From Syntrophales bacterium (GTDB taxonomy: Bacteria; Desulfobacterota; Syntrophia; Syntrophales; UBA5619), in NCBI GenBank assembly GCA_030654195.1, contig JAURXV010000037.1:1-61517 (forward strand): a DNA stretch of 61,517 bases, given 5' to 3'. The notes beneath the pieces are model-generated. The model saw nothing but the letters and a program-made list of their open reading frames with translations, was not told the origin of the DNA and did no database searches. Both the position numbers and the translations under genes were made by a program. The stretch's first letter is position 1. Each line of letters starts with the position of its first letter. Of the stretch, positions 1-61,517 are shown one piece after another.

Positions 1-2
1 GA

Positions 3-1193
3 CCACAGATCCGGTCGCTCGCCGACGAACTGGCGGCAAAGGCCGGCGTAACTCACGTGCTTGAATTGGATGACGACGGCAGCGGCAGCCTGACGGAAGC
101 GGCCTCATCCCGGCCGGATCATTTTACAACCGTCGCGCGCACCGGAGAGGACCTTGCCGCACTCCTCTATACCTCGGGGACGACCGGGCGCTCCAAGGGC
201 GCCATGCTATCCCATCGGAACCTGGCATCCAATGCCAAGGTGCTTCATCGCTACTGGGGGTTCCGATCCGGAGACGTGCTTTTACACATGCTGCCGATCT
301 TTCACGTCCACGGGCTGTTTGTCGCCACCCACTGCAGCCTGATGAACGGCAGCCCGATGTTCTTCGAACCAAAATTCGATGTCAAACGGGCTCTCGCGTT
401 GCTGTCCAAGGCGACAGTGTTCATGGGCGTGCCGACCTACTATGTGCGCCTGCTCGCGGATCCCGGTTTTACACGGGAACTGTGCTCCAACATGCGTCTT
501 TTCATCTCCGGTTCGGCGCCGCTGCTGACGGAAACGTTCGAGGAGTTCAAAACCCGTACCGGTTATACGATTCTCGAACGCTACGGCATGACGGAAGGCA
601 ACATGTTTACCTCCAATCCATACGACGGCGAACGGCGCAGGGGAACGGTCGGTTTCCCGCTGCCGGGCGTGTCGATCCGGATTGCCGACGCCGAGAACCG
701 GCCGGCAGAGGTCGGCGAGACCGGCCAAATCCAAGTCAAGGGTGATAACATTTTCCGCGGCTACTGGCGGATGCCGGAAAAGACCAGGGAGGAGTTCACC
801 GCGGACGGTTTTTTCAAGACAGGCGACATGGGCAAGCGGGACAAAGAGGGCTACATTTCGATCATCGGCCGTTCAAAAGATCTCATCATCAGCGGGGGGC
901 TGAACGTTTATCCGAAGGAAATCGAGGAGATGATCGACGCCATGCCGGGCATTTTCGAATCCGCCGTCTTCGGCGTGCCCCATCCGGACTTCGGCGAGGC
1001 CGTTGTTGCGGCGGTCGTACGCCAGAAGAACCCGGACGGCGCGGCTGCAACCGAAACCGGTATCATTCACGCATTGAAGGGCGCCCTTGCCAACTTCAAG
1101 GCGCCGAAGCGCGTCCATTTTATCGACGAACTGCCGCGCAACAGCATGGGCAAGGTCCAGAAGAACGTCCTTCGGAACCGATTCGCCGGATGA
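3..1193 (+). CDS. matB: Acyl-CoA synthetase, malonyl-CoA synthetase (MatB)-like; 5' end outside the window
   Basis: AMP-binding motif LYTSGTTGRSKG, plus LERYGMTE, GFFKTGD and PRNSMGKVQK; the frame is open back to position 3. Confidence 0.75.
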   Translation, partial: PQIRSLADELAAKAGVTHVLELDDDGSGSLTEAASSRPDHFTTVARTGEDLAALLYTSGTTGRSKGAMLSHRNLASNAKVLHRYWGFRSGDVLLHMLPIFHVHGLFVATHCSLMNGSPMFFEPKFDVKRALALLSKATVFMGVPTYYVRLLADPGFTRELCSNMRLFISGSAPLLTETFEEFKTRTGYTILERYGMTEGNMFTSNPYDGERRRGTVGFPLPGVSIRIADAENRPAEVGETGQIQVKGDNIFRGYWRMPEKTREEFTADGFFKTGDMGKRDKEGYISIIGRSKDLIISGGLNVYPKEIEEMIDAMPGIFESAVFGVPHPDFGEAVVAAVVRQKNPDGAAATETGIIHALKGALANFKAPKRVHFIDELPRNSMGKVQKNVLRNRFAG

Positions 1194-1259
1194 TCCCGGC
1201 TGCGGTTTTTATCTGTAAAGGATTGGTGGGCAGATTTTAAAAATCCGAGGAAACGGACC

Positions 1260-2306
1260 ATGCCTCATATGCTCATGCCTTTTGCCGGCAATCTAATCAC
1301 CACCGGGATGGGGATCCTGCCGCACAAAGAGCTGGAGAGAGCGCTATCCGTGGCGATGAGCGTCGACATCCCTTTCTGGCCGCAACTGCCGAAGATCGAT
1401 TATTTCGAAGACATGTACGTTCAGGCCTCGGAGAATTTCCCCGGCATCGTTCTGGAACCGGAAAATCGCAAGATCCATTTCAGCACGGAAAAATTTTATG
1501 CCGAACTGGAAAATGCGTTGATGAATCTGGAAAATGAAGATTTTTTCCGGATGTCCCCTCGTTTTTCCGCCACTTATCATCAATTTTTATCCCTGGATTT
1601 ATCCCCTTACGTGTCCATACGCGGCCAGTTGGAAGGCCCGGTGAGCTTCGGTCTGAATGTGCTGGACGAAAACAGGAAGCCGATCCTTTACAATGACGAG
1701 GTGCGCTCGATCCTCTTTGATTTCATGGCCCGAAAGGCCAACTGCCAATTGCGCGAACTGAAAGAAAAAAATCCCCGTGCCTTTCTTTTTATCGACGAAC
1801 CGGGACTCCAGTCCATCTTCAGCGCGATATCCGGCTATACCGCAGATCTGGCACGCGTCGATTTGGGAGGCTTCCTGGCCCAGATCGAACATCCCCGGGG
1901 CATCCACCTCTGCGGCAATCCCGACTGGGATTTTCTGCTCCATCTCGATATCGACATCCTTTCATTCAATGCCTACAACTGCGGAGAGATATTAGTCAAA
2001 TACCGGGAAGGGATCAATGGATTTCTGGATAAAGGCGCGATGTTCGGCTGGGGGCTGGTGCCGGCAAACCATGATGAATTCATCATGGAATCTATGGATG
2101 GCCTCGTCCATCGCATCGAAACGCTCTGGCGGGAATTGGAAATGGCCGGTTTTGATCTGCCGCGGCTCCTTTCCCAAAGCATTCTGATGCCGGCGACCTG
2201 CGCGCTGATGAACCCCGATGGCTTCGATACGGTGGAGGCCGCTTACGATTCTCTAAAAAATATCTCCCGACTTCTGCAGACAAAGTATCTCCAACCATCG
2301 ACGTGA
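1260..2306 (+). CDS. Core (single-barrel, MetE C-terminal-like) methionine synthase family protein
   Basis: 348 aa; PFWPQLP, GPVSFG, FIDEPG, Zn-type HLC and C-terminal PATC; no second barrel. Confidence 0.65.
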   Translation: MPHMLMPFAGNLITTGMGILPHKELERALSVAMSVDIPFWPQLPKIDYFEDMYVQASENFPGIVLEPENRKIHFSTEKFYAELENALMNLENEDFFRMSPRFSATYHQFLSLDLSPYVSIRGQLEGPVSFGLNVLDENRKPILYNDEVRSILFDFMARKANCQLRELKEKNPRAFLFIDEPGLQSIFSAISGYTADLARVDLGGFLAQIEHPRGIHLCGNPDWDFLLHLDIDILSFNAYNCGEILVKYREGINGFLDKGAMFGWGLVPANHDEFIMESMDGLVHRIETLWRELEMAGFDLPRLLSQSILMPATCALMNPDGFDTVEAAYDSLKNISRLLQTKYLQPST

Positions 2307-2351
2307 ACAGAATATGGAAAGAACGCGGTTATCATTCTGATCGCTTTTGTC

Positions 2352-2380
2352 TTGACAACCGGCAGGCGGTTCAAGATAAT
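2352..2380 (+). promoter_or_regulatory. Putative sigma-70 promoter for the GMP synthase subunit
   Basis: TTGACA (2352-2357), 17 bp spacer, GATAAT (2375-2380). Confidence 0.55.
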
Positions 2381-2440
2381 CACACCCTGTCCGGTAGGGG
2401 ATCAATAATTTAGAATTCCGGGAAAGGAGAAAAGGGCATC

Positions 2441-3403
2441 ATGGCAAAAGAAATCCGTGCAGCGAAACTGGATACGGAGCAGTTCATCTCCGAAAAAGTG
2501 AGGGAAATCAGAAAAATCGTCGGGAAAGGCATCGCCATCAACGCCCTCTCCGGAGGAGTTGATTCATCGGTTGTAACCGCCTTGGGTCACCGGGCTCTGG
2601 GGGACCGACTCAAAACCTGCTTTATCGACAACGGCCTCATGAGGCAGAATGAACCGAAACAGGTGAAATCCCTCTTCCAGTCACTGGGCATTCCGATAGA
2701 GATCATTGACGCCAGGAAGGCCTTCTTCAAGGCCCTGAAAGGATTGACAGACCCTGAGGAAAAACGGGAGGCCATTACCCAGACTTTCTATAAAAAAGTA
2801 TTCGGTGAGCTGGTTGTGCAGAGCGGAGCGAAGTATCTCCTCCAGGGAACCATCCTGACGGATATTGATGAAACCGTGGCGGGGATCAAGCGGCAGCACA
2901 ATGTCTTTGAGCAACTCGGCATCGATCCCCAGAAGGCATTCGGTTATAAGATTATCGAACCCCTGGTCCAGTTGCGCAAGGACGGGGTGCGCAAAGTGGG
3001 GGCCGCTCTGGGCCTGCCGGCATCGCAATTTGACCGGATTCCTTTCCCCGGACCGGCCCTGGCGGCGCGGGTCCTGGGTGAAGTGACACCGGATCGCGTG
3101 AAGATCGTCAGGAAAGCCACGGCCATTGTGGAAAAAGAGCTGTCGGAAATGAAGGTTTTCCAATATCTGGCCATCCTGCACGAGGACCGCGTCACGGGCA
3201 TGCGGGATGGGAAAAGGGATTTCGGCCTCCAGATCGAGATCCGTTGCTGGGACAGTGTCGATGCCCGATCCGCCGCGGCAACAAGATTGCCCTATGAAAC
3301 TCTGGAGAGAATCGCCGGTAAGATCGTCAAAGACGTCCCCGGTGTGGTCAGCGTGACCTATAACATCACTCCGAAACCGCCTTCAACCATCGAAGCGGTA
3401 TAA
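2441..3403 (+). CDS. guaAB: GMP synthase ATP-pyrophosphatase subunit (no glutamine amidotransferase domain)
   Basis: PP-loop ALSGGVDSSV, DPEEKR, FPGPALAARV and C-terminal YNITPKPPSTIE; AAGGAG RBS upstream. Confidence 0.85.
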   Translation: MAKEIRAAKLDTEQFISEKVREIRKIVGKGIAINALSGGVDSSVVTALGHRALGDRLKTCFIDNGLMRQNEPKQVKSLFQSLGIPIEIIDARKAFFKALKGLTDPEEKREAITQTFYKKVFGELVVQSGAKYLLQGTILTDIDETVAGIKRQHNVFEQLGIDPQKAFGYKIIEPLVQLRKDGVRKVGAALGLPASQFDRIPFPGPALAARVLGEVTPDRVKIVRKATAIVEKELSEMKVFQYLAILHEDRVTGMRDGKRDFGLQIEIRCWDSVDARSAAATRLPYETLERIAGKIVKDVPGVVSVTYNITPKPPSTIEAV

Positions 3404-3513
3404 TCGGGAATCGCTGCATGGTCACAACCTGCCCGCCGAAAGGAGGGAACCTTTCCCAATCGCTGGACGGGGCTTGTTGGAATGAATATTCTATAAGGGC
3501 AGGACAACGGCTG

Positions 3514-5031
3514 TCAGGACGGGAATAGATCGTTGGTGGAAAAATTGGGTTCACTGGTGAGATTGACACCCAGGCGCCTCAATCCTGCTTCGTCGCCGGG
3601 AGTGGGGATGTGGGTGATGTGAACTTCGCAGCCTCTGAGTTCCTTTAGTTTTTCGATGGCCAGTTGAGCGGCCGGATTCGTTGTCGCGCTGATGCTCAGC
3701 GCAATCAGTGTTTCCTCCAGATCGAGACTGATGGACTTTTCGTTGAGGATATCCGTCTTCATATTTCTAACGGAATCGGTGATATAAGCAGGCAACAAAG
3801 TAATCTTGGCGGGTATGTCGGCAAGAGACTTGATGGCATGCAGGATCAGGCTCGATGACGCATGCATCAGTGGGGAGTTGTTGCCGGTGATGATGGCGCC
3901 ATCCTTTAGCTCGATCGCGGCGCCGCAATAAATCCCTTCGTTGCCTTTATTCAGTTCCTGCGCCTCCCTGGCAGCCCGCCATGCCGGTCCGACGACACGG
4001 CGATCCTCCGGATGAATATTGAAGTCATTAAGAAAGAGCTCGACTCTCTGAACCGTTTCCTTGTCGGCAAATCCCATGACATACTCGCAGCGGTATCGAT
4101 AATATCGCCGGATCACTTCCTGCTTGGCCGCTTGTCTGGCGACTTCGTCGTCGATGATGGCAAATCCGGCCCTGTTCACACCCATGTCCGTTGGTGAACT
4201 GTAGAATGAATCCCCGCCCGTAATTTTTTCGAGAATCCGTTTTACAACCGGAAAAACCTCCACATCCCTGTTATAATTCACCGCTTTTTCGTCATAGGCT
4301 TCCAGATGAAAGGGATCGATCAGGTTGAAATCCCGGATATCCGCCGTGGCCGCTTCGTAGGCCACATTCACCGGATGCTTGAGGGGCAGGTTCCAGATGG
4401 GAAAGGTTTCAAACTTGGCGTAACCGGCTTTGACGCCCCGCCGGTATTCGTGATAAAGTTGCGACAGACAGGTGGCAAGCTTGCCGCTTCCGGGGCCTGG
4501 GCCGGTCACAATCACCAAAGGTTTATCGGTTTCAATGTATGCATTGGCGCCGTATCCCTCGTCGCTCACAATCGCTTCGACGTCCGTAGGATACCCCAGG
4601 GTGAAACGATGCGTGAAAACCTTGATGTTTCTCCTTTCCAGCTTGTTCTTGAAGAGTTGCGCTGCAGGCTGATGATCGAAACGGGTGATCACGACGCCCA
4701 GAACATTGACGCCCCAGCTCCTGAGATCATCGATCAACTTGAGGGCATCGGAATCATAAGTGATGCCGAAATCGGCCCGGATTTTCTTTCTCTCAATGTC
4801 CCCTGCATAGATACAGAGCAGGATGTCGGACTTGTCTTTCAGCTCCTGGATCAGTCTCATTTTTACGTTCGGATCGTAACCGGGCAGGACACGGGCCGCA
4901 TGATAATCATAAAGCAGCTTGCCCCCAAATTCGAGGTAGAGCTTGTTATGGAACCGTTCAACCCTTTCGAGGATCTTGGCTGTCTGCTCGTTGATGTATT
5001 TTTCGTTGTCGAATCCTATTTTATCGTGCAT
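3514..5031 (-). CDS. DUF1846 / UPF0371 family protein
   Basis: KIGFDNEKY, LYLEFGGKL..D.HAARVLPG, GPGPGSGKLATC, YAKFETFPIWN. Confidence 0.8.
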   Translation of the reverse strand: MHDKIGFDNEKYINEQTAKILERVERFHNKLYLEFGGKLLYDYHAARVLPGYDPNVKMRLIQELKDKSDILLCIYAGDIERKKIRADFGITYDSDALKLIDDLRSWGVNVLGVVITRFDHQPAAQLFKNKLERRNIKVFTHRFTLGYPTDVEAIVSDEGYGANAYIETDKPLVIVTGPGPGSGKLATCLSQLYHEYRRGVKAGYAKFETFPIWNLPLKHPVNVAYEAATADIRDFNLIDPFHLEAYDEKAVNYNRDVEVFPVVKRILEKITGGDSFYSSPTDMGVNRAGFAIIDDEVARQAAKQEVIRRYYRYRCEYVMGFADKETVQRVELFLNDFNIHPEDRRVVGPAWRAAREAQELNKGNEGIYCGAAIELKDGAIITGNNSPLMHASSSLILHAIKSLADIPAKITLLPAYITDSVRNMKTDILNEKSISLDLEETLIALSISATTNPAAQLAIEKLKELRGCEVHITHIPTPGDEAGLRRLGVNLTSEPNFSTNDLFPS

Positions 5032-5209
5032 GAATGAATGTAACCCTCCTGTGCCGGGCGCCTCGGCTCGTTTAGATGTTCATCCCGCGTTTGTATCATG
5101 CCTTATGAAATCAGGATGCGTCTTTTTGACGTTTGCGTACGGGCTATATAGATCAAGCGGTCTCGTATGTCAAAAAATAAGCTTCGGCCATTCGCAGCCC
5201 TGGTTCTCA

Positions 5210-5238
5210 TTGACATACAAGTCCGTTCTGCTTATACT
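5210..5238 (+). promoter_or_regulatory. Putative sigma-70 promoter
   Basis: TTGACA (5210-5215), 17 bp spacer, TATACT (5233-5238). Confidence 0.55.
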
Positions 5239-5362
5239 TCCTTCGTCAAAAAGCAATACTTTTTGAAAAATGGCGTTCGGCGCCGCCGCTGCGCAGATAG
5301 CCCTAAACGATGAGAATTGCATCGCTCCGCCGGAGGCCGCGGCAAAGAGGAGACATCATTCA

Positions 5363-5770
5363 ATGAACAACGCTTTCGTCAATCTGCTTGTGCGGTGGTT
5401 CGTGCTGGCGCTGGGCGTGGTGCTGAGCACGAAAATCGTGCCCGGCATCAGCTACGACACGGGCACGACCCTCGCGGTCGTGGTGCTGGTACTGAGCTTT
5501 TTCAATGCGGTCCTGAAGCCGCTGCTGCTGCTTTTCACGCTGCCGTTCATTGTCCTGTCGCTCGGCATCGGCATCTGGATCATCAACGCCATCCTGTTCT
5601 ATTTCGTCGGCCGGCTGGTGGACGGGTTTCATGTGGCCGGTTTCGGGTCAGCGTTGTTGGGGGCGTTGATTGTCAGCCTGACCAACCTGCTGATGAACCG
5701 GCTGCTTGCACGACCGCGCCGGCCCGGTCCGCCGCCAGCGGCCAGGCGGGATGATGTGATTGATATCTGA
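5363..5770 (+). CDS. YvlD/DUF360 ('phage holin family 4') four-TM membrane protein
   Basis: NAVLKPLL..FTLP..SLG...INA and GF.V.GF.SALLGALIVS; GAGGAG upstream of ATG 5363. Confidence 0.75.
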   Translation: MNNAFVNLLVRWFVLALGVVLSTKIVPGISYDTGTTLAVVVLVLSFFNAVLKPLLLLFTLPFIVLSLGIGIWIINAILFYFVGRLVDGFHVAGFGSALLGALIVSLTNLLMNRLLARPRRPGPPPAARRDDVIDI

Positions 5771-5785
5771 ATGGTGTGGATTCTT

Positions 5786-6745
5786 TCAGCAGCCTTCGGT
5801 TTGCAGAGACCCGATCAGATCCTTCATGCATCCGATCCGATGCCGGATCATGTAATCTTCGATGCCGTCGATGATTTCCATCGTGGCGGCCGGATGGATG
5901 AAGTTGGCCGTGCCGATCTGGACGGCCGATGCCCCCGTAATCAGGAATTCGAGCGCGTCGGCGGCCGTCGAGATTCCGCCGATTCCGATCACCGGGATCT
6001 TTACGGAACGGACCACCTGCCAGACCATCCGGAGGGCGACCGGTTTTACGGCGGGGCCGGAGAGGCCGCCGGTGACGTTCGCCAGATGGGGACGCCGCCG
6101 TTCGATATCCACCGACATCCCCGTCAGCGTGTTGATCAGGGAAACGGCGTCGGCGCCGGCAGCCTCCACGGCCCGGGCAATTTCGGTGATGTCGGTCACG
6201 TTCGGCGTCAGTTTTACGATCACCGGCAGATCCGTTTCACCCCGGACCATTTTCGTAACGGCGGCGGCGGCATCAGGATAGGCGCCGAAGGCGACGCCAC
6301 CCTTCTTCACATTCGGGCAGGAGATGTTGACCTCGATCGCGTGCACCCCCGCTGCCCGGGTGAGAACCTCCGTAACACGCCGGTATTCGTCGATCGTTTC
6401 ACCAAAGATGTTGGCAATGACCGTGACGTTGAATTGCCTCAGAAAGGGAAGCTTCTCTGCGATGAACGCCCGGACGCCGATATTCTGCAGTCCCACGGCG
6501 TTCAGCATCCCGCAGCGGGTCTCCATGATCCGGGGGGGCGGGTTGCCCGGTCTCGGTTCGAGGGAGAGCCCTTTGACCACGATGGCCCCCAGACGGTTCA
6601 GATCGCAAAACGGGGCGTATTCTTCGCCGTAGCCAAAGGTTCCCGAAGCGGTCATGACCGGATTCTTGAGGCGGAGACCGCAGATATCGACCGCAAGCCT
6701 CCCGGGAACAACCGTTTTTTTATCTGCTTCCATCTCCTGAATCAC
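5786..6745 (-). CDS. pyrD: Dihydroorotate dehydrogenase B (NAD+), catalytic subunit
   Basis: [38 protein letters not shown]; adjacent to pyrK; start may be ATG 6733. Confidence 0.95.
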
Positions 6746-6769
6746 ACTCCTTGCTCTTTTGCGCTACCC

Positions 6770-7612
6770 CTACACGGGAGGATCCCAGAGGATCTCCCCG
6801 ATATCGAATACCGGGCCGTCATGACAGACCCTCCGGTAACCGGTTCGCCCCTCCCCTTCCTTGATTGCAACCGCACATCCCAGGCAGGCGCCGACGCCGC
6901 AGGCCATCCTCTCCTCAAGCGAGACCTGGCAGCGGATTCGGGTGTCTCTGAGCAGAAGAGCCAGTGACCGGATCATCGCCCCCGGACCGCAGGCCAGGAT
7001 GAGCGTGCTCTTTGCGTCGTATTCCCCAAGATCAACCGCCAGGAACTCGGTGACGGTTCCGTGATACCCACAGCTGCCGTCGTCGGTGGCCGTCCGGAGG
7101 TCGCAGAAATCCTGGAAACGGTTCAACCCGGTCAGGAGTTCCGCCGTTCCGGCGCCGAGATAGGCCGTGACCTGCCGTTTCCCGGAATCGGGTTTCAGTA
7201 GAGAACCTTCCTGGAGAAGGAAGGCCAGCGGCGCGGCGCCGACGCCGCCCGCGACCAGGAGAAGCTGTCGGACATCGGAATCGATTGTAAAACCGCGGCC
7301 AAGAGGACCCAGGACTGTAAGCGTTGAGCCTCGGTTCAGCCGGGAAAAGAGGGATGTACCCCGCCCGACGATGCGGCAGAGCAGATTCAGGATCGCGTGA
7401 CCCTTTTCCCGTTGAAAGCCGTAAACGCTGATCGGCCGGGGAAGGAGAGGCTCACCCCGATCCGGATCACGGATCATCACGAACTGCCCCGGGATCGGCG
7501 TTGCAAAAGAGAGCGGAAGCCGGATAGTCAGGAGGAAGTGACCGGGGGCCACACCGCGGTTCTCCATGACCTGCCCGATTGCTATGGATGGTTTTTCAGC
7601 CATGGTGGTCAC
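6770..7612 (-). CDS. pyrK: Dihydroorotate dehydrogenase electron transfer subunit
   Basis: PGQF, RPISV, GPLGRGF, ACGP and [2Fe-2S] motif MACGVGACLGC...VC.DGPVF. Confidence 0.93.
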   Translation of the reverse strand: MTTMAEKPSIAIGQVMENRGVAPGHFLLTIRLPLSFATPIPGQFVMIRDPDRGEPLLPRPISVYGFQREKGHAILNLLCRIVGRGTSLFSRLNRGSTLTVLGPLGRGFTIDSDVRQLLLVAGGVGAAPLAFLLQEGSLLKPDSGKRQVTAYLGAGTAELLTGLNRFQDFCDLRTATDDGSCGYHGTVTEFLAVDLGEYDAKSTLILACGPGAMIRSLALLLRDTRIRCQVSLEERMACGVGACLGCAVAIKEGEGRTGYRRVCHDGPVFDIGEILWDPPV

Positions 7613-8121
7613 TCCTTATTCGCCGGTTCCGAGGGATGCTCTCCCTCCGGCCGAATCCGATCCAGGTCCGCCCAGAAGATCAGGGCATCCTCCCCCGTAT
7701 CGGAATAATAACGGGGACGAACGCCCTTCACCGAAAAGCCGAACTTTTCGTACAGATTCTGTGCCGGAAGGTTGGTGCGGCGCACCTCAAGCGTGACCCA
7801 TCGCGCCCCTTCCGATTGCGAAGCCCGGAACGCCTCCCGCAGCAAAAAAGAGGCAACCCTTTTCCTCCGCTGATCTTTCCGGACCGCGATGGTATGGAGG
7901 TGCATCTCGTCCGCCACCCGCCAGTAGACGACGTAACCCGCTACCGGTTTGCCCGGCAATCGAACAACCCTGCCCACGAGCATCCGGGCGATGGGGTTGG
8001 TCATCTCGCTGCGGAACAGATTCTCCGACCAGGGAGAGGTGAAAGAATCCCTTTCGATGGCCATAATTTCGCGCATATCCCCTTCCTCACATTCTCCGAT
8101 TCGGATGTTATTATTTTTCAT
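7609..8121 (-). CDS. rimI: Ribosomal-protein-alanine N-acetyltransferase (GNAT)
   Basis: IE..SF..PWS, TLEVR..N..A..LYEKFGF, R..YY.D.GEDA. Confidence 0.85.
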   Translation of the reverse strand: MKNNNIRIGECEEGDMREIMAIERDSFTSPWSENLFRSEMTNPIARMLVGRVVRLPGKPVAGYVVYWRVADEMHLHTIAVRKDQRRKRVASFLLREAFRASQSEGARWVTLEVRRTNLPAQNLYEKFGFSVKGVRPRYYSDTGEDALIFWADLDRIRPEGEHPSEPANKE

Positions 8122-8125
8122 GATT

Positions 8126-8821
8126 CTAAAAACTCCGGATGTAATGGAGAATAACCGTCGCCGACAAGAATACCGCGCAGAAAATGGGAAGGGCGCCGCG
8201 CAGATGGAGGGTGTTGAGTGCGACCGCGGTTCCGATCAGAGGAAGGAGCCCATAGACCAGATCCAGCCCTCGGATGATCCGGGGCGCCAGGCATGGATAG
8301 CTCCATGTCATGACGCCGACGCCAATCGGGATTGCAATCAGGATCAGGCCGGCCGACAGGAGCCAGGTCTTCAGGGCCGCGAAAAGGTGTTTGCGTGCAA
8401 TGGCGGGTGGGGCGCCGCTGATGGCATTCTTCAAGGCTTCATTCGCGGGTTTCTCATTTCCGCGGATAATCCAGCGGTCCATTTGTTGCGCAAGATAGGC
8501 GAACGGAACAAAAATGAGCACGGCCAATGCGATCAGTCCCTGGGGCAGGTGACCCAGAATCCGGCCGCTCTCGATGGCGCAGGCGGCAATCACAATGGCG
8601 GCAGCCGTGTCGTTGGGAGGAACATAGGCGCCGATCGGAAGACGGTCGATCCATAACAATTCGATGAATGCGCCGGCAATGAGACCGGTATAGGGATCGC
8701 CCAGGATAGCCCCGGTCACGGGCGCCGCCACAATCGGTCGCGAGATCAGGGTCTGGATGAAGACGCGATCCAGGCAGAGGAGGCCGCCGGCAATGGATAC
8801 GATCAGAACATTCATGATCAT
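8126..8821 (-). CDS. PTS mannose/fructose/sorbose family IIC component
   Basis: QTLISRPIV, GLIAGAFIELLW, GAYVPP; hydrophobic; follows IIB. Confidence 0.85.
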   Translation of the reverse strand: MIMNVLIVSIAGGLLCLDRVFIQTLISRPIVAAPVTGAILGDPYTGLIAGAFIELLWIDRLPIGAYVPPNDTAAAIVIAACAIESGRILGHLPQGLIALAVLIFVPFAYLAQQMDRWIIRGNEKPANEALKNAISGAPPAIARKHLFAALKTWLLSAGLILIAIPIGVGVMTWSYPCLAPRIIRGLDLVYGLLPLIGTAVALNTLHLRGALPIFCAVFLSATVILHYIRSF

Positions 8822-8888
8822 AGGATCCGCCTGAACGGTTCAAACGCGGGTTAAGGCCGGACACGTGAAAAAAGGGTCCGCGCGTGCA

Positions 8889-9389
8889 TCAGGACCCCAT
8901 GCTCCGGACGATTTCGAAAAGATCGATCGGTTTTTCCCTCGGGACGCGCCACAATTCGATCTGCACCCCAGCATTCCGCAGGCCGGTGATATCCCGGATG
9001 TCCCCATCGCTCAGCAGGACGGATGGGGTACAACAAAGCCTGCATTCCTCGTTATAAATATTTCCGATATTCAGTTTATCAAATCGGAAGCCGTGCCGAT
9101 AGGCCGTCCATGCGGCGGAAACGGTGCTGAAGAGAACAATCGTCGAGGGGCCGCTGCCCCGCCGGAAAGCGTTGTTTTCCGCAAATTCCGCCACGCCGCT
9201 GATCACGACCCGGACTTTGCTGGGAACCGCCATCCGGATCACCGTCTCGCGGAAGAAATCGGAGGCTACCTGATCATCCGCTACAACAATGCAGGAAGCC
9301 TTGAGAAAAGGAACCCAAGCCTCCAGGATCTGGCCATGAACCAGACGGTTATCGACCCGCACAAGGGCTATATCCAATGAATCTTGCAA
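8889..9389 (-). CDS. PTS mannose/fructose/sorbose family IIB component
   Basis: RVDNRLVHGQ with phosphoacceptor His; LNIGNI. Confidence 0.9.
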   Translation of the reverse strand: MQDSLDIALVRVDNRLVHGQILEAWVPFLKASCIVVADDQVASDFFRETVIRMAVPSKVRVVISGVAEFAENNAFRRGSGPSTIVLFSTVSAAWTAYRHGFRFDKLNIGNIYNEECRLCCTPSVLLSDGDIRDITGLRNAGVQIELWRVPREKPIDLFEIVRSMGS

Positions 9390-9393
9390 TGGG

Positions 9394-9801
9394 TTATCCG
9401 ACTTTTTTGCTCAGAATATCACTGGCAAGGGAGATGTTCTTGATTCCGTAATCCTTGATGAAATGGGCAAAATCCTCCAAGGTCATCCCTTCCCGGATGT
9501 CGGGGAGCTTCAGAAGCATCGGAAGGTTGACGCCGGTAATCACCTCTACCTTGCCCGTCTTCAGAAAGGAGAGGGCAAGGTTGGAGGGCGTCCCGCCGAA
9601 AAGATCCGTCAGAATAAGTACCCCCTGACCCTGCTCCAGCTTCTTGAGCGCCGTGCTCATCTCCTTTTTGATATCTTCCACCCCTTTGGTCTGGTCGACG
9701 GCGATATGAACGATCCCCTTTATGCTGCCGCGGATCAATTCCGCCGCCTTGATCAATTCGTTCCCCAGATTGCCGTGGGTGGTGATCAGTACGCCAATCA
9801 T
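9394..9801 (-). CDS. PTS mannose-family IIA component
   Basis: MIGVLITTHG, TDLFGGTPSN, GVNLPML; start trimmed to ATG 9801. Confidence 0.9.
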   Translation of the reverse strand: MIGVLITTHGNLGNELIKAAELIRGSIKGIVHIAVDQTKGVEDIKKEMSTALKKLEQGQGVLILTDLFGGTPSNLALSFLKTGKVEVITGVNLPMLLKLPDIREGMTLEDFAHFIKDYGIKNISLASDILSKKVG

Positions 9802-9832
9802 GATTTTTCCCCCATGTTCCGATATTTGGCGA

Positions 9833-9861
9833 AGGCTAATGGATTCAATCTCAATTGTCAA
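9833..9861 (-). promoter_or_regulatory. Putative sigma-70 promoter of the PTS-rimI-pyrK-pyrD operon
   Basis: Minus strand TTGACA, 17 bp spacer, TAGCCT. Confidence 0.4.
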
Positions 9862-9884
9862 GGTGAATCGGGGCAACTGGGCGG

Positions 9885-9933
9885 TGGGGACAGATTTGAG
9901 GTCGGTTGGGGACAGATTTGAAATCTGTCCCCA
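9885..9933. repeat. REP-like palindrome with a partial upstream direct copy
   Basis: TGGGGACAGATTT-G-AAATCTGTCCCCA at 9907-9933; TGGGGACAGATTTGA repeated at 9885-9899. Confidence 0.75.
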
Positions 9934-10017
9934 GGTTGGTCATCACTTTGAAGGGCGTCGCGCAGACCGGATGAGCGTGTGGAGCGAAGGAAATTATACA
10001 CATTGCGTTTCCTCCGT

Positions 10018-12843
10018 TCATATCGTTAGTACTCGTTGCGGTTCGTCAACAAACAGCAGGTAGCATTCGATCGGGCGCCCGCCGAAGAGGCCCTGGAGGA
10101 TAGTCCTGTAGCGGATCATATGGGGGCGGTACTTGTCGGCAAGATGGCCAACGCGTCCCGTCTTGAAGTCGATAAGGGTGATGCGGTCGGGTGCGATGAT
10201 GAGCCTATCGACGATGCCAAACAAGCGGGTATCGGAGAGGTGCTGTTCGGTCAGCACGGTCCCAGGTCGGAAGAGGACCTCACGCACCTTCTGGTCGCTT
10301 AGGAACCGATTGACGGCGGCCCGTTCATCTGCGGCCAGGATGTCCGGGGCAATCGTCTGGCGATCGCCGGTGAGCCGGGCGAGCGCCGCGTGGATGCGAA
10401 TCCCCCTTTCGATCCCCGCCTCGATGGCGGCGGAGCGCAACGTCGGGTCCATTTCGTCGTCGTCCGCCGGTGCGATAAAGCCTTCGGCAAGGTCGGGCGC
10501 CGTCAGCTCCTCGTGGTCGGAGGGCCGCGGTTTCTCGGGACCGTAGTCATGCAGCCAGCCGAATTCGGTACGGTCGGCGTCCGGTATGGTTGTTTGAGCT
10601 GTGCGAAACATCAGCTCACCGAAGCCTTTCAGTGTGCCCTCTTTGTCGGCCCGCAGGATGATCGTCAGACTTTTCACGGCGCGGGTCGCGGCGACATAGA
10701 GCAGGTTGGCCGTCTCTTCGGCCTTTTCTTCCTTCACCGCTGCCGCCGCATCTGCGATGGCCGCCACTCCGGCTATCGGGCCGGTGGCGAGAAAGGCTAT
10801 CTCATCCTTGCTCAGGGTGAGCGGACAGCCGTCGTCGGGATGGGGGATCTCGGGCGCCCTGTCGAGTCCCTCTTTCCAGAAGAGAAAGACATGGGGGAAT
10901 TCAAGCCCCTTGGTGCCGTGTATCGTCGCTAGTTTCACGCGGTCGGCGTGCTCCCCCTCCGGGACGGTGATGAGGCGCGACATCGTGAGAAGATAGCGCA
11001 GGAAGGCTGCTGCATCGACAGCATCGGGCCGGTTGAAGTAACGCTCCGCCTCATCCCACAGCGTCTCGATGAGTACACGAGGAAAATAGGGCACGAGCTC
11101 GCGCAGGGCGGCGGCAAAGGCCGCAAAACGGTGCGGCCGGGGCGCCGTGCCGATGGTCCCGGAAAACCGCACGACGGCCGCCGTCAATGCCTCGTCGTAG
11201 CCCAGTGACGTGAGGGCGCGGGGGATAAAGCGGCCGTCATGGCCGGTGTAAAGGGCGATGAGCGAAAGATAGAGCGCCGTCCCCTCGCGGAGCGCCAGGA
11301 ACTCGCGTCCGCGGATCCCCGAGGTGGGAATCCCGGCCTGTGCCAGCGCCGCAGCGGCCTTGTCCATATGCCCGTTGGTGCGGCACAGAACCGCCATCCC
11401 GCCCCAGGGGCACCCGCACTTCTCCTTTTTTTGTATAATGGCCTCGACGAGCCGATCGTAGGCCGAATCATCGCCGGCGCCGCAGGCTGCCGGGATGACC
11501 GCCACCTCGGAGATGCCGCTGTAGGGATGCTTCGGCTTTTCGGGCGGCGTTTGAAGGTTGACTTTGTCGGTTCCGGCGAAGAGCTTGGCGACCAGATGGT
11601 TGAAGAAGTCGATGAGAAGCGGAGTCGAGCGGTAGTTGCATGGCAGCGTCTCGGCGGCGATCTGTCCGCTTGCGATAGGGGGGGCGATGGAGGCCCGGAG
11701 CTGATCTGGCGCCGCATCCCGCCATTGGTAGATCGACTGTTTCCAGTCTCCCACGAGAAAGATCGACCGTTCCCCCTCGGCATTCGCCCCCACGGAGCCG
11801 AGGATATCCTCGATCAGCGGCCGGAGCAGGTCAAACTGGATTTGCGATGTGTCCTGGAACTCGTCGAGGAGCAGATGCGCCGTCCGGTGGAACCCCAGTT
11901 CGTAGAGGCGCGCCATGAAGAGCGGCCGGTCGGGGCTGTCAGGCCCGTCAAGGTCAATGAGTGCCTTGGGGATATCGTCGAAATAGAGCCGGCCGAGACG
12001 TTCCTTCTCCTCGGTGAGCACTGCGGCTCGCAAGGCGCTGAAGCGCTTGAGAAGGGCGCTGCGCAACCGCTTGGTGTTGACGAGATGCTCGGCGACGAGG
12101 CGGCGCATCGAGGGATAGAGCTCCCGCAAGGCGGCGTAGGCGGGCGTCTGGCGGTCGGCGGCGGCCACACGAACGTCCGCCAGATCGGATTTGAGGAAGA
12201 GCGCCCGTTTGAGATCCACCGCGGCGAGCGGTTCAAGAAGGGGGTCGACCACCTGCGTGCGTAGAGCCCCCTTCGTCGCCTCCGCGACCGCCTGCACCTG
12301 CGCCCGCAACCGCTCGTACTCAGCGTCGAGGCGCGCCTGTTTGACCTTGAGCTCGTCGAGCAGGTCGTCGGGACAGGTCCATGCCTCCAGCGCCTCCTTG
12401 CCCTTGTCCAACGCTTCGATCAGCGACTCGGGCGGCATATGAAGGATGCGCGCCGCGATCAGGATGCTTTCGATGTCGGCGAGAATGAGCGGATGCTGAA
12501 AAAAACGCTCGTCGGCGAGCGCGGTGATGATTGCCTTTTCGTGATCGTCGGCCACCTGCGGCACATAGGCTTCCGTCGAAAGGAACCGGTGGAAGAGCGC
12601 ATCGATGGTCGAGAAGTGGACCCTGGCGGCCCGCATGATGAGCCGCAGTTTGTCGGCGGGGCTCTCCTCTCCCTTCTCGATGGCTTCGAGGATCCGTTTT
12701 TCCATCTCGGCCGCCGCGGCGCGGGTGAAGGTGGCAGCGACAACGAATTCCGTATCCTGCCCGATATGGCGGCGGACCTCCCGGGTCAGACGGAAGGTCT
12801 TCCCCGAACCGGCCGAAGCGGTGACGAAGAGGCTTTTCACCAT
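10018..12843 (-). CDS. addA: AddA/RecB-like SF1 (UvrD) helicase with C-terminal PD-(D/E)XK nuclease
   Basis: ASAGSGKT, TFTRAAA.EM, LDEFQDTS, GDWKQSIYQWR, NYRS, TIHGTKGLEF, LLYVAATRA, GIVDRL...IDFKTG. Confidence 0.75.
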   Translation of the reverse strand: MVKSLFVTASAGSGKTFRLTREVRRHIGQDTEFVVAATFTRAAAAEMEKRILEAIEKGEESPADKLRLIMRAARVHFSTIDALFHRFLSTEAYVPQVADDHEKAIITALADERFFQHPLILADIESILIAARILHMPPESLIEALDKGKEALEAWTCPDDLLDELKVKQARLDAEYERLRAQVQAVAEATKGALRTQVVDPLLEPLAAVDLKRALFLKSDLADVRVAAADRQTPAYAALRELYPSMRRLVAEHLVNTKRLRSALLKRFSALRAAVLTEEKERLGRLYFDDIPKALIDLDGPDSPDRPLFMARLYELGFHRTAHLLLDEFQDTSQIQFDLLRPLIEDILGSVGANAEGERSIFLVGDWKQSIYQWRDAAPDQLRASIAPPIASGQIAAETLPCNYRSTPLLIDFFNHLVAKLFAGTDKVNLQTPPEKPKHPYSGISEVAVIPAACGAGDDSAYDRLVEAIIQKKEKCGCPWGGMAVLCRTNGHMDKAAAALAQAGIPTSGIRGREFLALREGTALYLSLIALYTGHDGRFIPRALTSLGYDEALTAAVVRFSGTIGTAPRPHRFAAFAAALRELVPYFPRVLIETLWDEAERYFNRPDAVDAAAFLRYLLTMSRLITVPEGEHADRVKLATIHGTKGLEFPHVFLFWKEGLDRAPEIPHPDDGCPLTLSKDEIAFLATGPIAGVAAIADAAAAVKEEKAEETANLLYVAATRAVKSLTIILRADKEGTLKGFGELMFRTAQTTIPDADRTEFGWLHDYGPEKPRPSDHEELTAPDLAEGFIAPADDDEMDPTLRSAAIEAGIERGIRIHAALARLTGDRQTIAPDILAADERAAVNRFLSDQKVREVLFRPGTVLTEQHLSDTRLFGIVDRLIIAPDRITLIDFKTGRVGHLADKYRPHMIRYRTILQGLFGGRPIECYLLFVDEPQRVLTI

Positions 12844-15248
12844 GGGCGGCCTCCCGTCCGGTAGAGATCCGGCTTGAGGCAGAGCGCTTTGTGGGGGCAG
12901 TAAGAACAGCCCTCGGCGCGGTAGTTGGGAGCGAAGCGCTCCAGGGCCAGCATCCCGTTGAGCCGCTGCGCGATGCGCTCCATCGTGGCGTCGCAGCCGG
13001 CCAGGTCCTCCTCCGTGAGTCGGCCCTCATAATCACCGCGTACCCTCGGCCTCAGAAAGATATGGGCCGCATCGACCCGGCCGGGCGTCGTCCTTTTGTT
13101 GTGCAGCGCGAGATAGGCATAGATGATCAGTTGAAAACGGTCGTCGAAGAAGTCGGCCTCTTCCACCCGGTCGGCCAGCAGTCCCTTTCGGGAAAACTTT
13201 TCCCTGTATTTCAGGTCGGCGATGAGCTGTTTTTCCCCCTGAAGCTGCACGCGGTCGATGCGTCCTTTGAGTTGGTAACGGCCGCCGCCGAAAGGGGCCA
13301 CCAGTTCGAGTTCAGTGTCGGTCACCTCGTCGGAAAAGAGAAGCGGCCGATCCTTTTCTTTCTCCCATGCGGCGATATCGGCCAGATGGCTCTGGACGAT
13401 GGCCTTGCGAACGGCCTGGTCCGGGAGTTTCGAACGGAGATTCGCGTCGCTCTCCCAGCTTTCCTCAAATAGTTTGCGCCACCGGTCGGCGGCAGGGCGA
13501 TGAGTCTTCAGTTTGGCGAAGACACGGTGGAGGAAATCTCCGATGAGGAGGTTCGCATGCTCCTCGTCTTCAAAGCAGGGGGGCGGTATTACGCCCTGTA
13601 TCTCTTCAAGGATAAAGCGGCACGGACAGGTGAAAAAGCGCTTCAGTGAGCTGAAGGACCAGGTGTGCCGCCGTAGCTGCTCCTTCAGTTCATCTGTGTT
13701 CTCTATGGTGAGGCTGCCGGTCGGCACGTGGAACGGTGTCGGAGCCATCAGCCGCTTCACCGGTTTTTTACCGAATTCAGTGGCAAGGAACGAGAAGTGG
13801 GGCGACGGCGCCTCGCCGTTTGCCTGGTCATAGAGGGCCGCGATGTGGGCTGTGCGACCGAAGGAAAGAAACTGCCGCAGAGCGAGATCGTCGGCCTCGT
13901 ACTGCGTCCGGTAGATGCGCGGCAAATGGATCAGATTCAGGTAGGGGCCGCTGAAGGGCTTTCGCGGGAAGATGCCGCTGTTCATCGGGAGGATCACGGC
14001 GCGTCCATAGGGGATGCCGGTCGCGTCGCCCATCCCCACCACTTGTATCGGCGCGCTGCGCTTGCCGCGCAGTCGCAGTTTCTTTGCAGCGATGAGGTAC
14101 TCGGCGAGTGGTGACCACTCGTCGCCCATCAACGGGCGGAGACGCTCCAGTTCGTCGCACAGCGTGATCGCCCCCTCGAACGCGGAATGGTCGGCCTCGT
14201 CGAGTTCGTTCCACCGGGCGGTAAGCTCGGCGACGAGATCCCGCCGCACAGCCGCCAGCCCCTTTCCACCGCGGATCGCCTCGCGCAGGCGGTGCGCAGC
14301 CGCGAAGTGAGTGAAGGGGAGCCACGGTGCAAAGTTGACCTGTCCGCCGAGCGGACGGAAGAGGAGTTCCCACAGATAAAACGAGAGTCGCTCGTCCAAA
14401 GGCACGATAAATAGCTGTTCCCCATCGCCCCGGGGACTGCGCAAAAAGGCGTCGATTTCATAGGCCAGGAGCGCCGGCAGGGCGGCCCGTTCAGCCAGTT
14501 CGGAAAAACCAAGCCCCTCACCCGTATTGCGCCTTTCGGCAATATCGATACGCCGAACGAGGGTCAAGGCCGTCTCGTAATCGGGCGGCTCTGTCGGCAT
14601 GTGAGGGCCAAAAAGCGGCGCGTCCACAAAGAGCCGATCGCGCGGGATACGGCTGAAAAAGCGCTGGCTCACCGGGGTCATGAGTGGCAGCCCCACGAAA
14701 AATTCACAATCGCCTGGCGCCAGTTCGGCGAACCGTGCCGCTTCGAACGACGGATAGAACAGTCCCTCCCGAGCAAGGCGGGCGCGGAATGCCTCCATCG
14801 TCGCAAAGAACCGATCTATCCGATCGAGTTGTTCGTGCCCGATTCTGTCCAGGGCGCGCAACTCCGGGATGCTCACAGAGAACTCGACAATCGTGGTCAG
14901 GAACGAGAGCAGCCGCTGGGTGTCAGCCGGTGGTAGGGAGAGGCCCTCTTCACGGCACCGAAGGGCATGGAAACGTAGAAAGGCCTCATCCTCCGGCACG
15001 GCAATGCGGCCGGTCGCCTCAGCGATACGGCGGGTCCTGTAGTCGTCGAAAGAAAGGATGGTCGGGAGGAGACCGCCGATCCGGGTATGGACGAGGTGAT
15101 GCAAAAAGTCGCGGCCGCGGCCAGTCATAGAAATGGCCGTGAATCCGCTCATGTCCGGATAATGGGCGTGGAGCCGCTCGATGAGGGCATCTGTGGCCGG
15201 ATGGAGGTCATCCGGCAGAGGGTTGGGATGGACGATCTGATGGGTCAT
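12837..15248 (-). CDS. addB: AddB-like PD-(D/E)XK nuclease with predicted Fe-S staple
   Basis: SFSSL..F.TCPCRF, GRIDRV, IADLKY, QLIIY, C-terminal CSYCPHKALC; overlaps the start of the AddA-like gene. Confidence 0.7.
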   Translation of the reverse strand: MTHQIVHPNPLPDDLHPATDALIERLHAHYPDMSGFTAISMTGRGRDFLHHLVHTRIGGLLPTILSFDDYRTRRIAEATGRIAVPEDEAFLRFHALRCREEGLSLPPADTQRLLSFLTTIVEFSVSIPELRALDRIGHEQLDRIDRFFATMEAFRARLAREGLFYPSFEAARFAELAPGDCEFFVGLPLMTPVSQRFFSRIPRDRLFVDAPLFGPHMPTEPPDYETALTLVRRIDIAERRNTGEGLGFSELAERAALPALLAYEIDAFLRSPRGDGEQLFIVPLDERLSFYLWELLFRPLGGQVNFAPWLPFTHFAAAHRLREAIRGGKGLAAVRRDLVAELTARWNELDEADHSAFEGAITLCDELERLRPLMGDEWSPLAEYLIAAKKLRLRGKRSAPIQVVGMGDATGIPYGRAVILPMNSGIFPRKPFSGPYLNLIHLPRIYRTQYEADDLALRQFLSFGRTAHIAALYDQANGEAPSPHFSFLATEFGKKPVKRLMAPTPFHVPTGSLTIENTDELKEQLRRHTWSFSSLKRFFTCPCRFILEEIQGVIPPPCFEDEEHANLLIGDFLHRVFAKLKTHRPAADRWRKLFEESWESDANLRSKLPDQAVRKAIVQSHLADIAAWEKEKDRPLLFSDEVTDTELELVAPFGGGRYQLKGRIDRVQLQGEKQLIADLKYREKFSRKGLLADRVEEADFFDDRFQLIIYAYLALHNKRTTPGRVDAAHIFLRPRVRGDYEGRLTEEDLAGCDATMERIAQRLNGMLALERFAPNYRAEGCSYCPHKALCLKPDLYRTGGRPW

Positions 15249-15620
15249 AGCGACAGATTCCTTCCCGGATTGTATCATGAAAAACTATATCGTCAGTTTC
15301 CCGTTGTCGGTATTGTGTTTCAAACCATAATTGATAAGGCATTGCTTTTTCACGGCCGGAATATACCAGTGTTTCGATCCCTATTCAACAAAATGCTACG
15401 GTGATTCAGTATCAACACTTGTATTTATTATCAGTAAAGTTTGTTTTGACGATATATTAATAATGACGAGCTGTTGTACACCTACAGCTGTTCTTGATTG
15501 CCTGGCAGTTGTGCGTGAAGATATCCAATAGAAATGTTCATACAGGAAACCGATGCCAGCATGCTAAGCTAACTATCCGCTCAATCAGTTTACGGGCAAA
15601 AGTCATATGTATTATTATAG

Positions 15621-16430
15621 CTACTTAATTACAGCATATGAACTAAATTGCCTATAAGCATGACAAGACGCCCATTTTCCAAAAACTTCTGCCTTCACAA
15701 TGCAAGACACGACGCCATATTCAATTATGACCCAAACATTACCATAATTTAAGTCGGTTGCTGTTGTTGAGCGCGGCTTGCCGGCAAATTTAATGACCTC
15801 CTCACGCGTCATACCCAGTTCTACATTATCTACGGCAGCTTTTGATTTTGATTTTATTTCATATTTTACTTTTTCCAATTCGTCCATTTTTCCAAATGCT
15901 TCCGTTCGCTCTTTCCGAAGCGTGATTACTTCATCTAAATTTTTTGTAGTAAGCTTTTGTTGTAAGTTTTTCAGCTTATCCTCCATCCCTTGAAGTTGTC
16001 GTTGCTGATCAACGACCTTTTTCTCCAACTCCCTATCGGACTTAATTTGCTTAACTCTTTCTCGAAAGGAATCGATATCAACATCAGCTTTAACGGTCAT
16101 CAAGATGATTTGGGTCTCTCCTACAAACTTAATTTCCTCGGAGGCAATATCAACTTTAACAATTGCTCCAGCAAAAGTCCTTATTTCATCACGGGTCAAT
16201 TGGAAATTCTTTACCTCTGTGGAACTCTCAATATAAGTCCCTGCTTTCTCAATAGCCAACCGCTTTGCTTCGATAAAGCAGATTCTTTTTGCATCGTTTT
16301 TAGTGTCATTATCTCCCATTGTGTATTTATAACTGGCGAAAACAGATTCTGAGGCTGGGTATGCTGTTGAAGTAAAGTACAATGAAATCATGGCAATAAA
16401 CAGTAAAATAAAGGAATGTTTATTTTTCAT
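15621..16430 (-). CDS. Hypothetical exported protein (signal peptide, coiled coil, SmpA/OmlA-like C-terminus)
   Basis: MKNK plus hydrophobic stretch; K/E/Q-rich middle; VELGMTREEVIKFAGKP; AT-rich. Confidence 0.6.
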   Translation of the reverse strand: MKNKHSFILLFIAMISLYFTSTAYPASESVFASYKYTMGDNDTKNDAKRICFIEAKRLAIEKAGTYIESSTEVKNFQLTRDEIRTFAGAIVKVDIASEEIKFVGETQIILMTVKADVDIDSFRERVKQIKSDRELEKKVVDQQRQLQGMEDKLKNLQQKLTTKNLDEVITLRKERTEAFGKMDELEKVKYEIKSKSKAAVDNVELGMTREEVIKFAGKPRSTTATDLNYGNVWVIIEYGVVSCIVKAEVFGKWASCHAYRQFSSYAVIK

Positions 16431-16795
16431 ACCTTACTCCATAATAATCTCAGCACTATGCCACCGTACGCCCATATCAGCGTTCCAGCTATTAGAAGTC
16501 GAATACTCCACCTGTATGCTTTTATATCCAGTTCAAATTGTTTGGATTGCTCAATTTCTTCAGGTGTTGGCACGAAATTACCGCCATCTATTGTCTTCTC
16601 GCCTTTCATAAACTCCTCGTATCCAAGGCGAATAATCTTCCTCGCAGCAAGAATCACGCCCCCAACTGTCACAACAGCACCCGACGATTGGAACCATTCA
16701 ACGTCCTTCAGACAAACGCTAATGGCAAACGATAAGACGGTGATCGCTGTCGAGCAAGCCGGTATAATATAGATATTAGAAAGCAAATATCGCAT
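16427..16795 (-). CDS. Hypothetical membrane protein
   Basis: 122 aa, three hydrophobic segments, WFQSSGA and GTLIWAYG; ATGA overlap with the next gene; GGGAG RBS. Confidence 0.6.
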   Translation of the reverse strand: MRYLLSNIYIIPACSTAITVLSFAISVCLKDVEWFQSSGAVVTVGGVILAARKIIRLGYEEFMKGEKTIDGGNFVPTPEEIEQSKQFELDIKAYRWSIRLLIAGTLIWAYGGIVLRLLWSKV

Positions 16796-17254
16796 GTATG
16801 CTCCCGTCTAACGGACATTTATAATGTAAACTGCCATCTTGGTTGCAAATCAATGCACCCACCTGCTTTATATAAAATATTTTGTCCGGTGAAAAGAAAA
16901 TTCCATTGTGTTTATCCTTTATCATGATCGCTAAAAAATCAACATCCTTTATTATTTTTTGAAATCAAGCATTTTCTTCAGGGGCTACGTTTTACTGACT
17001 TCAGGAAGCACGGGTGTTTTGTACTCGAACAGAAAATAGGCTGTCAAAACTATGCGACGTTCAAACCGCATTCAACGCTCTGGCCCGATCAAGCGCTCTG
17101 AACCTTTGCATATCTGGCTTATCCTGTCCTTGATGCTCTGTATCTATAACAGGAGGCAGTATGCTTCAATCGAACGAACCTAATATTTTTGCCAGAGATA
17201 TATTTTGCGGGATTTCTTTTGTGGGTGCGGGCCTGAAGAAGAAAAGGGAAACCC

Positions 17255-17959
17255 CTAAAGCTCCTTATCCTTGATCAGCATAGTCGATGGGTCGAGGAGC
17301 AGCGGGGATCCAGCGGGGGTCGATCCGCTGCCGCGGAGCAGTTTGATGTGGACATCCGCACGCTCCGGCTGCAACTCCAGAACGAGATCGAACAGACCGG
17401 CGACCGCTGAAAAGGATACCGGCAGGCCGTCCAAACCGGCCGATTCGTGCCGGTGGGTACGGACGGTGAACCAGATATGCATGCCATTCTTTACGGCGAG
17501 CGCTTTCAGGGCGTTCAGATCCGAACGCCGGGATTCGTCAAAATGGAGACCGTCAATGATCATCATCGTCGGCGAGAAGATCCCCTGTTCGGTCAGATCG
17601 CTCAGCCGTTCTTCAAGCTTCGGAACCGTGAAGCTTTCAACGCGGAAGGTCATGATGAACCGGTGGGGCAGGACCGATTCCCAGAGGCTGTTGATCTGCG
17701 CCCCTTCATAACGTCCCGCAAGATGATGAAAAAGCTCACTGTACCAGAGGTTCACCTTGTTGACGGGATCGTTCAGGCTGATGTGAAGGACATTTTGGCT
17801 TCTCAGCATGCCGTTCAGGGCCAGTTGGACGAGCAAGGCGGTTTTCCCGACGCCGGCATGGGAAAGAACTGCGCCGATAGCGCCGGCGGGAAGGATGTCC
17901 TCGGTCTCGAAACCAAGCTGACGCAACGGGTTGCGAAGGATGAGATCATTTTTCAGCAT
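17255..17959 (-). CDS. RecA/KaiC-like P-loop ATPase of unknown function
   Basis: Walker A HAGVGKT, Walker B MIIDG; GAGGA RBS before ATG 17959. Confidence 0.7.
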   Translation of the reverse strand: MLKNDLILRNPLRQLGFETEDILPAGAIGAVLSHAGVGKTALLVQLALNGMLRSQNVLHISLNDPVNKVNLWYSELFHHLAGRYEGAQINSLWESVLPHRFIMTFRVESFTVPKLEERLSDLTEQGIFSPTMMIIDGLHFDESRRSDLNALKALAVKNGMHIWFTVRTHRHESAGLDGLPVSFSAVAGLFDLVLELQPERADVHIKLLRGSGSTPAGSPLLLDPSTMLIKDKEL

Positions 17960-18033
17960 AGCACCATTCCTCACTTTAAGTTGAATGATCCTGGCACCGG
18001 ACCGGAGAGATGCGTTCCCCGAATCCCCTGACT

Positions 18034-20127
18034 TCATGCCGCGCTCTTCTTCCGGAGGGCGACCTCTTCTGCGATCTTTTCCGCGATGGATTGGGGAATC
18101 TGGCGATAGAGCGCGAATTCCATCGTGAACTGCGCCTTGCCCTGCGTGGAGGACCTCAGAACCGTCGAGAAACCGAACATTTCGCCCAGCGGAACCTGGG
18201 CCTCGACCACGGTCGTCGGCCCCTCGTCCTGCGCCCCGACGATCATCCCCCGTCTCTGGTTGAGCAGACCCATCACCCCGCCCTGGAATTCGGTCGGCGT
18301 CTCCACGACCACCTTCATGATCGGTTCGTGGATCACGGACTTGGCCTTGGCATACCCTTCACGGAAAGCGCCGCGGGCCGCTGCCTGAAAGGCCATGTCG
18401 GAGGAATCGACCGCATGTGACGCCCCGTCGTTGATGACGATCTTCACGCCGGTCACAGGAAACTCCATCTTCGGCCCCTTGGCCAGGCACTGCCGGAAAC
18501 CCTTTTCACAGGCAGCGATGTACTGGGTGGGAATCGACCCGCCCCTGACCTGGTTGTCGAAAATGAAGTCATCTTCGCCTTCCGTGATGGGCTCCATGTA
18601 ACCCGCCACACGGCCATACTGGCCGGAGCCGCCGGTCTGCTTCTTGTGGGTGTAATTGAATTCCGCCCGCTGCGTGATCGTCTCACGGTAGGCCACGCGG
18701 GGCTTTCCCGTTTCCACATCGGTTCCGTATTCCCGTTTCATCCGCTCCACATAGATTTCCAGATGCAGTTCGCCCATCCCCTCGATGATCGTCTCGTTGG
18801 TCTCCTCATCCACATGGGTGCGGAAGGTCGGATCCTCCTTCGTGAAGCGGTTGAGGGCCTTGGACATGTTGATCTGGGATTTGTTGTCCTTCGGAGATAT
18901 CGCCAGCGAGATCACCGGTTTTGGAACGAACATGGAGGTCATGGTCAGGTTGATGCCCGGGGAAACAAAGGTATCGCCGGAGGCGCACTCGATTCCGAAA
19001 AGCGCCCCGATATAACCGGCGTTTGCGGCCTCGATGTCTTCCATCTGATCGGCGTGCATGCGAACAACGCGTCCGACCTTTGTTTTTTTGCCGGTCCGGG
19101 TGTTGACGATCACCGCACCCTTGGCCAGCGTTCCCTGGTAAACACGGACGTAGGTCAGTTGTCCGTAAGCGCCGTCTTCGAGCTTGAACGCCAATGCTAC
19201 AATCGGCCGGGAGGAATCGGGCAAGAGGTCCACCAGGGCCTCTTCATGATCAAGATCCAGGGCTGTGTTCTCGACATCCGCCGGACAGGGAAGATACCGG
19301 TTCACCGCGTCCAGCAGCGGCTGAACACCTTTGTTCTTGTACGCAGATCCCAGGAAAACGGGGGTGAATTTCCTAAGCAGGGTTCCCTTGCGGACCGCAT
19401 CCATGATCAACGCGTCGGGAATCGGGCTCTCTTCGAGGATAGCCTCGGTCAGTTCATCGGAGAAGAGCGATGCGGCATCGATCATCTCTTCCCGCTTCGA
19501 ACGGGCCGCGGCAAGCAGCTCCGCGGGAATCTCGTCGCTTCGGACCTGTTCGCCGTTCTCACCCTCGAAATAGAAGGCCTTCATGGACAAAAGGTCGATG
19601 ACGCCCCGAAAATCCGTTTCCAGCCCAATCGGCATCTGCATCGCGACGGCGTTGTGACCCAGCTTGGAATGGAGCTGGGCGATCACGCGGAAGGGATCGG
19701 CGCCGCTGCGGTCGCATTTGTTGATAAAGGCGATGCAGGGCACCTTGTAGCGCTTCATCTGCATGTCGACGGTGATGGACTGCGACTGGACGCCGCCCAC
19801 GGAGCAGAGCACCAGCACGGCGCCGTCCAGCACGCGGAGGGATCGCTCGACTTCGATTGTGAAATCGACATGCCCGGGGGTATCGATGATGTTGATCTGG
19901 TGGCCCTGCCATTCGCAGAACGTCGCGGCCGAGGTGATCGTGATGCCGCGCTCCTTCTCTAATTCCATGGAGTCCATCGTGGCGCCGACGCCGTCCTTGC
20001 CCTTAACGTCATGAATGGCATGGATACGCTTTGTGTAAAACAGGATCCGTTCGGTCAGGGTGGTCTTCCCTGAGTCGATGTGGGCGCTGATCCCGATATT
20101 CCGTACTTTTTCTACTGTGCTGCTCAT
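18034..20127 (-). CDS. fusA: Elongation factor G (spirochete/delta, mtEF-G1-like paralog)
   Basis: [61 protein letters not shown]. Confidence 0.95.
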
Positions 20128-20253
20128 GCCTGTTCCTTCTGCTGTAAGAACGACCTGCCGGTCGTTCAAGGCAAAATAATAAAATCCCTCATGGGGAGAT
20201 GTCATGCGAGAGGGTGGATCCACTGCGGATGACGATGATGATTAAGGTGTGCG

Positions 20254-20282
20254 AAAATATACGATTCTTTCTCGTCTGTCAA
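20254..20282 (-). promoter_or_regulatory. Putative sigma-70 promoter of fusA
   Basis: Minus strand TTGACA, 17 bp spacer, TATTTT. Confidence 0.45.
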
Positions 20283-20381
20283 GAAATATTTCCGCAAATA
20301 TTTCCGCAAAATGTGGGGTGCGGCGCCGATGATCGTAGAAAAGATATATCCAGGCGCCCGTCCTATCAGCGGGAGGTTCCT

Positions 20382-21095
20382 CTATAACCCCAGATAGGCC
20401 CGTTTCACCTCTTCGTTGTTCAAAAGGCTTTCGGCGGCCCCCTCCAGGGTGATCCGGCCGTTCTCCAGGACGTAACCCCGGTGGGCGATCTTGAGGGCCA
20501 TGTTCGCGTTCTGTTCCACGAGAAGGATCGTCGTCCCGTTTTCCCGGTTGATCTTCGGGATTATCCGGAAGATCAACTGAAAGATCAGCGGGGCGAGGCC
20601 GAGGGAGGGTTCGTCAAGCAGCAGCAGACGTGGCCGGGCCATCAGGGCGCGGGAGATGGCAAGCATCTGCTGTTCCCCCCCGCTGAGCGTCCCTCCCGGC
20701 TGGTGGCGCCGCTCTTTAAGGATCGGGAAAAGCGAAAAGATGTACTCTATGTCCCTGGCGATCTCACCCCCGTCATTCCGGAGGAACGCCCCCATGGCAA
20801 GGTTTTCCGTCACCGTGAGGAGCGGAAAGATCCGGCGCCCTTCGGGGACCTGTGAGACCCCCAGAGCAACGATCTCGTGCGGTTCGACGCGATGAATCGG
20901 TTTTCCCAGAAAGAGGATCTCGCCGCGGCGCGGCGGCACGATGCCGCAGATCGTCATGAGCGTGGTGGACTTGCCCGCGCCGTTGGCGCCGATCAGGGTG
21001 ATGATCTCCCCCTCGTTGATTGACAGGTTGATACCTTTGAGGGCCATGATATTGCCGTAAAAGGTCTCGACGTTCCGGAGTTCAAGCATCGCCAT
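20382..21095 (-). CDS. livF: Branched-chain amino acid ABC transporter ATPase
   Basis: GANGAGKST, VPEGRRIF, LSGGEQQML, LDEPSLGLAP. Confidence 0.93.
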   Translation of the reverse strand: MAMLELRNVETFYGNIMALKGINLSINEGEIITLIGANGAGKSTTLMTICGIVPPRRGEILFLGKPIHRVEPHEIVALGVSQVPEGRRIFPLLTVTENLAMGAFLRNDGGEIARDIEYIFSLFPILKERRHQPGGTLSGGEQQMLAISRALMARPRLLLLDEPSLGLAPLIFQLIFRIIPKINRENGTTILLVEQNANMALKIAHRGYVLENGRITLEGAAESLLNNEEVKRAYLGL

Positions 21096-21882
21096 GGAAA
21101 TCCTCCCCCAGATACGCCTTGATCACATCCGGATTTTCCCAGATCTGGGCGGCGGTCCCTTCCGCAATCTTCTCGCCGTAGTCCAGGACGATGATCCGGT
21201 TGGAGAGGCTCATCACCATCCGCATGTCGTGTTCGATCATCAGGATCGAGATCTTCGCCTCATCGCGGATTCGGACGATCAGCTCCTCGAGTTCATCCGT
21301 TTCCCGCGGGTTCATCCCGGCCGCCGGTTCGTCGAGGAGCAGCAGGAACGGTTCTGTGGCCAACGCCCGGGCGATTTCCAGACGGCGCTGGGCCCCGTAA
21401 GGGAGATTCTTCGCCGGCTCATCCGCCTGGTCGGCGAGGCCGGTCCGGACGAGGATCTCGTAACTGCGATCGACGATTTCCTGCTCTTCCCGTCTGGTTT
21501 TCCTCCCCCGGAGGACCGCCCCAAGAACGCCGGCCTTCGCCCGGCAGTGGCGACCGATCATCACGTTCTCCAGGACCGTCATGTTGGAAAAGAGGCGGAT
21601 GTTCTGAAAGGTCCGGGCGATCCCCATCTCCGCGATGCGGTTGATCTTGATGCCGTTGATCCGCCGTCGCCCGCCAGGGGTCGGCGAGATGAAGATATCC
21701 CCTTCGGTCGGCTCGTAGATTCCCGTCAGGCAGTTGGAGAAGGTGGTCTTCCCCGAGCCGTTTGGGCCGATCAGAGCGACGATCTGTTCCTGTCGGACCT
21801 CGAGATCGACGGAGTCGATCGCCCGGAGCCCCCCGAAATTCATCGTCAGACTGTTCACGGTGAGGACGCTGTCCATATTCAC
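21082..21882 (-). CDS. livG: Branched-chain amino acid ABC transporter ATPase
   Basis: GPNGSGKTT, RTFQNIRLF, LPYG.QRRLEIARA, DEPAAG, EHDM. Confidence 0.93.
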   Translation of the reverse strand: MNMDSVLTVNSLTMNFGGLRAIDSVDLEVRQEQIVALIGPNGSGKTTFSNCLTGIYEPTEGDIFISPTPGGRRRINGIKINRIAEMGIARTFQNIRLFSNMTVLENVMIGRHCRAKAGVLGAVLRGRKTRREEQEIVDRSYEILVRTGLADQADEPAKNLPYGAQRRLEIARALATEPFLLLLDEPAAGMNPRETDELEELIVRIRDEAKISILMIEHDMRMVMSLSNRIIVLDYGEKIAEGTAAQIWENPDVIKAYLGEDFHGDA

Positions 21883-23111
21883 GCCTGCGCCGGCCGGCTC
21901 TCCTTTCCCTTTGTTCCGTACCGGTAGACCCGCCGGATGTTCGTCACGATCCCCTGCGGGCGGAAGACCATCATCAGGACCATCGCCGTTCCGAACAGGA
22001 GCATCCGGTAGGCGCTGAAGGCCCGGAGGTATTCAGGCGTCAGGATCAGGATCAGCGCGCCCAGGATCACCCCCGCAATCGATCCCATGCCCCCCAGGAC
22101 GACGATCGAGAGGATCATCGCCGATTCCATGAAGGTGAAGCAGGCCGGGTTGATGAAGGTGGTTTTTGCGGCGAAGATCACGCCGACCATCCCCGCCCAG
22201 GTCGCCCCGAGGGCGAAGGCGGTGAGCTTCGTTCGGGTCTTGTCGATCCCCATCGCCTGGCAGGCGACCTCGTCCTCCCGGAGCGCGATCCAGGCCCGGC
22301 CTATGCGCGAATCCTGCAGCCTGTTCACGACGAAGATCGTGAACAGACACAGGGCGACCATCAGATAATAGATGTAGATGGTCGCCTCGTTGAGCGTCAT
22401 CGATATGCCGAAGAGTCCCGGCCGGGAGATGTTGGCGATCCCGCTCGGTCCGAAGGAGAACGCGTTCCAGTTTTCGAGGATCAGGCGGATGATCTCGCCA
22501 AAACCGAGCGTGACGATGGCCAGGTAGTCGCCCCGGAGGCGAAGAACCGGAAAACCCAGAAGGATCCCGAAGAGGGCGCCGAGGAGGCCGCCGACGGGGA
22601 GGATCGCCCAGAAGCCGAGGCCGAAGTGGTGGTTGAGCAGCGCGTAGCTGTAGGCGCCGACGGCATAAAAAGCGACGTAGCCCAGATCCAGCAAACCCGC
22701 CAGGCCGACCACGATGTTCAGACCCAGCCCCAGCATCACGTAAATCAGGGCGGTGGTCATGATGTTGGTCTGGTAGCTGGAAAAGAGGAGGGGAAAGGCG
22801 ATCGTGAAGAGCGCCAGCGCGGTTAGAGCCGGCCGGTAGATCCTTGGTTCCGCCAGAAGACGCCGGCCGAGCGGCAGGGTCTCGACGTTTCCTGTCTCCG
22901 CCGGCTGCCGGCCCTTCTCCTTCCGACTTAACAGCCAGCGCCAGACGAAGGAGAGGAGGAAGCTGCCGATCCCGATGAATGCCATGTTGCGCCACCGCCA
23001 CTCGACGACTTTCTCGATCGTATTGACCCGGATGACCAGGATCGGAAAGGTCAGAAGCATGAACCAGAGTGAGATGAAAAATGATTTTATGAATTCCGCC
23101 GAGGCTTTCAT
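21879..23111 (-). CDS. livM: Branched-chain amino acid ABC transporter permease
   Basis: GLNIVVG.AGLLDLGY, LRGDYLAIVTLGFGEI, VVLGGMGS. Confidence 0.93.
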   Translation of the reverse strand: MKASAEFIKSFFISLWFMLLTFPILVIRVNTIEKVVEWRWRNMAFIGIGSFLLSFVWRWLLSRKEKGRQPAETGNVETLPLGRRLLAEPRIYRPALTALALFTIAFPLLFSSYQTNIMTTALIYVMLGLGLNIVVGLAGLLDLGYVAFYAVGAYSYALLNHHFGLGFWAILPVGGLLGALFGILLGFPVLRLRGDYLAIVTLGFGEIIRLILENWNAFSFGPSGIANISRPGLFGISMTLNEATIYIYYLMVALCLFTIFVVNRLQDSRIGRAWIALREDEVACQAMGIDKTRTKLTAFALGATWAGMVGVIFAAKTTFINPACFTFMESAMILSIVVLGGMGSIAGVILGALILILTPEYLRAFSAYRMLLFGTAMVLMMVFRPQGIVTNIRRVYRYGTKGKESRPAQA

Positions 23112-23130
23112 GGACCGGTGGTAACCTCCC

Positions 23131-24033
23131 CTATACCTTCTGCACGGACGACCGGCCCAGAATGCCCGCCGGACGGAAGATCAGGATCAGGACCAGCAGA
23201 CAGAAGGCAAACACATCCTCATAGTCGCTGGAGACGTAGCCCGTGGCGAAACTCTCCGTCCAGCCGAGGACCAGACCGCCCAGGACCGCCCCGGGGATGC
23301 TGCCGATCCCCCCCAGGACGGCGGCGGTAAAGGCCTTGATCCCGGTGATGAATCCGATGGAGAAATTGATCCGGCCGATGTGGGAGGCGATCAGCACCCC
23401 GCCGATCGCAGCCAGGGCGGAGCCGACGATGAAGGTGTTCGAGATGACCCGGTTGACGTTCACCCCCACGAGCATAGCCATATGGCGGTCTTGGGCAGTG
23501 GCCCGCATCGCTTTGCCGAGCTTCGTGAACTTGATGAAAAAGGTCAGCGCGGCCGTGGCCAGTGCGGTGGTAAGGACGATGATCAATTCGGTCGACCCCA
23601 TGATATGGGAGTAAGGTTCCATGAAGGGGAGAACGGGAAGCAAATTCGGGAACGGCAGGAAATCGGAGGTCTGGGCGATCAGGACGTAGTTCTGCAGGAA
23701 GATCGACATCCCGATGGCGCTGATCAAGGGCGAGAGGCGCGGCGCCTGGCGCAGCGGCTTGTAGGCGATCTTCTCGACGGTGAAGCCGTACGCGGCGGCG
23801 TAGAGAACGGCCACGACGGAGGCCAGGATCAGGACCGATACCCCCGTCATCCCGTTCATGGTGAGGACGGAGGCGACGATGAGCGCGGTGAAGGCTCCGA
23901 TCATGTAGATCTCGCCGTGGGCGAAATTGATCAGCTCGATGATCCCGTAGACCATCGTATAGCCCAGCGCGATCAGGGCGTAGATGCTGCCCCGCGTGAG
24001 TCCTCCGATCGCCAGTTCCAGAAAATAATCCAT
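23131..24033 (-). CDS. livH: Branched-chain amino acid ABC transporter permease
   Basis: YALIALGYTMVYGI..LINFAHGE, KAFTAAVLGGIG. Confidence 0.93.
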   Translation of the reverse strand: MDYFLELAIGGLTRGSIYALIALGYTMVYGIIELINFAHGEIYMIGAFTALIVASVLTMNGMTGVSVLILASVVAVLYAAAYGFTVEKIAYKPLRQAPRLSPLISAIGMSIFLQNYVLIAQTSDFLPFPNLLPVLPFMEPYSHIMGSTELIIVLTTALATAALTFFIKFTKLGKAMRATAQDRHMAMLVGVNVNRVISNTFIVGSALAAIGGVLIASHIGRINFSIGFITGIKAFTAAVLGGIGSIPGAVLGGLVLGWTESFATGYVSSDYEDVFAFCLLVLILIFRPAGILGRSSVQKV

Positions 24034-24060
24034 ATCAAACCGCGGTCCGGAGCTCAAAAT

Positions 24061-24186
24061 CCCCTCCCCCTTGACGGGGGTTAATAATCTTCCCTCCCCC
24101 TTGATGGGGGTTAATAATCTTCCCTCCCCCTTGATGGGGGTTAATAATCTTCCCTCCCCCTTGATGGGGGAGGGTCAGGGTGGGGG
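24061..24186. repeat. Tandem 30-bp palindromic repeat (three full units plus a terminal REP-like unit)
   Basis: Unit (T/C)CCCTCCCCCTTGA(T/C)GGGGGTTAATAATCT at 24061, 24091 and 24121; fourth unit ends GGGGGAGGGTCAGGGTGGGGG. Confidence 0.9.
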
Positions 24187-24219
24187 TGAGGAAATATTTC
24201 ACTTTTTACGGAGCCGTCA

Positions 24220-25350
24220 TTATTTAACCTCGACGTAGACCCCTTTGCGGACCTGGTAGACCGAGAAGCCCACGCCGATCGCATCCCCCCGCTTGTCGAA
24301 CTTGATCTTGCCGAGGGGCGTTTCGACAAACTGGGTCTGAAGGGCCTGCCCGAGGGCCGCATAGTCCGTCGAACCGGCCTTCTGCATTGCGTTTAGGATC
24401 GCCTGGGTCGCGGCGATGCCGTTCAGGAAAAACGCGCCCGGATCGGCGCCGTAGGCCTTCTTGTGCGCCTCGATGGCGGAGATGGCCAGCGGGTTTTTAG
24501 TGGTGTCCCTGGGGCCGGTGGCGTACACCCCTTCCGCATACTTCTGGGCGACCTTGATGAATGTGTCGTCCTTCACCCCGTCGTCGGAGATGAAGAAGAT
24601 CTTCATTCCCTTCTTGCGCATCTGGGCGACGATCGAGGAGGCCTCCGGATGGTAGCCGCCGTAGATCACCGCCTCGGCGTCGGCCCGTTTGATCTTCTGG
24701 ACGACCGCGGAGTAGTCGACGGCGCCCGGGGTGATCCCTTCGAAGAGAACGACGGTCGCCTTTTTTGACTCCTCGATGAATTTCTTCGCATACTCGGCGA
24801 GTCCCTTGCCGTAGTCCCCCTTGTCGTGGAGGACGGCGATCTTCTTCACCTTCAGTTTGCCGATGGCGAATTCCACCTCCATGCGGGCCTGTGCGTCATC
24901 GGAGGCGATGGTCCGGTAGAAGTTGGGATACTGGCCGCTCTGCGTCAGATCGGGATTGGTGGCCGAAGGAGAGATGACGACGAGCTTGGCATCCTTATAG
25001 ATGCCGAGGGCCGCCTTGGTCGCTCCGCTGCAGATATGGCCGATGACGGCGTTCACGTTCTGGGAAACCAGCTTGGTCGCCGTGTTCGTGGCCAATTCGG
25101 GCTTGCAGACGTCGTCCTCCACCAGGAGCTCCACCTGTCTGCCCAGCACCCCCCCTTTGGCGTTGATCTCCTTGACGACCAGTTCCGCGGCCTTCACCGT
25201 CGGCAGCCCGTACGAGGCAAGATCGCCGCTGTGGGCGCCTGCCACCCCCAGTTTGATAGCATCGGCGGCGAAGAGGGGTCCGAAAGGGAGCGCCGTCAGA
25301 AATGCGGCGCAGAAAAATGCCAGGAACGTCCGTCGGGAATGGTGGTCCAT
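24220..25350 (-). CDS. livK: Branched-chain amino acid ABC transporter substrate-binding protein
   Basis: Signal peptide, INAKGGVLG, DD.CKP, GHICSG, YGKGLA; first gene of the liv operon. Confidence 0.88.
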   Translation of the reverse strand: MDHHSRRTFLAFFCAAFLTALPFGPLFAADAIKLGVAGAHSGDLASYGLPTVKAAELVVKEINAKGGVLGRQVELLVEDDVCKPELATNTATKLVSQNVNAVIGHICSGATKAALGIYKDAKLVVISPSATNPDLTQSGQYPNFYRTIASDDAQARMEVEFAIGKLKVKKIAVLHDKGDYGKGLAEYAKKFIEESKKATVVLFEGITPGAVDYSAVVQKIKRADAEAVIYGGYHPEASSIVAQMRKKGMKIFFISDDGVKDDTFIKVAQKYAEGVYATGPRDTTKNPLAISAIEAHKKAYGADPGAFFLNGIAATQAILNAMQKAGSTDYAALGQALQTQFVETPLGKIKFDKRGDAIGVGFSVYQVRKGVYVEVK

Positions 25351-25469
25351 AGGAATACCTCCTTTAGTCAGAATTCACTGAGATCTATATATAAAATTCT
25401 TTGCGAGTCAAGGGAAATGAACAGAAGTGCGGGCCGTCTTTTTGAAAGATTCAGATCCTCCGGATCCTT

Positions 25470-26597
25470 TCAAATTTTTCCGTGGAGAATCTCCCTCAGC
25501 GCCTCGGAGAGCAGGGTCACGTTTTCGCGCCTGCTGGAGAAGCCCATCAGCCCGACGCGCCAGATCTTGCCTTTCAGGGGGCCGAATCCGCCGGCGATAT
25601 CGATGTTGTACGCCTCGCGCAGGCGCGTCCGGACGGCCGCATCATCCACGCCGTCGGGAACGCAGATCGTGCTCAGCGAGGGCAGGCGGTTCTCCCTCGG
25701 AACAAAGAGCTTCAAACCGAGGGTTGCCATCTTGTCCCAGAGATACTCGGCGATGGCCTGATGACGGAACCAGCGGTCCTCCAGGCCTTCTTCAAGGACA
25801 AGCCGCAACCCTTCGCGGAAGCCATAATGGAGGGTCGTGGAGGGTGTATGGTGATATACCCTCTCCTTGTTCCAGTATTTTTCGATCATCGTCAGATCGA
25901 GGTACCAATTCGGAACGCGGTTTTTCCGGCGGTAGAGGGCCTCACGGGCCTGATCGCCGACGGTAAATGGGGAAAGGCCGGGAGGGCAGCCGAGGCATTT
26001 CTGCGATGCGCTGAACGCCACGTCGATTCCCCAGCCGTCGATGTTGAGCGGAACGCCGCTCAGAGAGGTGACGCAGTCGATCAGAAAGAGGGCGCCGTGC
26101 CGGTGAACGACCTCGGCCATTCCCTCCAGCGGCTGAAGCGCGCCGGTGGACGTTTCCGCATGGATCAGGGCCAGGATCTTGACAGGTTTGTTTTCGGCGA
26201 GGGCGGTTTCGATCTCGGCCGGCGTGAACACGCCGCCCCAGGGTTTTTCGATCCGCTTCACATTGGCGCCGTAAAGTTTCGCCATCTCGCACATCCGTTC
26301 GCTGAAATAGCCGTTGCAACCGATGACGACCGTATCGCCGGGTTCGACGAAATTGCAGAAGGCGGTTTCCATTCCGGCGCTGCCCGTTCCCGACATCGGA
26401 AAGGTCATGGTATTTTTGGTCTGAAAGACCGCCCGGAGAAGGGCCTGCTCTTCGTCCATCAGCGAGAGCCACTCCGGATCGAGATATCCGACAAGCGCGG
26501 TGCTCATCGTGCGCAGGACGCGGGGATGAACGGCGCTGGGGCCGGGGCCGAGAAGCAGACGTTGCGGTACATTCAGATCATTGATTGCGAGTGCCAT
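25470..26597 (-). CDS. Class V PLP aminotransferase (alanine-glyoxylate/serine-pyruvate type)
   Basis: LLGPGPS, SGTG.AGME, HAETSTG, DCVTSL, SQKCL..PPG, WRVGLMG. Confidence 0.9.
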   Translation of the reverse strand: MALAINDLNVPQRLLLGPGPSAVHPRVLRTMSTALVGYLDPEWLSLMDEEQALLRAVFQTKNTMTFPMSGTGSAGMETAFCNFVEPGDTVVIGCNGYFSERMCEMAKLYGANVKRIEKPWGGVFTPAEIETALAENKPVKILALIHAETSTGALQPLEGMAEVVHRHGALFLIDCVTSLSGVPLNIDGWGIDVAFSASQKCLGCPPGLSPFTVGDQAREALYRRKNRVPNWYLDLTMIEKYWNKERVYHHTPSTTLHYGFREGLRLVLEEGLEDRWFRHQAIAEYLWDKMATLGLKLFVPRENRLPSLSTICVPDGVDDAAVRTRLREAYNIDIAGGFGPLKGKIWRVGLMGFSSRRENVTLLSEALREILHGKI

Positions 26598-26754
26598 ATT
26601 TATCCTCATCTATATGAATTTGGAAGATATTTTTCAAGAAAACCCGTCGAGGCAATCACCTCACCCAGGCGCAAGCCCCTCAAAAAAGCGGAATCCGGAT
26701 ACAATAGGAGCGTTGAAATGTCAAGAAATATGAATATGCACGATATTAATATAC

Positions 26755-27262
26755 TAATGTGCATGATGAGCGTTTTGCCGCTACCGGTTGCCATCCAGAA
26801 GGCCAGCTTCTTCAGGTCCGACTCCGAGAACTTCGCATCCTTAGTATCGCCGGCGGTCTTGGCGGCGTTGCGCTTCTCGATAAAATGGTTCAGCGAACGG
26901 AGCATCTCTCCCCGGCGGTGGAAGTACCAGTCCAGGAAGATTTCCGTGTAGAGAACCGCCAGGTGCTGAAAGTACCGAAACCTGATCGGCTCGGGCCTCC
27001 GGGCGTTCATGGTGTGTAAGTGTTCGCGGATGTTATCGTCATAACGGGCCAGGTCGGCCAGCGGAATCCTGACCTTATCCCCGCGCCCCTCCAGTCGGTG
27101 ATAGACGTAGCTGCGGCCCGAGGCGTCGAAACCTTCGCTTGCTTCTTTCGTGTCCGCCAGCAGATCGCGGTTATTGTCGAATCCGAAATGCCCGTTCAGC
27201 CAGGCCAGCAGGACCAGCCGCCGCTCGAGCTTCACGTATTCCGATTTGCCGTTTCGAATCAC
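26755..27262 (-). pseudogene. 5' fragment of a type III restriction (Res, SF2 helicase) subunit
   Basis: RYFQHLAVLYTEIFLD and KKLAFWMATGSGKTLIMHI (Walker A), then abrupt change to AT-rich sequence carrying a TTGACA element upstream of the aminotransferase. Confidence 0.75.
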
Positions 27263-27263
27263 A

Positions 27264-27635
27264 TCACTCCTCCAGTTGGGGAGGGGGCGGTACCAAGGGT
27301 TCCAGGAGCATGATCAATTCCGGGACTCGTTCCCGTACGATTCTGTAAATCTCAGGGTAGTTGACCTTGTCGTACTCATGGCTGATAACATTACGCAAGC
27401 CGACCAGTTCCTTCCAGGGAATCTCGGCATGCTCGTCGCGGAAGCGCGGGCTGACTCTGCGCGCCGCCTCCCCGAGAATCTCCAACTTTCGCTCCACCGC
27501 CAGCCGCGTGATCTGCCTGTCCCTGCCGGCCGCCAGGAATTCTTCAAGCGTGAGGTTTTCCGTGAAATCCACGACGGCCCGCGCCGCCTCAAGCATGTCC
27601 CATAGGTTGGCCGGATCACGCTCCTCAGGCCGCAT
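27264..27635 (-). CDS. hepT: HEPN/DUF86 ribonuclease toxin
   Basis: AVER.LEILGEA, IPW, RNVISHEY (RX4HXY). Confidence 0.85.
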   Translation of the reverse strand: MRPEERDPANLWDMLEAARAVVDFTENLTLEEFLAAGRDRQITRLAVERKLEILGEAARRVSPRFRDEHAEIPWKELVGLRNVISHEYDKVNYPEIYRIVRERVPELIMLLEPLVPPPPQLEE

Positions 27636-27927
27636 AGATCACCTCGCAGTTGCTCAAGATGTGGTGCCGACGGAAAGGGTTCCTTATCGCTCTCTTCTCC
27701 ACCAGGTCCACGTCCCGTCCGAAGATCTGTTTCAGCTCCTCCTCGGCCTTCATGTGGCCGAAGAGATCCCACTTCGCATCATCTTTAAATACCACCAGCA
27801 CATCCACGTCGCTGTCGGATCGGAAGTCATCTCCGAGGGCCGAGCCGAAGATGGCCAGTTCCTTGATTTGCCATCTCCGACAGAACTCCACCACCGTCTC
27901 CTGCGGTATCCGTAACTTTACGCTCAT
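27625..27927 (-). CDS. mntA: Minimal nucleotidyltransferase antitoxin
   Basis: IFGSALGDDFRSDSDVD (GSX10DXD), FGRDVDLV; overlaps hepT. Confidence 0.85.
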   Translation of the reverse strand: MSVKLRIPQETVVEFCRRWQIKELAIFGSALGDDFRSDSDVDVLVVFKDDAKWDLFGHMKAEEELKQIFGRDVDLVEKRAIRNPFRRHHILSNCEVIYAA

Positions 27928-28136
27928 GATTGCACCTCCGCGAACATCCGGGCCTTGAACACCGGTTCCAGCGCCCTGGCATTAGGGATGAACGAATCGC
28001 CGTTGATAAAAATCTCATCCGCGCCTTCGGTCAGTTTCTGCGCGGCCACGAACTTCTTGTCCCGCTCCAGGTCAGCGCAATTGAACTGAAAAATCTCGCG
28101 CAGAAGCCGTTGGAATTTTTCTATGGGCTGATCCAT
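27924..28136 (-). pseudogene. Internally deleted type III R-M methyltransferase (Mod) remnant, N- and C-termini fused in frame
   Basis: KFQRLLREIFQFNCADL resembles Mod N-termini and EIFINGDSFIPNARALEPVFKARMF resembles Mod C-termini (recall); no catalytic motifs; lies upstream of the Res fragment. Confidence 0.6.
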
Positions 28137-28210
28137 GTGGTTCCCTCTATTTTTACATGTTCATACAGATAACATCATTGGTGACCATATTTTTGTGGAT
28201 TACGGAATGA

Positions 28211-28239
28211 AAACTACACTTTCCTATGGCTTATGTCAA
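28211..28239 (-). promoter_or_regulatory. Putative sigma-70 promoter upstream of mod remnant-mntA-hepT
   Basis: Minus strand TTGACA, 17 bp spacer, TAGTTT. Confidence 0.45.
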
Positions 28240-28467
28240 ATGTGGGTTTCGGGAAAATGCGCGTGATCCGAATTAACGGGAAATAGGCCATTAAGCCTTC
28301 ACACCTTTCAATCCGAGATCAATGAACTCGCCCGACATGTAAAGGCGCGTCTTTGTATTTGAAGTCTGATATTTAATCTTCTACGTTCCGCATTGACTTC
28401 AAGAAGGAGCAAATGTTTGTTGATGCCACCTAATTCCTTCCAGAATCGGCTGTCGGCTTTCAACCCG

Positions 28468-28749
28468 CTATGCCTTCCTTCGCCTCAACACCATCCTGAT
28501 CGCGATATAGGGGAAGAGGAAAAGAAGAAAATTGCAGCCCTTTACAAAGGCCATGCCGTAATAATTCAGCAAGTCGTATTCGTGTCTCGATATTTGAAAC
28601 AACCTGGCATGTATCGTGTAGCCGGCATCCCCGCCGAACAGGAAGAAGATAAACCAGAGCGTAATGAAGACAACGCCTATGACAAAGCACCGAATCAAAA
28701 TGCTGGAAAGGACTTCCAGATCGCTTATGAAACTTAACGATTCATTCAT
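28468..28749 (-). CDS. Small membrane protein (DUF6868-like)
   Basis: Two hydrophobic segments, IHARLF.IS..EYD..NYYGMAF.K, FPYIA; overlaps the fba stop. Confidence 0.6.
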   Translation of the reverse strand: MNESLSFISDLEVLSSILIRCFVIGVVFITLWFIFFLFGGDAGYTIHARLFQISRHEYDLLNYYGMAFVKGCNFLLFLFPYIAIRMVLRRRKA

Positions 28750-29776
28750 TTTTCACCTCCCGGTTGTATTGAATTCCCACCAGGGCGGTCATGATCTCCG
28801 GCGCCCGACCGGCGCTTCCGAGGACCTCCCGATTCTTGCGGGCGTACATATCCCGGAGGGCCTCCCTGGCCGGCCCCAGATACTTTCGCGGATCGAACTC
28901 CTCCGGCTTCCGGGCAAAGATCTCGCGGATTTTCGCCGTCATGACAAGCCTCCCGTCGGAATCGATATTGATCTTGCAGACAGCCGAGCGGGCGGCCTCC
29001 CGGAGCTGCTCCTCGGGGATCCCGACGGAATCTTTGATGCTTCCTCCGCATCGGTTGATCGTCTCTACGGCATCCTGCGGGATGGATGAAGAGCCGTGCA
29101 GGACAATGGGGAAACCGGGGATACGCCGTTCGATTTCATGGAGAATGTCGAGACGGATGCGCGGGGATTGGCCCACCTTGAATTTGTACGCCCCGTGGGA
29201 GGTTCCGATCGAAATGGCGAGGGAATCGACCCCGGTGCGGGAGACGAAATCCTCCACCTCCTCTGGACGCGTATAGGTATGGCTCTCCGCGGCGACCTCG
29301 TCCTCCACGCCGGCCAGGACGCCCAACTCCCCCTCGACGGTCACGTCGTGAAGATGGGCGAAATCGACGACCCTGCGCGTCAGCGCCGCATTCTCTTCAT
29401 AGGCATGATGGGACCCGTCGATCATGACCGAGGAAAAGCCCGATTCGATGCAGGAGACGCAGAGGTCATAGGAGTCGCCGTGATCGAGATGGAGGGCGAT
29501 CGGGATCTCCCCCAACCCCTTCTCTGCCGCCTCCCGCTTTATCATCTCCACTGCGCCGTGCGCCATATGGCCCAGAAGCGTCCGGTCCGCATAATCCCTC
29601 GCCCCTTTCGAAACCTGGATGATGACGGGCGATTGGGTCTCCAGACAGGAAAGAACTATCGCCTGGAGCTGTTCCATATTGTTGAAATTGTAGGCCGGAA
29701 CGGCGAATCCCGCCCGCACGGCCACCGAAAACATCACCCGCGTATTGACAAATCCGAGAGACCTGTAATGAATCAT
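28742..29776 (-). CDS. fba: Fructose-bisphosphate aldolase class II
   Basis: ALHLDHG, SSVMIDGS, VEGELG, IGTSHGAYK, VLHGSS, KINIDSDGR; GGAG RBS before ATG 29776. Confidence 0.93.
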   Translation of the reverse strand: MIHYRSLGFVNTRVMFSVAVRAGFAVPAYNFNNMEQLQAIVLSCLETQSPVIIQVSKGARDYADRTLLGHMAHGAVEMIKREAAEKGLGEIPIALHLDHGDSYDLCVSCIESGFSSVMIDGSHHAYEENAALTRRVVDFAHLHDVTVEGELGVLAGVEDEVAAESHTYTRPEEVEDFVSRTGVDSLAISIGTSHGAYKFKVGQSPRIRLDILHEIERRIPGFPIVLHGSSSIPQDAVETINRCGGSIKDSVGIPEEQLREAARSAVCKINIDSDGRLVMTAKIREIFARKPEEFDPRKYLGPAREALRDMYARKNREVLGSAGRAPEIMTALVGIQYNREVKNE

Positions 29777-30046
29777 CCTCTCCCCTCCTGATCTTATAAA
29801 TGCCGGTTCGGTGACGCACAACAGACAGAGCGGCTTTCGGCCCCGTCCACCATTTTCTTCAGATTTCCTTCTTAAATTGATATCATAGGTTCGTGGCGAC
29901 AGCAAGACCTTTCCGTCACCGCATGCGCACATCCCCCTTGACAAAGCGCCATTTTCTTCATAGTGAACAATCGTTAAATACGCTATGAAAGATATCATCA
30001 CGCGCATTCCGAACGAATAAATGGAGCATGCCGGAGGAGGAGGAAG

Positions 30047-30292
30047 ATGACCGTTAAGATGTATACGCTGAGCACATGCGGCCACTGCAGGGCGGCAAAG
30101 CAGTTCATGGGAGAGCACGCGGTTTCCCATGAATTCACCGATGTGGACCTTTTGGCCGGCGATGCGAGGAAAGCCACCTTGGATGAGGTCCGCAAATACA
30201 ACCCTGGATGCAGTTTCCCGACCATTCTGGTTGGGGATAAGGTGATCATCGGTTTCAACGAGAAGGCGCTCCGGGAGGCCCTCGGACTATGA
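30047..30292 (+). CDS. Glutaredoxin/NrdH-like redoxin
   Basis: YTLSTCGHC (CXXC), SFPTI, IIGF; GGAGGA RBS. Confidence 0.9.
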   Translation: MTVKMYTLSTCGHCRAAKQFMGEHAVSHEFTDVDLLAGDARKATLDEVRKYNPGCSFPTILVGDKVIIGFNEKALREALGL

Positions 30293-30405
30293 ACGCGGAG
30301 CAGCTTTACGAGATGCTTCGGAAGGTCCAGGAGCCGAAGGGTTATTTCTTCAATCGGGAGCGTGAAAAGGTCTTTGACCTTCTGGATGGCCTTCTCTTGA
30401 GGTGA
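30289..30405 (+). pseudogene. Truncated ferredoxin:thioredoxin/glutaredoxin reductase catalytic-subunit-like gene (38 codons)
   Basis: ATGA overlap with the redoxin; MNAEQLYEMLRKVQEPKGYFFNREREKVFDLLDGLLLR*; stops before the CPC/CXC ligands; absent from the ORF track. Confidence 0.6.
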
Positions 30406-30410
30406 TCGAA

Positions 30411-31994
30411 ATGACGCTGAACTGGGATTTTCCATACCCCTCTCAGAGGATGCCGGTTTTCGCCCGGAATGTCGTGGCCACCTCGCAGCCGCTCGCCTCT
30501 CAGGCAGGACTGCAGATGCTGGTGCGGGGAGGAAATGCGGTCGATGCGGCCCTGGCCGCGGCGATCACGCTCACCGTTGTGGAACCGACGAGCAACGGGG
30601 TGGGCAGCGACGCCTTCGCCATGGTCTGGGACGGAAAAGAACTCCACGGGTTGAACGGCTCGGGCCGTTCGCCGCGGGCCTGGTCGCCGGAACGATTCAC
30701 AGGCCGATCGAGTATGCCTAAGCTCGGCTGGGATACGGTCACCATCCCCGGCGCTGTCGATATGTGGTCCACACTCTCCCGGAGGTTTGGCAAGCTCCCC
30801 TTCCCCGACCTCTTCGATCCGGCCATCCGCTATGCCTCGCAGGGTTTTGTCGTTGCACCGATCACGGCGGCGAAATGGTCTGAAACCCCGGATCTCTACC
30901 GTGATCTTCCCGATTTCGCCGCTGCCTTCCTCCCCGGCGGTCGCGCTCCGCTGCCCGGCGAGCTGTTCCGGCCTCCGGGTCAGGCCGAGACGCTGAAAAG
31001 TATCGCAGAAACCCAGGGAGAATCCTTCTACCGCGGAGAATTGGCTTCGCGGATCGTCTCCTGTTCTCGAAATGCCGGCGGCTGCCTGACCGAGGAGGAT
31101 CTGGCGTCACATCGAACAGAATGGGTGAAGCCCCTCTCCATGACCTGGAACGGCGTCACGCTGCATGAACTGCCGCCGAACGGTCAGGGAATGGCCGTCC
31201 TCATCGCCCTCGGAATACTGAAGCACCTCCCCATCGATCTTTATCCGGTCGATTCTCCGGAGAGCCTCCATCTCCAGATCGAGGCAATGAAATGGGCGTT
31301 TGACGCAGCGCAGCGCCATATCGCCGACCCCGCCTGGATGACGGTTGAACCCTCCTCGCTTCTGGATGAAACCCGCCTGAAAGGGATCGCCGAAGGAATC
31401 CGGATGGACCGGGCTTCTCTTCCAACCGCAGCGATCCCGCATGACGGCGGAACGGTCTATCTGACGGCGGCCGATGAACAGGGGTGGATGGTCTCTTACA
31501 TCCAGTCCAATTACAAGGGTTTCGGATCGGGGATCGTTATCCCGGGCGCCGGGATCAGCCTGCAGAACCGTGGCGCAGGGTTTACATTGGAAGCGGGGCA
31601 TCCGAACCGGGTCGCCGGCGGAAAGCGGCCCTACCACACCATCATTCCCGGTTTTGTGATGAAGGGGGGGGCGCCGCTGATGAGTTTCGGCGTGATGGGC
31701 GCCCACATGCAGGCGCAGGGTCACCTCCAGATGATGGTCCGGATCTTCGCCGGCCATCAGAACCCGCAGACGGCGGCAGACGCGCCGCGCTGGTATCTCG
31801 ACGAGGATTCCCGTCTCTCCCTGGAGCCGGGCTTCGGACCTGAGATCCGTGAAGGGCTGAAGAAGCGGGGGCATCTGCTGACGGGTGGGGCGCCGACCTC
31901 CGTCTACGGCGGCGCTCAGCTCATCTATCGCCTTTCCGATGGCTATTGCGCCGCATCGGATCCGCGGAAAGATGGTCAGGCCGTTGGTTATTAA
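30411..31994 (+). CDS. ggt: Gamma-glutamyltransferase family protein (cytoplasmic YwrD/HpxW-like)
   Basis: GGNAVDAA, ELPPNGQG, nucleophile Thr in GGTVYL, QNRG.GF, RPYHTIIPG, SDPRKDG; no signal peptide. Confidence 0.88.
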   Translation: MTLNWDFPYPSQRMPVFARNVVATSQPLASQAGLQMLVRGGNAVDAALAAAITLTVVEPTSNGVGSDAFAMVWDGKELHGLNGSGRSPRAWSPERFTGRSSMPKLGWDTVTIPGAVDMWSTLSRRFGKLPFPDLFDPAIRYASQGFVVAPITAAKWSETPDLYRDLPDFAAAFLPGGRAPLPGELFRPPGQAETLKSIAETQGESFYRGELASRIVSCSRNAGGCLTEEDLASHRTEWVKPLSMTWNGVTLHELPPNGQGMAVLIALGILKHLPIDLYPVDSPESLHLQIEAMKWAFDAAQRHIADPAWMTVEPSSLLDETRLKGIAEGIRMDRASLPTAAIPHDGGTVYLTAADEQGWMVSYIQSNYKGFGSGIVIPGAGISLQNRGAGFTLEAGHPNRVAGGKRPYHTIIPGFVMKGGAPLMSFGVMGAHMQAQGHLQMMVRIFAGHQNPQTAADAPRWYLDEDSRLSLEPGFGPEIREGLKKRGHLLTGGAPTSVYGGAQLIYRLSDGYCAASDPRKDGQAVGY

Positions 31995-31997
31995 TGA

Positions 31998-32026
31998 TTG
32001 ACAAGCCTTACAGGAATACCTATCTT
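31998..32026 (+). promoter_or_regulatory. Putative sigma-70 promoter
   Basis: TTGACA (31998-32003), 17 bp spacer, TATCTT (32021-32026). Confidence 0.55.
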
Positions 32027-32061
32027 ACACCCACGTCGAATTCCCAAAGGAGACCCGTGCG

Positions 32062-32346
32062 TTGAATAATCTTTATAAATGCAGGAAAGTTGGCATTTTT
32101 ATTGAGGAAATATGCCAGGATGCCACATGTGAATGGCGTTTGAAGAATGAGGCATTTCTCAACTGTACCTGGGTCGCTTGCAATTACGGACCGTTCACCC
32201 TGGAAGAAGTTGGCGAAATGATGGGTGTAACACGCGAGCGAATCAGACAGATTGAAGCGAAAGCCCTTAAGAAATTGCAGCACAAAAAACGGAGGGACCA
32301 GCTCCGCGATTTCGCGTCGCCGGACAACGAATGGGATACGATCTGA
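32062..32346 (+). CDS. Small sigma-70 region 4 HTH protein with Cys-rich N-terminus
   Basis: [27 protein letters not shown] matches RpoD region 4.2; five Cys in the first 40 aa; AAGGAG RBS with TTG start. Confidence 0.8.
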
Positions 32347-32366
32347 GCGTGGAATGATACGCCCCG

Positions 32367-33140
32367 TTACGACGATTTACGTTTACGGTTTTTCAAGGTT
32401 TCCATAAATTCATTCATTTGCTCCTTTCTTTCCGTACCGGAAAAAAGAAGCGCCTCAACATCGCATTCAAGATCAAGGGCTGAACCCTTATCCAGACGAG
32501 GGGCGATGTCGGAGATCTTCTTGACGGCCGCGATCGCTTCGGGTGACCGCCTCGCCAGTTCACGGGCAATGGATTCCGTCTCCGTCATCAATTTTTCCGG
32601 GGCCACCACCTTGTTCACGAGACCGATCCGCATGGCCTCCTTGGCGCCGATCGGCTCCCCAAGCATGGTGAGTTCCTTCGCCTTCGCCATACCGACCCAC
32701 TGCCGCAGCGGATCGAAGAGGGGGTTGATTCCAAACTTCAACTCCGGATGACCGAAGATGGCGCTTTCCGAGGCGATGATCATATCGCAGACGGTCGCAA
32801 GATTGAATCCACCGCCCAAGGCCAACCCTCCCACAGCCGCAATGACAGGCTTTTTACATCCATAGATTTTCTTCAGATACCGGGCGATGGAACGAAAGTA
32901 AACTCGGATTTCCGTATCGGAAATAGACGACATCTCCTTGAGGTCCATCCCCGCCGAGAAAACGTAATCGCCCCCGGTCAGAATGATGACGCGAACCTCC
33001 GCGTCCTCTTCCAACTGAAAAAAACAATCCTCCAATTCCGCTCGCATCTCACGGGAAATGGCATTCAGTTCGCCGGGACGGTGCAATGTTACAACGGTAT
33101 AGCCGGCTTTCCTTTCGACCAGAATCGTTTGAAACATCAT
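32367..33140 (-). CDS. Enoyl-CoA hydratase/isomerase (crotonase) family protein
   Basis: LNAI, FSAGMDL, KPVIAAV.G.ALGGG, PELKFG. Confidence 0.85.
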   Translation of the reverse strand: MMFQTILVERKAGYTVVTLHRPGELNAISREMRAELEDCFFQLEEDAEVRVIILTGGDYVFSAGMDLKEMSSISDTEIRVYFRSIARYLKKIYGCKKPVIAAVGGLALGGGFNLATVCDMIIASESAIFGHPELKFGINPLFDPLRQWVGMAKAKELTMLGEPIGAKEAMRIGLVNKVVAPEKLMTETESIARELARRSPEAIAAVKKISDIAPRLDKGSALDLECDVEALLFSGTERKEQMNEFMETLKNRKRKSS

Positions 33141-33224
33141 GGCAAAATCCTGACGGATGGGTTCCCCGTGCCGATCCCCGGTTTGGATAGGGGACACCTT
33201 GCCGCAAGGTGTCCCCTTACGCTT

Positions 33225-34112
33225 CTATTGAAGCAGATATTGCGCTCCGCGCGACTCCGCCGCCTTCCCCTTGATTTCTTCAACGACGGCGGATGTCACA
33301 CTGCCCATCAGATATTTCAAGAGGGTTGTCTTTTTCTTCATTCCATGCACGATTTCAGGGCTTCCCTCCATGCCCGACAGCTTGCCGGCAAGCAGAACGG
33401 CATCCTGAAGACCGCCCAAGTCATCGACCAATCCCAAATCCCTCGCCTGTCTCCCTGAAAAAATTCTTCCATCGGCTAATTCAAAGATTCTTTGCAACGG
33501 GAGCTTTCGGTTCTCGGCGATGGTTCGTACAAACTGATCGTAGATATCGTCCACAATGGCCTGGATCAGTGACCTCTCTTCCGCCGTCATCTCTCGGGCG
33601 GGAGAACCGATATCCTTGAATTTTCCGCTTTTGACGACGGAAGAACGGACGCCAACCTTCTTCATAAGCTCTTCGACGTTGGCATAATGCATGACGGCAG
33701 AGATGCTTCCGGTGATGCTCCCCGGGTTTGCAACGATCCGGTCCGCGGCAACGGCGATCAGGTATCCGCCGGATGCCGCTACAGAACCCATCGAGGCCAC
33801 GACCTTCTTCTTTTTCCTCAGCTCGCGAACCGCCTGGTAGATCTCCTGCGAGGGGACCACCCCGCCGCCGGGAGAATCGATTCTCAGGACAACAGCCCTG
33901 ATTCCTCGATCGTCGGCAAACGCGTTGATCTGCTCAATCAGCTCCTCCGAATCGCCAATGATTCCCTCGATCGGGATGATTCCGACCTTCTCCCGCAGGC
34001 TAAACGGCCGCCCCGCCCCGCCCAACAGGCCCAAGCCGTACATCGCGATGATAGCTACAAACCCGATGAACACCAACAACGTGATCCCCAATATGACCGG
34101 GTGTCTTCTCAT
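33225..34112 (-). CDS. sppA: Signal peptide peptidase, 36K type (S49)
   Basis: RIDSPGG, SMGSVAASGGY, KSGKFKD, DGRIFSG. Confidence 0.92.
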   Translation of the reverse strand: MRRHPVILGITLLVFIGFVAIIAMYGLGLLGGAGRPFSLREKVGIIPIEGIIGDSEELIEQINAFADDRGIRAVVLRIDSPGGGVVPSQEIYQAVRELRKKKKVVASMGSVAASGGYLIAVAADRIVANPGSITGSISAVMHYANVEELMKKVGVRSSVVKSGKFKDIGSPAREMTAEERSLIQAIVDDIYDQFVRTIAENRKLPLQRIFELADGRIFSGRQARDLGLVDDLGGLQDAVLLAGKLSGMEGSPEIVHGMKKKTTLLKYLMGSVTSAVVEEIKGKAAESRGAQYLLQ

Positions 34113-34121
34113 ACGATGATC

Positions 34122-35900
34122 TTAACCGATCTCTCTTTCCGTATCGACGATCTTGACGTCCGCCAAGGCCTGGCTCAGGTTCGAACCGATATTTTCCCTA
34201 TTGTTGATATATTGATTGACGGTGTGTCCTTCCGTACCCGCCTCGAAATCCTTGATGCTCAACCGGATTTTCCGGCTCTTTGGATCAACGTTCTTGACGA
34301 TGGCGGATACCGAATCCCCGACGGCAAACAATTCGGAAGAAGATTTGACCCGCCGCGAACTCAATTCGGAGATGTGCACAAGGCCCTCGATGCCCTCTTC
34401 GATTTCAACAAAGATTCCGAAATCAGTAATGTTGGTTACTTTTCCGGAAACGATCGATCCGGCCGGATATTTCACACTCAACTCTTCCCAGGGATTCTTT
34501 TCAATCTGTTTGAGTCCCAGCGAAAACTTCTCATGTTCAACGTCAATGTTCAGCACCATAGCCTCGATGGTCTGACCCTTTTTGAACATCTCGGAAGGAT
34601 GCTTCACCCGTTGCTTCCAGGAAATGTCGGACATGTGGATCAGGCCATCGATCCCCTCTTCGACTCCGACAAAAATTCCGAAATTGGTGACGTTGCGGAT
34701 GACCCCCGTGATGACGCTTCCCTCGGGATATTTTTGCTTCAGCGTCTCCCAGGGATTGGCGGTGGTCTGCTTCAGGCCCAGGGAGATCCTTTTGGTCTCG
34801 GTGTTGATATCCAGAATCATCACCGGGATACGCTGGCCTACCGACAATACCTTGGAGGGGTGCTTGATTTCCCGAGTCCAGAACATCTCCGACACATGGA
34901 TCAATCCTTCGACCCCGGGTTCAAGCTCAACAAAAACGCCATAGTCCGTAAGATTGACAACCAGCCCTTCGATGAGGGAATGGATGGGGAATTTATCCTT
35001 GATCGTCTCCCAGGGATTTTCAGCCAACTGCTTGAGACCCAAGGCCACCCGCTCCTTCTCCCGATCAAAGGAGAGCACCTTGACACGAATCTTCTCTCCC
35101 TTGGAGAAATGATCGGAGGGGCGTGTGATTCGGCCCCAGGAAATGTCCGTCACATGAAGCAAACCGTCGATGCCGCCCAGGTCGATGAAGAGACCATAGT
35201 CGGTGATGTTCTTGATCACCCCCTCGACAATCTTCCCCTCTTCAATATTCTGGAGCGTTTCCATCTTTTCGGCCTCCCGATCCTTTTCCAGGATTGTTCG
35301 GCGCGACAGGACCACATTGTTTCGTTTCCGATCATACTTCAAAATATTGAACTCAAAGGACTGACCGACATAGCGGTCGAGGTCTCGAACCGGGCGGATA
35401 TCCACCTGGGACCCGGGTAGAAAAGCGGGAATGCCGATATCCACGGAAAGCCCCCCCTTCACCCTTTCAATGACCGTTCCCTTGACGGGGGTATTCTGCT
35501 CACAGGCGAGCTTCACATCATCCCAAATCTTGATTTTGGCGGCTTTGTCGCGTGAAAGGACAAGGTTTCCATCCTGATCCCGTCGATCGACAAGAACCTC
35601 GATCTCATCCCCGACGTTAAGGGCGATATTACCCTGATCATCGCGCAGTTCCCTTGCCGGAATATATCCTTCCGTCTTCCATCCGACATCGACCATGACG
35701 GTGTCCGCGTTGATCTGCACCACCTTGCCGGTTAAAACGCCGCCCATTTGAACGGATTGCAGGCTCTGTTCGTAAAGCTCCTTGAATTCGGAACTCTCTT
35801 CCTGGCCCTGGGAAGAATCGCCGGGGATCTCCCCTTTCGTTTCTTCTCCTGTTTCCTTGCCTGCTTCCTGATTTGAGATTAAGTTATCATCGTTACCCAT
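34122..35900 (-). CDS. rpsA: 30S ribosomal protein S1
   Basis: Six S1 repeats (AFLPGSQ, TDYG.F, DGLLH.TD, LGLKQ); cmk-rpsA-sppA order. Confidence 0.97.
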   Translation of the reverse strand: MGNDDNLISNQEAGKETGEETKGEIPGDSSQGQEESSEFKELYEQSLQSVQMGGVLTGKVVQINADTVMVDVGWKTEGYIPARELRDDQGNIALNVGDEIEVLVDRRDQDGNLVLSRDKAAKIKIWDDVKLACEQNTPVKGTVIERVKGGLSVDIGIPAFLPGSQVDIRPVRDLDRYVGQSFEFNILKYDRKRNNVVLSRRTILEKDREAEKMETLQNIEEGKIVEGVIKNITDYGLFIDLGGIDGLLHVTDISWGRITRPSDHFSKGEKIRVKVLSFDREKERVALGLKQLAENPWETIKDKFPIHSLIEGLVVNLTDYGVFVELEPGVEGLIHVSEMFWTREIKHPSKVLSVGQRIPVMILDINTETKRISLGLKQTTANPWETLKQKYPEGSVITGVIRNVTNFGIFVGVEEGIDGLIHMSDISWKQRVKHPSEMFKKGQTIEAMVLNIDVEHEKFSLGLKQIEKNPWEELSVKYPAGSIVSGKVTNITDFGIFVEIEEGIEGLVHISELSSRRVKSSSELFAVGDSVSAIVKNVDPKSRKIRLSIKDFEAGTEGHTVNQYINNRENIGSNLSQALADVKIVDTEREIG

Positions 35901-36020
35901 TCAACCCATACCCCCTGAAAGATTTTGGTTTTATAAACTGATGTTTCATAACATACCGATTATAAAATATCAAGCGAATTCAGGTAAAAAACAGTGATCT
36001 TGGCATCATTCTGAAAAGGG

Positions 36021-36698
36021 TTACACAAGCGGGTAGCGCCTTTCGATCACGGCGATCATGATCTCTACCACTTGAGATACGGATTTGTCAGAGGAATCGA
36101 TTACAACGGCATCCGTGGGTACGGCAAGAGGGGCAACGGCGCGCTCACGGTCCTGACGGTCACGGCAGATCAGGTCGTTTTCAATATCCTTCAGAATGAC
36201 CGGTTGCCCCTTTTCAACCAGTTCAAGATATCGCCGGTTCGCCCTCTCCCCAACCGATGCATCCAGAAAGAATTTGATCTCGGCCTGTGGAAAAACGACG
36301 GTCCCCATATCGCGGCCTTCTGCAACAACACCTCCGACCGCGGCCATCTCCCGCTGGACAGGAAGGAGGTGCTTCCGAAGCAGCGGAATCGCGGAAATTT
36401 TCGAGGCGAGCAGACCGATTTCCTCGGTTCGGATCTTTTCCGACACATCTTCGCCATCGATGAGAACACGGAATCTTCCCGCCTCATTTTTCAATGAGAC
36501 CTTCTTCTTCCGGCATATGTCGGAAATCCTCTGCTCCGTACCGTCCCAGCCCTCGCATTTCAGTCGGTACGCGAACGCCCGGTAAAGGGCGCCGGTATCC
36601 AGATAAAAGAAAGAGAGGCGGGACGCGAGGAGTTTGCTGATCGTACTTTTGCCGGCGCCGGCCGGACCGTCAATCGTGACGACGGGACGTCTATTCAT
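36021..36698 (-). CDS. cmk: Cytidylate kinase
   Basis: IDGPAGAGKST, LDTGALYR, EGRDMGTVVFP. Confidence 0.95.
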   Translation of the reverse strand: MNRRPVVTIDGPAGAGKSTISKLLASRLSFFYLDTGALYRAFAYRLKCEGWDGTEQRISDICRKKKVSLKNEAGRFRVLIDGEDVSEKIRTEEIGLLASKISAIPLLRKHLLPVQREMAAVGGVVAEGRDMGTVVFPQAEIKFFLDASVGERANRRYLELVEKGQPVILKDIENDLICRDRQDRERAVAPLAVPTDAVVIDSSDKSVSQVVEIMIAVIERRYPLV

Positions 36699-36743
36699 GG
36701 GGCCACTTTCCTCTGTGAACTCATTATTATCATGATTCGCTCA

Positions 36744-37301
36744 TCATCGCCGTCTCCCGTTGGCTTCCATCCGGTGCCGGCGGATTTTCTCTTCGAAAGG
36801 GCCGCCTTCGCGCCACATGTAGCAACTGTTCCGAAGAATGGAACCGTCCGTTTTGGGCAGCGGCGGGGTTTTCCCTTCCCGTACACGGCTGACCAGGGTC
36901 CACAACCCTTGAACCGCAGCGGAGCTCATCGCCAGAAGCAGATTGGTCAGGTGAAGGCATCCTTCGGCTTTGCCCAAAAGATCCCTGACCTCATTCGTGA
37001 ATCCGGGTCTGATGAAACGACCGGTGAGTTGTTGCATCCTCTGCTGGATTTCACGACAGCCGGCATCCGGCACAACCGGCATCTCCGTTTTCAGCGAAAG
37101 GATCTCCATACGGGGAAGGGAAAGTTCCATGGTCAGGCCGACATGATGCATCGGTCCCGCCTCGCGTAGTTCATTCACTGCATGAATCATGAAGGGAAAG
37201 AGCCTCTCGTCGAGTAAACTGCCTTCAACGATCAGCCGGTCCTCGTCCGTTTCGTAGCAATTCACCGTAATTTTTCTGGTGTGAATCAGCTCCTTTTTCA
37301 A
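36744..37301 (-). CDS. DUF2889-like hypothetical protein
   Basis: HTRKI, VEG.L.D, HH, GC.HLT.LL, NSCY.W. Confidence 0.65.
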   Translation of the reverse strand: MKKELIHTRKITVNCYETDEDRLIVEGSLLDERLFPFMIHAVNELREAGPMHHVGLTMELSLPRMEILSLKTEMPVVPDAGCREIQQRMQQLTGRFIRPGFTNEVRDLLGKAEGCLHLTNLLLAMSSAAVQGLWTLVSRVREGKTPPLPKTDGSILRNSCYMWREGGPFEEKIRRHRMEANGRRR

Positions 37302-37357
37302 TGCTCCGCCCCCATTTTTTTCGGGTCTATACCATACACAACCCTATCCCACAAGCT

Positions 37358-37549
37358 TGATGCTCTCGTCAAAAGTCCCCAATACGGTCATACCGGCGAA
37401 AGCCGGTATCCAGAAATGTAGGATGCGTTAGGCGGAAGCCGTAACGCACCAATAAAAGGAGCAATGCGTCAAGACGCACCCTACACCTGGATTCCGTGTC
37501 AAGCACGGAATGACAAAGGAGGCAAATGACGATTTCTTACGAGGTCGTC
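37358..37549. repeat. Nested REP-like palindromic elements
   Basis: Middle pair GTCATACCGGCGAAAGCCGGTATCCAG (37387-37413) and CTGGATTCCGTGTCAAGCACGGAATGAC (37487-37514); inner GTAGGATGCG...CGCACCCTAC (37418-37484); imperfect outer pair at 37358-37377 and 37528-37549. Confidence 0.7.
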
Positions 37550-37626
37550 TTGATTGCATCGCGAAAAAAGGGTAGGATGCCATTGTGGCAGTAAAATAGT
37601 TTCAAGGAGAGGTTCAAAGCGATCCA

Positions 37627-39024
37627 TTGATGTTGCATAAAAATCATACGGCCCACAAATGGGTTCTGCTTTTTTTCTTGCTCTGGCTGCTTGCGGGCAG
37701 CATGCCGCGAACGGCCCTGGCTTCCTTCACACTCGAAGATGAAAAAAAACTGGGAAAGGAATTCTACGATAAACTTGAGAAGGGCCATTTTATTCTGCAG
37801 AATGAACGGTCGAACACCTTCCTGACCCTTTTGGGCGAGCGGATACTCGCGCACAGCGACAAGGCTCCTTTCGCGTTCAAATTTTCAATCATCCGGAGCT
37901 CAGCAATCAACGCGTTTGCCACACCGGGGGGATATGTTTACGTTAACCAGGGCCTGATCAACCTTGTTGAAAATGAGGGCGAACTTGCCGGGGTTCTCGC
38001 GCATGAAATCGCCCATGTCAACGGCCGGCATATCGCGGAAATCGTAGACAAGTCCCAGAAAATCAACATCTCGACGCTGGCAGCCGTCCTTGCCGGCGCG
38101 TTTCTGGGAGGCGGAGGGGAACTGACTGCGGCGGTAACCAGTTTTTCCGTTGCCGCGGCGACATCCCTTTCTCTGAAGTACAGCCGCGAACATGAGGAAT
38201 CGGCCGACCGGATGGGTCTCACCTATCTCGCTGCCGCCGGCTATGACGGCAAATCCATGCTCGCTTTTCTGAAGATCATGAAACGTTATGAGTATTACTC
38301 CAATACCATCCCCTCCTATTTTTTGACCCATCCCGGAACCGATGAGAGGAGCCATTACATCGACGCCCTGCTCCAGACCACACACCGCCAGGGGGGGGCG
38401 GATCAGATCATCGGGGGTTTGCGGCGGATACAGACCATTCTGCTTCTTGACGGAAAGCCGCCCGATGCCAATATTCACCATTTTCTGAAGGCGCTGAAGG
38501 ATCATCCGGATGATACGGATGCCCTGTATGGTCTGGCGATAACCGAGGACAAATTGGGAATGGTCACGGAGTCTCTCGAACATTTCCGGAAAGCCGTCCG
38601 CCTTGCCCCGGATGACCCGGATATTCTTCGGGATCTGGGAATCACCTTGTTCAAGCTTGGACAATTCGATGAAGCCCAGAAGAATCTTCGCCGCGCAACC
38701 GAACTCCAGGGCAACGACCTGAATTCAAACCTTTACCTCGGGAAGACCCTATTGGCCCAGGGTGATATGCCAAACGCGCTCCGCCTGTTCAAGAAGTTGG
38801 AGGAACGACGTCCGGATGATCCGGAAATCTACTACAACCTGGCTACGGTTTACGGGAAGACAGGAGGGGTCGGCGATTCACATTACTATTTCGGTCTCTA
38901 TTTCAAGAAAAAGGGAAAGGTGGACAGTGCCCTCTTTCACTTCAAGGCAGCCCTGAAGGAATTTTCCCAGAATCGTCCGAAAGCCAAAGAGATTAAGAAG
39001 GAAATCGATTCACTGATGCGTTGA
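37627..39024 (+). CDS. M48 family Zn metalloprotease with TPR repeats (BepA/YfgC-like)
   Basis: Signal peptide, INAFATPGG, HEIAH, YSREHE..AD, LTHP, C-terminal TPRs. Confidence 0.88.
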   Translation: MMLHKNHTAHKWVLLFFLLWLLAGSMPRTALASFTLEDEKKLGKEFYDKLEKGHFILQNERSNTFLTLLGERILAHSDKAPFAFKFSIIRSSAINAFATPGGYVYVNQGLINLVENEGELAGVLAHEIAHVNGRHIAEIVDKSQKINISTLAAVLAGAFLGGGGELTAAVTSFSVAAATSLSLKYSREHEESADRMGLTYLAAAGYDGKSMLAFLKIMKRYEYYSNTIPSYFLTHPGTDERSHYIDALLQTTHRQGGADQIIGGLRRIQTILLLDGKPPDANIHHFLKALKDHPDDTDALYGLAITEDKLGMVTESLEHFRKAVRLAPDDPDILRDLGITLFKLGQFDEAQKNLRRATELQGNDLNSNLYLGKTLLAQGDMPNALRLFKKLEERRPDDPEIYYNLATVYGKTGGVGDSHYYFGLYFKKKGKVDSALFHFKAALKEFSQNRPKAKEIKKEIDSLMR

Positions 39025-39132
39025 TCTTCTTGCAGAACCTGTGCCTGACAAATAACGCCGTTTCCCAACTGACGTCCGACCTCGGCAATCTGTGCGATGC
39101 ATGGCGCCCTGTCTGAGCGCGGGGGCGGGCGA

Positions 39133-40791
39133 CTATACGCCGGTAAAATCGATCTGATGTGGGCTCAGTTCACGGCGGGCATAGTCCAGAGGAATCCCCT
39201 CCCTTTGAAACAGGGTAAAAAGGTCCGGATCGATGTGCCCGTCTTTCACCATCATCGCCAGGATATTCATGGCTTCGGAAAGGGTTTTCCCCTTTTGGTA
39301 GGGTCTGTCCTTGGCCGTCAGCGCCTCGAACACATCCGCCAGGGCCAGGATCCTGGACTGAAGGGAAAGCTGGGTGGCGTTGAGGCCTCTTGGATAGCCC
39401 CTGCCGTTCAGTGTTTCATGGTGGGCAGCCGCATAATCAGGAGCATGTCTCATCTTTTTCGGAAAGGGCAATTGAGAAAGAATCTTGTAGGTCATCGCGG
39501 CATGATTCTGGATGATATCCCTTTCCTTTGCAGACAGGGTCCCTTTGCGGATATTCAGGTTTTCAACCTCCTCGGGTAAAAGAAGAGGCTTCTTTTTCCC
39601 ATCCAACTCCCAGGTCCTCAGGGCGATCGTCCTGATCCTGTCCATCATCTCATCCGACATCAGTTCGCTTCCACGATTGGCCTCCGACAAAAACCGGAAT
39701 TCCTCCCGGAGGGTGGTTTCCAACTCATCATTCTCTTCGGTTGCCGCCGATTCGGGAAGGTTCTCCTTGTTCAGATTCCTTAGCATGGTCTGCAGTCTGT
39801 ACAATTCAAACCGGAGCCGCAGGAGCTCGATCCGGTCAAAAATGGTTTCCAACTTTGTCGCCTTGTCAACCACATACTCTGGTGTCGTAATCTTTCCCAC
39901 ATCATGGAGCCAGGCAGCGATCTGCAGTTCTTTAAGCTGATCGTCCGAAAACTTGTGATCCGCCAAGGGCCCCTCCGTCGTATCATTGATTTTGCGGGCA
40001 ATGTCCATCGTCAGGTCGGCCACGCGGCGGACATGACCCCCGGTATAGGGCGACTTTTCATCGATGGCGGTCGCAATAGCGCGGATGAAGGATTCCATCA
40101 GGGCTTCAAGGTCTTGAATGAGGCGATTGTTTGAAAGGGCGACTGCGGCCTGGGAGGCGAGGGATTCGGTCATTTCCTGGCATTCGGCAGAAAAGGAAAC
40201 AACCTCGCTGCGTTTTTCATCTCGTGCATTAAGCAACTGCAAAACGCCGATGATATCATTTTCATGGTTTTTCATCGGGACCACGAGCATCGATTTGGAG
40301 CGGTACCCCGTCTGGGCATCGAAATTTCTAGTCCCCTGGAAGTCAAAACCCTCCGCATCATAGACATCGGGGATATTGACGGTATTTCCGGTCAATGCGA
40401 CATAGGCGGAGACATTTCCGTGGTTGGACGAGCCATCGGCATTTTGCAGCCGGACCGGTTTCCAGGTGATCTTCCCCCCGGTTCCCCCCATTCGGACATC
40501 GAGGGTCTCCGTCTGCACAATGGCAAATTGCAGCTCGGTTTCATCGTCGGACATGATGTAGAGGGTACCGCCGTCGGCGCCGGTGAATTCCCTCGCTTCT
40601 TCGATGATCATTTCGAACAGACGCTCGATATTCCGCTCTGCGGAAAGCGCCGTACCGATCCGAGTCAGCCTGCGGATCTGTTTTAGTTGATTTTCGCTGA
40701 ATTTCCTGGTCTCAGCCTCACCGCACCTGTTGTGATGGTTGAGAGGCGTACTGCCCGCAGGACCGGGGAACTCTTTCCCCTTTCCGTCCAT
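39133..40791 (-). CDS. GAF plus HD-GYP cyclic dinucleotide phosphodiesterase
   Basis: GAF (NIPDVY...FD..TGYRSKSML.VP), YTGGH, LHDVGK, HHE...G.GYP, ADVFEALT. Confidence 0.88.
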   Translation of the reverse strand: MDGKGKEFPGPAGSTPLNHHNRCGEAETRKFSENQLKQIRRLTRIGTALSAERNIERLFEMIIEEAREFTGADGGTLYIMSDDETELQFAIVQTETLDVRMGGTGGKITWKPVRLQNADGSSNHGNVSAYVALTGNTVNIPDVYDAEGFDFQGTRNFDAQTGYRSKSMLVVPMKNHENDIIGVLQLLNARDEKRSEVVSFSAECQEMTESLASQAAVALSNNRLIQDLEALMESFIRAIATAIDEKSPYTGGHVRRVADLTMDIARKINDTTEGPLADHKFSDDQLKELQIAAWLHDVGKITTPEYVVDKATKLETIFDRIELLRLRFELYRLQTMLRNLNKENLPESAATEENDELETTLREEFRFLSEANRGSELMSDEMMDRIRTIALRTWELDGKKKPLLLPEEVENLNIRKGTLSAKERDIIQNHAAMTYKILSQLPFPKKMRHAPDYAAAHHETLNGRGYPRGLNATQLSLQSRILALADVFEALTAKDRPYQKGKTLSEAMNILAMMVKDGHIDPDLFTLFQREGIPLDYARRELSPHQIDFTGV

Positions 40792-40870
40792 ATTTCACCT
40801 ACTTTCTGCCTTTGAACCGTACAAACACGACCTCCGGCGATCACATTATGAAGCCATCCGGACTTTTAAG

Positions 40871-41560
40871 TCAACGGATAATGATACGGAGGCGTTTACT
40901 TTCTAATTTTTTTTGAATGGCGGCAAATTCTTCAGTAGAATATGACAACTCAGACAAAAATTGATTATCCAGGGTTTTCTTGGGCATAAAGGGTTGCAGG
41001 ACATACAATTGCGCCTTCTTCAGCATTCTTGCGGTTGCAATCAGGTCTTCCTTGTCAAGCTGCGAACGGACGACGGTTGTACGGAATTCATGTTCGATTC
41101 CTGAAGATGCAATCAGTTCTATGCTTCTCAGGATCTTTGCGGTTTCAACATCGGCTTTTGCAATTTGTCCATATTTATGGAGGGGACCCTTGACGTCCAT
41201 GGCCAGATAGTCGACCCATCGTCCGCGGATCAACCTCTCCAGAATGGTCGGCTTCGATCCGTTGGTATCCACCTTGACGAGATACCCCATCTTTTTGATC
41301 TGCTGCAGAAATCTTTCCAAATCCTTCTGCAGCGTGGGCTCCCCGCCGGTCACGGTGACGGCTTCCAGCTTGCCCCGCCTCTTTTCCAGAAAAGAGAGCA
41401 CCTCCGTCTCGGGCAGAATCGGCCCGTATTGAGCGGGGTCGACCAGCTCCGGGTTGTGACAGTAGGGACAACGGAAGTTGCATCCCTGGGTAAAGACGAT
41501 GGCGCTGATTCGACCGGGGTAATCGATCAGCGAGATTTTCTGAAATCCCCCAATCCTCAT
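40871..41560 (-). CDS. nrdG: Anaerobic ribonucleotide reductase activating radical SAM protein
   Basis: SLIDYPG, GCNFRCPYCHN, TGGEPT, DTNG, EFRTT; directly after nrdD. Confidence 0.92.
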   Translation of the reverse strand: MRIGGFQKISLIDYPGRISAIVFTQGCNFRCPYCHNPELVDPAQYGPILPETEVLSFLEKRRGKLEAVTVTGGEPTLQKDLERFLQQIKKMGYLVKVDTNGSKPTILERLIRGRWVDYLAMDVKGPLHKYGQIAKADVETAKILRSIELIASSGIEHEFRTTVVRSQLDKEDLIATARMLKKAQLYVLQPFMPKKTLDNQFLSELSYSTEEFAAIQKKLESKRLRIIIR

Positions 41561-41564
41561 CTTA

Positions 41565-43655
41565 TTAAAACCTGTATTCTTTTCTGAGGTCGAACTCCGC
41601 TTGCTTTCCTTTGTTCCATTGCTTGACCGGCCTGAGATATCCCACCACACGGGAGTAGATCTCGCAGGCCTCTTCACAGGTCGGACAGGTCGCTACCTCC
41701 CCGTTCAGATAACCGTGCGATGGGCAGATGCTGAAGGTGGGGGTAAAGGTCAGGTAGGGAAGATGATAATGGGTGCAGATCTTCTTGATCAGGGTCTTCA
41801 CGGCCCGGGGATCGGAAATCCGCTCACCGGCAAAGGTGTGAAAAACCGTTCCGCCGGTGTACTTGCACTGGATCTCGTCCTGCAGATCGAGAGCCTCAAA
41901 GACGTCATCGGTATAGTTGACGGGAAGTTGCGTGGAATTCGTATAGAAGGGTTCCGCCTGTCTCGTCCGGCAATTTTCCTCATTGGCGCAGAGGATCTCC
42001 GGATATTTCTTCTTATCGATTCGGGCCAGACGATAGGAGGTTCCCTCCGCCGGCGTTGATTCCAGATTGTAATTGTTTCCCGTCTCCTTCTGGAATAGGA
42101 CCAGATGGTTGCGCATGAAATCGAGGACTTTTTTCGCAAACCGCTGCCCTTCCGGGGTGGTGATGTCCTGACCGAAGAGGTTCAAGCAGGCCTCATTCAT
42201 CCCCACAAGGCCGATGGTGGAAAAATGGTTCTTCCAGTATTCGCTGAACCGCTGCTTGACATTCCGGAGGTAGTGTTTCGTATAGGGATAGAGGTTCCCG
42301 TCGGTGAATTTCTCCAGCACCTTTCTCTTGACTTCAAGGCTCTCTTTGGCCGTGGCCATCAATTTCTCAAGCCGCCCCATGAACGCCTCTTCCGTATCGG
42401 AGAGATAACCGATTCGGGGCATATTGATGGTAATCACCCCGATGGAACCCGTCAAGGGATTCGAACCAAACAGCCCCCCTCCCCGTCTGTGCAGTTCCCG
42501 ATTGTCGATCCGCAGCCGGCAGCACATGCTTCTGGCGTCTTCCGGATCCATGTCCGAATTGATGAAATTGGAAAAATAGGGCACGCCATATTTTGCGGTC
42601 ATTTCCCAGAGGCCTTCGAATTTTGGGTCATCCCAGTTGAAATTCTTTGTGATGCTGTAGGTGGGGATCGGAAAGGTAAAAACGCGCCCCTTTGCATCGC
42701 CGTCGGCCATCACCTGAAGAAAGGCCTTGTTGAAAAGGTTCATCTCCTCCTGAAATTCCGCATAGGTCTCCTTCTGAGGTTCGCCGCCGACAATGACGTT
42801 CTTGTCGGCATAGTAGCGGGGCACCGTGATATCCAGCGTAACATTGGTAAAGGGCGTCTGGAAACCTACCCGGGTTGGGACATTGATGTTGAAGATGAAT
42901 TCCTGGAGCGCCTGCTGGATCTCCTGATAGCTCAGCTTGTCGTAACGGATAAAGGGGGCGAGCAGCGTGTCGAAATTGGAAAAGGCCTGCGCCCCGGCCG
43001 CCTCTCCCTGAAGGGTGTAGAAGAAATTGACCACCTGGCCTAAGGCGCTGCGGAGATGCTTGGCCGGTTTGCTCTCCACCTTGCCTGAGACGCCGCGGAA
43101 TCCCTCCATCAGAAGATCGAACAGATCCCAGCCCACGCAGTAGACCGAAAGCAGGCTGAGGTCATGGATATGGAAATCTCCCTCCGTATGCGCCCGACGG
43201 ATCTCCGGAGAATAGATCTCGTTGAGCCAGTAGACCTTGCTGACCTCGGAGGAGATGTAATTGTTCAGCCCCTGGAGGGAATAGTCCATATTGCTGTTTT
43301 CGTGAATCTTCCAATCCATCTTTTTGAGATACTGATCGACAAGATCCACCTCCATCTTGTTGGTGATTTCCCGGAGACGGGCATGCTGCTCGCGATAGAT
43401 AATGTAGGCCTTCGCCGTCTTTCGATACGATGAAGAGAGGAGAACCTCCTCCACGATGTCCTGAATTTCCTCAACCGTCGTGATCCGGCTGTCGAAGATC
43501 TTTTCCGCCAGATTCAGGACGCGGATGGTCAGTGTCTTTGCGACAGCATGATCAAATTCACCGCTTGCCGCGCCGGCCTTGGCGATGGCGCTGGTGATCT
43601 TCTCCGCGTTGAACTTCAGCAGGCGGCCGTCCCTCTTCTTGATTTTTGCGTGCAT
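41565..43655 (-). CDS. nrdD: Class III (anaerobic) ribonucleoside-triphosphate reductase with ATP cone
   Basis: IKKRDG ATP cone, SMCCRL, TPAEG, CPSHG...CPTC Zn site, YSRVVGYL glycyl radical motif. Confidence 0.95.
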   Translation of the reverse strand: MHAKIKKRDGRLLKFNAEKITSAIAKAGAASGEFDHAVAKTLTIRVLNLAEKIFDSRITTVEEIQDIVEEVLLSSSYRKTAKAYIIYREQHARLREITNKMEVDLVDQYLKKMDWKIHENSNMDYSLQGLNNYISSEVSKVYWLNEIYSPEIRRAHTEGDFHIHDLSLLSVYCVGWDLFDLLMEGFRGVSGKVESKPAKHLRSALGQVVNFFYTLQGEAAGAQAFSNFDTLLAPFIRYDKLSYQEIQQALQEFIFNINVPTRVGFQTPFTNVTLDITVPRYYADKNVIVGGEPQKETYAEFQEEMNLFNKAFLQVMADGDAKGRVFTFPIPTYSITKNFNWDDPKFEGLWEMTAKYGVPYFSNFINSDMDPEDARSMCCRLRIDNRELHRRGGGLFGSNPLTGSIGVITINMPRIGYLSDTEEAFMGRLEKLMATAKESLEVKRKVLEKFTDGNLYPYTKHYLRNVKQRFSEYWKNHFSTIGLVGMNEACLNLFGQDITTPEGQRFAKKVLDFMRNHLVLFQKETGNNYNLESTPAEGTSYRLARIDKKKYPEILCANEENCRTRQAEPFYTNSTQLPVNYTDDVFEALDLQDEIQCKYTGGTVFHTFAGERISDPRAVKTLIKKICTHYHLPYLTFTPTFSICPSHGYLNGEVATCPTCEEACEIYSRVVGYLRPVKQWNKGKQAEFDLRKEYRF

Positions 43656-43708
43656 GGAGAGCTCCTCTTCCTTAAGATGATTTCATATTGTCGCAAATCT
43701 GTTGTTAA

Positions 43709-43755
43709 CCGCAACATATTGTGGCTGGATTTTGTATTACTACTATATATTGATG
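43709..43755. promoter_or_regulatory. Tandem NrdR boxes upstream of nrdD
   Basis: CCGCAACATATTGTGG (43709-43724) and CTACTATATATTGATG (43740-43755) resemble acaCwAtATaTwGtg and start 31 bp apart. Confidence 0.75.
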
Positions 43756-43806
43756 TGGTCAAGCGGAAACTTCAAAAAAAATTTGCTATTTTTTGAACCG
43801 CTGGAC

Positions 43807-43835
43807 TTGCCTTTCTAAGATCGGAATTGTATATT
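43807..43835 (+). promoter_or_regulatory. Putative sigma-70 promoter of the MeT1-like methyltransferase
   Basis: TTGCCT, 17 bp spacer, TATATT. Confidence 0.4.
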
Positions 43836-43883
43836 CTTCAAACGCTGCTGAAATCCATCCACCAGAAAGAAAGGCCGAGAGCA

Positions 43884-44552
43884 ATGGATGTCGATGAATT
43901 AAAGAGAATGCATTTCAAGGGCTTCATGGCCGAGGAGGAGGCCGTTCGTCTGTATGAACTGGCAAGGGAGGCTTCCGGCCGCGGCCCCTGCCTGGAGATC
44001 GGCAGTTATTGCGGCCGTTCGGCTGCCTATCTGGGGATGGGATGCAAAGAGAAAGGGGGAATCCTCTTTTCGCTCGACCATCATGAGGGTTCGGAGGAGC
44101 AGCAGCCCGGGCAGGAGTACTTCGATCCGGAGCTCCTGGATCCGGCTACGGGGCGAATAGATACCTTCCCCGCCTTCCGAAAAACGATCCGTAATCTTTC
44201 CCTTGAGGATACGGTCGTTCCGCTCGTCTCCCGTTCCGCAGTCGTCGCCCGCCTCTGGGCCACGCCGCTCAGCCTGATCTTCATCGATGGGGGCCACACC
44301 TTTGAGGCGACTTTCATCGATTACAGCGCCTGGATCTCACACCTCATTCCCGGCGGCTACCTGGCGATCCATGACATCTTCCCCGATCCAAAAAAGGGGG
44401 GCCAGGCGCCCTGGTGTGTCTACCGTATGGCCCTCGATTCCGGTCTTTTCGAGGAGCTTCCGCTGACGGGGACGCTGGGCGTTCTGCGGAGGGCTGCCAC
44501 CGGCCTTCTCACCGACCGCTCAAGAACGTGTTGGGCCAATATCCGCGGCTGA
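43884..44552 (+). CDS. Class I SAM methyltransferase (Methyltransf_24), MMP 1-O-methyltransferase MeT1-like
   Basis: KGFM..EE, LEIGSYCGRS, DHH.GSEE.QPG.EY.DP, FIDGGH, HDIFPDP..GGQAP. Confidence 0.8.
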   Translation: MDVDELKRMHFKGFMAEEEAVRLYELAREASGRGPCLEIGSYCGRSAAYLGMGCKEKGGILFSLDHHEGSEEQQPGQEYFDPELLDPATGRIDTFPAFRKTIRNLSLEDTVVPLVSRSAVVARLWATPLSLIFIDGGHTFEATFIDYSAWISHLIPGGYLAIHDIFPDPKKGGQAPWCVYRMALDSGLFEELPLTGTLGVLRRAATGLLTDRSRTCWANIRG

Positions 44553-46160
44553 TTCCGATTTCATCGGCGCATGCTCGACGCGGTTGTTGTGCGTCCAGTG
44601 CCAGAGGCATTCTCCACCGGATATCACGGGGCGGACGTACCCTTTCTCGACGAGTCCCCGGATGGTTCGGCAAACCATTCCACCATCGACGCCTGTGGCT
44701 TTCACGATCCGCCGGCAGAGCTCTTCCTGGAGAAGCTCCGTACTTTCGGTAGAATCCGGCGCCGGAATGGCGCCCCACTTTTCGATCAGATCTTCGGATA
44801 GCAGGCGATAGACCAGCTTCATCCGGAAATGGCCTTCAACCTGCATGTCGACCCCCGGTGCATTGGTTCGGTCATGGTATCCCTGAACCATCTCCTCCCA
44901 GACCTTTGCGATCTCCGATTCGAAATCCGCTACGAACCGGTTCATCTCCTCCGGAGAAAGGGCGGAGGTCCGAACGATGGCGCTGTTCGCGTCATACCGG
45001 GTCCAGTCGTCGGTCAGGATTTCCAGATCGTACTTTTTCACCTCCTCGCGGACCGTCGTACCCGGAAAGGGGGCGAGGAAATGATAGCCGTACAACGAGC
45101 CGAGCCCGGCGGCGAACTCCTCCGTTTCCCGGAGGGTCTCACATGTCTCCCCGGGCAGGCCGACGATGAAGGAGGTGTGGGCAATGATCCCCGCTTCCCG
45201 GCAGAGGGAAACCGCATGCCGGACCTGATCCCGGGTGATCCCCTTGCGGATCAGCTTCAGCATCTCCGGATTTCCCGTCTCAACGCCGAAGCTCACGCTG
45301 TCGCAGCCCGACTCGCGCATCAGCTTCAGGGTTTCCAGGTCGACGGTATTCACGCGGGCAAAGGCGCTCCACCCAAACCGGAGGCCGCGGCGGATGATCT
45401 CGTCGCAAACCTCCTTTACCTTCCCCCGGCTGGATACGAACAGGTCGTCCGCCACGTTGATCCGATCGATGCCGTAGGAGAGGATCTCCTCGATCTCGTC
45501 CACAACCAGCGAAGGATTTCTCAGACGGATCTTCTTCCCGACCATGCGGCGTCCGAGGCAGAAGATACAGGAATAGGGACAGCCGCGGGAGGTTATGATG
45601 CTGATCGGATAACCGAGGGCCTGATAACGGGACAGCGGGAGGAGATGACGCGCCGGGATAGGCAGGGTATCGAGATCGTCGATGAAGGGCTGCGGCTCAT
45701 TGATGACGACACGGCCGTTACGCCGGAAGACCAGCCCGCGGATCTCTCCCCATTTTTCGGGATTTAGATCCTCGGCCATCAATTCGGCTATGGTTCTCTC
45801 CCCTTCCCCGGCCACAATCAGATCGATCCCGGGATAGTCGTTCAGCGTCCGTTCGGCGGAGAAGGATACATGCGGTCCTCCCATCAGGGTGATCAGCGAT
45901 GGTCGATGCCGCTTGGCCTCACAAACGATCTCCGCAGCGCCCGGGAAATTGAGCGTTACGGAGCTCCCGCAAAGAACATCAGGGCGGAAGGCGTCGATCT
46001 GCGCCCGCAGTTTTTCCGGCGTGTACCGGCTGACGATATAATCGAAGATCCGCACCTCGGCGCCGGCCGTCTCGAAGGCGGCGGCGACATAAGTGACGCC
46101 GAGCGGCGGCGCGGGCGCCTCTTCAAGGGGATAGGGCGGTGCGACAATGGCAACTCTCAT
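44520..46160 (-). CDS. Cobalamin-binding radical SAM protein (class B methyltransferase-like)
   Basis: PPLG..YVAA, GGPH, GEGE, SRGCPYSCIFC (CX3CX2C), GVETG, FIVGLPGET, PFPGT. Confidence 0.88.
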   Translation of the reverse strand: MRVAIVAPPYPLEEAPAPPLGVTYVAAAFETAGAEVRIFDYIVSRYTPEKLRAQIDAFRPDVLCGSSVTLNFPGAAEIVCEAKRHRPSLITLMGGPHVSFSAERTLNDYPGIDLIVAGEGERTIAELMAEDLNPEKWGEIRGLVFRRNGRVVINEPQPFIDDLDTLPIPARHLLPLSRYQALGYPISIITSRGCPYSCIFCLGRRMVGKKIRLRNPSLVVDEIEEILSYGIDRINVADDLFVSSRGKVKEVCDEIIRRGLRFGWSAFARVNTVDLETLKLMRESGCDSVSFGVETGNPEMLKLIRKGITRDQVRHAVSLCREAGIIAHTSFIVGLPGETCETLRETEEFAAGLGSLYGYHFLAPFPGTTVREEVKKYDLEILTDDWTRYDANSAIVRTSALSPEEMNRFVADFESEIAKVWEEMVQGYHDRTNAPGVDMQVEGHFRMKLVYRLLSEDLIEKWGAIPAPDSTESTELLQEELCRRIVKATGVDGGMVCRTIRGLVEKGYVRPVISGGECLWHWTHNNRVEHAPMKSESAADIGPTRS

Positions 46161-46182
46161 CGGCAGTTCTCCGGTATACAAA

Positions 46183-46914
46183 TCAATCCCCCTTTCTGGG
46201 AAAGATGACCGACCGGAGCCAGCCCAGCCAACTGTTGTCCTTCATGAAATGACGGTCGATCTCTTCGAATTGGGCGGCGAGCGCCCCGGGATCGGCCAGC
46301 CAGTTGGCGCGCGTCTTCACCGGCCTGTCGGCATCGAGATATTTTACGACGGCTGCCGGATTTCCCGCGGCGACTGCATTGGCCGGGATATCACGGACCA
46401 CCACGGCGCCGGCGCCGATGATGCTGTTCTCTCCGATCCTGACCCCCTTGCAGACAATGGCGCCGTCCCCGATCCAGACCTTGTCTCCGATATGGACGGG
46501 AAGGGTATGGCCGATCGGAAGGCTCCGGTCGTAAACGCCATGCCAGTCCGAATCGGTCACAAAGGCCCCCTGGGCCAGCATGCAACTCTCCCCGATCACG
46601 ATCTCCGTGGCGGCGCTGATCCGGACTCCGGGACAGATGAGACAGCAGTTTCCAATCTCGATTCTCCCCTCCCCTCCCAGCGCGGACCAGACGGTCAGCC
46701 GCACTTTCCGGTCCGGCGTGGCGATCACGGTGGCATGGCTCCCCAGTGTAACCGGGCCGCCGAAGATCTCGACATGCCAGGGTTTCATGAAGGTGCACCC
46801 CCGGCCGAGACCCTCAAAATGGGGGCGGAGAAATCGCTCCGCGTACCACTTCTGAAAATTCAGATCGAGGCGTTTGAGGATGTAGGGGCGATGATCTCTC
46901 CGCACGGAAATCAA
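46183..46914 (-). CDS. Hexapeptide-repeat (LbH) O-acyltransferase
   Basis: [LIV]GXXXX repeats, TDSDWH, VWIG, AGNPA. Confidence 0.85.
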   Translation of the reverse strand: MISVRRDHRPYILKRLDLNFQKWYAERFLRPHFEGLGRGCTFMKPWHVEIFGGPVTLGSHATVIATPDRKVRLTVWSALGGEGRIEIGNCCLICPGVRISAATEIVIGESCMLAQGAFVTDSDWHGVYDRSLPIGHTLPVHIGDKVWIGDGAIVCKGVRIGENSIIGAGAVVVRDIPANAVAAGNPAAVVKYLDADRPVKTRANWLADPGALAAQFEEIDRHFMKDNSWLGWLRSVIFPRKGD

Positions 46915-48020
46915 CCTCCGGATCTTTCAAGGGCGGGTGTGCGCCGATCGAAGACCATACCCGCAAACGATTCTTTGCCGAACCTGAGATGGGGATTCCT
47001 CTCCCAGAAGCCATGGCTGAAGAGCCGCCCGGCCGGCGTGATGTCGTGGAGGGCGTCGTAAGCGAGAAGCACCGCCGCCGCCGTCCAGGAGGTTTTTTCC
47101 TCCGGCCAGATCACGCCGTCCGGAAAAGTCACCCCCATCCAGTAGGCGCCGTCATCAAATCTCTTGTCGCAGATCCAGTTGAAGACGATAGCGGCCCTAT
47201 CGCGATCCCCCATCGCTGCCAAGGTCAAGACCAGCTCCGCTGCCTCGGCCGTGGTCACCCACGGCTGATCGCAGACACAACGGACCCCCCAATCAGGAAC
47301 AACGAACTTTTCCCAGGAGCGGTCGATTCGGTTCCGGGCTTCGGCGCCCTGAACGGCGCCGCAGAGGACAGGGTAGTACCAGTCCATCGAATATCGCGCC
47401 TTCATCATGTTGAACAGGCTGGGGCGATGGCGGATCGACTCTCCGAGCTTATTCAGAGCCGATTGCCAGTCCGAACGTTTTTTCCCCAGAAGGGAAGCAA
47501 CGGCGATCGCACACTTGAGGCTCATATAGACCGAGCTGGAACCGGTCAGCAGGGCCATCGGATCGACCACCCCTTCGCTGTTCCTGGCCCAGGCGATTTC
47601 GCCGGTGGCCGCCTGGAGGCCGACGGCATAATCGATTCCCGCCTTCAATGTCGGCCACAAACGCCTTAGGAAGCGCATCTCCCGCGTGATCAGGTAATGA
47701 TGGTAAACCCCGACGGCGATGTAGGACGAGACGTTGCTGTCCCGGGTTCTGTCCTCCGGCACACTGTTCCGGGTTGCCGACCACCAGCTCCCGTCAGGCA
47801 GTTGCGTCGATTCCATCCAGCGATAGGCCAGCTCCGCCTCCCGGAGGCGTCCGGCGACGCTGAGTCCCATCGCGCTTTCCACGTGATCCCAAGGGTCGGT
47901 CTTGCCGCCGACGGACCAGGGGATTTCTCCATTCGGTTTCTGCACGCCCGCGATAAAGTCCGCGATGGCGTCCACTTCGACTGGGGATTGGATAAGACCT
48001 TGCGAAAGGGGAAATTCCAT
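46911..48020 (-). CDS. 'Prenyltransferase/squalene oxidase repeat'-type (alpha/alpha)6 protein, MmpH-like glycoside hydrolase candidate
   Basis: Q..NGEIPW..GG.TDPWDHVE.AM, QLPDGSW, YSMDWYYPVL.G, GVRCV.D.PWVT.AE, WPEEKTSWT. Confidence 0.65.
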   Translation of the reverse strand: MEFPLSQGLIQSPVEVDAIADFIAGVQKPNGEIPWSVGGKTDPWDHVESAMGLSVAGRLREAELAYRWMESTQLPDGSWWSATRNSVPEDRTRDSNVSSYIAVGVYHHYLITREMRFLRRLWPTLKAGIDYAVGLQAATGEIAWARNSEGVVDPMALLTGSSSVYMSLKCAIAVASLLGKKRSDWQSALNKLGESIRHRPSLFNMMKARYSMDWYYPVLCGAVQGAEARNRIDRSWEKFVVPDWGVRCVCDQPWVTTAEAAELVLTLAAMGDRDRAAIVFNWICDKRFDDGAYWMGVTFPDGVIWPEEKTSWTAAAVLLAYDALHDITPAGRLFSHGFWERNPHLRFGKESFAGMVFDRRTPALERSGG

Positions 48021-48727
48021 CAGCGGTATCCTTTTTTCAGATAAAAAATAATGCTCTTGCCGATCAGCGGATTCAGAAGCCGATCCATCCAGGCCGTCAG
48101 CGGGGGATGCCGGATGATGTCCCATTCGAGGAACTTCCGGTACGCCTTGACCAGCGGAAAGGTCTCATTCTTGTGTCCCACGAGGCACCGGAGCCACCAG
48201 TAGGGGGCATGGAGACCATGACGGTAGCGGATCCGCCAGCAACGTACGCCTGCCGCCTCCAGAAGGCTCATCAATTCCCCCTTCTTATAGATCCGGATGT
48301 GGCCGCCGGGCTCGCGGTGATACGCCCGGGAAATCGTCCAGCAGACCCGCTCCGGCAGAAAGCGCGGAACCGTGACGACCAGATCCGCTCCCGGCTTGAG
48401 GACGCGGACGAGTTCCGCGACGGCGGTTCGATTGTCCTTGATGTGCTCCAGGACCTCGGAACAGATGACGACGTCAAAGCTGCCGTCGGCAAAGGGCAGT
48501 TTCGTGACATCGGCCTGCGCCACAAGCCAGCGCCCTTTCTGTTCCCTGGCCATCAGCGAGAGAAATCCCTTCGCCTTGCCCAGATCGTCCCGGTTCAGAT
48601 CCACACCGGCGACATCGACGCCCGGCGTCCGGAATGACTCGCAGAGATGTCTTCCGCTTCCGCATCCGGCATCGAGAACCCGCATTCCCGCCCGCAGCGG
48701 GATCTGCCTAAAGTCGACCGTAAGCAT
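48020..48727 (-). CDS. Class I SAM methyltransferase (Methyltransf_11), MeT3-like candidate
   Basis: MLTVDF, VLDAGCGSGRH, LPF.DGSFD, SEVLEH, GGHIRIY, H.LHAPYWWL.C, GKS. Confidence 0.8.
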   Translation of the reverse strand: MLTVDFRQIPLRAGMRVLDAGCGSGRHLCESFRTPGVDVAGVDLNRDDLGKAKGFLSLMAREQKGRWLVAQADVTKLPFADGSFDVVICSEVLEHIKDNRTAVAELVRVLKPGADLVVTVPRFLPERVCWTISRAYHREPGGHIRIYKKGELMSLLEAAGVRCWRIRYRHGLHAPYWWLRCLVGHKNETFPLVKAYRKFLEWDIIRHPPLTAWMDRLLNPLIGKSIIFYLKKGYR

Positions 48728-49988
48728 CGATCGCCTCCCGGTAGACCTCGACGGTTTTCATTGCGGCGTGACGCCAGGTCAGCGAATTACTCACCCTCGC
48801 TAGCCCCGCCTCACCGAGCCTCATGCGTTTTTCCGGATCATTCAGCAGGGCCGCGATGGCATCCCGCAGGGCCGCTGCGTCCCCCGGCGGCACAAGGAGT
48901 CCGGCATCCCCCACCACCTCGGGGAGTGCGCCGCCCGACGTACTAATCACCGGCACGCCGCAGGCCATGGCCTCGCCGGCCGGCATGCCGAATCCTTCAT
49001 AGAGTGAGGGGATGACGGCTATTGTCGCCTCGGCGTAATAGCGGGCAAATTCCCGATCCGCAATCCGGCCGGTGAAACGGATCGCATCGCCAAGTGAAAG
49101 TTCCGCGACCAGACGTTCGATCACTCCGTTCTCCTTCGGTTTCCCGATGACGACGACGCGGACCGCCCTTTCCCGGCGGATCTTCGCGACTGCCTCTAAG
49201 AGATAGCGCAGTCCCTTGAGCGGCGTGTCGGCGCTGTTCGTCACCAGGATCAGGTCGTCCGCCCGTCTCACGCCGTCAAGCGGATAAAAGCAGTCCGTGT
49301 TGATCCCGTTCGGAACAACGCGGAACCTTTCGGCGGGCAGGTGGAATTCCCGGCCGATGTCTCTCTTCGAACATTCGGATACGGTGATGATATTCGATAT
49401 CCGCCGGGACACCCGCTTCTGCATCGCCAGAAACGCGTACCAGCGTCTCACCTTCATCCGGCGGAGCCAGCTTCCTGCCGCCGCGATTTCCGTATCCCGG
49501 TCGACGGTGATCGGATGGTGGATGGTGGCCACCGTCGGATAGCCGCCCGCGGCGATGCCGAGAAGGCCGTAGGAGAGACTCTGGTTGTCGTGGATGATAT
49601 CATATCCGTTCCGGCCCCTTAGCAGATGGTTGCGGGCGCGGAATCCGAAGGTGAAGGGTTCCGGGAATCCCCCGGAACACATGCTGAGGAACTCAAACTG
49701 GTTGAGCGGCGAGGAAAGATCCCGGATATTCGTGACCTTGAAGAGATGTTCCGGGTTGTAGAGGTCCAGACCGGGGATTTTGTGAAGGGCGATGCCTTCA
49801 TCGAGCTCCGGATAAGGGGGACCCGACAGGACATCGACCTCGTGGCCGAACTCCCGGAGCGCCCGGCTCAGGTATTTGACGTACACTCCCTGCCCCCCGC
49901 AGGTCGGATTCCCCCGGTAGGTCATCAGGCAGATCCTGAGCGGACCGTCGGCCTTTCGTTTCCAAAGATGATCCGAATCATGCGCCAT
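48708..49988 (-). CDS. GT4 (GT-B) glycosyltransferase, ManT-like candidate
   Basis: YRGNP.CGGQGVY, SGPPYP, GGFPEP.TFG, HDNQSL, TIHHP, PSLYEGFG.PA.EAMACG (EX7E). Confidence 0.85.
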   Translation of the reverse strand: MAHDSDHLWKRKADGPLRICLMTYRGNPTCGGQGVYVKYLSRALREFGHEVDVLSGPPYPELDEGIALHKIPGLDLYNPEHLFKVTNIRDLSSPLNQFEFLSMCSGGFPEPFTFGFRARNHLLRGRNGYDIIHDNQSLSYGLLGIAAGGYPTVATIHHPITVDRDTEIAAAGSWLRRMKVRRWYAFLAMQKRVSRRISNIITVSECSKRDIGREFHLPAERFRVVPNGINTDCFYPLDGVRRADDLILVTNSADTPLKGLRYLLEAVAKIRRERAVRVVVIGKPKENGVIERLVAELSLGDAIRFTGRIADREFARYYAEATIAVIPSLYEGFGMPAGEAMACGVPVISTSGGALPEVVGDAGLLVPPGDAAALRDAIAALLNDPEKRMRLGEAGLARVSNSLTWRHAAMKTVEVYREAIDAYGRL

Positions 49989-50258
49989 GAACGTCAATCA
50001 CCTTTTCCTGCGAAGTCAATATCCGCCTCCCGCTGATACGTCGATTCTGATGGATATTTTTACAGATTTTCTGACCGACCGTCACTCCCCGGGCAGTGTT
50101 GCCGTTCGGCCGGCGGATGGGGATAAATACATCCGAAGTGTTGAATTGGCAAACAATATTTTGATGAACCCGTTAAAAAGTCGCAAGAGCGTTGAATAGG
50201 CGTTCGGAAAACCCGATACCATTTGACAGACCAGACCGCCTGTGGAATAAGAAACGCC

Positions 50259-51251
50259 ATGAAAATACCGAAACTGATCGTTTTTGATATGGACGGCGTC
50301 CTGATCGACGTCTCCGGCTCCTACCGAGAGACCGCTCGAAAAACGGCGAGGCTTTTTTTCGATGGGGCAAGGGGGTTCAGGAAACTGCCCGATCCGCTCT
50401 TCCCGCTGACGGACCTCGCCGAACTCAAACAGACCGGCAACCTGAACAACGACTGGGACCTGACCGCCCTGACCCTCCATCTCCTTTTTGCACTGGTCAA
50501 AACTCCCTCCGGCCGGTTATCGGCGGATGATTCCACCGGCCCTGAAGAGACGATTCACCGCTGCGACGTGTCGGATCTCGCCGATTTCCTGAACGCCTCT
50601 TCCCGCCCGCTGATGGAGCTTCTGGATCGTTACGGCAGGCGACACGACCCCTTCGTGACAAGCTGTTATCAGGGCGACGTCGATACCGGCAACCGAATCA
50701 AACGGATCTTTCAGGAGATCTATCTCGGCCCGTCCCTCTTCACGGCGCTGCATGGCGGACAGCCCCGCTTCTACCGAGGAGAAGGGCTGATCCATCGGGA
50801 AAGTCTGCTGATGGACCCGACCCTGCTTGCAGCTCTATCCAGGAATCACATCCTGGCCATCGCCACCGGCCGCCCGCGGGCGGAGGCCGATTTTCCGCTG
50901 GACCGTTTCGACCTGCGAAAATATTTTCAACTCGTGATCACGCTGGATGATTGCTCGCGGGAGGAAGAGAGGATCTTTACCGAGAGAGGCGAACGGATCT
51001 CTCTGAACAAACCCGATCCCTACATGCTCGACCGGATCCCCCGCCTGATCGGCAAAGGGTTCAGCGACTGTTACTACCTGGGAGACATGCCCGACGACAT
51101 GCAGGCGGCCCGGTTGTCCAAAACCGGTTACCGGGGGGTGGGGGTTGTTCTTTCCTCCGCCGATCGGGAAAATCTGCGCAAAGCGATGTTGCAGGCCGGG
51201 GCCGAACAGATCATCGACGATTACGCCGCCCTGCCCGGAATTTTCAGTTGA
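50259..51251 (+). CDS. HAD superfamily hydrolase with large cap (TIGR01548-like)
   Basis: FDMDGVLIDV..SYR, NNDW, ATGRP, KPDP, GDMPDD. Confidence 0.8.
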   Translation: MKIPKLIVFDMDGVLIDVSGSYRETARKTARLFFDGARGFRKLPDPLFPLTDLAELKQTGNLNNDWDLTALTLHLLFALVKTPSGRLSADDSTGPEETIHRCDVSDLADFLNASSRPLMELLDRYGRRHDPFVTSCYQGDVDTGNRIKRIFQEIYLGPSLFTALHGGQPRFYRGEGLIHRESLLMDPTLLAALSRNHILAIATGRPRAEADFPLDRFDLRKYFQLVITLDDCSREEERIFTERGERISLNKPDPYMLDRIPRLIGKGFSDCYYLGDMPDDMQAARLSKTGYRGVGVVLSSADRENLRKAMLQAGAEQIIDDYAALPGIFS

Positions 51252-51492
51252 TCACGTCATTTTAAAATTTCGTGCGCCTTACTATCCCTCAACAACAGGC
51301 AAAGGCGGATGGCATCGGCCAACTCACGCTGGGTCAACCCCATCGGATTCAGGAATTCAAATTGAAAGGGCACTGCTATAAAAAAGCAAAAGACTCTTGA
51401 CACTACCGCCCTTTCGATCTGCATCGGCGACGGCACCTTGGGCCATGGGAAATTATTGTAAACAAGGTTGTTGGAGCATTATGCCATCCCGA

Positions 51493-52149
51493 TCAATAGG
51501 CCCAGTGAAAGATCCCCTTGCCGATAATGTTCATGATGATGGGAACGCTATAGATCAGACCGATCGCCCCAATTTTACGGCGGTCCGTTTTCATGCCGAG
51601 GACGAGGATGGTCGCCACGTAGAAATGGAAGTACCCGAAGAGGAAGATCAGCCAGACGCCGCCGAAGGAGAGATTCCAGAAGGGGTATTCCCAGACGAGG
51701 TGGCCGCCGATGTTCAGCATACATTCCACGAAAACGCAGAAGACCGAATAGGCGATCGCCCAGAACCAGCGGTTCGGAACTCCCAGGATCCTGACTTCCT
51801 TTTTTTCTTCAAGCGTATGGTAGTAGATGATCCCGGAGATCGCGAACATGAACATGATCTCGATGTTCCATCCGATCATGGTTCTCAAGGCCGTGTCGCC
51901 GGGGGTCGTCCAGAAGGCGGAATGGTTGGTGAAATGGAAGACCCAGCCGTTCCAGGTCTCGTTGAAGAAATCCATGCCGAAAACGGTAAGGCCGGCGAAG
52001 ATGGCGTTCCAGTTCCCGGTTTCTCGCGCTTTCTTCATTTCCGTCACGTAGATGTAGGTGATGATGGCCAGCAGAGGGATGATGTACCACTTGATCATGG
52101 TAAGGTCCCAAAGTCCGTTCAGGGCAGTCTGTGAAGCTTGCGTCGGCAT
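51493..52149 (-). CDS. Conserved-looking multi-pass membrane protein of unknown function
   Basis: About six aromatic-rich hydrophobic segments, MDFFNE.WN, IGWNIEI.FMF; AGGAGG RBS. Confidence 0.7.
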   Translation of the reverse strand: MPTQASQTALNGLWDLTMIKWYIIPLLAIITYIYVTEMKKARETGNWNAIFAGLTVFGMDFFNETWNGWVFHFTNHSAFWTTPGDTALRTMIGWNIEIMFMFAISGIIYYHTLEEKKEVRILGVPNRWFWAIAYSVFCVFVECMLNIGGHLVWEYPFWNLSFGGVWLIFLFGYFHFYVATILVLGMKTDRRKIGAIGLIYSVPIIMNIIGKGIFHWAY

Positions 52150-52299
52150 CGTCGCACCTCCTTATGGATTTGACGTCCCTTTTTCATTCATGGCCTTCAC
52201 GGCAAGGCGCAAATGCATATGATTGTAAATACTTATACTGAAGGCGTCCCTGCATGTTGATTTCGGTGATTACGATTTCTTCTCCTCCGGGATGATCGC

Positions 52300-54720
52300 C
52301 TAAATGAAAATCCTGCTACGCTCCGGATCGTACGGGGGCTTCGAAAGACGTGTGGCAGGGATCGCCTCCCGATACACCTCAATGGCAAAGCCGCCCGAAT
52401 CATCCGCATCCGCGGCAGACAGGTAACCTAAAGCGATCGTCTTCCCCACCGTATGGCCATAGCCGCCGCTGGAGACCGCCCCGACGACCTTTTCCCGACG
52501 GGTGATCGTCTCTCCGCCGGTAAGCAGGATCGGCCGGTCAGTATCCAGCGTGAAGGTGCAGAGCTTCCACTTCGGTCCCCCCTGCTTGATCTTCAAAAGC
52601 GCCTCCCGACCCTTGAAGGGTCCCTTGTCGAGATGGACGGCAAAACCGATCCCGGCGTCGTAGGGACTGTAGTCCGGAGAGACCTCGGCGCCCCAGTAGC
52701 AGTACCCCTTCTCCAGCCGGAGCGAGTCGATCGCCCGGTATCCGGCGTTGCGGATGCCGAGGTCCCGGCCGGCCTCCCAGAGGCTCTCGTACAGATGGGG
52801 GGCATATTCCGGCGGCATGTATAGCTCGTAGCCCAGTTCGCCGATGTAGGTCACCCGGATCGCCAGCACCGGGGCATAGCCGATGACGACCTCCCGGCAT
52901 TGACCAAAGGCGAACCCTTCGTTGCTGAAGTCGTCGTCGGAGAGACGCATCAGGAGTTCCCGGGAGAGGGGCCCGCAGACGTTGATCATCGCGAAAGAGG
53001 AAGTCACATCACGAAGCGAAACCGAACCGTCCTTCGGCAGATGTCTTTTAAGCCACATGAAATCGTGGACACCAAAGGCGGTGCCGGTGATCACAAAGAA
53101 GCGGTCTTTTGCCAGGCGCGAGATGGTGATGTCCGCCTCGATCCCGCCCCGGTCGTTGCAGAGCTGGGTATAGACAGTTGATCCCACGGGCCTGTCCACA
53201 TTGCCCGCCGCCATTTCGTTCAGAAAGGGCAGCGTTCCGGATCCGGCCACCTCGAACTTGCTGAACGAGGATTGGTCGATCAGGACCACCGCCTCCCGGG
53301 CCGCCCGATGCTCGGCGGCCACGTGGTCGAACCAGTTCGGAATCCCGAAGGTGGGTACGTCCTCGGGCGCCACCCCTGGCGGGGCGAACCAGTTGGCCCT
53401 TTCCCAGCCGTATTTCGCGCCATAAACGGCCCCGTTTGCCTTGAGCAAATAGTAGAGCGGAGAGCGCCGCACTCCCCGGGCCGAATCGTGCTCCTCATTA
53501 GGCCAGGAGATGGTGTAATGTTTGCCGTAGATCTCCTTGGTCCGTTCGACATTGTACCGGAGACTCCGGTGATACGGGCCGAAGCGGCGGATATCGAGGG
53601 GCCAGATGTTCAGGCTCGGTTCCCCCTCTGCGATCCATTCGGCCACCATCCGCCCGGCCCCGCCGCCGGCGGCGATCCCGAAGGCATTGAAGCCGACGGC
53701 GACAAAACAATTTTCCAGCTCCGGCGCCGGTCCCAGCATGCAGTTGCCGTCGGGGGTGAATGCCTCCGGTCCGTTGATTAGGCGCGCGATCCCGGCCGTA
53801 CCGAGGCAGGGCGTCCGCTTGACGGCTGCCTGGGAAATGGACTCGAAATGATCGAAATCCGGCTCTAACAGTTCCTGGGTGAAGCCCTGGGGAATTCCAT
53901 GGATCGCCCAGGGGATGCCGTCCCGTTCGTAACCGCCCATGACGAGCCCCCCGACCTCCTCCTTGTAGTAGAGAAGGCTGTCCTTGTCCCGCAGCGTCGG
54001 CAGACCCGGCGGCAGCCCCTCGATCGCCTCGGTCACCAGGTACTGGTGCTGAAACGGAACCAGAGGGATATTGACGCCCATCATCCGGCCGATCTCGCGG
54101 CCCCACATCCCCGCCGCATTGACGACCGTTTCGCACCGGATCGTCCCCCGATCGGTCACGACGGCGCTAATGCGGTTGTCCCGGATTTCGAAACCGGTGA
54201 CGCGGGTTTTCTGTTCCACCGTGGCGCCCCGGTTCACCGCCCCTTTGGCCAGCGCCATGGTGAGTCCGCTCGGATCCGCCTGGCCGTCGGAGGGCATGAA
54301 GGCCGCGCCGATGATCCCTTCCATATCGAGGATCGGGAAGATCTTCAGCGCCTCGGAAGGCGTGATCATGTGCATTTCCAAGCCGAAACTGCGTGCCGTG
54401 GTGGCCCCTTTCTTCAGTTCGAAGAGCCGCTCCTCCGTGCAGGCCAGATGGAGACAGCCGCAACGCTTCCAGCCGGTGGTCAGTCCCGTTTCCGCCTCCA
54501 GCGTCTCGTAGAGGCTGACGCTGTGCTGAAGCATCCTCGTTACATTCCGGTGGGAACGGAGCTGTCCCACGAGGCCCGCCGCATGCCAGGTGGAACCGCT
54601 GGTCAACTCGCCCTTTTCAAGAATGAGCACATCCTTCCATCCCAGTTTTGTCAGATGATAGGCAATGCTGCATCCCACGATGCCGCCGCCGATAATGACA
54701 ACCTGTGCACTGTCGCGCAT
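52300..54720 (-). CDS. GcvT-family FAD-dependent oxidoreductase (dimethylglycine/sarcosine dehydrogenase-like)
   Basis: GGGIVG, GSTWHAAG, NGPEAFTPDG, GWERANWF, TYIGELGYE, LRLEKGY. Confidence 0.9.
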   Translation of the reverse strand: MRDSAQVVIIGGGIVGCSIAYHLTKLGWKDVLILEKGELTSGSTWHAAGLVGQLRSHRNVTRMLQHSVSLYETLEAETGLTTGWKRCGCLHLACTEERLFELKKGATTARSFGLEMHMITPSEALKIFPILDMEGIIGAAFMPSDGQADPSGLTMALAKGAVNRGATVEQKTRVTGFEIRDNRISAVVTDRGTIRCETVVNAAGMWGREIGRMMGVNIPLVPFQHQYLVTEAIEGLPPGLPTLRDKDSLLYYKEEVGGLVMGGYERDGIPWAIHGIPQGFTQELLEPDFDHFESISQAAVKRTPCLGTAGIARLINGPEAFTPDGNCMLGPAPELENCFVAVGFNAFGIAAGGGAGRMVAEWIAEGEPSLNIWPLDIRRFGPYHRSLRYNVERTKEIYGKHYTISWPNEEHDSARGVRRSPLYYLLKANGAVYGAKYGWERANWFAPPGVAPEDVPTFGIPNWFDHVAAEHRAAREAVVLIDQSSFSKFEVAGSGTLPFLNEMAAGNVDRPVGSTVYTQLCNDRGGIEADITISRLAKDRFFVITGTAFGVHDFMWLKRHLPKDGSVSLRDVTSSFAMINVCGPLSRELLMRLSDDDFSNEGFAFGQCREVVIGYAPVLAIRVTYIGELGYELYMPPEYAPHLYESLWEAGRDLGIRNAGYRAIDSLRLEKGYCYWGAEVSPDYSPYDAGIGFAVHLDKGPFKGREALLKIKQGGPKWKLCTFTLDTDRPILLTGGETITRREKVVGAVSSGGYGHTVGKTIALGYLSAADADDSGGFAIEVYREAIPATRLSKPPYDPERSRIFI

Positions 54721-54775
54721 GATTCACTCCTTTGACTGTGAAGTAACGTTGCAAGGATAACGGTTGATCTCCGGC

Positions 54776-55735
54776 TCACTTCGCTTGAGCAGGAGCGAGC
54801 GCCCTCGTCAGGGCGGGGACAACCTCGAAAAGATCGCCGAGGAGGCCGTAATCGCATTTTTGGAAAATGGGCGCATCGAGATCGTTGTTTACGGCCACAA
54901 TCACCTTGGCCGTCTTCATGCCCGCGAAATGCTGAACGGAACCGGAAATTCCGCAGGCGATGTAGAGCCTTGGGCTGACCGTTTTGCCGGTCTGGCCGAC
55001 CTGCAGCGCGTGGGACGCGAAGCCGGCGTCCACGGCGGCTCGAGAGGCGCCGACCGCCGCCCCGAGAACGGATGCGCACTCTTTCAGGATCCGGAAGTTT
55101 TCCGCGGAGCCGACGGCGCGTCCGCCGGAGATGATGATCTCGGCTTCGGAGACATCCGGTCCCCCGGAGGAACCCTGCTTGACCTCCCGGATCACCAGCC
55201 GTTTCGAGGTCGGGACCGGGGCTTCGTATAGGACGATATCGCCGTGCCTGGGGTCGATCTTTTCGGGGAAGATGTTGGGGCGGATCCCCAGTATCCAGGG
55301 TCGACCGTTCAGACGGAGGGTTGCCGTCGTCTTCCCGGAGAAGTGGGATTTCCGGACGGTTCCTGAGGGAAAATCGATATCCAGGCAGTCCAGAACCAAC
55401 GGCGCTCCCGCAATCGATGCGATCCGGGCAAGTAGATCCCTTCCGGCCTGGCCGGACACCCCGAGGAGCGCGTCGAGCTGGAAACGATCGATCGCCGCGG
55501 CCAGAGCGGCGGCCTGTACATCCGGAAAGGGACTGATATCCGCCTCCGGCGTCCGGATCGTCACGATCCGGTCCGCGCCGTATTGGCGCAATACCCCGTG
55601 ACAGGCCTCCGCGTTCGGCTCAGGCAGCAGGGCATATACCTCCCCCGGGTCCCGCCTGGCCGCGGCCAGGGCGCCCAGGGTGGTTTTTTTGACCTCTCCT
55701 CCCTTAGCCTCGATAAGAACGCCGATCCTCGCCAT
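54776..55735 (-). CDS. etfA: Electron transfer flavoprotein alpha subunit
   Basis: GASRAAVDAG, QVGQTGKTV.P.LYIACGISG..QH.AGM. Confidence 0.93.
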   Translation of the reverse strand: MARIGVLIEAKGGEVKKTTLGALAAARRDPGEVYALLPEPNAEACHGVLRQYGADRIVTIRTPEADISPFPDVQAAALAAAIDRFQLDALLGVSGQAGRDLLARIASIAGAPLVLDCLDIDFPSGTVRKSHFSGKTTATLRLNGRPWILGIRPNIFPEKIDPRHGDIVLYEAPVPTSKRLVIREVKQGSSGGPDVSEAEIIISGGRAVGSAENFRILKECASVLGAAVGASRAAVDAGFASHALQVGQTGKTVSPRLYIACGISGSVQHFAGMKTAKVIVAVNNDLDAPIFQKCDYGLLGDLFEVVPALTRALAPAQAK

Positions 55736-55757
55736 AGCCCCCGAGCCTCTTTCTCCT

Positions 55758-56528
55758 CTATAGAACCCCTGCCTCTTCCCGGAGCAGGCGCAGAAGCTCC
55801 CGTACCATCTTTTCCGGATCCCCCTCCAGGATAGTCCCCCGGCCCCGGTCGGGCGCCGCTTGAAGCCCGAGGAGCTCCACCGTTGGAATGGGAGGAGGAA
55901 AGCCGAGATCGGCCTGGGGGATCACCCGGATCTCCTTCTTCTTCGCCTTCATCATATCGGGAAGGGTGGGACAGCGCGGCTGGTTCAACCCTTTGGCTGC
56001 ACCGACGACGCAGGGCGTCGTCATCTCGATCACCTCGCGGACGTCCGCTTCGATTTCCCGCTCCACGGTGACCCGGCCTTCGACCATCGAAAAAGTCACC
56101 ACATTGACGGCCACGGGCATATCGAAGAGTACCCCCAACCGGTAGGGGATCTGCATCCCCTCTGTGTCGACCGATTGCCGGCCGGTCAGGATCAGGTCCG
56201 GAAAACCGTCCAGAGAAATGGCCCGGTAGAGGAGGCGTCCCGTCTCGACGCTGTCCGTAAAATAGGCGTCCGTCTTCACGAGAATCGACCGGTCGGCGCC
56301 CATGGCGAGGGCCGTCCGCAACGTGGAGGTCGCAACCTCCTTTCCGACCGTGACCGCAATGACCTCGGCTCCGGAGCCGCTTTCCCGGATCCGGAGGGCC
56401 TGCTCCAAGGCGTACTCGTCGTAGGGATTCATGATGAACTTGACGGTCTCATCAAAAGCCGTCCCGCCCAGCGGTCTGATGTTTGCCGCGGTGTCGGGCA
56501 CATGCTTTACGCAGACGTAGATCTTCAC
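55758..56528 (-). CDS. etfB: Electron transfer flavoprotein beta subunit
   Basis: VCVKHVPD, NPYDEYALE, ALAMGAD, GRQSVD, N.PR. Confidence 0.92.
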   Translation of the reverse strand: MKIYVCVKHVPDTAANIRPLGGTAFDETVKFIMNPYDEYALEQALRIRESGSGAEVIAVTVGKEVATSTLRTALAMGADRSILVKTDAYFTDSVETGRLLYRAISLDGFPDLILTGRQSVDTEGMQIPYRLGVLFDMPVAVNVVTFSMVEGRVTVEREIEADVREVIEMTTPCVVGAAKGLNQPRCPTLPDMMKAKKKEIRVIPQADLGFPPPIPTVELLGLQAAPDRGRGTILEGDPEKMVRELLRLLREEAGVL

Positions 56529-56575
56529 TATGACGAAACCTGCATCTTTGACGCCCCGGTATAAAGTCCAAAATC

Positions 56576-56707
56576 TCCTCCCCCTTGACGGGGGTAAACA
56601 ATCTTCCCTCCCCCTTGACGGGGGAGGGTTAGGGTGGGGGCGAAAAGGGATTGTATTTCCGTGAATGATTTCCCCCTCCCCTTAATCCCCTCCCACCAGG
56701 GGAGGGG
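56576..56707. repeat. REP-like element of the same family as 24061-24186, with an inverted partner
   Basis: CTCCCCCTTGACGGGGG twice followed by AGGGTTAGGGTGGGGG; partner CCCCCTCCCCTTAATCCCCTCCCACCAGGGGAGGGG at about 56672-56707. Confidence 0.8.
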
Positions 56708-56738
56708 AAATTTCACTTGTAATACGAGAGCTACGTCT

Positions 56739-57833
56739 TTACCGCTTGCCGAAATAGTTCCGGACAAAACGGACGAACCGCTCGTTTTCCTCGTCCACGC
56801 CGGGCGTGACCCGGAAGTAGCCGTCCCGGCCGTGGATCGGATTGATCTTTTTCAAAAAGATCTTTTCCATTTCCAATCCCGCCGCCAGGATCTCGGCGGT
56901 GGTCTTGCCGGTCATGGTGGCGTCGATCAGCATGTAGTTGCCGTGCGCCGGATAAGGCTTAAGCCCAACCTTGACCAGTTCCTCGGTGAAAACCGCCATC
57001 CAGCGGTTGTTATGCTTCACCTTCGCGGCGACCTCCCCGGGATTGTCCAGGATCGCCTCCGCGGCCGCCATCGCCATCAGGCTTACGTTCCACGGCAGGA
57101 ACATGGCGTTGAAGGCTTTGACCATTTCCTCCGTTCCCACCACGTACCCGAACCGGATCCCGGCGAAGCCGTAGGCCTTCGAAAAGGTGTGGGAGAGGAA
57201 GACCTGGGGATATTTCTGAAGCAGGAAGTCTTTGGAGGGGATCTCCGGATGGTAGTCCAGATAAGCCTCATCGATGCACAGCGGGATCCCGGTTTCGCAG
57301 AAACGGATCAGGTCCTTGTCGTCGATGAAGATGCCCGTCGGGTTGTTGGGGTTGATAACGAGCATCAGCTTGGTCTTGGGGGTGATCGCCTTGAGCATGC
57401 CGTCCACATCGTACTGGAAATCCTCTTTCCTGAGCGGAACCGAGACCACCTTCCCGCCCGCCAGCTCCGCCCGTGGCGGGAAGAGCTCGAAGGTGGGCGT
57501 GGAGATGATGAACTCATCGCCGGGCTGGAGGAAGATCCGCATCATGCAATCGATGATCTCCGATGAACCGTTGCAGAGGCCGATATTGTCCGGTCCCAGG
57601 TTGTGCAACTTACCCAGCTTGGTCCGCAACCGCAGCATGCTGTCCGGATAGCGGTTACCTTTGGAAAGGATATCCGTCACCGCCCGGATCACCTTCTCGG
57701 ACGGGGGTAGCGGGTTTTCATTGAGCATCAGGCGACCGTAATCGGGATTTGCCCAGGCCTTATCCAGAATGCCTGTATTGTATTCTCGCGCGGTGGTCAA
57801 CCATGGCACAAACCAATCTTTTAACTGCTTCAT
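56739..57833 (-). CDS. Class I/II PLP aminotransferase, HisC-like
   Basis: NENP, YPD, NGS.E, NPNNPTG, DEAY, TFSKAYG.AG.R.GY. Confidence 0.85.
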   Translation of the reverse strand: MKQLKDWFVPWLTTAREYNTGILDKAWANPDYGRLMLNENPLPPSEKVIRAVTDILSKGNRYPDSMLRLRTKLGKLHNLGPDNIGLCNGSSEIIDCMMRIFLQPGDEFIISTPTFELFPPRAELAGGKVVSVPLRKEDFQYDVDGMLKAITPKTKLMLVINPNNPTGIFIDDKDLIRFCETGIPLCIDEAYLDYHPEIPSKDFLLQKYPQVFLSHTFSKAYGFAGIRFGYVVGTEEMVKAFNAMFLPWNVSLMAMAAAEAILDNPGEVAAKVKHNNRWMAVFTEELVKVGLKPYPAHGNYMLIDATMTGKTTAEILAAGLEMEKIFLKKINPIHGRDGYFRVTPGVDEENERFVRFVRNYFGKR

Positions 57834-57851
57834 CTCTCTCTCCTTTCATCG

Positions 57852-59057
57852 CTAACGTGAGAAATCTGCAATGCACTTTCCCGCAAATTCCACCATATCG
57901 TCGGTAGCTTTCGAAAACTGCTGCGCCGTCTTCACCAGCGATGGATGGGCGTTGTACTCATCCCGGGCATAGCCGTCCTCCGCGTAGGCCCTTTCGAAAT
58001 AGGGTACGCGCAGCAGCTTATCCAGCACATCCTTCGGTATCTCATGATCGATGCGGTCCTTTATAAAATGGATGTTTTCCTGTCCCGGAAAATGGATCAC
58101 CTCATCAATGAAAGTTGGCGGACAGGTGACCACGATGTTTGCACCCGCCTTTTCCTCCAGATGCCAAAGCCTCAGCGCGCCATCCACGGTCGGTCCGACA
58201 CGCAGGGAGCAGGAGAGGAGCTTGCTCGGATAGTTGTTCTTCTTGAGCAGCCGGTAGGCCTTCTTGAAGATGGCCAATTCCGCCAGACGGACATCCCCCT
58301 CGGAAAGCTCGATTCCCTTTTCCGTTCCGAAATCCCTCAATCCGCCCAAGTCGCCGTAGCGGGCTTCCATGTGGGTGATTATGGATCGCCAGCGCGAAAG
58401 ATCTACATGATTCGCCTTGGCCTTTTCCAGCCCCTTCTGCACGGACCTGGCGCAGTCCATCAATTGCGGCAACACAAACGTCAGGGTATTGTTGGTGGCA
58501 ATCCCGCGGGAAGTCAGCTCCTCAATGACCTCGTATCCCTCCTTTGTGCCCGGCACCTTGATCATCACGTTGGGATTGATCGCAGCAAGTTCCGCGGCCT
58601 GCTTCAACATGGTCTCCTTGTCGAAGGACTTCCGCGGATCCACCTGTCCGGACAGGAAGCCCTCGCGAAAGTTTGTCTTTTCAAACAGCGGCAGGAACAT
58701 ATCGGAGCCCCGTTTCACGACCTCCTTGTAAAGAAGCCAGAAGAGGGACTCTTTATCGATCCCGGGATTTTTCTTTATAATGCCGAAGGTCACGTCTTTC
58801 CAATACGGCTCATCATCCTTGATGGCCTGGAGAGAGAGGGAGGGGTTGGTCGTGACGCCCCGGAAAAGCGACTCCTCAGGATTCTCCGTATTGTACATCC
58901 GGCCAAATTGGCGCTTCAGCGTCTGCTGATCCCCCGCATCCGCCTTGGCAAGTAACTTCCGACACCAGTTCTTGAAAATCACCGGGGATGAATCCCACCA
59001 GATCTCCATGCCGGGACTCACCTGAACCAGCGCCTCCAACAAGTTATTTTCCCTCAT
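57852..59057 (-). CDS. Transaldolase/fructose-6-phosphate aldolase family protein (atypical, long)
   Basis: WWDS, GVTTNPSL, SGQVDP, Schiff-base Lys in MIKVPGT, NNTL.F; GGGG RBS. Confidence 0.75.
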   Translation of the reverse strand: MRENNLLEALVQVSPGMEIWWDSSPVIFKNWCRKLLAKADAGDQQTLKRQFGRMYNTENPEESLFRGVTTNPSLSLQAIKDDEPYWKDVTFGIIKKNPGIDKESLFWLLYKEVVKRGSDMFLPLFEKTNFREGFLSGQVDPRKSFDKETMLKQAAELAAINPNVMIKVPGTKEGYEVIEELTSRGIATNNTLTFVLPQLMDCARSVQKGLEKAKANHVDLSRWRSIITHMEARYGDLGGLRDFGTEKGIELSEGDVRLAELAIFKKAYRLLKKNNYPSKLLSCSLRVGPTVDGALRLWHLEEKAGANIVVTCPPTFIDEVIHFPGQENIHFIKDRIDHEIPKDVLDKLLRVPYFERAYAEDGYARDEYNAHPSLVKTAQQFSKATDDMVEFAGKCIADFSR

Positions 59058-59100
59058 GCTATCCCCCTTGTGTATCCATTTTTTGTCGATAGTGTTTAGA

Positions 59101-59110
59101 TGTATATACA
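59101..59110. promoter_or_regulatory. Putative GntR/HutC-family operator
   Basis: Perfect palindrome TGTATATACA between the GntR gene and the transaldolase start. Confidence 0.55.
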
Positions 59111-59268
59111 ATCAGTCTTAAAAATCAAGTTAAATTTTACTCCGTCGCATAATCCCATGCCATCCTGCCTCCCCCTTGAAGAGGGATAAACCCATTATTT
59201 CCCATCCGTTCAGGAGGAGGAGGAGAAGTACATAGGGTGAGGTAAGAAAGTTGTCTGCCGGAGTTGTA

Positions 59269-60039
59269 TTAATCCTCCTGCAATGGATGATCCTTGATAT
59301 GATAGCGACCCAGTTCAACCTCAAAAACATACTTGTCTCCCCGGTAATAGGAATAGAGAAGTTCCACCGGGATATTGTTATCGTCATAGGTCAGGCTTTC
59401 CATGAAAAAGGCCGCCGTATTTTCCGGAACGTTCAGATAGGAGGCAATACGACCCTTCAGATTCACCGCCCGGATCGTCTGGTCGGATCGGGCCAGCGTG
59501 ACATTGAAGCGTTCAAAAATGATCTGGTACATCGAACCGGTCAGATCCATCCCTAGAATTTCCTTGAAGGTATGGTATGGAAGATAGCTCTCCTCATAGA
59601 TAAACGGCGTCTCGTTGCCTGTCCGAAGACGGCGGATGGCCACGACCCTGCCGCTCGGACTCAGGATCAATTTCCTGGCCACCGGCTCCTTCGCCTCTTC
59701 CGCGCCCTGTTTGATGATTTTGGTATTCTCCTTGATGCCGAGCTCCCGTAAATCATCACTGAAGCTGGAAATACTCTTGAGCTGGTGCTTGATCGCCAGC
59801 GGGGTCTCGGCGCAGACAAAGGTTCCCAACCCCTTTTCCTTCCGCAGGATGCCCGCAGCCGTCAATGCTGAAATGGCCTGCCTCAGTGTATTCCGGTTCA
59901 CCTGGCAGATCCGGGCGAGTTCCACCTCCGACGGCAGGACACCTCCCTTTTCATACCTCCCGGACTCGATCAGATCCTTGATCCAGCCGCTGATCTGGAG
60001 ATACTTGGGGATCGGATTGTCCGGATCGATGATATTCAT
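59269..60039 (-). CDS. GntR family regulator, HutC subfamily (UTRA domain)
   Basis: PKYLQI, LPSE.ELA...VNR.T.RQA, G.GTFV, GSMY, YRGDKY. Confidence 0.9.
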   Translation of the reverse strand: MNIIDPDNPIPKYLQISGWIKDLIESGRYEKGGVLPSEVELARICQVNRNTLRQAISALTAAGILRKEKGLGTFVCAETPLAIKHQLKSISSFSDDLRELGIKENTKIIKQGAEEAKEPVARKLILSPSGRVVAIRRLRTGNETPFIYEESYLPYHTFKEILGMDLTGSMYQIIFERFNVTLARSDQTIRAVNLKGRIASYLNVPENTAAFFMESLTYDDNNIPVELLYSYYRGDKYVFEVELGRYHIKDHPLQED

Positions 60040-60055
60040 CTCAGCAACTCCCCCG

Positions 60056-61516
60056 TTATTTGGTGGCGCTCATTCCGGTAAGCCCGGAACTGCCGGTGGT
60101 CAACCGCATGATGATCAGAAACAGCGCAACGATAAACACCACTACGGTACACATGGCGTTTGCACTCGCCGTACGGCCATCCACATCGAGAAATATGATC
60201 TCAATCGCAGCCAGCTTGATCTGAGCCGAAACCAGAAACAGCACGGCGCTGATCGTTGTCATCGACCGCATGAAATAGAAGGTGGTTGTGGAGAGGAAGG
60301 CCACCTTGGATAGCGGAAATATGATCCGGGTAAAGGTGGTGACCGGTCCGGCGCCGAGACTGACCGCTGCCTCCTCGACCGATTTGTCGATCTGCTTCAG
60401 ATTCGCTGTCCCGGAGAGAACCCCCAGAGTGAAGTTGGCGATCACGACGTTGATAATGATTATCCAGATTGTTCCATAAATCAGAAAGTAGGGTTTGTTG
60501 AAGGCCAGTACGTATCCCAGACCCAGCACCACCCCGGGTATGGCCGCCGGCAAAACCGACAGGGCGTAGAGAAGCTGCTCGCCCCGGGGTTTCTTCTTTT
60601 CGATGATGTACGCGGCCACAAGGGTGATGGAAGCCCCGACCACGGCCACCACCAGGGAGACCAGAAGGCTGGTCCAAATGGGGGCGTATTTGATGGCAAT
60701 CATGTCACGTACCGATCCCGGCTCCAGGACGCTGTTCCAGAAGGCGGTCCAGAGCGGTACGCTCGCCCCGAGTGACGGAAAGTCAAAGTGTTTTAGGGTC
60801 AGTGAAAAATCGTATGGCCAGGTGTTGACGAAGGAGCCCAGGAAGACCGTAATGAAAACCAGCAGGATGCAGGAGGAGATCAGTGTCGAGTATGCGGTAA
60901 ACGCCCATTTCTTCAGCGGACGGGAAGGCTGGATGAAGGGACGCGCCTGGCCGCTGATCATCGCATAGCTCTTCCGGGTCAGGTAGTAATTGATCGCGAA
61001 GGCCGTGATGGAGGGAACCAGGAGGATCACGCTGATGGTTGCCCCCAGGTCGAACCGCTGCATGCCGAAGACCTTGTTTACGATTTCCGTCGCTAGGACC
61101 GAATAGTCCCCCCCGATCACGACCGGGATGCCGAAGTCGGTAATCGTCAGGTTGAAGGTGAGGGCCGCGGCGCTGGCGATCCCGTACTTCGCCGAAGGCA
61201 AGGTCACCTTGAAGAAGGTTTTCATCGCGGAGGCGCCCAGGCTCTGCGCGGCTTCGTCGAGGCGTGTGTCCACCGCGGACAGCGTGGTATAAAGGATGAA
61301 AAGGGCATTCGGAAAACAGTAGAGAATCTCTCCGACGATGATCCCCGTGGCGCCGTATATATTCCAGCTCGTTCCCAGAAGGTAGCGTGTGATGACCCCG
61401 TTGCGGCCGAACAGCAGAATGAGTGCGAGGGCCTGGATAATCGTCGGCGCGATCAGGGGCAACGTGGAGACGGTATAGAAAAACCCCTTGCCGGGCATGG
61501 TGGTGCGGGTAAGTCC
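60056..61516 (-). CDS. Fused two-domain ABC permease (FbpB / putative 2-aminoethylphosphonate type); 5' end outside the window
   Basis: Two EAA loops (LDEAAQSLGA, VEEAAVSLGA), TDFG.P.VIGG, PAAIPG.VLG; frame open to the window edge. Confidence 0.85.
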   Translation of the reverse strand, partial: GLTRTTMPGKGFFYTVSTLPLIAPTIIQALALILLFGRNGVITRYLLGTSWNIYGATGIIVGEILYCFPNALFILYTTLSAVDTRLDEAAQSLGASAMKTFFKVTLPSAKYGIASAAALTFNLTITDFGIPVVIGGDYSVLATEIVNKVFGMQRFDLGATISVILLVPSITAFAINYYLTRKSYAMISGQARPFIQPSRPLKKWAFTAYSTLISSCILLVFITVFLGSFVNTWPYDFSLTLKHFDFPSLGASVPLWTAFWNSVLEPGSVRDMIAIKYAPIWTSLLVSLVVAVVGASITLVAAYIIEKKKPRGEQLLYALSVLPAAIPGVVLGLGYVLAFNKPYFLIYGTIWIIIINVVIANFTLGVLSGTANLKQIDKSVEEAAVSLGAGPVTTFTRIIFPLSKVAFLSTTTFYFMRSMTTISAVLFLVSAQIKLAAIEIIFLDVDGRTASANAMCTVVVFIVALFLIIMRLTTGSSGLTGMSATK

Positions 61517-61517
61517 A

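Follow-up and report, generated by a model that had tools for sequence, protein, structure and literature searches.

Organization of the gene cluster

The window, i.e., the whole 61.5-kb contig analyzed here (61,517 nucleotides), comes from a member of the order Syntrophales, an anaerobe from groundwater. Five genes on the minus strand and one convergent gene on the plus strand were found between positions 43827 and 49997, and are listed below by their open reading frames (ORFs).

43827-44552 (likely start, ATG at 43884), plus strand: Methyltransf_24 ORF (MeT1-like), 241 aa as ORF
44520-46181, minus strand: B12 radical SAM ORF, 553 aa
46183-46914, minus strand: hexapeptide acetyltransferase ORF, 243 aa
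46911-48125 (likely true start, ATG at 48020; 46911..48020), minus strand: (alpha/alpha)6 ORF (MmpH-like), 404 aa as ORF and 369 aa from the ATG
48020-48727, minus strand: class I SAM methyltransferase ORF (MeT3-like), 235 aa
48708-49997 (ATG at 49988), minus strand: GT4 ORF (ManT-like), 429 aa as ORF

By ORF coordinates, each minus-strand gene either overlaps its neighbor or is separated from it by 1 nt. The TGATG at 48020 comprises the stop codon of the MeT3-like gene and the start codon of the MmpH-like gene, and the 3' end of the radical SAM gene is overlapped for 33 nt by the convergent MeT1-like gene. This tight packing of GT4, methyltransferase, (alpha/alpha)6, acyltransferase and B12 radical SAM genes, together with the convergent methyltransferase gene, had been noticed in an earlier, sequence-only reading of the window, and was confirmed by the ORFs, the Pfam assignments and a match to PDB entry 7QSJ (see below). 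Four RNA libraries yielded contigs, 92-99% alike, that covered parts of the MeT1-like, radical SAM, acetyltransferase and MmpH-like genes; this is a weak hint that the cluster is transcribed, as such libraries can contain DNA.

Orthologues of the mycobacterial MMP enzymes, their distribution and origin

The sequence-only reading likened four of the six genes to those for ManT, MeT3, MmpH and MeT1, which make 3-O-methylmannose polysaccharides (MMPs) in mycobacteria, and had set non-orthology to these enzymes as the ground for rejecting the idea. In the reciprocal searches that we ran, all four genes, each present as a single copy, were the best hits of genes of Mycolicibacterium, Streptomyces and Halioglobus (four donor loci) and vice versa. 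Three of the four proteins matched the cognate M. hassiacum enzymes (ManT, MmpH and MeT1) in PDB far better than any other entry, and the gene order was the same, so the likeness stands.

The ManT-like protein bore Glycos_transf_1 (1e-36) and Glyco_transf_4 (1e-26) in Pfam and matched PDB entry 7QSG from M. hassiacum with an E-value of 1.5e-112, against 2.4e-33 for the next best chain. The accessible part of PMC9883506 gives 7QSG as ManT and 7QSJ as MmpH. G34, K261, E334 and E342 of the window protein, as well as the Asp contacting guanine, correspond to G15, K240, E313, E321 and D293 of ManT, and all five are identical. The gene was also the reciprocal best hit of the actinobacterial and Halioglobus cluster genes. 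These data support the product of 48708..49997 as a ManT-like GT4, predicted to be an alpha-(1->4)-mannosyltransferase.

No Pfam family was assigned to the MmpH-like protein. We regard it as an (alpha/alpha)6 protein because it matched the solved structure of M. hassiacum MmpH (7QSJ; E-value of 7.8e-101) and, weakly, the oligosaccharide-amylase family TIGR01577 (4.4e-10). D42, D45 and E259, numbered from the ATG at 48020 (D77, D80 and E294 in the ORF), correspond to the catalytic D47, D50 and E262 of MmpH; W44, N96, E262 and W312 of the window protein are likewise kept, and its E259 and E262 did not vary in an alignment of 56 sequences. The gene was found once in the genome and was a reciprocal best hit. 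The product of 46911..48020 is thereby supported as an MmpH-like (alpha/alpha)6 protein, putatively an endo-alpha-(1->4)-mannosidase.

The MeT3-like protein was assigned to Methyltransf_23/11 in Pfam (about 1e-22), had no close solved structure in PDB, and shared 42-50% identity over ~236 aa with the product of the mycobacterial gene that lies between manT and mmpH. Its reciprocal best hits scored 206-217 bits, a threefold margin over the 60-65 bits of the next match. These matches support the product of 48020..48727 as a MeT3-like class I SAM methyltransferase and putative 3-O-methyltransferase; mycobacterial MeT3 is itself just a putative 3-O-methyltransferase in the accessible part of the published account. 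The MeT1-like protein (Methyltransf_24, 3.5e-19 in Pfam) matched a sole PDB sequence, 6G7D/6G80/6H40, with an E-value of 2.7e-61. The four motifs given as shared with MeT1 in the sequence-only reading all occur in the 241-aa protein, where they align to 6G7D, and 32 positions were at least 98% conserved among 96 sequences from three phyla. The gene was a reciprocal best hit and present as a single copy in the genome, supporting the product of 43884..44552 as a MeT1-like protein, presumably a 1-O-methyltransferase.

The order ManT, MeT3, MmpH and convergent MeT1, on the same strands, is common to the window and 120 mycobacterial loci; among the latter, loci with room for the gene in question possessed MeT3 in 109 of 109, ManT in 97 of 98 and MeT1 in 30 of 32 cases. 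The window thus agrees with the MMP cluster of M. hassiacum and M. smegmatis, as described in the accessible part of PMC9883506, in the four orthologues, their order and orientation, in the conserved catalytic residues of MmpH and ManT, and in the predicted solubility of the proteins. On the other hand, the window has two extra genes between mmpH and meT1, for the acetyltransferase and the B12 radical SAM protein, neither of which was found in any of the actinobacterial loci examined. The host also differs from the mycobacterial MMP carriers, being a member of a strictly anaerobic-type lineage of Thermodesulfobacteriota.

The cluster is not peculiar to the source genome: Syntrophales and other Thermodesulfobacteriota commonly carry it, and it is present also in Gammaproteobacteria, in which complete sets were found in a motif sample. 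Of 80 Syntrophales loci, nearly all retained ManT, MeT3, MmpH and the acetyltransferase. Where there was room, MeT3 and ManT were constantly detected (73/73 and 65/65, respectively), while MeT1 was detected in 31 of 56 loci and not found within the fetched flank of the remaining 25. When 401 genomes were sampled from the phylum containing the window, 52 had a relative of MmpH, compared with 68 of 401 from Actinomycetota. We found no report of a non-actinobacterial MMP in the literature searched. As the cluster is not peculiar to this genome, what is new here is the wide non-actinobacterial range and the two extra tailoring genes.

We weighed the chance that the cluster is actinobacterial DNA that was mis-binned, mis-assembled or very recently transferred into this genome. 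Across the cluster, GC content climbs from about 0.52 to about 0.61, and the samples contained public MAGs that appeared to be mislabelled, namely an 'Acidobacteria' MAG nested inside Ilumatobacteraceae and a 3.1-kb 'Gammaproteobacteria' contig with a mycobacterial-type motif. Nevertheless, GC reaches at least 0.60 elsewhere in the window, and the cluster is internal to the contig, where anaerobic ribonucleotide reductase and Etf genes flank it (Pfam); the NrdD and NrdG flanks recur in several related Syntrophales loci. Identity to any actinobacterial copy was 42-50% at most. In addition, the trees recovered phylum-coherent clades, with the window sequences placed in a Desulfobacterota clade with a support of 100 and apart from Actinomycetota, a pattern that speaks for long-standing residence and against recent transfer or contamination. 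We thus reject a foreign origin of this kind, the probability of which is next to negligible.

The acetyltransferase and the B12 radical SAM protein

The product of 46183..46914 bears hexapeptide repeats (Hexapep PF00132, 1.5e-13 in Pfam), and its nearest PDB matches were chains of maltose and galactoside O-acetyltransferases (E-values of about 5e-18). By its repeats and core similarity, it is a hexapeptide-repeat (LbH family) enzyme of the sugar O-acetyltransferase type. The alignment contained a conserved block of D121, D123, W124 and H125, the last of which we take to be the catalytic His of the hexapeptide family. Of 76 Syntrophales loci with room, 75 had the gene 3' of MmpH, and in a Microbulbifer locus a gene of 50% identity also lies beside the cluster. 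No homologue was found in 88 mycobacterial loci with room.

An acetylated MMP (AMMP) was reported from Streptomyces griseus (Harris and Gray, 1977, as cited in the accessible part of PMC9883506), giving a precedent for the O-acetylated MMP predicted from the acetyltransferase gene inside the operon. Nevertheless, the other actinobacterial loci with room, Streptomyces-titled or of high GC, comprised ManT, MeT3 and MmpH and lacked a homologue of the window acetyltransferase (0/20), implying that acetylation in Syntrophales, if any, would be by a different enzyme. Acetylated MMP has been reported from no lineage other than that of the Streptomyces-type loci; in one Streptomyces locus, the gap held just an Amidase_3 gene and ORFs without a Pfam family.

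The product of 44520..46181 combines an N-terminal B12-binding domain (PF02310, 1.5e-24) with a radical SAM core (PF04055, 6.3e-26), in which CPYSCIFC (CxxxCxxC) at residues 201-208 was invariant in 74 sequences; on this domain content, it is a class B radical SAM protein. Both features are shared with class B enzymes such as QCMT/MgmA (9CCB), CysS, TokK, TsrM and GenK, its nearest solved relatives; its neighbors in PDB were AprD4, which was the best hit, 9CCB (QCMT), CysS, TsrM, TokK and OxsB. AprD4 is a dehydratase and non-methylating; CysS extends an O-methyl group. The review PMC12931638, in its accessible part, describes most characterized class B members as methylating unactivated carbons, lists CysS among iterative methyltransferases, and contains no polysaccharide-tailoring member that we could find. 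All 35 NCBIfam matches of the window protein were far below the cut-offs (the best, BchE, at 210 bits vs 481), which places it outside the curated equivalogs (BchE, HpnJ, PhpK, HpnR, QCMT and others).

Among loci with room, 55 of 63 from Syntrophales had this gene, compared with none of 57 from mycobacteria. In the phylum sample, orthologues of at least 52% identity were detected in 37 of 51 other MmpH-positive and 0 of 349 MmpH-negative genomes, counts in which kin genomes are not independent of each other; paralogues of 37-48% identity are present in MmpH-negative genomes. In four loci, a radical SAM gene of 40-45% identity lies beside the four MMP genes in other positions.

Predicted product and its possible role

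We consider it likely that the cluster is an operon for a cytoplasmic MMP of the mycobacterial type, with two added tailoring enzymes. A ManC-like guanylyltransferase encoded in the genome (E-value of 7e-99) could supply the substrate, and we count it in favor of this proposal. By homology to the published mycobacterial pathway, ManT would transfer alpha-(1->4)-mannose from GDP-mannose onto oligomannoside primers, MeT3 would 3-O-methylate the added units with SAM, MeT1 would cap the reducing end by 1-O-methylation, and MmpH would cut mature chains internally into primers, such that the polymer may seed its own replication. The hexapeptide transferase may then O-acetylate some mannose hydroxyls with acetyl-CoA, and the B12 radical SAM enzyme may methylate an unactivated carbon, either in the polymer itself or in its methyl or acetyl substituents, and thereby raise the hydrophobicity of the polymer. 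The most likely product would be an acetylated, further alkylated MMP. The mycobacterial 6-O-methylglucose lipopolysaccharide (MGLP) shows that one polymer can carry both methylation and short acyl groups, albeit MGLP differs from MMP in sugar, linkage and enzymes; the sources, as far as accessible, describe it as cytoplasmic, polymethylated, acylated and proposed to sequester fatty acyl-CoA.

GT4 proteins, WbbJ/WcaF-type sugar O-acetyltransferases and methyltransferases are common in surface-polysaccharide loci, and a membrane protein is predicted at 51493-52149, 1.5 kb upstream, as if the cluster made a glycan for export or for the cell surface (capsule, LPS side chain or glycolipid) and not a polymer of the cytoplasm. 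However, by Pfam there is no flippase, ABC exporter, polyprenyl-phosphate transferase or polymerase among the six genes, and their products have no transmembrane-like segments. The membrane ORF was matched in just 3 of 80 loci (33-35% identity), and the substrate of the closest solved homologues is a cytoplasmic polymer in the accessible part of their description. A surface glycan is thus very improbable.

Alternatively, the genes could be true orthologues that make a short methylated manno-oligosaccharide, or a glycan linked or substituted differently, for use as a compatible solute, carbon store or stress protectant instead of a polymer that binds acyl chains. With just 42-50% identity to the characterized enzymes, acceptor or donor specificity could have drifted; MeT1 adjoins the cluster in only 31 of the 56 Syntrophales loci, and the presence of extra tailoring genes suggests that the product differs chemically. 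In mycobacteria, moreover, the acyl-CoA role is itself unproven: according to the accessible part of the source, the mmpH knockout merely grew more slowly at 15 C, a cold-sensitivity rather than a lipid defect. On the other hand, the full four-gene set is kept, chain-recycling hydrolase included, as are the catalytic and sugar-binding residues of MmpH and the guanine-contacting Asp of ManT. We regard such a product as improbable, though less so than a surface glycan.

Returning to the cytoplasmic MMP, we infer, as did the sequence-only reading, that the source organism probably makes a methylated glycan, possibly with a role in buffering acyl-CoA: the soluble polymer may take up long acyl chains, as acyl-CoA or fatty acids, in a bacterium living on acyl-CoA chemistry. 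As Syntrophales carry the gene set of mycobacteria and their relatives, MMP-type polymers are probably not confined to the latter. A broader proposal, which we put forward as rather doubtful, is that MMPs are an old and widespread bacterial device for long acyl or alkyl chains, and that in the anaerobic Desulfobacterota lineage the hydrophobicity of the polymer is raised further by O-acetylation and by a new kind of B12 radical SAM chemistry acting on a polysaccharide. If true, the radical SAM enzyme could turn O-methyl or acetyl substituents into larger alkyl or acyl ones by CysS-like extension, or C-methylate the sugar. MMPs would then be no actinobacterial speciality, their carriers including syntrophic degraders of fatty acids, aromatic acids and alkanes (Syntrophales, Smithella) and marine Gammaproteobacteria.

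The cluster and the match of its core proteins to the MMP enzymes

A methylmannose polysaccharide (MMP)-like biosynthetic cluster with a product possibly buffering acyl-CoAs had been proposed at 43884-49988 by the sequence-only reading. Six ORFs were confirmed there, and the proposed borders (43884 and 49988) fall on the first ATG of each outer gene.

ORFs of the cluster
48708-49997, minus strand: GT4 glycosyltransferase, ManT-like, 429 aa (Pfam Glycos_transf_1 / Glyco_transf_4)
48020-48727, minus strand: class I SAM methyltransferase, MeT3-like, 235 aa (Pfam)
46911-48125, minus strand: MmpH-like ORF, 404 aa (no Pfam domain)
46183-46914, minus strand: hexapeptide-repeat transferase, 243 aa (Pfam)
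44520-46181, minus strand: radical SAM protein, 553 aa (Pfam B12-binding and Radical_SAM)
43827-44552, plus strand: Methyltransf_24 protein, MeT1-like, 241 aa (Pfam)

By the ORF coordinates, the minus-strand genes overlap or lie 1 nt apart. A TGATG at 48020 is common to the stop codon of MeT3 and an internal ATG of the 404-aa ORF and is preceded by AAAGGA a few bases upstream; thus, MmpH most likely starts at 48020 (369 aa). None of the six proteins contains a transmembrane-like stretch. A scan for consensus promoters and terminators gave no excess over shuffled sequences (3 promoter-like sites vs. 2.1 expected; 4 terminator-like sites vs. 5.9 expected). The GC content is 0.60-0.62 across 44001-50000 vs. 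0.52-0.53 in the preceding 6 kb, which we do not regard as clear evidence of an island because similar values occur elsewhere in the window.

The MMP enzymes MmpH and ManT of M. hassiacum correspond to PDB 7QSJ and 7QSG, respectively, in the parts of PMC9883506 consulted. The Pfam-less protein matched 7QSJ, entitled 'Methylmannose polysaccharide hydrolase (MmpH)', with an E-value of 7.8e-101, and the GT4 protein matched 7QSG with 1.5e-112 (2.4e-33 for the next chain). For the 241-aa protein, a single PDB sequence was matched (6G7D/6G80/6H40; E 2.7e-61, residues 30-224), and all four MeT1 motifs named in the earlier reading are present. With solved homologues at E <1e-60, the fold question is already answered. 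For the 235-aa methyltransferase, the PDB offers no close relative (best match MitM, E 1.2e-13); the protein shares 42-50% identity over ~236 residues with the mycobacterial gene at the MeT3 position. When the genes of Mycolicibacterium agri, M. peregrinum, one Streptomyces, and one Halioglobus locus were searched back against the whole genome, the window's ManT, MeT3, MmpH, and MeT1 were the best matches with wide margins (for MeT3, 206-217 bits for the window gene vs. 60-65 bits); MmpH, MeT1, and the acetyltransferase each occur once in the genome. Both the reciprocal best hits and collinearity identify the four genes as MMP orthologues. The MMP-cluster interpretation thus finds support at the orthology level, while the product and its buffering of acyl chains are what we infer from there.

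The active sites agree with this assignment. PMC9883506, in the parts consulted, names Asp47 and Asp50 (acid candidates), Glu262 (base), and Trp49, Asn101, Glu265, and Trp315 (lining) for MmpH, and Gly15, Lys240, Glu313, Glu321, and the guanine-contacting Asp293 for ManT; in the alignments to 7QSJ and 7QSG, the window proteins carry the same residue at every one of these positions. When 56 MmpH sequences from several phyla were aligned (numbered from the ATG at 48020), both site glutamates and Trp44 were invariant, the first catalytic Asp was conserved in 55 of the 56, and the second was D in 48, including the window protein, and N in 8. For MeT1, 32 positions are at least 98% conserved across 96 sequences. 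NCBIfam has no model for MmpH, and its relatives in the ESM Atlas bear only automatic 'prenyltransferase' names, with Actinomycetota as the commonest taxon (a lead rather than evidence). Since public annotations say 'prenyltransferase' and NCBIfam lacks a model, the MmpH family is invisible in genome annotation.

Synteny, taxonomic spread, and phylogeny

MMP and its enzymes are presented, in the portions of the literature consulted, as a trait of mycobacteria and related Actinobacteria and studied mainly for the physiology of nontuberculous mycobacteria. In the searched literature on methylmannose/MMP, including searches with Syntrophus, Smithella, Syntrophales, and Deltaproteobacteria, the matches listed treated MMP in mycobacteria or other actinobacteria only, and no report of non-actinobacterial MMP clusters was found among them. 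A set of 120 loci was collected with a motif from the 7QSJ alignment, nearly all of them titled Mycobacterium, Mycolicibacterium, or Actinomycetota. Their ManT, MeT3, and MmpH lie on one strand with MeT1 convergent, the same order as in the window; among the loci with room for the gene, MeT3 was present in 109/109, ManT in 97/98, and MeT1 in 30/32, and an MmpH match of sufficient length was missing in 4 of the 120.

The species-representative genome collection yielded 583 MmpH-like relatives. The best 80 of the 583 are 58-95% identical to the window protein and titled exclusively Syntrophaceae, Syntrophales, Smithella, Syntrophobacterales, Thermodesulfobacteriota, or old 'delta/Proteobacteria'; where these best 80 loci leave room, they carry MeT3 (73/73), ManT (65/65), MeT1 (31/56), the acetyltransferase (75/76), and the radical SAM gene (55/63). 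In evenly drawn genomes of the window's phylum, its own genome included, an MmpH match with E <= 1e-20 was detected in 52 of 401 (40 of 340 high-quality ones), and 11 of 13 genomes of the window's order were positive. An equal-sized sample of Actinomycetota gave 68 of 401, or 62 of 395 without six positives flagged as unpublished, on which nothing else in this analysis depends. A scan with a motif shared by all MmpH sequences returned at least 120 rows, and 116 new loci among the matches listed were sorted by title: 83 Actinomycetota (many Acidimicrobiia and Streptomyces), 16 Gammaproteobacteria (Halioglobus, Haliea, Spongiibacteraceae, Zhongshania, Cellvibrionaceae, SAR86, Microbulbifer, and Pseudomonadales), 12 Thermodesulfobacteriota, 2 Alphaproteobacteria, and one each of Acidobacteriota, Chloroflexota, and unclassified. 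Among the matches listed, MeT3 adjoins MmpH in all 16 gammaproteobacterial loci, ManT was found in 13 (all of those whose 8-kb block reaches it), and MeT1 in at least 10. Complete ManT-MeT3-MmpH(-MeT1) sets were seen in marine Gammaproteobacteria such as Zhongshania aliphaticivorans (L326), Halioglobus (L332), and Spongiibacteraceae (L344; loci L289-L386). Several of these marine bacteria are known as hydrocarbon or lipid degraders, a lifestyle that would be in keeping with the handling of acyl chains. A cultured strain may exist for Zhongshania aliphaticivorans, a named species whose record here is titled isolate.

The trees of concatenated ManT, MeT3, and MmpH (quick method, LG+G4, unrooted and drawn at the midpoint) recovered three clades with a support of 100 each, namely the main Desulfobacterota clade including the window, a clade of Gamma- and Alphaproteobacteria, and Actinomycetota. 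The window's phylum also includes two genomes on long branches, bearing the four genes only, which were placed near the base of the tree, albeit with an unsure position. The grouping by phylum points to a long residence of the cluster in each phylum and argues against contamination or recent transfer. Two loci deviate from their titles: the cluster of a MAG titled Acidobacteria (L272) is nested within Ilumatobacteraceae (Actinomycetota) sequences, and the mycobacterial-type motif occurs on a 3.1-kb contig from a MAG with the title Gammaproteobacteria (L152). Binning errors or recent transfers probably account for both.

Groundwater metagenome runs from at least three studies contain DNA near-identical to the cluster, and one of them may be the source. 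In four RNA libraries from three studies, contigs that are 92-99% alike match parts of MmpH, the acetyltransferase, the radical SAM gene, and MeT1. They leave the MeT3 and ManT part almost uncovered, albeit such contigs cannot show absence. As RNA libraries may also contain DNA, these contigs hint weakly at transcription in close relatives.

The acetyltransferase and the B12 radical SAM enzyme

The two genes between mmpH and meT1 are absent from the mycobacterial loci with room for them (0/88 for the acetyltransferase; 0/57 for the radical SAM gene) and from the 19-kb regions of 20 further actinobacterial genomes (0/20 each). In the window's phylum, the make-up of the cluster is modular. Among 20 regions fetched from this phylum, the window's six-gene form was found in four, the four genes with a radical SAM gene (40-45% identity) in another position and no acetyltransferase in four, the four genes only in three (one ending at a contig edge before MeT1), an MmpH-acetyltransferase pair only in seven, and an intermediate form in two. 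The pairs stand alone among unrelated neighbours in Desulfobacteria-type genomes (L203, L204, L208, L209, L210, L213, and L214; also L310, L348, L372, and L385). The possibility that such a pair serves a different function was rejected, as ManT (52-60% identity) is encoded elsewhere in the genome in five of five pair-type genomes, which indicates split systems. The hydrolase-acetyltransferase link appears tighter than the hydrolase-synthase link. One Microbulbifer locus also possesses the acetyltransferase (50% identity). Leaving aside the window's own genome, radical SAM orthologues with at least 52% identity were found in 37 of the 51 other MmpH-positive and none of the 349 MmpH-negative genomes in the phylum sample, a co-occurrence among non-independent kin rather than a statistical test; paralogues with 37-48% identity are present in MmpH-negative genomes.

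In the PDB, maltose and galactoside O-acetyltransferases come closest to the acetyltransferase (E ~5e-18), which also resembles, albeit below the cut-offs, the WbbJ/WcaF-type polysaccharide acetyltransferases of NCBIfam. The natural reading of these similarities would be sugar O-acetylation with acetyl-CoA. Acetylated MMP (AMMP) is known from Streptomyces griseus according to the parts of PMC9883506 consulted, but Streptomyces-type loci have no homologue of the window acetyltransferase. In one Streptomyces mmpH-meT1 gap searched for an acetyltransferase that could explain AMMP, only an Amidase_3 gene and Pfam-less ORFs were found.

The radical SAM protein combines a CxxxCxxC motif with a B12-binding domain and falls below every NCBIfam cut-off. 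Its neighbours among the solved structures are AprD4 (core only), 9CCB (MCR glutamine C-methyltransferase), CysS, TsrM, TokK, and OxsB. As described in the parts of the review PMC12931638 consulted, most characterised members of this class methylate C or P, in some cases iteratively, a minority perform other chemistry, and no enzyme acting on a polysaccharide is noted there. We favour, albeit with fairly low confidence, a methylation of the polymer or its methyl/acetyl substituents at an unactivated carbon; alternatively, it may catalyse a dehydration or rearrangement. Residues ~430-553 form a C-terminal extension of ~120 residues past the Pfam domains, and alignments to relatives extend to residue ~530-545.

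Genomic surroundings and implications

Genes around the cluster
39133-40791, minus strand: GAF and HD-domain protein (PF13487 HD_5; Pfam), flanking
40871-43655, minus strand: anaerobic ribonucleotide reductase NrdD with activase (Pfam), flanking
50223-51251, plus strand: HAD-type hydrolase (TIGR01548-like, below cut-off), divergent from the cluster
52300-54720, minus strand: FAD oxidoreductase fused to a GcvT aminomethyltransferase domain, 806 aa (Pfam; dimethylglycine/sarcosine dehydrogenase type)
54776-55735 and 55758-56528, minus strand: two ORFs resembling electron-transfer flavoprotein subunits (reading of translations)

The NrdD/activase and GAF-HD flanks recur in several related loci, the ribonucleotide reductase genes in closer relatives only. 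The HAD-type hydrolase was rejected as a cluster member, being kept beside the cluster in the closest relatives only; a lineage-specific accessory role, for instance as a phosphatase, is conceivable. The 806-aa oxidoreductase directly adjoins the two Etf-like ORFs, an unusual pairing for an anaerobe-type genome. Elsewhere in the genome, a ManC-like mannose-1-phosphate guanylyltransferase is present (E 7e-99 against the N-terminal portion of TIGR01479, a bifunctional model whose cut-off is not reached), and thus a supply of GDP-mannose is plausible.

Altogether, judged from sequence comparison, the cluster is best filed as a conserved four-gene MMP core in a different phylum and lifestyle, accompanied by two putative lineage-specific tailoring genes; an MMP product and an acyl-chain-buffering role would be predicted from this assignment. 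Complete, collinear, and well-conserved clusters occur in approximately one in eight sampled Thermodesulfobacteriota genomes and also in Gammaproteobacteria. If the carriers make MMP, its function calls for an explanation that applies to all these organisms rather than one based on the mycobacterial envelope, and the acetyltransferase and radical SAM reactions would represent new tailoring steps for an intracellular polysaccharide. The energy metabolism of syntrophic anaerobes runs on acyl-CoA intermediates, and MMP, if made, would be a candidate acyl-chain buffer for them.
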